Shown: positions 1 to 31,356, counted from the stretch's first letter. The stretch: DNA of 31,356 bases from Saprospirales bacterium (GCA_031414895.1 JANOQP010001022.1:1-31356); one strand, 5' to 3'. Made by a program: numbers and translations. The notes: generated by a model from the sequence alone, not told the origin.

Positions 1-3000
1 ATATTGGTCGGTCAAAACGTCGAAGTCATCGACCTCATCGGGGAGTTCCGGGCGGCAACGAACTTTTTTTCTCAAAAAATAAAACCCGGCGAGGCTGCCG
101 CGCTGCCATTTGAAAACCTCTTTGCCGAGATTTTTCACCGCTATCATTTATTGAACAAAAAGGGCGACGGACTGCTCGTGCTGCTCGTCGATGAATTTGG
201 AAAACTGCTCGAATGGGCGGCAAGGCACAGCCCCGAACAGGAGCTTTATTTTCTCCAGCAACTCGCCGAATTCATCGGCAACCCTGCCCACCGCATCCTG
301 CTCGTCACCGCGCTGCACCAAAATTTTGAGGCATACGCGAACGCACTCAATCAGCCGCAGCGACAGGAATGGGCGAAAGTAAAAGGCCGTTTTCGGGAAA
401 TCCCGTTCAACGAACCGGTCGAGCAACTGCTCTTTTTGGCCGCCGAAAGTTTGGCGCAAAAGCCGCTTTGGGAGGTTCAGCTTTCAAAAGAAGCAGCCAA
501 GGTTTTCGCTGAAAAATGCAGAGCGTCCGCGAAGCTATTTGCCGAAAGCGGTGCTTTCCCCACCAAAGAACCAAGCGAACTTGCCGAAAAACTGTTCCCG
601 CTCGACCTCTTTTCGGCCTCTTGCCTGACCCTCGCATTGCAGAAATACGGGCAAAACGAGCGGTCGCTTTTTTCCTTTTTGGAGGGCGAAGACAACACCG
701 GCATCCGCCAATTTGACCGCCGCGACAACCTTTTTTTCAACCTCGCCAATGTCCACGACTATCTAGCCTTCAATTTTGGCGCATGGCTTTCTTCGCCGCA
801 AAACACCGACCGCTTGACCTGGGCCGCTATCCGAAGCTCGCTCGAACGCATCGAAAACGAAATTGCCCCCGAACAACAGGCCGACTGCCGGAAGCTCGTC
901 AAAACAGTCGGAATGCTACAACTTTTCGCGGCGGGTGGCTCAAAATTGGGGGTCGATTTTTTGCTGGAATACGATGAACTATGTTTATCAGTTGATAAAG
1001 CGGGCCAAGCCATTGCCCTGCTCGAACGCTACAAAATCTTCCTTTTCAGGAAATACGCCAACCGTTTCGTACTTTTTGAGGGTACCGACGTGGACATCGA
1101 CCGCGAGCTTTTGACCGCAGCTGACCGGGTCGAGGACATCAGCGATATGGCGACGCTGCTCAACCGGAGCTTTCATTTTGAGCCGGTTTTTACGAAAGAA
1201 CATTTTTTCAAAACCGGTACGCCGCGCGTTTTTGATTTCAAAATCGCATCGCTTCCGCAAAAACCGCTCGTCCCGACGGGCGATATCGACGGCTTTGTAC
1301 AGCTCCTTTTCAATGACCAATTGACCGAAAAGGCAGTCGCCGAAGTTTCTTTGGAACAAAAAGAGGCCGTTTTGTACGGCTTTTTCAAAAACTCAAAAGT
1401 CATCCGGCAGCAGCTTTTTGAAATAGAACGGACAAAAAAAGCCATCGAGCATGTACCGTCAGAGGACAAAGTGGCGCGGCGCGAACTGTCCAGCATCCAA
1501 AAACACCACGAAAATTTGCTCGCCCATTTCATCTACGGCAACCTGTTTGAGCCAAAAAGCGAGGTCGTCTGGTTTTTTCAGGGCCGACGGATTCAGCTCG
1601 AAAGCCATCGGGCGTTCAATGCGCTGCTCTCCGAAATCTGCCGCGCCATCTATCCCGACGCGCCCGTTTTCAAGAACGAACTGGTCAACCGGACGAAGCT
1701 TTCTTCTCAAATCCACACGGCGCGGCGGGCTTTTTTAAAGAACATGGTTGGCGCATGGTTGTCGCCCGAAATGGGTTTCGAGGGCGAAAAATTCCCACCC
1801 GAAAAGACGATTTATTTGTCGCTTTTGAAAGAAAACGGCCTTCGGCCTGACCCTCAAAATTTGGCGGCCTTGCCAAAAATTACTGCCGAAAGCTCGTTCC
1901 GACCGCTCTGGGATTTTTGCGGAAACTTTTTGGCGGAATCAAAAACGGGCCGCCGCCGCCTCTCGGAACTGACCGACGCGCTCGCCCGGCGACCGTTCAA
2001 ACTCAAACAGGGGCTGATTGATTTTTGGCTTCCGACCTTTCTTTTTTTGAAAAAAGACGAGTTTGCGCTGTTCGGCACGGCGGGATACATCCCTACAATC
2101 TCGGACGATTCGCTCGAACTGGTCATCAAAACCCCATCTGATTTTGAGGTTAAAGCCTTCGACATCGCAGGCATCCGGTTAGAAGTTTTTCAGGCATATC
2201 GCCGTTTTTTGAGCCAAAGCGAGGCGGAAAGGCCGGGCAACGAGACTTTCATCGAGACCATCAAGCCATTTTTGAGCTTTTATCGCGGCCTGCCCGACTA
2301 CGCACGGAACACCAAACGGCTGCAAAAAGAAAGCCTCGCCGTCCGCGAGGCAATCGCCAAATCGAAGGACCCGGAAAAGACTTTTTTTGAGGACCTGCCC
2401 GCCGCGCTCGGCTGTTCACTCGCCGACCTGAAAAGGTCGCCCGAAGCGGTCGAGGCTTTTTCGGAGCGTTTGCAAGAGGCCGTGCGGGAGATTCGGGCGT
2501 GCTTTGGGGCTTTGGTCGGGCGGTTTGAAGCGTTCGTTCAAGAGGCTGTTTTTTATGAAAACCTCACTTTTGTAGAATGCCAAAACCGGTTCCGCGAACG
2601 GTTTGGCGGCATCCCGCAACACCGGCTCTTGCCACATCACAAAACACTTTTGCAGCGCGTATTTTCGGAGCTTGACGACCGCGAGGCATGGTTCGGCTCG
2701 GTCGCGCAAGCGGTCGCGGGCAAGCCGTTGCACCAATTCCGGGACGACGACGAGCCGCTGCTTTTTGACCGATTGAAACAATGGGTGATGGAACTCGACA
2801 ACCTCGCGCTGCTGGCCAATTCAGGTGCGAACGAAGAAAAAGAGGAAGTTTTTGGTCTCGAAATCACATCCTTCGAGGACATCGAGAAAAAAATAGTTCG
2901 GTTCCCAAAGAAGAAAAAAGCGGAAATTGGCCGCATCGAAAACCAATTGCGCAAACATTTGGTCGACGACAAAACGCTGAACATTGCGGCATTGGCGGGC

Positions 3001-3027
3001 GTTTTGAAAGAGCTTTTGAAAAAATAA
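1..3027 (+). CDS. sspC: SspC/BrxC-like large ATP-binding protein of an Ssp-type phosphorothioation system (5' end outside window)
   Basis: Frame is open from base 1 to TAA at 3025-3027. Walker B-like LVLLVDEFGKLLEWAA, followed by LHQNFEAY, WAKVKGRF and ALQKYGQNERSLFSFL, blocks I recognise from the ATPase that precedes PAPS-reductase genes in Ssp/BREX-4 loci. Walker A is not in the window. A PAPS-reductase gene lies about 950 bp downstream on the same strand. Confidence 0.72.
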   Translation: MLVGQNVEVIDLIGEFRAATNFFSQKIKPGEAAALPFENLFAEIFHRYHLLNKKGDGLLVLLVDEFGKLLEWAARHSPEQELYFLQQLAEFIGNPAHRILLVTALHQNFEAYANALNQPQRQEWAKVKGRFREIPFNEPVEQLLFLAAESLAQKPLWEVQLSKEAAKVFAEKCRASAKLFAESGAFPTKEPSELAEKLFPLDLFSASCLTLALQKYGQNERSLFSFLEGEDNTGIRQFDRRDNLFFNLANVHDYLAFNFGAWLSSPQNTDRLTWAAIRSSLERIENEIAPEQQADCRKLVKTVGMLQLFAAGGSKLGVDFLLEYDELCLSVDKAGQAIALLERYKIFLFRKYANRFVLFEGTDVDIDRELLTAADRVEDISDMATLLNRSFHFEPVFTKEHFFKTGTPRVFDFKIASLPQKPLVPTGDIDGFVQLLFNDQLTEKAVAEVSLEQKEAVLYGFFKNSKVIRQQLFEIERTKKAIEHVPSEDKVARRELSSIQKHHENLLAHFIYGNLFEPKSEVVWFFQGRRIQLESHRAFNALLSEICRAIYPDAPVFKNELVNRTKLSSQIHTARRAFLKNMVGAWLSPEMGFEGEKFPPEKTIYLSLLKENGLRPDPQNLAALPKITAESSFRPLWDFCGNFLAESKTGRRRLSELTDALARRPFKLKQGLIDFWLPTFLFLKKDEFALFGTAGYIPTISDDSLELVIKTPSDFEVKAFDIAGIRLEVFQAYRRFLSQSEAERPGNETFIETIKPFLSFYRGLPDYARNTKRLQKESLAVREAIAKSKDPEKTFFEDLPAALGCSLADLKRSPEAVEAFSERLQEAVREIRACFGALVGRFEAFVQEAVFYENLTFVECQNRFRERFGGIPQHRLLPHHKTLLQRVFSELDDREAWFGSVAQAVAGKPLHQFRDDDEPLLFDRLKQWVMELDNLALLANSGANEEKEEVFGLEITSFEDIEKKIVRFPKKKKAEIGRIENQLRKHLVDDKTLNIAALAGVLKELLKK

Positions 3028-3061
3028 AGGCACTACCTTTGACAAAAAAACAGCAAAAAGT

Positions 3062-3640
3062 ATGACCACGATATTCAACGCGCCGCTCCGTTCGATTGAC
3101 GACCGTAAAATCCGGCAGTTGCGCACCCGCTATCCGGAAGCCCGGCTTCGGCTCGAAATCGAGCAAATCGAGCCGTTGGGCGAGGCCGAATTTTGGTCGG
3201 TCGTCGGGCAGTTGGACTGGGGCCGGAAAGGCAACGAGGACATCGCCGCGCCCGCAATTGCGGCATTGGCCCAGTTTTCCGAAACAGATATCGAGCGGTT
3301 CGACGACCTGTTGGCGGCCAAACTTTTTGCGCTTGACGGCGAACGATTTGCCGCGGGGCTGTTGAAAAATGGAGGTTTTTCGACTGATGTCTTTTTGTAT
3401 GCGCGGTGCTGTGCGGTGGCAAATGGCCCGGATTTTTATGCTAAAACATTGAACGACCCGTCGTTTTTCCCTGTCGGCAGGACTTTTGAACCGCTTCTTT
3501 ATGTCGCCGAAAAGGCGCACCGGCTGAAAACGGGGCGCGACGATTACGACCATTTGACGGCCATCCACTACGAGACATTCAGCAACCAAGCCGGTTGGCC
3601 CGGTCGGTCTTCGTTGCAGGAGCTGCTTGAAGGCGCGTGA
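3062..3640 (+). CDS. DUF4240 domain protein with a short N-terminal extension (possible antitoxin/immunity protein)
   Basis: 192 aa. EAEFWSVV...IERFDDLL...FSTDVFLYARCCAVANGPDFY...FEPLLYVAEKA...YETFSNQAGW matches the DUF4240 pattern as I recall it. Confidence 0.7.
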   Translation: MTTIFNAPLRSIDDRKIRQLRTRYPEARLRLEIEQIEPLGEAEFWSVVGQLDWGRKGNEDIAAPAIAALAQFSETDIERFDDLLAAKLFALDGERFAAGLLKNGGFSTDVFLYARCCAVANGPDFYAKTLNDPSFFPVGRTFEPLLYVAEKAHRLKTGRDDYDHLTAIHYETFSNQAGWPGRSSLQELLEGA

Positions 3641-3642
3641 AA

Positions 3643-3969
3643 ATGAGGCAGCACGGCAATTCCCACGACAATCTGGAGCCGCACCATTTGTACGAAATAC
3701 ACGACGGCGAGCGGGGCGACGTGTACAAATTTGGTATCAGCGGCGAACCGCTTTTCGCGGACGGCTCTTCGCCGCGGGCCAACCGGCAGACACGCGCGTT
3801 CAACCGGCTCGTGGGCGGGCTGCGTTTTTTTGCGAACGTGCTTTTGACCGGCATCGCAGGCCGAAAACTGGCCGAAGAACTGGAAGAAAAGGCCGCCTGC
3901 GATTACGAAACCGAACATGGAAACCGGCCGAGGGGCAACCCGCCCAAATCGGCTATGCCACCTCAATAA
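3643..3969 (+). CDS. Small stand-alone URI/GIY-YIG-fold nuclease (Tox-URI2-like)
   Basis: 108 aa from ATG 3643 (alternative GTG 3637 overlaps the DUF4240 stop). HGNS...HHLYEI...VYKFGIS...R...Q...E..E...HGNRPRGN fits the two-tyrosine, Arg, Glu and terminal Asn layout of URI-fold nucleases. Confidence 0.6.
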   Translation: MRQHGNSHDNLEPHHLYEIHDGERGDVYKFGISGEPLFADGSSPRANRQTRAFNRLVGGLRFFANVLLTGIAGRKLAEELEEKAACDYETEHGNRPRGNPPKSAMPPQ

Positions 3970-3979
3970 TGCATTTTTT

Positions 3980-5089
3980 ATGAAAATCAGGCACGTTCTG
4001 GGCATTTCCGGCGGCAAGGACAGCGCGGCACTTGCCATTTATTTGAAGCAAAAATATCCGTCGCTCGACCTCGAATATTATACCTGCGACACGGGGAAGG
4101 AGTTGGACGAGACGTATCGGTTGATTGAGCGGTTAGAGGGCTTTTTGGACAAAAAAATTATTGCGCTCAAAGCTGCACCCAATAGCCACGAAGCACCGTT
4201 CGACCACTTTTTAAATAAAAAAGGAGGTTATTTGCCTTCATCAATGATTCGATGGTGTACAAAGGCTTTGAAGTTAGAGCCCTTTGAACAATGGGTCGGT
4301 AATTCGCCTGTTGTTTCCTATGTCGGTATTCGCGGCGATGAAGACCGGGAAGGCTACATTTCAACGAAACCGAACATCCAATCCATTTTCCCTTTTCGGA
4401 GGAATATTTGGAGCGAGGATGTCATCGCCAAAGTGCTTGCAAACGAGGCTCGCGAACAAATGTTGGACTTGACGGGCGGCGGCATCCTTGAAAAAACGAC
4501 CGCCCGATTTCTGGAAATTTTAGGCCGACCTGTTGCACTGGATTTTATGCGTGCGCAAAAATTGGATATGCTGCTCGACCTGAACACCAAGGGTTTCAAT
4601 CGTCTGGTTTTTGCCTTTTTAAAAAATACGGCATATCCGCTCGCCCACGAAACGGCTTTTCCTTTGATTGAAAACGACGGGTCTATGGGCATTGAGGACA
4701 TTTTCAAACTGCTGCGCGAAAGCGGAATCGGCGTGCCAGCCTATTACGAAAAGTTGCCGCTCGAGGCAAACGGGCAAAAAGGGCATTATTCGAGAAGCCG
4801 GTCGGGCTGTTATTTCTGTTTTTTTCAACAACGGATTGAATGGGTCTGGCTCTACGAACAACATCCAGCCCTGTTCAAAAAGGCAATGGAGTATGAAAAG
4901 GACGGATATGCATGGAGTCCCAAAGAGAGCCTTGTCGAACTGATCCGCCCGGAGCGGATTGCCCAAATCAAGCTGGAATATTTGGAGAAAGAGGCGGGCC
5001 GGGCCATTGTCAAAACAAAGAATTCACCTTATTTGATTGATAGAATTCAAGAGGAAGAGGAAGAGGGGTGTTTGGCCTGTTTCATGTAA
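3980..5089 (+). CDS. sspD: SspD/BrxP-like phosphoadenosine phosphosulfate (PAPS) reductase family protein
   Basis: 369 aa from ATG 3980. PP-loop LGISGGKDSAAL, YYTCDTGKE, RWCTKALKLEPF, YVGIRGDE, RSRSGCYFCFFQ and a C-terminal CLAC cysteine cluster. Same strand and operon as the sspC-like gene. Confidence 0.8.
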   Translation: MKIRHVLGISGGKDSAALAIYLKQKYPSLDLEYYTCDTGKELDETYRLIERLEGFLDKKIIALKAAPNSHEAPFDHFLNKKGGYLPSSMIRWCTKALKLEPFEQWVGNSPVVSYVGIRGDEDREGYISTKPNIQSIFPFRRNIWSEDVIAKVLANEAREQMLDLTGGGILEKTTARFLEILGRPVALDFMRAQKLDMLLDLNTKGFNRLVFAFLKNTAYPLAHETAFPLIENDGSMGIEDIFKLLRESGIGVPAYYEKLPLEANGQKGHYSRSRSGCYFCFFQQRIEWVWLYEQHPALFKKAMEYEKDGYAWSPKESLVELIRPERIAQIKLEYLEKEAGRAIVKTKNSPYLIDRIQEEEEEGCLACFM

Positions 5090-5101
5090 AAATTGCCAAT
5101 T

Positions 5102-5600
5102 ATGGAATCAAATCGGAACGCGCTGGTTCAACAAATAGAGTCGCTCAACCGGGAATTGGATGAAGTCGATAAGGACAAAATCCGGTTTTCGATTGATGCT
5201 GGTCTGATTGACCGGCTTGGCCGCGAATTGGTCGGTAAACAGGAAACCGCCGTTTCGGAGCTTGTCAAAAACGCATACGATGCCGACGCGACCGAGGTGA
5301 TTATCACGTTTTCCAACTCGGATACGAAAGGCGGTACGCTCACCATCGATGACAACGGGCGTGGGATGGACATGGATTCGCTGCGAAACGGTTTCATGCG
5401 GATTTCTTCCACCGATAAAGTACACAGCCCCGTTTCACCAAAATTCAACCGGAAACGGGCGGGCCGAAAAGGGATTGGCCGATTCGCAACCCATCGACTG
5501 GGGGAAAAACTGACCATCACGACGCAGACAAAAGAAGGGGACAAGGCCCTTCAACTCACGATAAACTGGGAAGACTACGCGATTGACCGTGAGCTCGAGT
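5102..5600 (+). pseudogene. N-terminal fragment of a GHKL (HATPase_c_3/MORC-like) ATPase
   Basis: ELVKNAYDADA (N box), IDDNGRGM (G1) and AGRKGIGRFA (G2) are present. Similarity ends at about INWEDYAIDRELE (~165 aa), then the frame reads through unrelated sequence. The end coordinate is approximate. Confidence 0.7.
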
Positions 5601-5656
5601 GGATTCAGCTTTTGCCCAAAATCTTTTTGACTGGAAACAATGTTAAAAGCAAGGCC

Positions 5657-6558
5657 ATGCACTTCACCACCCAACCCATCCTCCGCGACTTTGACCACTT
5701 CCTCGACCTCCTCGGCCAATCCGAAAACCTCGAACTGACCCGCGACCGCGACCACCTGCGCCAAGCTGACCTCCAAAAACTCAACGAGTCGCTTGAATTT
5801 CCGGCCCGCCTATTTGGCGTGAAAAGTCAACAACCTTCCTTCGCGGTCATCAATGCCTTCTATTATATCGCCCGCGCCGCCCAGTTTTTATCGGTTAGAA
5901 AAAGCATGGGGGCAAAGCAATTGCCCGCCATCGCACTCAACAAGGACCGCATCCGCCAATACGATGCGCTGACCGCCGATGAAAAATACTTCTTCCTCCT
6001 CGAAAGCCTTTGGTGCTTCATGGACTGGGACGTAGCGTTCGACGTGCGGAGTTTTTGGGACCAAAAATTTTACCTTGAACTCGCCGCGCACCCTGTCGGC
6101 AAGATGGTTGCCGTCGCCGACCGGGACCTGAAACGCGCCGGGAAAATAAATGCCCCATCGCAAACCGCTTTTGCCGAAATATTCCAATCGTTCGGTTTCC
6201 TCGATTTGGTTTGGGATGAAAAACTGGAAAAAAAGCCAACCCGGTACCAGTTCCCATACCATTCGGCGGCGATTACCGCGGTTGGGAAAATATGGACGGG
6301 ACAAAGCATTCCATCAGCGGTGAAAAATACTTTGATACACGCTTTGAGGAACACGATGGCGGCCTGCCCGCCCATATCTTCCGGCTCGGCGAGTTGGGAC
6401 TGCACGTCGGCAAGGAGTTCCTGTACCTGTTCGATTTTGGGGCGGGCTGGGAGTTCACCCTACTGGTTTTGGAAATCGAGCCGGGCGCGGCGATGGGCAA
6501 AAAATTCAAGTTGCTTCGGTCTGTTGGGAAGGCGCCGAGGCAGTATGAAGATTGGTGA
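5657..6558 (+). pseudogene. pRiA4b ORF-3-like protein with internal deletion/frameshift
   Basis: Own ATG at 5657 (MHFTTQPILRDF...). The C-terminal module MDGTKHS...RLGELGLHVGKEFLYLFDFGAGWEF...GKAPRQYEDW (6292-6558) is in a different frame and matches the pRiA4b ORF-3 C-terminal motif LYLFDFGxxW...P.QY. The first half of that domain is absent. Confidence 0.6.
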
Positions 6559-6603
6559 TTGAGCGTAGAACGTGTATCATTCATTGGCCGAGCTAAATTT
6601 ATC

Positions 6604-6638
6604 CATGTAAATCCACCATCTAAAAATGGATTTACATG
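6604..6638. promoter_or_regulatory. Perfect 12-bp inverted repeat upstream of the AAA-DUF4143 gene (operator or hairpin)
   Basis: CATGTAAATCCA (6604-6615), an 11-bp spacer, then TGGATTTACATG (6627-6638), ending 21 bp before ATG 6660. Confidence 0.5.
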
Positions 6639-6659
6639 ATTGAAGCCTAATTTCGCGGC

Positions 6660-7820
6660 ATGATAGACCGCTCCGCCGCCGACCAAATCCTAAATAACCT
6701 CACCGTCTTCCCTGCCGCCAACATCATCGGCCCTCGGCAGGTGGGCAAGACGACGCTGGCAAAATGGCTCCAGACCCGATTGCCTAAACCGTCCATTTAC
6801 CTCGATTTGCAGGACGAGCAGGATTTTGACCGGCTCGCCTCTCCGACACTTTTCCTTCGGGAACAGGAAGGCAAATGCGTTATCATAGACGAGACGCAAC
6901 GGATGCCCGCGCTTTACGGCCATTTGCGGTCGCTCATCGATGTTCGGCGCGACCCGGCGCGGTTCATTTTGCTCGGTTCGGCATCGCCATCCATTATCAA
7001 GGGGGTCTCGGAATCACTCGCGGGCCGCGTTTTTTTTACCGAATTGATGCCCTTTTCGCTCCTCGAAGTTCAATCGATGTCAACTTGGCAGACCCATTGG
7101 CTGCGCGGCGGCTTTCCGGGCGCACTCATGATGCCCGATGACAGCTTTGCGGGGGAATGGTTCGATTCGTTCATCCGGACCTTCGTGGAGCGTGACCTGC
7201 GGGAACTCGGCTATAACCTCCCTGCCCCGATGTTTTCAAGGTTGTTGCGGATGGTCGCGCACCTGAACGGCCAATTGCTCAACGTTGCGGGTCTATCCAA
7301 CTCGCTCGACAGCAGCGCAAGCTCGATTTCCCGTTACCTCGATTTGCTGGAAGGCGGTTTTTTGATAAACAGGCTACTGCCCTACTTTGTCAATCTGGGC
7401 AAGCGATTGGTCAAAGCACCCAAGATCTATGTCCGCGACAGCGGCATCCTGCACCGTCTCCTTCGTATCCAAAACTACGATGAACTGTCGGGCCACCCCG
7501 CCATCGGCTCATCGTGGGAGGGCTATGTCATCGAGCAAATCATGCGGGTGACGCACCGAAAATGGGAATACTATTTCTACCGGACACAACAGGGCGCGGA
7601 AGTTGACCTCGTCCTTATCAACCCCTCGGGCAAGCTATTTTGTATAGAAATCAAGTTTTCCGCCGCCCCTGTTTTGAGTCGCGGTTTTCATCAAAGCATC
7701 GAAGATTTGGCCCCTGCCGCAAGTTTCGTGATTGTCCCAACGGGCGAATCGTACCCAAAAGAACGGGGTATCAGGGTCATTGCTCTGCTCGATTTTTTAC
7801 AAAACGAATTGGGCGATTGA
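6660..7820 (+). CDS. AAA_14 ATPase with C-terminal DUF4143 (PD-(D/E)xK-like) domain
   Basis: 386 aa. Walker A IIGPRQVGKTT, Walker B VIIDETQ, FILLGSAS, ESLAGR, RGGFPG, KRLVKAPKIYVRDSG and EVDLVL...IEIKFS. Confidence 0.88.
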   Translation: MIDRSAADQILNNLTVFPAANIIGPRQVGKTTLAKWLQTRLPKPSIYLDLQDEQDFDRLASPTLFLREQEGKCVIIDETQRMPALYGHLRSLIDVRRDPARFILLGSASPSIIKGVSESLAGRVFFTELMPFSLLEVQSMSTWQTHWLRGGFPGALMMPDDSFAGEWFDSFIRTFVERDLRELGYNLPAPMFSRLLRMVAHLNGQLLNVAGLSNSLDSSASSISRYLDLLEGGFLINRLLPYFVNLGKRLVKAPKIYVRDSGILHRLLRIQNYDELSGHPAIGSSWEGYVIEQIMRVTHRKWEYYFYRTQQGAEVDLVLINPSGKLFCIEIKFSAAPVLSRGFHQSIEDLAPAASFVIVPTGESYPKERGIRVIALLDFLQNELGD

Positions 7821-7826
7821 TCAAAG

Positions 7827-8309
7827 TCACTGCTCCCCCACCAGCTCCAAAACCCAAAATTCCCCTTCAAAAAACATAGGCTCGGCTCGAATCTTTGAGT
7901 CGATAATATCAAAACCGCCGTGCGCGTATTCTTCCAAAAGCCTTTTCAAACTGGTCAGTTCTTTTTCCGCATCGCTGTCTTCGAGGTCTTCGAGCAGGTT
8001 CAGGTCGACGCCTTTGTCGCGGGCGAGCAGGGACATAAGTATGAATTGGCGCAGTTCCGGCGGCTGCCACGCGTTGATTTCAATAAAACCTTTGGTCTCC
8101 AAGCCTTCGACCGGTAGCCGGTAATCGCGCAGCAGGCCAAGCATCGCGGCGTACATGTAAAGCTCATATACATTGGAAAAAACCTTGCCCGTCCGGTTTT
8201 TCAGTTCGTCATCGCCACCACCGACGAGCGCGAACCGGTCGATGATGCCCTCCCGGTATTTCACTGGATATTCTGGCTTTCGGGTCTCGAAGCGTTTGAT
8301 GAAGTCCAT
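7827..8309 (-). CDS. DndE-like / dnd-associated protein 4-like small protein (PbeD-like)
   Basis: 160 aa from ATG 8309. FSNVYELYMYAAMLGL...FILMSLLA...LLEEYAHGGFDII matches the phosphorothioation-associated small protein pattern. It starts 10 bp after the SMC gene stop. Confidence 0.55.
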   Translation of the reverse strand: MDFIKRFETRKPEYPVKYREGIIDRFALVGGGDDELKNRTGKVFSNVYELYMYAAMLGLLRDYRLPVEGLETKGFIEINAWQPPELRQFILMSLLARDKGVDLNLLEDLEDSDAEKELTSLKRLLEEYAHGGFDIIDSKIRAEPMFFEGEFWVLELVGEQ

Positions 8310-8319
8310 AAAAAGGGGG

Positions 8320-10517
8320 TTATCGGATTTTGAAGATGCGGGTTTCCAGTTCCTGTCGGCTCTCCCGCTCCTCGAAAGGCACGGAGGCCTCGATTCGGTA
8401 GACATGGCCCATATTTTCCGGTGAGATTTGGGCGAGCAGCCGTTCGAGCAGCGCATCGTTCCCGGTGAACTCCTTGCTCGTGCAAATGCTCTGCGTATAG
8501 ACCGCGCTCGCCGTTCGGTAAAAGCCGAGCGCGTAGTTTTCCGAAAACTTGGAGGTTGCCGCGTCCGTGATGAGCGGATAAAGCTCCGCCGCCGGGCCGC
8601 CCCGTTTGGCCGAGATGATGGCCATGATGACGGCGATTTTTATCAAAATCAGGTTCGAGTCGTTGATGCTTGTCAGTTCGCGGCCCTCGGAGTCGAGGTT
8701 GCGGGGCATGAAATTGCCGTTCGGCTGCATTTCCAGTTTGATGCGACCGCGCACGGCCCGGTTTTCCTCGGTCATGGCCGCAAAATGGCGGTTCGCCTCC
8801 GCTTCCAGCCTTTCTATCAGTCGGTTGAAAACCCGGTCGCGCGTGCGCTCTGCAACAGCTTTAAAATCCCGGAGCACGTCCACCTTTTCCTCCAAAACAG
8901 GCGATATCTTTCCCGAGCTCAAATTTTTGAGCTGCTCCTCTTTTTCGCGCATCCGCTCCCACAGTCGTTGCATCTCGGTCTCGATTCGGCTTTTTTCGGT
9001 CGAATATTTTTTCACCGCTTCTTCTTGGCTCCTGAATTCCACAATCAGGCTCTTCGCGCCATCGACCGCCAAATCACCGCCGCCGCCAAGCAGCGACGTG
9101 AGGCCCTGCTCGACAGTAGCGATTTCGGAAAGGCTGTTTTTTCGCCTGTTTTCCGCGTCGGCGATTTCCAGGAAACCGTTGGCAATCCCCTCGTCGGCCC
9201 GTGCGGTGCGGCCTTTCATCGAAAACCCATTTTGGAAAAGCATTTTGAAATCCGCCTCAAAATCCTGTTTGAATATCCGTTTTTCACCTTTCGGCGGTGC
9301 GAACGACTTGTGCGCCCGATCGAGCAGCTCCTTGATTTTTTCAAAAGCCTCTGAACCTTTGGGCGCGGGACGGTCGCAAAAACCTTGCAATGTTCATCCT
9401 TGAGCATGCCCTCGATATAGGGCGGTTCCGGTACGCCCGGTGGCAACAGGAACTCGCGGGAAATTTTTGCCAAAACCTGTTTCTGCAGCTCTGCGGATTT
9501 TTCAAGCTCCATCCGTTTTGATTGATAGGCTTGAAATTTTTCGGCAAAAAGGTCGGTCAGGAAACCTGCGTCCTTCGCCAGCCAATTTTTGTAAAAAAGC
9601 CCTTTTTGCAGCCCGGCGGTCGTTGTTTTCAGCTCATCGTTGGCCTTCCGGAGGCCATCGTTGGCGGTCGTCCGGCGATGGTCGAGCTTGCTTATTTTGT
9701 CCGCATCCTCCAGCCGGGCGAGCTGTTCAAGCCGTTTTTCATTGGCAAATACCCAATTATCGGTCGCTTCCTTCAGCTCTTTTTCGAACCGTTCGAGCTT
9801 CCCCAAAAGTTCTGCGCGCCCGGTCTCAAGCTCCTCGTTCTTCTTTTTGTCGGTCGATGTGCGGTTTCGCTCGCGCCGCAGTTCCTGTTCCGCCGCTTCG
9901 AGGGCGAGCCGAGCGGTTTTCCTGAAAAAATCGAACTCGCTGATATCCGACAGCACGTTGATGGCCCGCGTCAGGGTGTCGTTCTTGTTGAAATCGATGA
10001 GGCTGTTCACCTGTTCTCCCTGAAACCACATGTATGGCTTCACGTCGGGCGGCAGGATCTTGGCTAATGTCCTATCATGGTCGACCAAGTTGAGCGGCCT
10101 CGAATTTTGGTTAGCATCCTTAAAAACGATGGAAAACTGGCTGCCCGCCGGCTCCTGCCATGCCGTCCCATCAACTGTTTTTCGGATTTCATAGCTGCGC
10201 GTCAGGATGTACGCCTCCCGTTTTTCAGAATCGGCAACGGTCATTTCGACCTCCGTTCGGACGGTTTCGCCCGGCTCGCAACGGGCTTTTTCCCGGTCGG
10301 AAACGAGGTTGCCTTTGACCTCCGCCGTTTTGCGGAACTGTGTGCTGTTCGAGTCAAAAACGGCATCGTTCAACGTCCACAAAAACGCATCGTACAATTT
10401 CGACTTGCCCGTATTGTTGTCGCCGATGACGAGGTTCATCCCGGGGCCGAACTCAAAAACATTGTTTTCGCCAGAATAGCATTGAAAATTGCTCAACCGG
10501 ATGGATTGGATATGCAT
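8320..10517 (-). pseudogene. SMC/Rad50-like (DndD/PbeC-like) ABC ATPase, frameshifted at the zinc hook
   Basis: N-terminal half: IRLSNFQCYSG, Walker A GDNNTGKSKL, WFQGEQV, coiled coil. C-terminal half (8320-9390): coiled coil and Walker B-like PLITDAA. The junction reads CAT TGC AAG GTT TT TGC GAC CGT. Removing 2 T from the T5 run (A5 at 9378-9382) restores HCKVCDRP (CxxC hook) and a single 731-aa ORF. Confidence 0.8.
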
Positions 10518-10526
10518 GGCGAGGGG

Positions 10527-10742
10527 TTATTTGGTGGATAAAAACTTGTTGAGCCGCCGCGCCGCCGATTCTTCGGTCTCGTCCTCCTTTTTGGACAAAA
10601 TGGCCTGTTTCAATGCTTCGACAAACTTGCTTTCCGTCTTGTCGATGAATTGCAGCCCTTCGACGGCCTCCGGGCTGATATGACCTTTATCCCCGACCAA
10701 CGGGTCGCGGAGGAATTCTTTGAGCAGTTCTTCTTTTGTCAT
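10527..10742 (-). CDS. Small 71-aa protein between helicase and SMC ATPase (PbeB-like position)
   Basis: MTKEELLKEFLRDPLV...AARRLNKFLSTK. Its ATG overlaps the helicase TGA (ATGA) and its stop is 9 bp from the SMC start. Confidence 0.65.
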   Translation of the reverse strand: MTKEELLKEFLRDPLVGDKGHISPEAVEGLQFIDKTESKFVEALKQAILSKKEDETEESAARRLNKFLSTK

Positions 10743-12844
10743 GTTGCGGCAAGGGTTTGGTGTATTTCGTGCAGGTTCAAATGATAATGGTCGCAAATAT
10801 CTTGCAACGCCCGCAAAGATTCATGCCTATTTATCGCCATAAACGCAAAGTGGGCGACCCGTTCAAGTTCTTTCCGAACAAGGTTGCGCTCCATCAGAAA
10901 GACCCCTTCGTCAAGCCCATCGAGCGGCGGCACGACCACCAAATCGTGGATTTCAGCGAGGTGCTTTTCGGGATGTTTTCGCAAAACGCGCCCGCGCCGT
11001 TGGATGAACTGCCGCGGGTTGCCCGTGCTCGAACAGAAAATGGCAAGCTCCGCCCGCGGCACGTCGATTCCCTCGTCGAGGCATTTCATGGAAGCCAAAA
11101 CATGGATTTCACCCTTTTGAAATTGCTCCAAAATCTGGTCGCGGTCGGGCGTGATGCCAGTAAAACGGTTCACCCGAACGGAAGAATGAATCGTGCCGAT
11201 GGCCTGCGTGTATTGGTCGATAATGCGCAAGTCGGCCTCGCCTTCGGTCAAAAAATCTTCGTTTTCGGGCGAAAAGCCCTCCGGCACATAGACAAAGGTG
11301 AATTTTAGGTGGCCCAGTTCATTCCATTTTTTTTGCAAAATCTGTCGCGTTCGGTCGAGCTTGTTGGCCGCTTTTTGGATGATGCGCTTTCGAGCCAAAA
11401 GCAATTTTTCCGTCAAATCGGGCCGCCGCGATTCGCCCGTTTTTCCATCGAAATATCGGGCGAGCTTTTTTGAGATCTCGGAGTATTCCGACATTTCAGC
11501 GGGCAAAAGCTCAACGAGGTGCGGGAAATAACGGTACCTGCAAAGCGCGCCCGATTCGATGGCGCGCTCCATCGGCAGCGAAAAAACGAACGGTTCGCGG
11601 TCGCCAAAAAATGCCTCCATCGCCGCCGTGCCTTCGGGGTCGTAACTCCGGCGGGGCGTCGCCGAAAGGCCGATGCGATTTTTCAAATGCACATTTGGTA
11701 AAACAGCTTGCACGCGCGGGGAGGCCAGATTATGGCCCTCATCGGCGATAAAAAGCGTCTCTCCGGGCAGTTTTTTGAAAAAATACTGGAATCGCTCGCG
11801 ATAGAAAGAGGCATAGGTCACAATCAAAATGAACGACCGTTCTCCGCCACCAAAACGAATGGAGGCGAGCAGCCGGTCAAGTTCACGCTCCCAATCGGTC
11901 TTTGATGAAATTTTCAGGATGCCCGAAAAACGGAACGCCTCGGCCTCTTTTTCCCATTGCTCGACGAGCGAAACCGTCGGCGCGAGGATGACCGCCTGAA
12001 AAATGCCGCCCCGTTTTTGCGATTCCAAAAGCAGACAGTTGAGGGCAGTGATGGTCTTGCCCGTCCCGGTCGCCATGGCAAAAATGCCGCGCTGGCCATT
12101 TTCGAGCCAGTTTTCGTATGCCTGTTTTTGATAATCGCGCGCCCCTTCGACAAAGGGGAAGCGGGGTTTCTGTAACCAAGCTTCCACTTTTCGGCGAGTC
12201 CGTTCGAGCGCCTCGCGGATATGTTTTTGTTGAAAATGCCGGGCCGTTTCTTCCAAAAGCTGCGATTCGTCGGCCAAAAGCTCGTCCATCGTTCTTCCCC
12301 CGAAATGTTCCGCGATGGATGTTTCTATTTTTTCAAAAGGCAGGTATTCCACGAATTCCGCCTGTTTCAAGAAGATTTTTTCAAAATAACCCCGCTGTTC
12401 AGAAATTGCGCCGCCCTCCCCTGCCCCACCCCATGAGCACCGGACAGAGAGTTCTTCGAGGTTTTCCAAAAATCCGCTTGCCGTGAAATTGCACGACGAC
12501 TTGAACGCGACCTCATCTTCCCCGTCCGAAAAAATTCCTGATTTATAATGGGAAATACCACGCCCGGTTTTTGGCCGAACAACAACGATTTCGAGCAGCT
12601 GCGACGCTATAAGCCATGCGAGGCACTCAAAGAAATGGCGGCCCGTGCCGTCGAGCCGCCGCTTTAGGTCGTCAAAATTGATGGCCGTGGTATCTAACGT
12701 CCCTTCCTCCGACCGTTCTCCAACGAGTAACGCCGTTTTGTCCTTTTCCGAAAGGATATGGTTGATGACCATCCGCACTCGCCCACCGCCACTCAAAAAC
12801 CGGGCAAAACCGAGCGACGTTGGTATTGATATTTCGGAGAGCAT
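10739..12844 (-). CDS. PLD-like nuclease + SF2 helicase (type III Res-like; phosphorothioation-associated restriction enzyme / PbeA-like), possibly 5'-truncated
   Basis: 701 aa. PLD-like ISHYKSGIFSD...FKSSCNFT. SF2 motifs MATGTGKT, FIADEGHNL, GLSATP, CLDEGIDVP and QFIQRRGRVLR. Confidence 0.8.
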   Translation of the reverse strand: MLSEISIPTSLGFARFLSGGGRVRMVINHILSEKDKTALLVGERSEEGTLDTTAINFDDLKRRLDGTGRHFFECLAWLIASQLLEIVVVRPKTGRGISHYKSGIFSDGEDEVAFKSSCNFTASGFLENLEELSVRCSWGGAGEGGAISEQRGYFEKIFLKQAEFVEYLPFEKIETSIAEHFGGRTMDELLADESQLLEETARHFQQKHIREALERTRRKVEAWLQKPRFPFVEGARDYQKQAYENWLENGQRGIFAMATGTGKTITALNCLLLESQKRGGIFQAVILAPTVSLVEQWEKEAEAFRFSGILKISSKTDWERELDRLLASIRFGGGERSFILIVTYASFYRERFQYFFKKLPGETLFIADEGHNLASPRVQAVLPNVHLKNRIGLSATPRRSYDPEGTAAMEAFFGDREPFVFSLPMERAIESGALCRYRYFPHLVELLPAEMSEYSEISKKLARYFDGKTGESRRPDLTEKLLLARKRIIQKAANKLDRTRQILQKKWNELGHLKFTFVYVPEGFSPENEDFLTEGEADLRIIDQYTQAIGTIHSSVRVNRFTGITPDRDQILEQFQKGEIHVLASMKCLDEGIDVPRAELAIFCSSTGNPRQFIQRRGRVLRKHPEKHLAEIHDLVVVPPLDGLDEGVFLMERNLVRKELERVAHFAFMAINRHESLRALQDICDHYHLNLHEIHQTLAAT

Positions 12845-12918
12845 TCGATTCAGATGTTCAATCTTATTTTTATTTTTGCTGGCACAAACAAGTCAATAAA
12901 CAATTTTTTGCCAGTTAT

Positions 12919-13254
12919 ATGCCAATTATTTGCCCGATTTGCGAAACCGAGTTCACAGGCCGCAGTAACAAAAAATTCTGCACCGAACGATGCCGTTCCT
13001 TGCACAACACCCGGCTTTACTTGGGGCGAAATTCAACATTTTTCGACCAAGAAAGGCTGCGCCGCCAAAATGCAAAAGCCCTGAAAAGCATCCATGTCGT
13101 TATTGGCGATGCCGCATTTGGCCACGATATCTTAAAACGGGTAGGTTTTCAATATCAAGTGACTACTTTTTCACCCGAAACCTTTTCGTTGGACTTTGGC
13201 AATTACCGCCTTGTCCGCCTCGAAAAAGACAAATTTGTTGTTCAAAAAACCTGA
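12919..13254 (+). CDS. Small Zn-ribbon protein (CxxC...GR..KKFC...CR), common Bacteroidota hypothetical
   Basis: 111 aa from ATG 12919: MPIICPICETEFTGRSNKKFCTERCRSLHN. Confidence 0.65.
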   Translation: MPIICPICETEFTGRSNKKFCTERCRSLHNTRLYLGRNSTFFDQERLRRQNAKALKSIHVVIGDAAFGHDILKRVGFQYQVTTFSPETFSLDFGNYRLVRLEKDKFVVQKT

Positions 13255-13257
13255 TTT

Positions 13258-13491
13258 ATGGAAAGCTCATCAATCTCCAAGTTTATAGGCGGCCGCATCA
13301 ACAGCGAAAGAAAAGGCCTTTTGCGCCTCTTGCTTGCCGTCATCGTAATTTTTTCCGCCATCCTTTTGCGTCTCTTCTATTTGCACAAAAAAGAAAAACA
13401 GGACAACCAAGAGCGAGCCGACCAAGCCCTACTCCGGGCAGCACATTTGGAGGTCAAGTTGGGGCTGCTCCGCCCGCAAGGCCCGAAGTAG
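13258..13491 (+). CDS. Small single-pass membrane hypothetical protein
   Basis: 77 aa, starting 3 bp after the previous stop. Hydrophobic stretch LLRLLLAVIVIFSAILLRLFYL. Confidence 0.45.
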   Translation: MESSSISKFIGGRINSERKGLLRLLLAVIVIFSAILLRLFYLHKKEKQDNQERADQALLRAAHLEVKLGLLRPQGPK

Positions 13492-13588
13492 GAACAATCC
13501 GAAAATTTGAAGACGCACCGCCATTGGGTGTTGTGCTAATTTTTAGTGCCCTTCCCGACTTCTGCGAAAATGTTTTTTGCTCATTTTT

Positions 13589-13632
13589 TACTTAAAAATA
13601 AGTAACTGTGTATTTTTAAGTAAATATAAGTA
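13589..13632. repeat. TACTTA/TAAGTA repeat cluster 1 (parS/operator-like) upstream of parA
   Basis: TACTTA at 13589; TAAGTA at 13599, 13617 and 13627. Confidence 0.6.
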
Positions 13633-13638
13633 CGTTTG
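13631..13638 (+). promoter_or_regulatory. Bacteroidota -7 promoter box for parA
   Basis: TACGTTTG matches the TAnnTTTG consensus, lies 38 bp before ATG 13677 and overlaps a TAAGTA repeat. No clear -33 box was found. Confidence 0.45.
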
Positions 13639-13676
13639 TCCGCACATTTGCCATTAGCGGCAAACCCGTTTTTTTC

Positions 13677-14348
13677 ATGATTATATCAGTGATGAACCTC
13701 AAGGGCGGTGTCGGTAAAAGCACCGTCACCCAAAATTTGGCCGTGTGGTTTGCACATGCCGGAAAAAAAGTCTGCATTGGCGACACCGACAACGAGCAAC
13801 AGACCTCCATGAAATGGGCAGGGCAGCGCGATGACGACCGTCCCAAAATCCCAGTTTTCGGGGTCACTACCGCCAAATCAAAATCTGCTTTCACTACCGA
13901 TAACGGCAAGGCGCTTGTCGCCAATATCAAGGCGCTGCACAACGATTACGATGTGGTATTGCTTGATGGAACGCCCATTTTGAGCGAACTGGCGACTTGG
14001 ATGATATTGGCCTCGGACATTGTCATCTGCCCCATCGAGCCGAGCCCGGCGGATATATGGTCGCTGCAGAACGTGCGCGAACGGTTCGAACAGGTGCGGT
14101 CACTGGGGACGGAAATCCCTGCATATATCCTTCTCAATAAACACAATTTTAGCCGCAACCTTGACCGGGAAATCGAGGCCAATTTGGCACAGTTCGGGAT
14201 GCCCGTGCTGAAGTCCCGGCTCACCTATCGCGTTTCGTACAAAGAGGCTATGATTGAAGGCGTCGGTGTTTTTGAGTACCGCGACCCGAAGGCAAAAGAG
14301 GAAATAAGGAGACTGGCTGAGGAAATACAGCTTTTGGTTGCAAAGTAA
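13677..14348 (+). CDS. parA: ParA family partition ATPase (short, type Ib-like)
   Basis: 223 aa. Deviant Walker A NLKGGVGKST, IGDTDNEQQTS, YDVVLLDGTP, SDIVICPIEPS and RVSYKEA. Confidence 0.92.
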   Translation: MIISVMNLKGGVGKSTVTQNLAVWFAHAGKKVCIGDTDNEQQTSMKWAGQRDDDRPKIPVFGVTTAKSKSAFTTDNGKALVANIKALHNDYDVVLLDGTPILSELATWMILASDIVICPIEPSPADIWSLQNVRERFEQVRSLGTEIPAYILLNKHNFSRNLDREIEANLAQFGMPVLKSRLTYRVSYKEAMIEGVGVFEYRDPKAKEEIRRLAEEIQLLVAK

Positions 14349-14351
14349 AAA

Positions 14352-14375
14352 TACTTAAATACTTATCCATACTTA
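14352..14375. repeat. TACTTA repeat cluster 2 between parA and its partner gene
   Basis: TACTTA at 14352, 14360 and 14370. Confidence 0.6.
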
Positions 14376-14388
14376 AATTTAATCAAAA

Positions 14389-14706
14389 ATGTCGAACAAG
14401 CGCACCAAATCCATCGCGGATTCCCTGTTGCCAAAGCCGGAGGCCAAGCGTGAACTTGATTTGAACGCGCTCGAAATGCAGGTCCGGGCCATCCACCTCC
14501 AAGCCGAAGCGGCCCCCTCCCCCACCCCACCCCTACAAAGGGAGCCAGAATTGCCGCCCGTCGAAAAAATGTATCGTTTGAGCATCGACTTGCCCGAAAG
14601 CCTATATTTCAAGATGAAGGAGACGCTTGGCCGGCGGCGACCCTCGGTGACCAACCGGGCGTTCGTGGTGAATTTGATTGAAAATGAATTACTTAAAATT
14701 GAGTAA
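14389..14706 (+). CDS. Small ParA partner, probable ribbon-helix-helix centromere-binding protein (ParG-like)
   Basis: 105 aa directly downstream of parA. Disordered Pro-rich N-terminus and C-terminal YRLSIDLPESLYFKMKE...NRAFVVNLIENEL (beta strand-helix-helix pattern). Confidence 0.6.
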   Translation: MSNKRTKSIADSLLPKPEAKRELDLNALEMQVRAIHLQAEAAPSPTPPLQREPELPPVEKMYRLSIDLPESLYFKMKETLGRRRPSVTNRAFVVNLIENELLKIE

Positions 14707-14740
14707 ATACTTATTTTTAAACAAATACTTAAAATACTTC
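14690..14740. repeat. TACTTA repeat cluster 3 at the 3' end of the par operon
   Basis: TACTTA at 14690, 14708 and 14726; TGAGTA at 14700; TACTTC at 14735. Confidence 0.6.
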
Positions 14741-14939
14741 TTTCGTATCCTATTGAATCAAATCACCTGTGTCAACTGCTTTTATCTTTCGATTTTGGTG
14801 GCTGATTTTAATTTTCCGCCAAAATTTTAAAAAAGATTGGGATTTACATGTTTTTGGATCGTTGTAGCTTAAAGTGAAAATAAAGCGATTTTTTTGAATT
14901 CGGGCTTTTTGCCTAAAAACTGGGTTTGTCCCATATATT

Positions 14940-14979
14940 TACTCAAATACTCATTTGCTTACTTTTACTTAAATAAGTA
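14940..14979. repeat. TACTTA/TACTCA repeat cluster 4 upstream of the Bro-N gene
   Basis: TACTCA at 14940 and 14948, TACTTA at 14966, TAAGTA at 14974. Confidence 0.55.
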
Positions 14980-14995
14980 AATCTATTTTCATCTT

Positions 14996-15850
14996 ATGGA
15001 CGGAAACGCACACCTCATCTTGTTTCAGGAAAAAGAGATTCGGCGCATTTGGCACGCCGAAGCATGGTTCTTTTCCGTGGTTGATGTCGTCCAAACCTTG
15101 ACCTACAGCCCGAACCCGCGCAATTATTGGAACATGCTCAAAAAGCGTGAGCCGCAGTTGTACACGGTTTGTGTACAACTGAAAATGCCCAGCGCCGATG
15201 GCAAAAAGTACGCAACCGATTGCGCCAACACGGAAGGCTTGTTGCGCATCATCATGGCCATCCCGTCGCCAAATGCGGAGCCGTTCAAGCTCTGGCTGGC
15301 AAGGGTGGGGCAGGAGCGCATCGATGAAATAGAAAACCCCGAACTTGCGGCACGACGCGCACGCGACCTCTATAAATTGAAAGGGTATCCCGATGATTGG
15401 ATAGAATCGCGATTGAAGAGCATCGATATGCGGCAACAACTGACCGATGAATGGAAAGGGCGCGGCGTGCAGGAGGGCATCGAATATTCGATTTTGACCG
15501 CCGAAATATCAAAGGCGACCTTCGGGATGACCCCTTCCGAGTACAAGGGCCACAAAGGCCTGCGCCGCGAAAACCTCCGCGATCACATGACCAATTTGGA
15601 GCTCATTTTCACCATGCTCGGGGAGGAAACAACCAGAAAGGAGGCCGTGGACGACGATGCAGTGGGCTTCGATGATAACCGCCGGGCGGCCATAAAGGGT
15701 GGTACGGCGGCGGGTGGTGCGTTGCAGACCTATGAAAAAATCACCGGTAAGCCTGTCGTCACTCAAGACAATTTCCTCGGTTTGGCCTCCGGGAAAAAGA
15801 CGCGAATCAAGAAAGTTGGACTCGATGAAGAGTCAAACCCACCCGAATGA
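14996..15850 (+). CDS. Bro-N domain DNA-binding protein (phage antirepressor-like)
   Basis: 284 aa. IRRIWHAEAWFFSVVDVV...RNYWNMLKKR...QLKMPSADGKKYATDCANTEGLLRIIMAIPSPNAEPFKLWLA and ENLRDHMTNLELIF. Confidence 0.8.
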   Translation: MDGNAHLILFQEKEIRRIWHAEAWFFSVVDVVQTLTYSPNPRNYWNMLKKREPQLYTVCVQLKMPSADGKKYATDCANTEGLLRIIMAIPSPNAEPFKLWLARVGQERIDEIENPELAARRARDLYKLKGYPDDWIESRLKSIDMRQQLTDEWKGRGVQEGIEYSILTAEISKATFGMTPSEYKGHKGLRRENLRDHMTNLELIFTMLGEETTRKEAVDDDAVGFDDNRRAAIKGGTAAGGALQTYEKITGKPVVTQDNFLGLASGKKTRIKKVGLDEESNPPE

Positions 15851-15853
15851 CCC

Positions 15854-16551
15854 ATGACAAAAACCGGAAGCCGAAAGGGTGGGGGAGGGTGGTGCGCAAT
15901 TGGGAGGGGCAAACATTTTTTATACCTCAAAAAAATAAACACCAACAAGCGGTATTCCCTGTTGGTGTTTATTTTTTTTTGAATAATTTATTGTTTACAT
16001 CCTTTGCAACTTATTCATTTTCAAGGAGTTACAAGGTTTTGTATGACAAATACCGGAGGTTGCAGGGACAAATACCGGAGACTGTTATGACAAATACCGG
16101 AGGTGTCAATGACGAAATACGGAGGTAACTATGACAATGACCGGAGACTGGGCACGGCATTGATTTTTTATGACAAAAACCGGAGGTGAGGTGTATTTTG
16201 GGACGGGAACTTCATTTTATTAAACAATTTTACTTATTTACTTACAAGTAAGTAGAAATAAGGCCTGTAAAAACCATTTTTAGTTGAATTGAAGAGGGGG
16301 TAAGGGCAATATTCTACCCAAAAAGCGAATACGGCCGAGACATTTGACCGCCCTCTATGACAAAAACCGGAAACAAGGACGTCGAACTATGACAAATACC
16401 GGAGGATAAATCAATGTTTTACCCGACCTATGACAAAAACCGGAGGCAGGGCCGATTTTTTTGACCGAAAACGGAAAACTATTGGTAGGGCAGGGGGGCA
16501 GGTTCAAAAAACGGCCTGTTACATTTGGCCGAACCTCCGGGTAATGTCATA
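15854..16551 (+). repeat. Iteron-type replication origin: about 11 copies of TATGACAAA(T/A)ACCGGAGG around an AT-rich segment
   Basis: Copies at 15854, 16042, 16064, 16086, 16108, 16130 (the last five at exact 22-bp period), 16169, 16356, 16388 and 16429, plus an inverted copy at 16534-16551. AT-rich tract at about 16210-16290. Lies immediately upstream of the Rep_3 gene. Confidence 0.9.
16520..16527 (+). promoter_or_regulatory. Bacteroidota -7 promoter box for rep, followed by an inverted iteron (autorepression site)
   Basis: TACATTTG (TAnnTTTG) at 16520-16527, inverted iteron CCTCCGGGTAATGTCATA at 16534-16551, ATG at 16575. Confidence 0.55.
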
Positions 16552-16574
16552 GTTCTTATAAAAACAGCCGCTCG

Positions 16575-18116
16575 ATGGACGCCAACCTTCAAAATACTTT
16601 GCCTGCTTTTGTCCCGACCCGCACCTTTGAACCGGAGCGCGAGCGGCATTTGGCCGTCAAGTCGAACGCGCTCATGGAGGCCAAGTTTTCCTTCAACCTG
16701 TGGCAGCTCCGTATCTTTGATGTCATGGTCAGCATGGTCAACAAGAACGAGCCGGACTTCAAGATGTGCCGGATATACCTGAAGCACCTGCTCAAATTTT
16801 TTAACTCGAACGATTCGAACGATTACGACGCGGTGCGCCGAGCGGTCGTCGGGCTTGCATCCAAAAAGGTCGTCGTGCCTTACAACGATGCCGACTCGGG
16901 CGAAAAACGCTGGAAACTGCTCTCCGTCTTCCCGACTGCGACCATCCCCGACAGCACCGACCGCGACCAACGGAACAACTATGTCGAACTGCAATTCCAT
17001 CAGGACGTGAAGCCGTACCTGCTCGAACTGCGCGAGCGATTCAAAATGTACGATATCCGCAACCTATGCAATGTGCGGTCGACCTATGCTATAAAAATGT
17101 TTTGGCTGCTCAAGGAATACGACAATTTGGGGCGCCGCGAAATCGGCCTCGACGAGCTCAAAGACCTCCTCAATACCGACGATGACAGCCTTCAACTCAT
17201 CGGGACGCGCCGCGCTTCGGCCCCAAAAAAGAAGACGACGTACAAACTTTATGGTGATTTCAAGAAGCGCGTTTTGTTGAAATCGCAGGAAGATTTGGCA
17301 CGGCACTGCGATATCGCGTTCACTTTTGAGGAGAAAAAACTGGGAAACCGGGTGCACAGCCTCGTTTTCCATATTCGTCGGAACACGCCTAACAAGACCT
17401 ACCAAGACCTTCCGCAGGTGGAAGAAGTCTCCGCCGAGGTGCTTGAATCGAGGCGGACGAACCCCGGCTTAAGACAAAAACCGGAGGCAAAAAAGACAAC
17501 AAAATCAGCCGATCAGCCGACTTCTCCACTTTTTGAAAAATTCAAAACGGTGGTCGTGGAAAAATTTGGCGTTTCGCCACAAACCTTTTCCGAACTGCTC
17601 GAAGGGCGGTCGGAAACGCAGGTCAACCAAGCCATTCGCATTACGCAGCGGGCAAAAGTGAATGGGCAGATAGGGCGAAGCGTGGCCGGTTTTTTTGTCG
17701 AAGCGTTGCGCAGCGGTTTCACGGACGCAAAAGAAGAAACTGCCAAAAAACAGGCCGCCGAAGCGCAGCGACAAGCCGAGCGAGCCAAAGTATTGGCCGA
17801 ACTGGAAAACCTGCGAGACGAACAGGCACAAAGGTTCAACGACAGGATTCGTGACCTGACGACCGAAAACCCGGGCGTGACCGAGGAGGCCATTCGTTTA
17901 ATCAAAGAAAGCCCGGTGACGCGCGGCATCATCGAGGAAAAGCAACAAGCGCTCGGCCGGCCGCTCGAAATCGAGGATTTTCGGCAGGATCGGATGCTGC
18001 GCGAGTTCACGAAAGGGAAGATTTTTGAGCTGCACCGGGAGCGGTTCGAGGATGTATTGGCGGAGTTTGAGCCGAGGTTGGTGGAATGCGAGGCGCAATT
18101 GAGGAAATTGACGTGA
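16575..18116 (+). CDS. Rep_3 family plasmid replication initiator with C-terminal extension
   Basis: 513 aa. VKSNALMEAKFSFNLWQLRIFDVM, YVELQFHQDVKPYLLELRERF, STYAIKMFWLLKEY, YGDFKKRVLLKSQEDL and FEEKKLGNRVHSLVF. An iteron array lies upstream. Confidence 0.9.
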   Translation: MDANLQNTLPAFVPTRTFEPERERHLAVKSNALMEAKFSFNLWQLRIFDVMVSMVNKNEPDFKMCRIYLKHLLKFFNSNDSNDYDAVRRAVVGLASKKVVVPYNDADSGEKRWKLLSVFPTATIPDSTDRDQRNNYVELQFHQDVKPYLLELRERFKMYDIRNLCNVRSTYAIKMFWLLKEYDNLGRREIGLDELKDLLNTDDDSLQLIGTRRASAPKKKTTYKLYGDFKKRVLLKSQEDLARHCDIAFTFEEKKLGNRVHSLVFHIRRNTPNKTYQDLPQVEEVSAEVLESRRTNPGLRQKPEAKKTTKSADQPTSPLFEKFKTVVVEKFGVSPQTFSELLEGRSETQVNQAIRITQRAKVNGQIGRSVAGFFVEALRSGFTDAKEETAKKQAAEAQRQAERAKVLAELENLRDEQAQRFNDRIRDLTTENPGVTEEAIRLIKESPVTRGIIEEKQQALGRPLEIEDFRQDRMLREFTKGKIFELHRERFEDVLAEFEPRLVECEAQLRKLT

Positions 18117-18239
18117 AAAACAATAAAAAAACAACCTTTTCGATAATCTTTTTTCAAATACAAAATAGCGGTTATGCAAAGTGATTTTATCATTGCATCG
18201 GTTCTATAATTTATCTAAAAAACTAAAACTCTTTTTAAC

Positions 18240-18794
18240 ATGGGAATCAATCTGGTAAAAGGGCAACGGGTCGATTTGGAACTAAACAAAGTCTGCGTAG
18301 GACTTGGGTGGGACCCGAGCGACAGTTCGGGGGCCGATTTTGACCTTGATGCAAGTGCTTTTATGATAGGTACCAACGGAAAAATACCAAACGAGGCAAA
18401 TTTCATTTTTTACAACAACAAATTGTCGCCCGATGGGGCTGTCGAAGGTGCCGATGACGACCGGACGGGCGGGAGCAGCGATGGCGACGATGAGACCATT
18501 TCCGTGGAACTTGGAAAGGTCAGCCAGCAGATTTCCGAGATTGTTTTTGTGGTATCCATTCATGAATTTGACGTGCGCAGGCAGAATTTTGGGCAGGTGC
18601 GCAACTCGTTCATACGCATTTACAATGCTGCGAACAACGAGGAAATCGCCAAATATGAGCTGGACGAGGATTTCTCGGTCGAGAGCGTCGTCGAGTTCGG
18701 GCGGCTTTACCGAAAGGGCAGCACCTGGAAGTTTGAGGCCATCGGCAAGGGCTATCAAGGGGGGCTGCAAACACTTGTGAACAAATATTCTTGA
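18240..18794 (+). CDS. terD: TerD family stress protein
   Basis: 184 aa. INLVKGQRVDL, VGLGWD, DFDLDASAF, FIFYNN, DDRTG..SDGDDETI, NFGQVRNSFIRI and EFGRLYRKGSTWKFEAIGKG. Confidence 0.92.
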   Translation: MGINLVKGQRVDLELNKVCVGLGWDPSDSSGADFDLDASAFMIGTNGKIPNEANFIFYNNKLSPDGAVEGADDDRTGGSSDGDDETISVELGKVSQQISEIVFVVSIHEFDVRRQNFGQVRNSFIRIYNAANNEEIAKYELDEDFSVESVVEFGRLYRKGSTWKFEAIGKGYQGGLQTLVNKYS

Positions 18795-18831
18795 AAAGAA
18801 CCTTTTTTACCGCACCAAATTTTACTCAAAA

Positions 18832-19386
18832 ATGGCTATAAACCTCCAAAAAGGGCAGCGCGTCAACGTGGACTTGCCCCGTTTTACCATTGGCCTCGGT
18901 TGGGACACGAACGTTTCGGCGACCGGCGGCGATGCAGACCTTGATGCGTCGTGCTTCATCCTCGGCGAGAACAAAAAAATGCTCTCCGACGCGCATTTTA
19001 TCTTTTACAACAATACGACATCGCCAAACGGCGAGGTTGTCCATTCCGGCGACAACAAGACCGGCGACGGCGACGGCGACGATGAAAGCATCGAAATCGA
19101 CCTTTCAAAAATGGACGGCCGTGCACAGGAGGTCTGTTTTGTCGTCACCATCCATGATGCCGAGGCGCGGAAACAAAACTTTGGGCAGGTGCGCAACGCA
19201 TTTATCCGCATCGTAAATGCCTCGACAGGCGATGAAATCATGAAGTACGAACTGGACGAGGATTTTTCCATCGAGACCGCCGTCGAATTTGGCCGGCTCT
19301 ACAAACGCGGCGACGATTGGAAATTCGAGGCCGTCGGCAAAGGGCAGCGAGGTGGCCTGGGTGATTTTCTCAGCCTGTATAACTGA
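18832..19386 (+). CDS. terD: TerD family stress protein
   Basis: 184-aa paralog: INLQKGQRV, IGLGWD, DLDASCF, HSGDNKTGDGDGDDE and EFGRLYKRGDDWKFEAVG. Confidence 0.92.
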   Translation: MAINLQKGQRVNVDLPRFTIGLGWDTNVSATGGDADLDASCFILGENKKMLSDAHFIFYNNTTSPNGEVVHSGDNKTGDGDGDDESIEIDLSKMDGRAQEVCFVVTIHDAEARKQNFGQVRNAFIRIVNASTGDEIMKYELDEDFSIETAVEFGRLYKRGDDWKFEAVGKGQRGGLGDFLSLYN

Positions 19387-19439
19387 CCTCACTATTCTTA
19401 AAACCGGATACACCGCTCATTTTTTAAACCTTTAACAAC

Positions 19440-20081
19440 ATGGCTATTAACCTGACCAAAGGTCAAACAATCAACCTCGACAAATCCGCCTACAACCTTT
19501 CCCGCGTCACCATCGGCCTCGGCTGGGACGTGAAAAAACCTGCCGGCGGGGGCGGCCTCCTTGGCGGCCTTTTCGGGAAAAAACAGGAGGACTATGACCT
19601 TGATGCCGTCGCTTTTTTGCTCGATGCGTCGGACAAGGTCATTAGCATCGGCGACAAAACACTGGTCGGCGGCGACATTATATTCTTCAACAACCTGCGC
19701 CACCCGTCCGGCCAAATCTGGCTCACGGGCGACAACCGCACCGGCGCGGGCGATGGTGACGATGAACAGATTATCGTCAACCTCGACGGTCTCGGCCAGC
19801 AATACCAAAAAATACTGTTTTCGGTCGTCATATACCAAGGCCACTCGCGCAAGCAGCATTTTGGCGAGGTCGCCAATGCCTATATCCGCGCAGTTGATGC
19901 CGGCGGGAAGGAGATGGCCCGCTTCAATTTGAGCAACGACGCCACCTTTACTGGAATGTGCTCCATGGTTTTTGCCGAGGTATATCGCAAGGACGGCGGC
20001 TGGAAAGTCCGGGCCATCGGCAACCCGATGCCTGCAGACACCTTCATCGAAATCCTGCGCGGCTATATCCGCACGGCCTAA
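19440..20081 (+). CDS. TerD/TerZ family stress protein
   Basis: 213 aa. INLTKGQTINL, IGLGWD, a GGGGLLGGLFG insert, YDLDAVAF, LTGDNRTGAGDGDDEQI and FAEVYRKDGGWKVRAIG. Confidence 0.88.
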   Translation: MAINLTKGQTINLDKSAYNLSRVTIGLGWDVKKPAGGGGLLGGLFGKKQEDYDLDAVAFLLDASDKVISIGDKTLVGGDIIFFNNLRHPSGQIWLTGDNRTGAGDGDDEQIIVNLDGLGQQYQKILFSVVIYQGHSRKQHFGEVANAYIRAVDAGGKEMARFNLSNDATFTGMCSMVFAEVYRKDGGWKVRAIGNPMPADTFIEILRGYIRTA

Positions 20082-20096
20082 AATCAACCTTTCCCA

Positions 20097-20732
20097 ATGA
20101 GAAGATTACCAGTCTACCTATTGCTCGACACCTCCGGATCCATGTCCGGCGAGCCGATCGAGGCCGTCCGCAGCGGTGTGCAAATGCTCGTTTCCTCGCT
20201 CCGTACCGACCCGCAGGCGCTCGAAGCTGCTTATTTGAGCGTCATCACGTTCGACACGACGGCCCGCCAATTGGTGCCGCTGACCGAACTGACCTCATTT
20301 CAAATGCCACATTTCGAGGCCGGTGGTGTCACCTGTTTTGGTGAGGCACTCAATGTTCTGGCCAATTGCATCGATAGCGAGATCCGCAAGACAACGCCCG
20401 ATTCCAAGGGCGATTGGAAGCCCCTCGTCTTCCTCATGACCGACGGACTACCGACCGACGATTGGAAAAAAGGACTTGCTGAATTCCAAAAACGCCGCTG
20501 CGGCATAGTCGTCGCCTGCATGGTCGGCTCGTCCGACACGGGTGTTTTGCAACAGGTTACGGACTCGGTCGTACAGCTCGACACAGCGGACAGCGCATCG
20601 CTCAAAGCCTTTTTCAAATGGGTCTCAGCCTCCATCAGTGTGAGCAGCCAAAAGGTCGAAACGGCCCAAAAGGAAATTGGCGGGTTGAGCGAACTGCCGC
20701 CGCCGCCGCCGGAGGTCAATATCGTTATTTGA
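20097..20732 (+). CDS. terY: TerY vWA domain protein (paralog 1)
   Basis: 211 aa. MRRLPVYLLLDTSGSMSGE (MIDAS DxSxS), KGDWKPLVFLMTDG, FFKWVSAS and a PPPPPEV tail. Confidence 0.9.
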   Translation: MRRLPVYLLLDTSGSMSGEPIEAVRSGVQMLVSSLRTDPQALEAAYLSVITFDTTARQLVPLTELTSFQMPHFEAGGVTCFGEALNVLANCIDSEIRKTTPDSKGDWKPLVFLMTDGLPTDDWKKGLAEFQKRRCGIVVACMVGSSDTGVLQQVTDSVVQLDTADSASLKAFFKWVSASISVSSQKVETAQKEIGGLSELPPPPPEVNIVI

Positions 20733-21448
20733 TGTGGCCGGACAACCTTGGGCGGTTTGAGCATTGGTCGTTCGATCTTTGGCAAACATTGATTAGGCCA
20801 AACCCCGCCTTTAAAAAGGTGCGTTCGGCATGGATACTCGACGAGTTCAATCCGCCCGGGCATTCCGTGGAAAGCATCGAAAACGCTTTTTCAGAAATGA
20901 ACCGATTGGCCAATTCCATCAATGAAAAGGTTGGGAAGAACATCGACGCGCTCGAAATATTGGCAAGCTCGCTTTACCGGATCGACATCGACATCGACAA
21001 CCTCGACGCGGCGGTGCTCAACGGGGCAGACTGCGAGATATGTCGGATCTTTTGTGAAAACCCACCAACCATCTTTGATGGCCAAATTATCCCCGCGCTT
21101 GATTTTTTGAAAAAAAAGGGCTGCACCATCAGCCTTTTGAGCAACACGGGCAGCATCCGGGGCGCGACGTTAAAAACCGCGCTTGCGCCGACGGGGCTTT
21201 TTGATCGGTTCGATTTTCTCCTTTTTTCCGATGAAATGGGCGTTTCAAAACCAAGCCCGGCGGCCTTTGATTTTTTGAAAAGCGAGGTCAACAGCCGCCG
21301 CCCGGATTTACCGGAGTCAAACATCCTGCACATCGGCGACAGCCAATTGGCCGACGAACTTGGCGCAAAAAACGCGGGACTTGCCGCTGTACGTATCAAC
21401 TCAAACAACCTTCGGCTGGGAGACCTGCTGAGTCAAATCTTGCCATGA
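20732..21448 (+). CDS. HAD-superfamily hydrolase
   Basis: 238 aa from ATG 20732, which overlaps the terY stop. Motif I variant SFDLWQTL, motif II LLSNTG, SDEMGVSKPS and LHIGDSQLADELGA. Confidence 0.85.
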   Translation: MWPDNLGRFEHWSFDLWQTLIRPNPAFKKVRSAWILDEFNPPGHSVESIENAFSEMNRLANSINEKVGKNIDALEILASSLYRIDIDIDNLDAAVLNGADCEICRIFCENPPTIFDGQIIPALDFLKKKGCTISLLSNTGSIRGATLKTALAPTGLFDRFDFLLFSDEMGVSKPSPAAFDFLKSEVNSRRPDLPESNILHIGDSQLADELGAKNAGLAAVRINSNNLRLGDLLSQILP

Positions 21449-22296
21449 AACAACGATTTTCCTTACATGAAATAGTCGAAAGGGAAAGCCCAGGTTTTGA
21501 CCCGGTCGATTACAGCCGCTTCAAGCACGGGGATGGCAAGGTTGCCGAGAAATGGGGGGAGGAACTGGCCTGCGCTTTTTACGAAAAGGTGTTCCGTTTT
21601 TTGCCCGACAACCGCCCGACCGTGGCACTGTCGAGTCCTTTTTGTCATATACCAACGGCCAGTTTTTTCATGTATAGGCAATTTTTGGCGCGGATCAACC
21701 GCCTGTTGGCTGCGGATGGCCGCCCTGTGGTATCGGAAAGCAAGATTTTTCGCACCGTCACCTATCGGGACGATTACGGCAGCCTGAACGCATCCGAACG
21801 GTTGAGGCTCATCGGCAATGATTTGTTTCAGCTCGACCGCCATTTTTTGGCCGGAAAAAGGTTGCTTTTGTTGGATGATATCCGCATCACGGGCAGCCAT
21901 GAAACGGTCATCGAACGTGCTTTGGAGGCCCATGACCTGCTCGACTGCCAGCGGTCTTATCTTTTTTTTGCCGAATTGGCCAACCATGCCATCCACCCGA
22001 ACATCGAAAACCACTTGAACAATTACGCAATGAAATCGCTGGATGACCTACATGAGATCATTCAGGAAGGCCATTTCAGGCTCAACACGCGAGTCGTAAA
22101 ATGGGTGCTTGCCCACGAGCCAATTGCGTTTCAGTCCTTTTTTAAAAAACAAGGAGATGCTTTTTGGCAGCCTTTTTTTGATGCGGCCATTGGCAACAGC
22201 TATCATGAAATTGGGGAATATCAAAAAAATTTAAACTTTCTTGCCCGGAAATTGCACGAATCGGTGGCCGTTACCGGGGCTTTTTTGGAGGCCTGA
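21445..22296 (+). CDS. Ter-associated phosphoribosyltransferase (PRTase_2-like)
   Basis: 283 aa. PRPP-binding loop LLLLDDIRITGSHE, YSRFKHGD and ALSSPFCHIPTAS. Start overlaps the HAD stop (ATGA). Confidence 0.78.
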   Translation: MKQRFSLHEIVERESPGFDPVDYSRFKHGDGKVAEKWGEELACAFYEKVFRFLPDNRPTVALSSPFCHIPTASFFMYRQFLARINRLLAADGRPVVSESKIFRTVTYRDDYGSLNASERLRLIGNDLFQLDRHFLAGKRLLLLDDIRITGSHETVIERALEAHDLLDCQRSYLFFAELANHAIHPNIENHLNNYAMKSLDDLHEIIQEGHFRLNTRVVKWVLAHEPIAFQSFFKKQGDAFWQPFFDAAIGNSYHEIGEYQKNLNFLARKLHESVAVTGAFLEA

Positions 22297-22352
22297 TTTT
22301 TTCGGACAAAACCATTTTGCCCAAAACGCACATCAAGAAAAACATCAAAACC

Positions 22353-22991
22353 ATGCGTCGCCTGCCCGTTTACCTCCTGATTGACACCTCCGGTTCGATG
22401 CGTGGCGAGCCAATCGAATCCGTCAATGTCGGTCTTCAAACCATGATTGCCACACTCCGGCAGGACCCGCAGGCTCTCGAATCGGTTCATATCAGTATCA
22501 TCACCTTTGATCAAGCGGTCAATACATTGATGCCGCTAACCGCCATCGAGACCTTCCAATTGCCCATCATCAAGACCCCTGACAGCGGCCCGACACACCT
22601 CGGCGAGGCCATAGAAATGCTCTGCAAACAGGTGGACAGAGAGTTAATAAAAACCTCCGCTGACCAAAAGGGCGACTGGATGCCCCTACTTTTCATAATG
22701 ACCGACGGCAAGCCGAGCGACCTGATGCGCTATCGCGAAAACGTGCCTGAACTCAAAAAGCGCCCTTTCGGCACCATCGTAGCCTGTGCTGCAGGGCCAA
22801 AAGCGGAGGACAGCTATTTGCAGGAGATCACGCCCAATGTCTTTCACCTCGACACGACAGACCGTGCCACTTTCCTATCTTTCTTTAAATGGGTCTCGTC
22901 CACCGTCAGCGTCGGCAACCGGAGCATGGGCGTTGCGAGCGGCGAGGCCATTTTGCCGCCGCCGCCGCCGGAGGTGCAGATCGTGATATAA
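22353..22991 (+). CDS. terY: TerY vWA domain protein (paralog 2)
   Basis: 212 aa from ATG 22353. MRRLPVYLLIDTSGSMRGE, KGDWMPLLFIMTDG and a PPPPPEV tail. Confidence 0.9.
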   Translation: MRRLPVYLLIDTSGSMRGEPIESVNVGLQTMIATLRQDPQALESVHISIITFDQAVNTLMPLTAIETFQLPIIKTPDSGPTHLGEAIEMLCKQVDRELIKTSADQKGDWMPLLFIMTDGKPSDLMRYRENVPELKKRPFGTIVACAAGPKAEDSYLQEITPNVFHLDTTDRATFLSFFKWVSSTVSVGNRSMGVASGEAILPPPPPEVQIVI

Positions 22992-23028
22992 AACTTTTTT
23001 TTTGAAAACAACCTAAACCCGTTTTCCC

Positions 23029-24087
23029 ATGCGTCGCCTGCCCATTTTTTTCCTCCTCGACGTGTCCGAATCCATGATTGGTGAACCGCTTGAAGAAGTT
23101 CAGCGCGGCCTCGAAACACTGATCCGCGAGCTTCGACAAGATCCCAATTCGCTCGAAACGGCCTATTTGTCAATTCTTGCCTTTGCCGGCAAGCCCGTCC
23201 GTATCTCGGCACTGACCGAAATCTTCAATTTTTACCCGCCCCGCTTGCCCATTGGCGGGGGGACTTCGCTGGGTCTCGCACTCGATTTTTTGATGTCCGA
23301 AATGGATCTGCAGGTCAAAAAGCCATCGCCCGATACGAAGGGCGACTGGAAGCCAATCATTTTCCTGTTCAGTGACGGCGTGCCGACCGACGAATATCAG
23401 GCCGCCGTGGAGCGGTGGAAAGGCCGCTACAAAGACCGCGTGACGATGGTCGCAGTGGCCATCGGCTCGGAGGCCGATATCCATCTTTTGCAGGAACTGA
23501 CAGAACACGTTTTTGTGTTCAACGACACCGAGCCGGAAGCCTACAAAAAGTTTTTCCGCTGGGTCACGCAGTCCATCAAGGCTACGAGCCAATCGGTGAC
23601 GGCGGAGAACTTGGACAAGATCCAATTGACAAAGCTCGATGCAGACATCCTAAAAAATGCTGAAATGAATGGCAATTCCCGCGAGGAATGGCTCGATTCA
23701 AAATGGGCGGTCATCCCGGCGCGCTGCCAAAAAACGCGGCAGCCTTATTTGATGAAATACCTGAAAACGGTCGTGCCAAACGAATACACCAAAGAATTTG
23801 GTTTCAAATCGCGCATTTACCGGCTCACGGGAGCCTATCCGGTCGAGCAGTCCTATTTTGAGATGTGCGGCCCGTCGGGGGGGCCAGAGCCTTCAATCAA
23901 TACGCAGGAGTTGCTCGGTTTCCCATATTGCCCTTGCTGCGGCAATCAGTTCGGCTTTGCGCTCTGCGCCTGCGGGAAGGTGCTTTGCACGGGCGAAGAA
24001 GAGATGACGACCTGCCCGTGGTGCGGGTTGCAGGGCCAATATGGCGTGACGAAGGGCAGCGCGAACGTCGGGCGCGGGCGGGGGTGA
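23029..24087 (+). CDS. terY: TerY vWA protein with C-terminal TerY-C metal-binding domain (paralog 3)
   Basis: 352 aa. MRRLPIFFLLDVSESMIGE and KGDWKPIIFLFSDG. Cys-rich C-terminus CPCCGNQFGFALCACGKVLC...CPWCG. Confidence 0.88.
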   Translation: MRRLPIFFLLDVSESMIGEPLEEVQRGLETLIRELRQDPNSLETAYLSILAFAGKPVRISALTEIFNFYPPRLPIGGGTSLGLALDFLMSEMDLQVKKPSPDTKGDWKPIIFLFSDGVPTDEYQAAVERWKGRYKDRVTMVAVAIGSEADIHLLQELTEHVFVFNDTEPEAYKKFFRWVTQSIKATSQSVTAENLDKIQLTKLDADILKNAEMNGNSREEWLDSKWAVIPARCQKTRQPYLMKYLKTVVPNEYTKEFGFKSRIYRLTGAYPVEQSYFEMCGPSGGPEPSINTQELLGFPYCPCCGNQFGFALCACGKVLCTGEEEMTTCPWCGLQGQYGVTKGSANVGRGRG

Positions 24088-24119
24088 TTTTTTATTAACC
24101 AAAAGAACAGCAACCCAAA

Positions 24120-25778
24120 ATGGGAAATTTTGCAGAGAACGAGTGGCGGAAACTGCTCGAAGTATTGTTCGAGCCACCCGCCGGCCCGTATTTCGAGGGG
24201 CGGATGCGCCAATATTTAAGGAATCAAGAGACCAAAAAACTGCTCGATGAAATCACTTTGGAGCTAAAAAATGATTGGGATAAATTCATAGATGACCCCA
24301 AAACTTGGGTCTCAAACAAAACAGAGGCGGCTCAAGCAGACAGGCTAATTCCCTTCACAATAGAGAGCGTTGTACAGGAAACGAAGCAGGAAGAACCGCG
24401 ACCCCAAGAATTACCCACCGTGCCAGAAACCGAAATTTCACAAGCTCAACCCATCGATCCACCTATCACCCTCGTCGAACAAAAGCCAGAGCCCATGCAA
24501 TTTACACCAACTACGCCGCCCCCGCCGCCGCCCCGCCCCATCCCGCTCCGGGTCAGTTTGATGCCCATAAAAATGAACGAGGCGGTCAATATCGACCTCG
24601 ACGACCACCCTGACCTAAAATGGGGGGATATCACCGAGGCCGATTTTGAACGCGCGGATATTGAAGCGATTGGCCTTCAATATGACAAAAACACGCATCG
24701 GCTTTTTGGCAAGCCAACGCAGCAGGGCGAGTTCACGCTCGATTTTGAGTTCAAAAGCAAGCATGAGGAGGGCTGGTTGACCAGCAAGTTCATCCTCTTT
24801 GTCAACCCCGACCCGCGCAGCCTTTGGAAGGACGAGCCGACCGACCCGCTTTTGCCCTATCAAAAAAAGGATTTTGATCAAAAATCTGACCGTCGCGGCA
24901 CTCGCACAGTTGTTGCGGCGAGCGCCCGCGGCCGATCGCACGCGCACGAAGGGAAATTCAGGGACGACGATTTTTTCATCGAAGCCGACGCGGCGAGCGG
25001 CTGGTATTTCATGGCGGTCGCCGATGGGGCCGGCTCGGCCAAATATTCCCGAAAAGGCTCGGAACTTGCTTGCAAGTCGGCGCAGGATTTTTTGCGGGAC
25101 AGCCTGACTACACCGCCGTCGAAACCCCTATTGGAGCGGTTTGAGGAAATTATTTTAGAACTAAAAAGAACAGGGTCTTTGGGTGGCGACGACAAGGCTT
25201 TTTTCCAAAAACTGCTCGTCGAGGTGGCGTTTGAGGCGCACAAGACCATCGAACGGGAAGTGGCCGCACCATCCGACCCAAAGATGGCCGGGCTGCCAAG
25301 TGTCGCGATGCGAGACTATTCGACGACTTTCATTTTGGCGATTGCCAAAAAATTCGATTTTGGTTGGTTTGTCGGTTCGTTCGGGGTGGGGGATGGCGGC
25401 ATCGCGATTTACCACGACGGACAAGAGCCTATTTTATTGGCCGAGCCGGACGGTGGCGAATTTGCCGGGCAGACCCGTTTTTTGACCATGCCCGAGACTT
25501 TCAAGGAAGGTGTTTATGCGCGTTTCAAATACCATTTTTTGCGCTCGGACGAAGATTTTACCGCCCTTGTCCTGATGACCGACGGCGTGACCGACCCCAA
25601 GTTCCCGACGGACAACAGTTTGAAGAGCGCGGCCGTTTGGGCGGAGTTTTGGGACGATATTTCCAAGAATGTCGATTTTCAAAAAGACAATGAAAACCTC
25701 GAAGCCGAGCTTTTGGCATGGCTCAACTTTTGGTCGCCGGGCAACCATGACGACCGGACGATTGCCATCCTTTTTTGA
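24120..25778 (+). CDS. PP2C-family Ser/Thr phosphatase of the TerY-P triad, with N-terminal extension
   Basis: 552 aa. SARGRSHAHEGKFRDDD, MAVADGAGSA, VGDGG, GEFAGQTRF, LMTDGVTDP and GNHDDRT. Confidence 0.9.
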   Translation: MGNFAENEWRKLLEVLFEPPAGPYFEGRMRQYLRNQETKKLLDEITLELKNDWDKFIDDPKTWVSNKTEAAQADRLIPFTIESVVQETKQEEPRPQELPTVPETEISQAQPIDPPITLVEQKPEPMQFTPTTPPPPPPRPIPLRVSLMPIKMNEAVNIDLDDHPDLKWGDITEADFERADIEAIGLQYDKNTHRLFGKPTQQGEFTLDFEFKSKHEEGWLTSKFILFVNPDPRSLWKDEPTDPLLPYQKKDFDQKSDRRGTRTVVAASARGRSHAHEGKFRDDDFFIEADAASGWYFMAVADGAGSAKYSRKGSELACKSAQDFLRDSLTTPPSKPLLERFEEIILELKRTGSLGGDDKAFFQKLLVEVAFEAHKTIEREVAAPSDPKMAGLPSVAMRDYSTTFILAIAKKFDFGWFVGSFGVGDGGIAIYHDGQEPILLAEPDGGEFAGQTRFLTMPETFKEGVYARFKYHFLRSDEDFTALVLMTDGVTDPKFPTDNSLKSAAVWAEFWDDISKNVDFQKDNENLEAELLAWLNFWSPGNHDDRTIAILF

Positions 25779-25797
25779 AAAACGAACCAGTTTGTTT

Positions 25798-27300
25798 ATG
25801 AAAAACATCATTTCGCTCAAAGCCGTGGACGGCAGCGCGGTCGAATTTGTGGACGAGATCATTGGCTCTGGGGCGATGAAGGACGTTTATTTCAGCCCCG
25901 ACCGGAGCTATGTCGTCGCCTTTTTTCGGGAAAAACAGGATTATCAGGCCAAAGACCGCCTATCGAACATCGTCGGGACCTACCGCGACCGGATTTTCAA
26001 CCAAGCGGGCGGCGATTATTGGAAGGACAAATTTTGTTGGCCGACCAAAATGGTGGAATGGAACGGTAAATTGGGGCTGGTCGCGCCGGTATATTCCGGG
26101 CATTTTTTCTTCAAGTACGGCTCGAAGAACAACGACTTTTTGGGCATCAAGGGCAAGGAAAAAGAGGGCAAATGGTTTGCGAGCGCGAACCACCAAAACC
26201 GCTCGCTCGACCCCCGCGAGCGCGGCAATTGGATGAACTACTTTCGGATCTGCATCCTTTTGAGCCGCACGGTCCGCCGGATGCACATGGCCGGGCTGGC
26301 GCATTCAGACCTTTCTTACAAAAACGTTTTGGTCGACCCGGTATCTGGTGGCGCGGCCATTATCGACATAGATGGGCTGGTCGTGCCGTCAAAATACCCG
26401 CCCGATGTGATCGGCACACCGGATTTTATCGCGCCAGAAGTGATGGCAACCATCCACCTAAAAAAGGACGATAGCGGGCGTTTTTTGCCGAGCCGCTACA
26501 CGGACCTGCACGCCCTGGCGGTGTTGATCTATATGTACCTGCTCTATCGGCACCCGCTGCGGGGCGGCAAAATCTGGGACCAGGACGCTCAAAAGGACGA
26601 AGAATTGAGCATGGGCAGGAACGCACTTTTCGTGGAACACCCGACGAACCTGGCCAACCGCCCAAAACTCGCGGACATCAGGCCAAGCTATTTGCCGTGG
26701 GCCGACGTGAAAAAAATTCCGTACTCGGTCACCGGGCCGTACTTGAAGGCATTGTTCGACCAAGCTTTCATCGATGGGCTGCACAGCCGTGAGAAACGCC
26801 CCTCGGCGGACGATTGGGAGCAGGCACTGGTCAAAACAACTGACCTGATGCAGCCTTGCCAAAACGTGGACTGCGAACAAAAATGGTTTGTTTTCGACAA
26901 TTCGACGACACCACGCTGCCCGTTTTGCGGGACGGCATTCAAAGGGGCGCTGCCGATGTTGAACCTTTATTCGGCCCGGAAACCGGGAGATTACAAGTCG
27001 GACAACCACCGTTTGATGGTCTATACAAACCAGTACCTGTACCAATGGCACGTCAATAACCGCCTTTCGCCGAACGAAAAAGTAACCGAGGCAGACAAAA
27101 AACCGGTCGGCTATTTTGTTTTTCACCAAAACAAATGGGTATTGGTCAACCAGACCTTGGCCGATCTGGCCGATGCGACCGAAACGCCCGCTGTTCCGAT
27201 TGCCATCGGGCAAATGCTCGAACTGCGCGACGGCCAAAAAATCCTGCTCTCAAAACAAGAGGGCGGTCGCTTGGCGGTCGTCCAAATGGTCAATAAATAA
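25798..27300 (+). CDS. Ser/Thr protein kinase of the TerY-P triad with Zn ribbon and FHA-like C-terminus
   Basis: 500 aa from ATG 25798. IGSGAMKDVY, HSDLSYKNVL, IIDIDG, GTPDFIAPE, CQNVDC...CPFCG, and a beta-rich C-terminus ending LELRDGQKILL. Confidence 0.88.
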   Translation: MKNIISLKAVDGSAVEFVDEIIGSGAMKDVYFSPDRSYVVAFFREKQDYQAKDRLSNIVGTYRDRIFNQAGGDYWKDKFCWPTKMVEWNGKLGLVAPVYSGHFFFKYGSKNNDFLGIKGKEKEGKWFASANHQNRSLDPRERGNWMNYFRICILLSRTVRRMHMAGLAHSDLSYKNVLVDPVSGGAAIIDIDGLVVPSKYPPDVIGTPDFIAPEVMATIHLKKDDSGRFLPSRYTDLHALAVLIYMYLLYRHPLRGGKIWDQDAQKDEELSMGRNALFVEHPTNLANRPKLADIRPSYLPWADVKKIPYSVTGPYLKALFDQAFIDGLHSREKRPSADDWEQALVKTTDLMQPCQNVDCEQKWFVFDNSTTPRCPFCGTAFKGALPMLNLYSARKPGDYKSDNHRLMVYTNQYLYQWHVNNRLSPNEKVTEADKKPVGYFVFHQNKWVLVNQTLADLADATETPAVPIAIGQMLELRDGQKILLSKQEGGRLAVVQMVNK

Positions 27301-27351
27301 CCCAACCGGTTGCCGGTCGGTATTGCTTTACGCTCACAAAACTGAACCAAC

Positions 27352-28134
27352 ATGGATTTTTTGCACCAAATATTCGGCCCCGACCTGCAAGCGGCGGCGG
27401 TCATCATTTTCAACCTCATCATCATCGAAAGCCTGTTGTCGGTGGACAATGCGGCGGTCTTGGCGACGATGGTCATGGACTTGCCCAAGGAACAGCGCGG
27501 GAAAGCCCTCAAATATGGCATCCTTGGTGCGTACTTTTTTCGTGGCCTCTGCCTTGTGCTCGCCGCTTATATCATTCAGATTTGGTGGTTAAAACCGCTC
27601 GGCGGGCTTTATCTGCTCTGGTTGGCGTATGATTATTTTCGCACAAAGGCCACGCCCGATGAAAGTGACGACACGCTCAACAAGTCCGAAAACCGGATCT
27701 ATAAATACACGCTCGGTCTGCTCGGCACCTTTTGGGCGACGGTCGTGCTGGTAGAGGTGATGGACCTGGCCTTTTCGATTGACAATGTTTTGGCCGTCGT
27801 TGCCTATACCGAGAACATCTGGATGATCTGTATCGGCGTGTTTATCGGCATCCTCTCGATGCGGTTTGTGGCGACGAGCTTTGTGAAATTGATGGAAAAA
27901 TTCCCGTTCCTGGAAACGTCTGCATTTATCGTCATCGCGGTCTTGGGGCTGAAACTGGCGCTTTCGCTGTACACTCACTACCGCCCAGATGATGCTTTTT
28001 CGCAAGTACTTGAAGGCCATGAAAATGACAAATATCTCTCAATCTTTACCTGCGCCATCTTTTTCGTGCCGGTCTTGACATCGATTTTTTTCAATTTTCC
28101 TAAAAGGGCAACAGTGGGGGAGGAGAAGGAATGA
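27352..28134 (+). CDS. terC: TerC family integral membrane protein
   Basis: 260 aa. IESLLSVDNAAVL, KALKYGILGAYFFRG, MDLAFSIDNVLAVVA and KFPFLETSAF. Confidence 0.92.
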   Translation: MDFLHQIFGPDLQAAAVIIFNLIIIESLLSVDNAAVLATMVMDLPKEQRGKALKYGILGAYFFRGLCLVLAAYIIQIWWLKPLGGLYLLWLAYDYFRTKATPDESDDTLNKSENRIYKYTLGLLGTFWATVVLVEVMDLAFSIDNVLAVVAYTENIWMICIGVFIGILSMRFVATSFVKLMEKFPFLETSAFIVIAVLGLKLALSLYTHYRPDDAFSQVLEGHENDKYLSIFTCAIFFVPVLTSIFFNFPKRATVGEEKE

Positions 28135-28187
28135 TGGCTGCAATTGCCGAAGAAACCTTTGTTTGAAATTAACCATACCCAATCGTT

Positions 28188-28637
28188 ATGACCACAAACG
28201 GATCGAACCTAAAGGACTGGGTAATTCCAGCAATTGCAATATTGGCTTTCATCAGCTTTTTTCTGGATTGGATAAGCGTCCATGCCCTGTTTGGCATAAT
28301 CGGCAACACGTATTCTGGGCTCGACATCCTGCAAAAGGGCATGGATTCGCAGTTCAATATCAGCCCGGTCAGCATGGTTGCGGTCGTCGGTTTCCCTATT
28401 TCAGCTATCGCCGTCCTGTTGTTCTTCTTCAATAAGCGCATGGTAGAAATGGTTGTTTCGATGGGCGTTTCTTTGCTTTTTGCGCTTTGGTTATTGGTTC
28501 GCGCGCGCCCGGAGGTCCGGGCGAATACCGAGGGGCTTTTCAAGTTCAACTACGAGACCGGGTTTATACTGATGGAGCTGTGTGCGCTTGCTTTTGCCAT
28601 TTTGCTCATCATGAAATTATCAAAACGGGGGGAGTGA
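28188..28637 (+). CDS. Hypothetical multi-pass membrane protein
   Basis: 149 aa with about four hydrophobic segments. Last gene of the + strand run. Confidence 0.6.
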   Translation: MTTNGSNLKDWVIPAIAILAFISFFLDWISVHALFGIIGNTYSGLDILQKGMDSQFNISPVSMVAVVGFPISAIAVLLFFFNKRMVEMVVSMGVSLLFALWLLVRARPEVRANTEGLFKFNYETGFILMELCALAFAILLIMKLSKRGE

Positions 28638-28670
28638 TGAGTACAAAACGGGTTTGAGATGGCGCAGTTT

Positions 28671-29261
28671 TTATTCAAACGAAATCTCCTGCCGCTTATA
28701 ATCAATCGAAATCTTCCCAAACTGGGCAAGTGCCGATTGGCCGAGGAGCAGCGGCGCAATGGCATTGTTCACTACGGATGCCTCGACGTTTTGTAGTTCG
28801 CGGTCGCCAATCTGAACGCTCCGCAGACGAATGACCATGCCGACCGAAATATCGCCGTTGGCATCCGAAAACTGCCGCTCGCCGAGGATGTCCGATTCGT
28901 CAATCTTACCTTGTCGTCTCATCGTAGCGGCCTCCACCTGAGAAATGGAAATGGACGACGCACCCGTATCGATGATGAAATTGAGTTCGAGGCCATTGAT
29001 CTTGACGGGTATTTCATAGACGCCGCTGCGCTTGGTCATGCGGACGACCGTTTTTTTGCCGGTCGAGCGGAGGGTGGGTTCTGTGCGCTCTGGCCGGGTT
29101 GTTTCGATTTCCGGCCGGTCGCGGGCTGTTGAAGTGCGGCTTTCCCTCTTGGCCTGTTGGCTGCGTTCGTTGCCGGAGCGGGAACAGTTGGAGCAGCTTT
29201 CGAGGCCAAAAACGGCAACCGCCGCGAGGGCCAAAATGAGGTAAAATATCCGTATTTTCAT
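28671..29261 (-). CDS. Retropepsin-like (clan AA) aspartic protease with N-terminal signal/possible lipoprotein anchor
   Basis: 196 aa. Hydrophobic N-terminus ending ...VFGLESC, a low-complexity linker, then GVYEIPVKING..FIIDTGASSISIS...FSDANG...LLGQSALAQFG. Confidence 0.88.
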   Translation of the reverse strand: MKIRIFYLILALAAVAVFGLESCSNCSRSGNERSQQAKRESRTSTARDRPEIETTRPERTEPTLRSTGKKTVVRMTKRSGVYEIPVKINGLELNFIIDTGASSISISQVEAATMRRQGKIDESDILGERQFSDANGDISVGMVIRLRSVQIGDRELQNVEASVVNNAIAPLLLGQSALAQFGKISIDYKRQEISFE

Positions 29262-29263
29262 GG

Positions 29264-29896
29264 TTATTTGTCTGATTGCCAGATTTTTGGTATGATTTGA
29301 ACAAGGACGCGCTGGTTTTTTTCCTCGCCATTAGTCTCTCGCCCGACCCCGCCAAAACCGCTGCCCGAAATCAGCACCTCGCAAATGGCCGGGTCAAAGC
29401 GGATGCCATTGCGCTTCCAAAGGTCGTACACGGCGCGGGCTCGGTTGTAGCTCAGCTCATAGTTTTTATCGGGGTCTGAATTGTCCTTGGAGGCCATGCC
29501 TTCGAGTATGATGAGGTAGCGGGCGTCCTTGTCCCGGACGCGGGCCGTGTCGATGAGGCGTTTGATGTCCCACCCGGCCCCGCTCAAAAATTGGATATCG
29601 TTTGTGTTCAGGATGGCCGATTGGGCGACCTGAAACTGTATTTTTTGGGTCATGCCGAGCCGTTTATAGGTCGAGTCCCAAGAAAAATGGTTGTGGCGGG
29701 TGAGGTACTTGACCTCGTTTTCAACGGCCTGTATCCGATCGTACAATTTTGCCTTTATCTCAAACTGCCTTTGTTCGGCCCGCATTTGCAGGAAAGTGAG
29801 GACATAGAGCACGAGCATGATGAAGAAAAGGGTGGTCATCAGGTCGGCATAGCTGGGCCAAAAATGGTTTTGGGCGGCGTGTTTTTTTTTGGACAT
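29264..29896 (-). CDS. ZorB/MotB-like protein (single TM + OmpA-like periplasmic domain)
   Basis: 210 aa from ATG 29896 (alternative 29929). TM motif FWPSYADLMTTLFFIMLVL with the conserved Asp. ILEGMAS...NYELSYNRARAV...SGSG...NQRV. Confidence 0.82.
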   Translation of the reverse strand: MSKKKHAAQNHFWPSYADLMTTLFFIMLVLYVLTFLQMRAEQRQFEIKAKLYDRIQAVENEVKYLTRHNHFSWDSTYKRLGMTQKIQFQVAQSAILNTNDIQFLSGAGWDIKRLIDTARVRDKDARYLIILEGMASKDNSDPDKNYELSYNRARAVYDLWKRNGIRFDPAICEVLISGSGFGGVGRETNGEEKNQRVLVQIIPKIWQSDK

Positions 29897-29900
29897 GGTT

Positions 29901-31298
29901 TCAGGCGGTTGGTTTTGCTCTTGGTCCAAAAATGCCTGCCCGGATTTTTTTGACCCCGATTAGGAGGTAATCAAAAGGCGTTTTATGCTCCGCGATTCGC
30001 GCCAAAAGTGCCGTTTGTGCCGCCGAATGGTCGTTGGCCGCCGCCAATGCCCCCCGTATTTGGTTGATGTCCCGGGTTTGTGCGCTTGTTTCGGCGGCGA
30101 GTTTTTCCAGGTGGTTCAGCTTTTGGAGGATGCCCCGGTTTTCGTTCACGGCGCGCGAAAGCTCCATTTCCGAATTGGCGATGAAGCCTTTATAGCTGTC
30201 CATTTGGTCTGTCGAGTTCTTTTGGAAGACCGCGAGCGAGGTGTGCAGCACCTTGTCGACACCGCCGATGGCATCGCCCATGCCGCGCTGATAGTCTTGG
30301 ATGGTCTGAAAGCCGCCTGCCAATAAATTGATAAGGTTTTGATGGTTGTCGAGGTTTGAAGAAACCCGCTCGGCGATGGTCTCGACTGCCGATGTCTGTT
30401 GCAAAAGCCCCCGCACTTCGCCAATAAGTTGCTGGTTGGACTGGTTGAACTCGCCGAGCTGCGCCAAATATTTGTTGAACTGTTCAAGATGGCCGACCGT
30501 CTCCCGTAGTTCGGCCATTGTGTAGCGGTTGAAGCCGGCGATTTTGGTGAGATCGTCGACCTTGATGTTTTCCAAGATTTGACCGTGCATCTCGACGGCC
30601 TTGCTGCTCGTCTTGATGACGTGGTTGAGCGACTGGATATTCTCCGAAAAATCGTTGTTGAACTGCCGAAAATTGCCCTGAAACTGCCGCAGGGTTTCGA
30701 GCAGCCCATCCGTCAAAGTGGGTACAAGCTCCGTTTGGAGGAATGCAAAAAAGGTGTTTTTGCCGCGTTCCACCTCGATTTTGGCCGATTTGAACAAAAA
30801 ACCGGAATGGGCAGTCGTGAAGAGCAGCCCAAAAAGGCTGGCCAACATCGCGATTTTTACACCGCCAAGTAGTACGGAGATGCCTGAGCCGAGAACAGCG
30901 GCGGTGTTGCCGTTGGCGTCGAGCGCGTCCATGTTCCAGACGCCAATGATCACGCCGAGCATGGTGCCGATCAGCCCCAAATAGAGCGGGATCGGGATGG
31001 CGACCGAGATTTCCTCTTCGAGCGAATCGAGCGGGCCTTGGACGAGGTTTTGCATCAATTGGTACTCCGGCACTGCCCCCCGGCTCCTGTCCAAATAGCG
31101 GTTGAGCCAATAGAGCGCGTGGTCGAAATCCGTTGAAATCGCGGCGGCCTCGGTGAAAACCTGGCCGTCGTTTATGCCAAAATTAGAAAGGGTAGGCGGA
31201 AAAAAGGCTTTGTACCGATTGATTTTGCGCCAAGTCTGCGCAAAAAGCCAAGCCTGAACGGCAATAATGCCGATAATGATGATTGTTTCGAGGTGCAT
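29901..31298 (-). CDS. ZorA/MotA-like membrane protein with long C-terminal helical tail
   Basis: 465 aa. TM1 at the N-terminus, then MotA/TolQ/ExbB-type PLYLGLIGTMLGVIIG and GGVKIAMLASLFGL. About 295 residues of Q/N/E-rich helical tail follow. Its stop is 4 bp from the MotB-like start. Confidence 0.75.
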   Translation of the reverse strand: MHLETIIIIGIIAVQAWLFAQTWRKINRYKAFFPPTLSNFGINDGQVFTEAAAISTDFDHALYWLNRYLDRSRGAVPEYQLMQNLVQGPLDSLEEEISVAIPIPLYLGLIGTMLGVIIGVWNMDALDANGNTAAVLGSGISVLLGGVKIAMLASLFGLLFTTAHSGFLFKSAKIEVERGKNTFFAFLQTELVPTLTDGLLETLRQFQGNFRQFNNDFSENIQSLNHVIKTSSKAVEMHGQILENIKVDDLTKIAGFNRYTMAELRETVGHLEQFNKYLAQLGEFNQSNQQLIGEVRGLLQQTSAVETIAERVSSNLDNHQNLINLLAGGFQTIQDYQRGMGDAIGGVDKVLHTSLAVFQKNSTDQMDSYKGFIANSEMELSRAVNENRGILQKLNHLEKLAAETSAQTRDINQIRGALAAANDHSAAQTALLARIAEHKTPFDYLLIGVKKIRAGIFGPRAKPTA

Positions 31299-31356
31299 AC
31301 TTGCGAAGTTTGGTAAAGCGGCGAACGGCCGAACGGGCAGCGGTCGGGCAGTTGGG

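Follow-up and report, generated by a model that had tools for sequence, protein, structure and literature searches.

The 31,356-nt stretch of Saprospirales bacterium DNA analysed here (the window) raises the question of whether its Ssp-type phosphorothioate (PT) modification genes on the + strand and the Pbe-type restriction genes on the - strand, which face each other in a convergent layout, belong to one defence system. Our reading, to which we assign a probability of roughly 0.7, is that the window holds a local copy of a composite PT defence island made up of an SspBCD writer and a PbeABCD-type cassette, in which the writer has been kept intact and restriction has been lost. The contig is plasmid-like, with Rep3 and ParA genes in the same stretch as the island. 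Ten ORFs in positions 1-12844 and six ORFs on contig C902 were searched with PADLOC, and we infer both PT modification and restriction at this locus from family membership.

The sspC-like and sspD-like genes reported on the + strand by the first-pass annotation were both found in place. The sspC ORF (1..3027, +) represents the 3' 93% of the gene for the BrxC-like ATPase of the Ssp writer; it is open at its 5' side at the contig end and matches PADLOC model PDLC02776 with 1182 bits over profile positions 70-1038 of 1039. The first ~70 codons, including the Walker A motif GSYGTGKS, were located on C902, where positions 6913-7125 match profile positions 1-71. C902 abuts the window through a putative join in sspC, the two contig ends sharing a 24-nt inverted repeat; the junction alignment revealed that the two ends overlap in the homologous SspC positions they encode but differ in sequence there, a conflict of about 10 residues. 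The join is not assembled, so that the integrity of the writer rests on a putative connection. The sspB gene (DUF4007; C902:6018-6890; PF13182 229 bits, PDLC02760 309 bits), which had been suspected to lie upstream of the window, is indeed present on C902, where it forms a separate gene immediately 5' of sspC, with a TPR-CHAT gene in front of it. The sspD gene (3917..5089, +, with the likely start at the internal ATG 3980) encodes a PAPS-reductase-like ATP pyrophosphatase (PDLC02782 296 bits; Pfam PAPS_reduct PF01507 26.5 bits, above the cut-off of 22.5). Its product is 65% identical to the SspD of the related locus L020, and in relatives the protein starts at a position equivalent to residue 22. 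No cysteine desulfurase gene is adjacent, and ten PF00266 matches (best 305 bits) occur elsewhere in the assembly; the available text of one study documents sspBCD modules with the desulfurase supplied in trans (PMC8092258).

Could the left-hand genes instead be ordinary BREX type 4 components (BrxP, BrxC, PglZ, BrxL)? SspC also matches the BrxC model PDLC02478 with 250 bits and SspD matches BrxP weakly (27 bits), and BREX type 4 is described, in the accessible part of one account, as having homologous parts in common with Ssp (PMC12839542). However, the Ssp models score far higher (1182 versus 250 bits and 296 versus 27 bits). Moreover, the first-pass annotation had allowed for sspE or pglZ upstream, and neither was found on C902: upstream of sspC lie SspB and then TPR-CHAT, with no PglZ, BrxL or SspE match. 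Across the assembly PglZ was matched once, by a Response_reg+PglZ protein encoded on the 3.7-kb contig C633. With neither pglZ nor brxL adjoining, as judged from the C902 upstream genes and the assembly-wide PglZ match, BREX type 4 membership was not supported, and we consider this interpretation almost certainly wrong. PADLOC models for SspE, SspF, SspG and SspH matched none of the ten ORFs in 1-12844 and none of the six on C902; the assembly contains one GmrSD_N (DUF262) protein, on contig C510, away from sspBCD.

On the opposite strand, the four gene families described by the first-pass annotation as a converging cassette are all present, but PbeC is not a single ORF and PbeA is short at its N-terminus. 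The pbeA gene (10739..12844, -) encodes a PLD/HKD nuclease fused to an SF2 helicase (PDLC02706 908 bits; Pfam ResIII and Helicase_C), scoring 415 bits with TIGR04095, under the cut-off of 600. It is followed by pbeB (10527..10742, -), an ORF for a small protein of 71 aa between pbeA and pbeC, the start of which overlaps the pbeA stop by 4 nt (ATGA); no PADLOC, Pfam or TIGR model matched it, and tblastn found positional homologues in 11 of 80 related loci. The N-terminal half of pbeC (9216..10517, -) encodes an ABC/SMC-type ATPase head and coiled coil, with PDLC02741 as the best PbeC model (82 bits) and a 47-bit match to TIGR03185 (DndD). The C-terminal half lies in another frame (8320..9390, -), L020 PbeC residues 380-730 aligning to 9378-8323 in frame -3. 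The last gene, pbeD (7827..8309, -), codes for the putative DndE-fold partner of the ATPase; its product is 61% identical to L020 PbeD and matches TIGR04062 with 36 bits, below the cut-off of 74, and PDLC02758 with 18 bits. The PbeC and PbeD of this lineage match the PADLOC Pbe models weakly, at 82 and 18 bits.

The DndE-like label given to PbeD in that annotation was supported by its predicted fold. In an all-against-all structural search of the AF2 model (pLDDT 89.5) across 48,161 chains, the two best matches were DndE structures (7x4e_A with Z 8.2, rmsd 3.5 and 112 aligned residues; 5wtu_A with Z 7.3), and the matches from rank 4 onward were unrelated (Z <=3.9). Foldseek alone gave no match to this model at E <= 0.001.

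To judge whether the two modules belong together, we turned to the neighbourhoods of related cassettes. Among 80 PbeA-relative loci, which are the nearest relatives of the window PbeA and not a random sample, searches of the fetched flanks detected SspD in 63, SspC in 57 and SspB in 38. DndC was found in 2 loci, no writer despite full flanks in 2, and in 13 the flanks were too short, so that Ssp linkage holds for 63 of the 67 loci whose flanks are informative. The layout of the Ssp-linked loci is collinear in 44 and convergent, as in the window, in 19. In the collinear loci the median gap between the SspD and PbeA matches is 175 nt, and this near-zero spacing suggests that the genes may form one transcription unit. 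In a phylum sample of 400 other genomes PbeA was present in 7, with SspD on the same contig within ~5 kb in 5 of these and DndC 9-11 kb from PbeA in the remaining 2; SspD and DndC were detected in 15 and 16 of the 400 genomes, respectively. In addition, a PbeA tree of 72 rows placed the window in a clade (SH-aLRT 100) with five Ssp-convergent loci and one locus without a writer, and the identity of PbeA to the window covaried with that of SspD (Spearman 0.75, n=60) and with that of SspC (Spearman 0.68, n=48). These comparisons support the view that the Ssp and Pbe genes are a recurrent pair rather than a chance juxtaposition, and the frequency of SspD beside PbeA in both samples, together with the position of the window in an Ssp-linked clade, supports in part the pairing proposed by the first-pass annotation.

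Linkage need not mean dependence, since Rakesh et al. argue, in the part of their article available, that cassettes of this type often act without PT writers (PMC10853773). Accordingly, Ssp and Pbe could be functionally independent modules that are carried side by side in defence islands, with the Pbe-type (CxC ABC ATPase) cassette as a stand-alone effector. The same text notes that in many taxa such cassettes occur unaccompanied by Dnd genes, and it questions their role in PT-dependent restriction (PMC10853773); among our loci, L027 and L053 have the cassette but lack a writer within 10 kb of it, and in the convergent layout variable accessory cassettes lie between the Ssp and Pbe modules. 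We nevertheless regard independence as unlikely: it sits poorly with the share of Ssp-linked loci among those with informative flanks and with the close spacing of the 44 collinear ones, and in the phylum sample each of the seven PbeA genomes has a PT writer no more than 11 kb away, although SspD and DndC are rare there. Furthermore, the archaeal cassette requires PT to act, according to the available text of its description (PMC6459918).

A different partner for the cassette was suggested by the assembly itself, as the first-pass annotation had held that dndBCDE elsewhere in the host would speak against the pairing. Such genes were found in part: DndC (403 bits, over the cut-off) at the end of contig C288 beside AspRS and MetK genes, and DndD (377 bits) with a DndE-HerA-like fusion on contig C257. 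The assembly also holds what we read as a chromosomal DndCDE writer, and the Pbe cassette might work with it as a classical DndCDEA-PbeABCD system, Ssp being an unrelated neighbour. In the phylum sample, Dnd linkage is seen in two of the seven PbeA genomes, and the only tested Pbe system, as far as the accessible text of its report goes, is likewise Dnd-linked (PMC6459918). However, the Dnd genes here sit on other contigs, and Dnd genes elsewhere do not overturn the pairing because the window PbeA nests in the Ssp-linked clade, with the Dnd-linked rows (L023 and L024) in a distant one; the comparative data thus deprive this objection of its force. Moreover, DndC occurs without PbeA in relatives of the same family (DndC in 2/8, PbeA in 0/8), and PbeC is frame-broken in any case. 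A Dnd partnership is accordingly very unlikely in our view.

The window copy of the paired system nevertheless differs from its relatives. The pbeC frame shifts within a run of five T (~9378-9382), between the two cysteines of the C-x-x-C zinc hook, whereas PbeC is a single ORF in 57/57 relatives, with a mid-protein CxxC in 56/57 and no T run above three at the break site. The change was reproduced, with 0 gaps, in the per-run contigs of three runs, which come from one study, are possibly the source samples and have a depth of only 5-8. No length variants of the T run were seen in the contigs of four runs; contigs drop minority variants, so this check covers the majority pbeC sequence and an in-frame subpopulation may exist. 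PbeA, for its part, is without ~41-43 conserved N-terminal residues in an N-terminal alignment of 72 sequences; the PDLC02706 match starts at profile position 41, and L020 residue 45 aligns to window residue 3. In a PLD-fold model of a relative's domain the lost part corresponds to strand 12-14, helix 21-30 and strand 34-39, and the nuclease fold of the window protein is thus predicted to be without its first beta-alpha-beta unit. Three-frame translation of the non-coding spacer between pbeA and parA (12845..13676), in which ORF 12990-13595 has no family match, revealed no trace of the missing codons. The HKD motif and all helicase motifs are retained. A third lesion affects the GHKL ATPase ORF (5093..6562, +; PF13589 82 bits), in which similarity to the 728-780-aa double-HATPase protein, a member of a three-gene accessory cassette in relatives, is confined to the first ~225 residues (to ~5722). 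In tblastn the GHKL proteins of L020 and L026 end at 5605 and 5722 in the window, and searches with the tail (5723-6562) against Pfam, PADLOC, 400 genomes of the phylum and the Atlas gave no match. By these alignments, the accessory GHKL cassette is reduced to a stub in the window copy.

Taken together, the PbeC frame change, the N-terminal loss in PbeA and the GHKL stub make the Pbe arm look decayed, and because it carries these lesions it probably restricts nothing at present. The cassette could still be functional if the PbeC break were bypassed by slippage at the T run or acted as an on/off phase switch and the short PbeA were active. The break falls in a homopolymer run, and the 356 downstream codons of pbeC remain open and are 50% identical to L020, which implies that the change is either recent or tolerated. 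The kept PbeA motifs also fit this possibility, as does the archaeal system, in which pbeA is only partly required according to the accessible text (PMC6459918). However, the contigs of the four runs yielded no length variant, and a split PbeC occurs in none of the 57 relatives, where the T run never exceeds three. A run of five T is also short for phase variation or transcriptional slippage, and three separate lesions in one arm suit decay better than regulation. We thus consider continued function quite unlikely, and decay of the effector arm the preferred reading.

Our literature search found no publication describing or naming an Ssp-Pbe pairing, in agreement with the first-pass annotation, which had not recognised the combination as characterised. 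An SspABCD-SspE system was reportedly described by Xiong in 2020, and the partner in the window is neither SspE nor SspFGH. The writer module of the window (SspB DUF4007, SspC and SspD, with the desulfurase in trans) is the one found in both SspABCD-SspE and SspBCD-SspFGH. For the latter, the available text states that 2,211 of 2,678 sspBCD modules have neither partner and asks about further ones (Wang et al. 2021, PMC8092258). BREX type 4 possesses homologous ATPase and PAPS-reductase parts and PT chemistry, as described in the accessible parts of two accounts (PMC12914056, PMC12839542), but the window has no PglZ or BrxL alongside, and its SspB and SspD are separate genes. A close likeness is to the DndCDEA-PbeABCD system of Haloterrigena jeotgali A29, which, in the text available, has the same four-gene order as the window cassette: a nuclease-helicase, a ~70-aa protein, a coiled-coil ABC ATPase and a small DndE-like protein, with a PT writer adjoining (Xiong et al. 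2019, PMC6459918). In contrast to A29, the writer in the window is SspBCD, adjacent dndCDEA is absent, and the window copy has a broken frame in PbeC and a shortened PbeA. The CxC ABC ATPase-DndE systems likewise have in common with the window the HKD nuclease-SF2 helicase fusion, a small protein that evolves rapidly, an ABC ATPase with a zinc hook and a cognate of DndE; the accessible text reports them with Dnd, with methylases or alone and does not describe linkage to SspBCD (Rakesh, Aravind and Krishnan 2024, PMC10853773). The hook in the window lineage is C-x-x-C in 56/57 relatives.

On balance, we lean slightly towards SspBCD-PbeABCD being a distinct and widespread type of PT defence, in which the Pbe reader/effector would have exchanged its double-strand Dnd writer for the single-strand Ssp writer. 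Judging from the protein families, SspB, SspC and SspD with a housekeeping cysteine desulfurase would mark resident DNA with single-strand PT. Where the cassette is intact, PbeC and PbeD would scan DNA and PbeA would act on DNA without the PT mark, with PbeB as a presumed essential small subunit; according to the available text, the archaeal system cannot do without any one of pbeB, pbeC and pbeD, and its Pbe genes neither protect nor cause toxicity when PT is missing (PMC6459918). If this is true, SspBCD-PbeABCD would cover at least a third of the SspD-bearing genomes in the sampled phylum (5/15), and the pairing may account for some of the 84% of sspBCD modules that reportedly lack a known restriction partner, as well as for some of the PbeAC homologues reported as 'solitary' in 2019, when Ssp had yet to be described. 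In that case the window would represent a later stage in which the effector arm decays while the writer stays, which could occur because Pbe without PT and PT without Pbe would both be harmless.

PbeA resembles SauUSI, an ATP-dependent restriction endonuclease in which a PLD nuclease is likewise followed by a helicase. SauUSI (PDB 7clg, Foldseek E 1.3e-7) led the PLD-nuclease matches to the modelled N-terminal domain of a relative's PbeA; however, the sequence identity is 12%, and SauUSI is a single chain, whereas PbeA is part of a four-gene cassette.

The gene order is also less compact than the first-pass annotation had described. The sspC and sspD genes are split by a DUF4240 gene (3062..3640, +; Pfam PF14024 71 bits), which is present in 0/80 PbeA-relative loci and, by this count, is outside the conserved system. 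Between sspD and pbeD lie the GHKL ORF and an AAA_14/DUF4143 ATPase gene (6660..7820, +; PDLC04790 290 bits, PF13635, PF13173) of the PADLOC candidate family PDC-S01. Found in 0/80 relative loci, the latter is by the same comparison a local insertion, and its stop and that of pbeD are 6 nt apart.

The ten large ORFs of positions 1-12844 were scanned with the PADLOC, Pfam and NCBIfam profiles, and the gene list of the first-pass annotation, in which sspC and sspD face a PbeABCD-like operon, held up with corrections. On the + strand, SspC (1-3027, open at its 5' end) matched PDLC02776 with 1182 bits over profile positions 70-1038 of 1039, and SspD (3917-5089) matched PDLC02782 with 296 bits; a DUF4240 gene (3062-3640) sits between the two. 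The reading of these left genes as BREX type 4 was rejected. The suspicion that sspB lies upstream of the window proved correct: contig C902 of the same assembly, which abuts the window start, encodes SspB (DUF4007, 229 bits; PDLC02760, 309 bits) followed by the first ~70 codons of SspC with the Walker A motif, which run to the contig end and cover profile positions 1-71. A TPR-CHAT protein of 917 aa (C902 3196-5949) is encoded immediately 5' of sspB. Because C902 holds both sspB and the start of sspC, we consider the phosphorothioate (PT) writer to be an sspB-sspC-DUF4240-sspD unit divided by a contig break. Positions 1-24 of the window are the exact reverse complement of C902 7096-7119, near the C902 end, and the two contig ends encode different residues at the same ~10 homologous SspC positions. 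Possible explanations of this end repeat are an artefact of fold-back during assembly, a real insertion able to form a hairpin, and an inversion; contigs assembled per run from two other runs reach 596 and 2802 nt beyond the first base of the window. No cysteine desulfurase gene adjoins the writer, and ten Aminotran_5 matches occur elsewhere in the assembly.

The genes of the Pbe cassette converge on the writer from the - strand. PbeA, a PLD nuclease and SF2 helicase (10739-12844; PDLC02706, 908 bits; ResIII and Helicase_C), keeps an HKD-type motif and the helicase motifs, and its stop codon is overlapped by the ATG of a 71-aa ORF (10527-10742) corresponding to PbeB. The zinc-hook ATPase PbeC is spread over two frames (9216-10517 and 8320-9390), and PbeD (7827-8309) matched TIGR04062 with 36 bits, below the cut-off. 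When the model of PbeD (pLDDT 89.5) was searched with Foldseek, nothing was found at E ≤ 0.001, and DndE 4lrv appeared at E 1.7 only. When it was compared with 48,161 chains by an exhaustive aligner, the two best matches were DndE structures (7x4e_A, Z 8.2, rmsd 3.5 over 112 aligned residues; 5wtu_A, Z 7.3), followed by a chain of the F-plasmid relaxosome (Z 6.4) and a next match with a Z of 3.9.

The pairing of an Ssp writer, which places PT on a single strand, with a Pbe cassette had not been recognised as characterised in the first pass, and we examined it in the 80 best loci encoding PbeA relatives, taken from one genome per species and searched by tblastn with the window proteins (E ≤ 1e-5). 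These relatives share 39-63% identity with the window PbeA, come nearly all from Bacteroidota, and the closest belong to Saprospiraceae-type MAGs. Matches to the writer were found for SspD in 63, SspC in 57 and SspB in 38 of the 80 loci; on the Pbe side, the N-terminal half of PbeC matched in 69, its C-terminal half in 59, PbeD in 53 and PbeB in 11. The GHKL ATPase of the window matched in 11 loci and DndC in three, namely two true Dnd loci of Psychroflexus and one cross-hit on SspD, and neither the DUF4240 gene nor the AAA_14 gene of the window was detected in any of the 80. In 44 loci sspBCD and pbeABCD are collinear on the same strand, with a median gap of 175 nt between the SspD and PbeA hits, and in 19 they converge as in the window, with a median gap of 4076 nt. 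Two further loci are Dnd-linked, 13 have flanks too short to tell, and two (L027 and L053) carry neither an Ssp nor a Dnd gene in full 10-kb flanks. The writer-less L053 is a near-twin of the Ssp-linked L059. Intact relatives occur in cultured environmental isolates too, for example Chryseotalea sanaruensis Ys (L042), Flavisolibacter longurius BT320 (L035) and Cognataquiflexum aquatile Z0201 (L094).

As an independent check, we used an unselected set of 400 further genomes from the phylum. At thresholds of E ≤ 1e-80 for PbeA, E ≤ 1e-40 for SspD and E ≤ 1e-60 for DndC, these proteins were detected in 7, 15 and 16 genomes, respectively. In five of the seven PbeA genomes, representing four genera and three families, SspD lies no more than about 5 kb away on the contig that encodes PbeA, and the other two encode DndC 9-11 kb away. 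Since the genomes of this sample are kin, we report the counts and apply no statistical test. The identity of PbeA to the window also tracked that of SspD (Spearman 0.75, n = 60) and that of SspC (0.68, n = 48), at least as closely as it tracked that of the operon partners of PbeA (0.51 and 0.57), with shared ancestry of the hosts contributing to all these figures. The Ssp-Pbe pairing is real and conserved.

Our literature search found no paper naming this pairing, and the names 'Ssp-Pbe' and 'SspABCD-PbeABCD' were absent from the literature searched, although the pairing may be tabulated in supplements. Yuan et al. 2026 describe sspBCD isolates from the gut that carry the CpsC dinucleotide, and both 'pbe' and 'helicase' are absent from the available text (PMC12914056); likewise, 'CxC' and 'pbe' do not occur in the available text of a BREX survey of 2026 (PMC12839542). 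According to the accessible part of Wang et al. 2021, 2,211 of 2,678 sspBCD modules lack SspE and SspFGH, and further restriction partners were asked for (PMC8092258); in that of Xiong et al. 2019, 233 of 553 PbeAC homologues (42%) are near dndCD and 165 are solitary (PMC6459918). If conserved, the Ssp-Pbe pairing would fill part of both gaps, that of the sspBCD modules without a partner and that of the PbeAC homologues outside dndCD loci. It also allows a disputed question to be tested directly, namely whether a Pbe/CxC cassette reads phosphorothioate at all: Rakesh et al., in the sections available, argue that cassettes of this kind cleave DNA and frequently function without depending on PT (PMC10853773), and the same type of cassette would here need to work with single-strand marks made by unrelated machinery.

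The first-pass annotation had regarded dnd genes elsewhere in the host as refuting an Ssp-Pbe pair. Such genes are present: the end of contig C288 of the same assembly encodes DndC (6935-8077) next to the aspartyl-tRNA synthetase and MetK genes, and contig C257 (250-6002) encodes DndD and DndE fused to a HerA/FtsK-like ATPase, then a ParB_N protein and a DUF6602/PD-DExK-like protein. However, the window PbeA nests among Ssp-linked sequences. In a maximum likelihood tree of 72 PbeA sequences, from which nine loci with ORFs shorter than 650 aa were excluded, it falls into a clade with SH-aLRT 100 together with five Ssp-convergent loci and one writer-less locus, and the sequences linked to Dnd, the double-strand PT writer, form a distant clade. 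Co-occurrence of SspD and DndC, as in the assembly of the window, was seen in 0 of the 400 other genomes sampled from the phylum. Because relatives from the window's own family encode DndC in two of eight cases and PbeA or SspD in none of the eight, the data fit a resident Dnd system joined by an imported Ssp-Pbe element.

The effector arm of the window carries three lesions. First, PbeC is a single ORF of about 722-732 aa in all 57 relatives having both halves, and 56 of these have a mid-protein CxxC. The hook reads C-x-V-C-D-R in relatives; in the window, where the frame changes across five consecutive T, one frame gives E-H-C-K-V-F and the following frame C-D-R-P. That the MAG assembler introduced this change is made less likely by three runs of a single freshwater-sediment study, whose per-run contigs cross the site with 0 gaps. 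These contigs have a depth of 5-8 and hide minority variants, and the runs are possibly the source samples.

Second, PbeA is 701 aa long in the window, compared with a median length of 755 aa among 71 relatives, and is without about 41-43 conserved residues near the N-terminus. By BLAST its residue 3 aligns to residue 45 of the PbeA of a related locus, L020; MAFFT alternatively places a 41-column gap after residue 8, and the matches to all five PADLOC PbeA profiles begin only at position 41-50. In the AlphaFold2 model of the L020 domain (pLDDT 79.9) the missing part comprises a strand (12-14), a helix (21-30) and a strand (34-39), and the top structural matches of this domain are the PLD-family nucleases SauUSI (E 1.3e-7), NgoAVII, Zucchini, NucT and BfiI. 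We infer that the shortened nuclease domain is inactive.

Third, the region between sspD and pbeD contains on the + strand a GHKL ATPase ORF (5093-6562) and an AAA_14/DUF4143 gene (6660-7820; PADLOC candidate family PDC-S01, 290 bits), whose end and the stop of the converging pbeD lie 6 nt apart. Five relatives (L020, L021, L026, L033 and L066) have an accessory cassette of three genes encoding a double-HATPase protein of 728-780 aa and proteins of ~380 and ~245 aa, the latter two without a family match; it lies between sspD and the Pbe operon in L020 (15049-19082), L026 (14981-19237), L033 (9136-13253) and L066 (5839-9834). In the window the cassette is a stub: the ORF keeps only ~225 homologous residues, an unrelated tail comes next, and the AAA_14 gene lies after it. 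The 279-residue tail (5723-6562) had no Pfam or PADLOC match, no match in the 400 phylum genomes (E ≤ 1e-5) and no usable Atlas match, and a weak PRiA4_ORF3 match (6292-6558; 23.8 bits, below the cut-off) is in a different frame. A repeat search of positions 1-14000 for an IS element or long repeats at the breakpoints gave short imperfect repeats only. Contigs of other runs bridge both the GHKL breakpoint (~5722) and the 5' end of pbeA (12844), and chimeric assembly at these two sites was rejected. Other pairs also occur beside the Ssp-Pbe core, in which a GmrSD_N (DUF262, NsnA-like) protein is combined with a protein kinase of the Ser/Thr type, or a DndB-like with a GIY-YIG protein (L025 5660-7794; L019 15117-17202; L028 15062-16802).

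As predicted from their families, SspBCD and a cysteine desulfurase would write single-strand PT, and the Pbe cassette would then act on DNA without the mark. The only available genetics concern an archaeal Dnd-linked cassette, for which the accessible text reports that function is lost without any one of pbeB, pbeC and pbeD and depends in part on pbeA, that the cassette without PT is neither toxic nor protective, and that a PT-modified virus escapes (PMC6459918). By this archaeal standard, given the indispensable pbeC and the lack of toxicity without PT, the frame-broken pbeC would be expected to abolish defence in the window copy and leave the cell unharmed, so that the effector may decay while the writer persists. 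The copy looks like a decaying Ssp-Pbe pair on a plasmid-like element, with a broken effector and a retained writer whose sspC join is inferred. The Ssp-Pbe interpretation of the first pass is partly supported: the pairing is conserved, but this copy is in decay and coexists with a Dnd writer. The window adds a natural example of such a pair decaying in an assembly that also holds a Dnd writer.

The window, all of contig C1022, is the longest of 1032 contigs in an assembly of 5.0 Mb that is rated 92% complete. In tetranucleotide composition it did not stand out within the bin (r = 0.979, rank 80 among the 140 contigs of at least 8 kb), and C257 was more atypical (0.896). Outside positions 1-12844 the contig is plasmid-like: besides ParA (13677) and a Rep3-type initiator (16575-18116), it encodes a Bro-N protein and a TerD/VWA/TerY/PP2C/kinase/TerC cluster. 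The best PLSDB matches of the Rep protein were replication initiators of Haliscomenobacter, Runella and Saprospira plasmids, with 26-31% identity. The Ter-type cluster, on the same contig as Rep3 and ParA, is full (18240-28134) and comprises three TerD and three VWA proteins (one with TerY_C), a HAD hydrolase, a ComF-like PRTase, a PP2C phosphatase, a protein kinase and TerC. Beyond it, a 484-aa ORF without a Pfam match (29901-31355, - strand) is open at the contig end.
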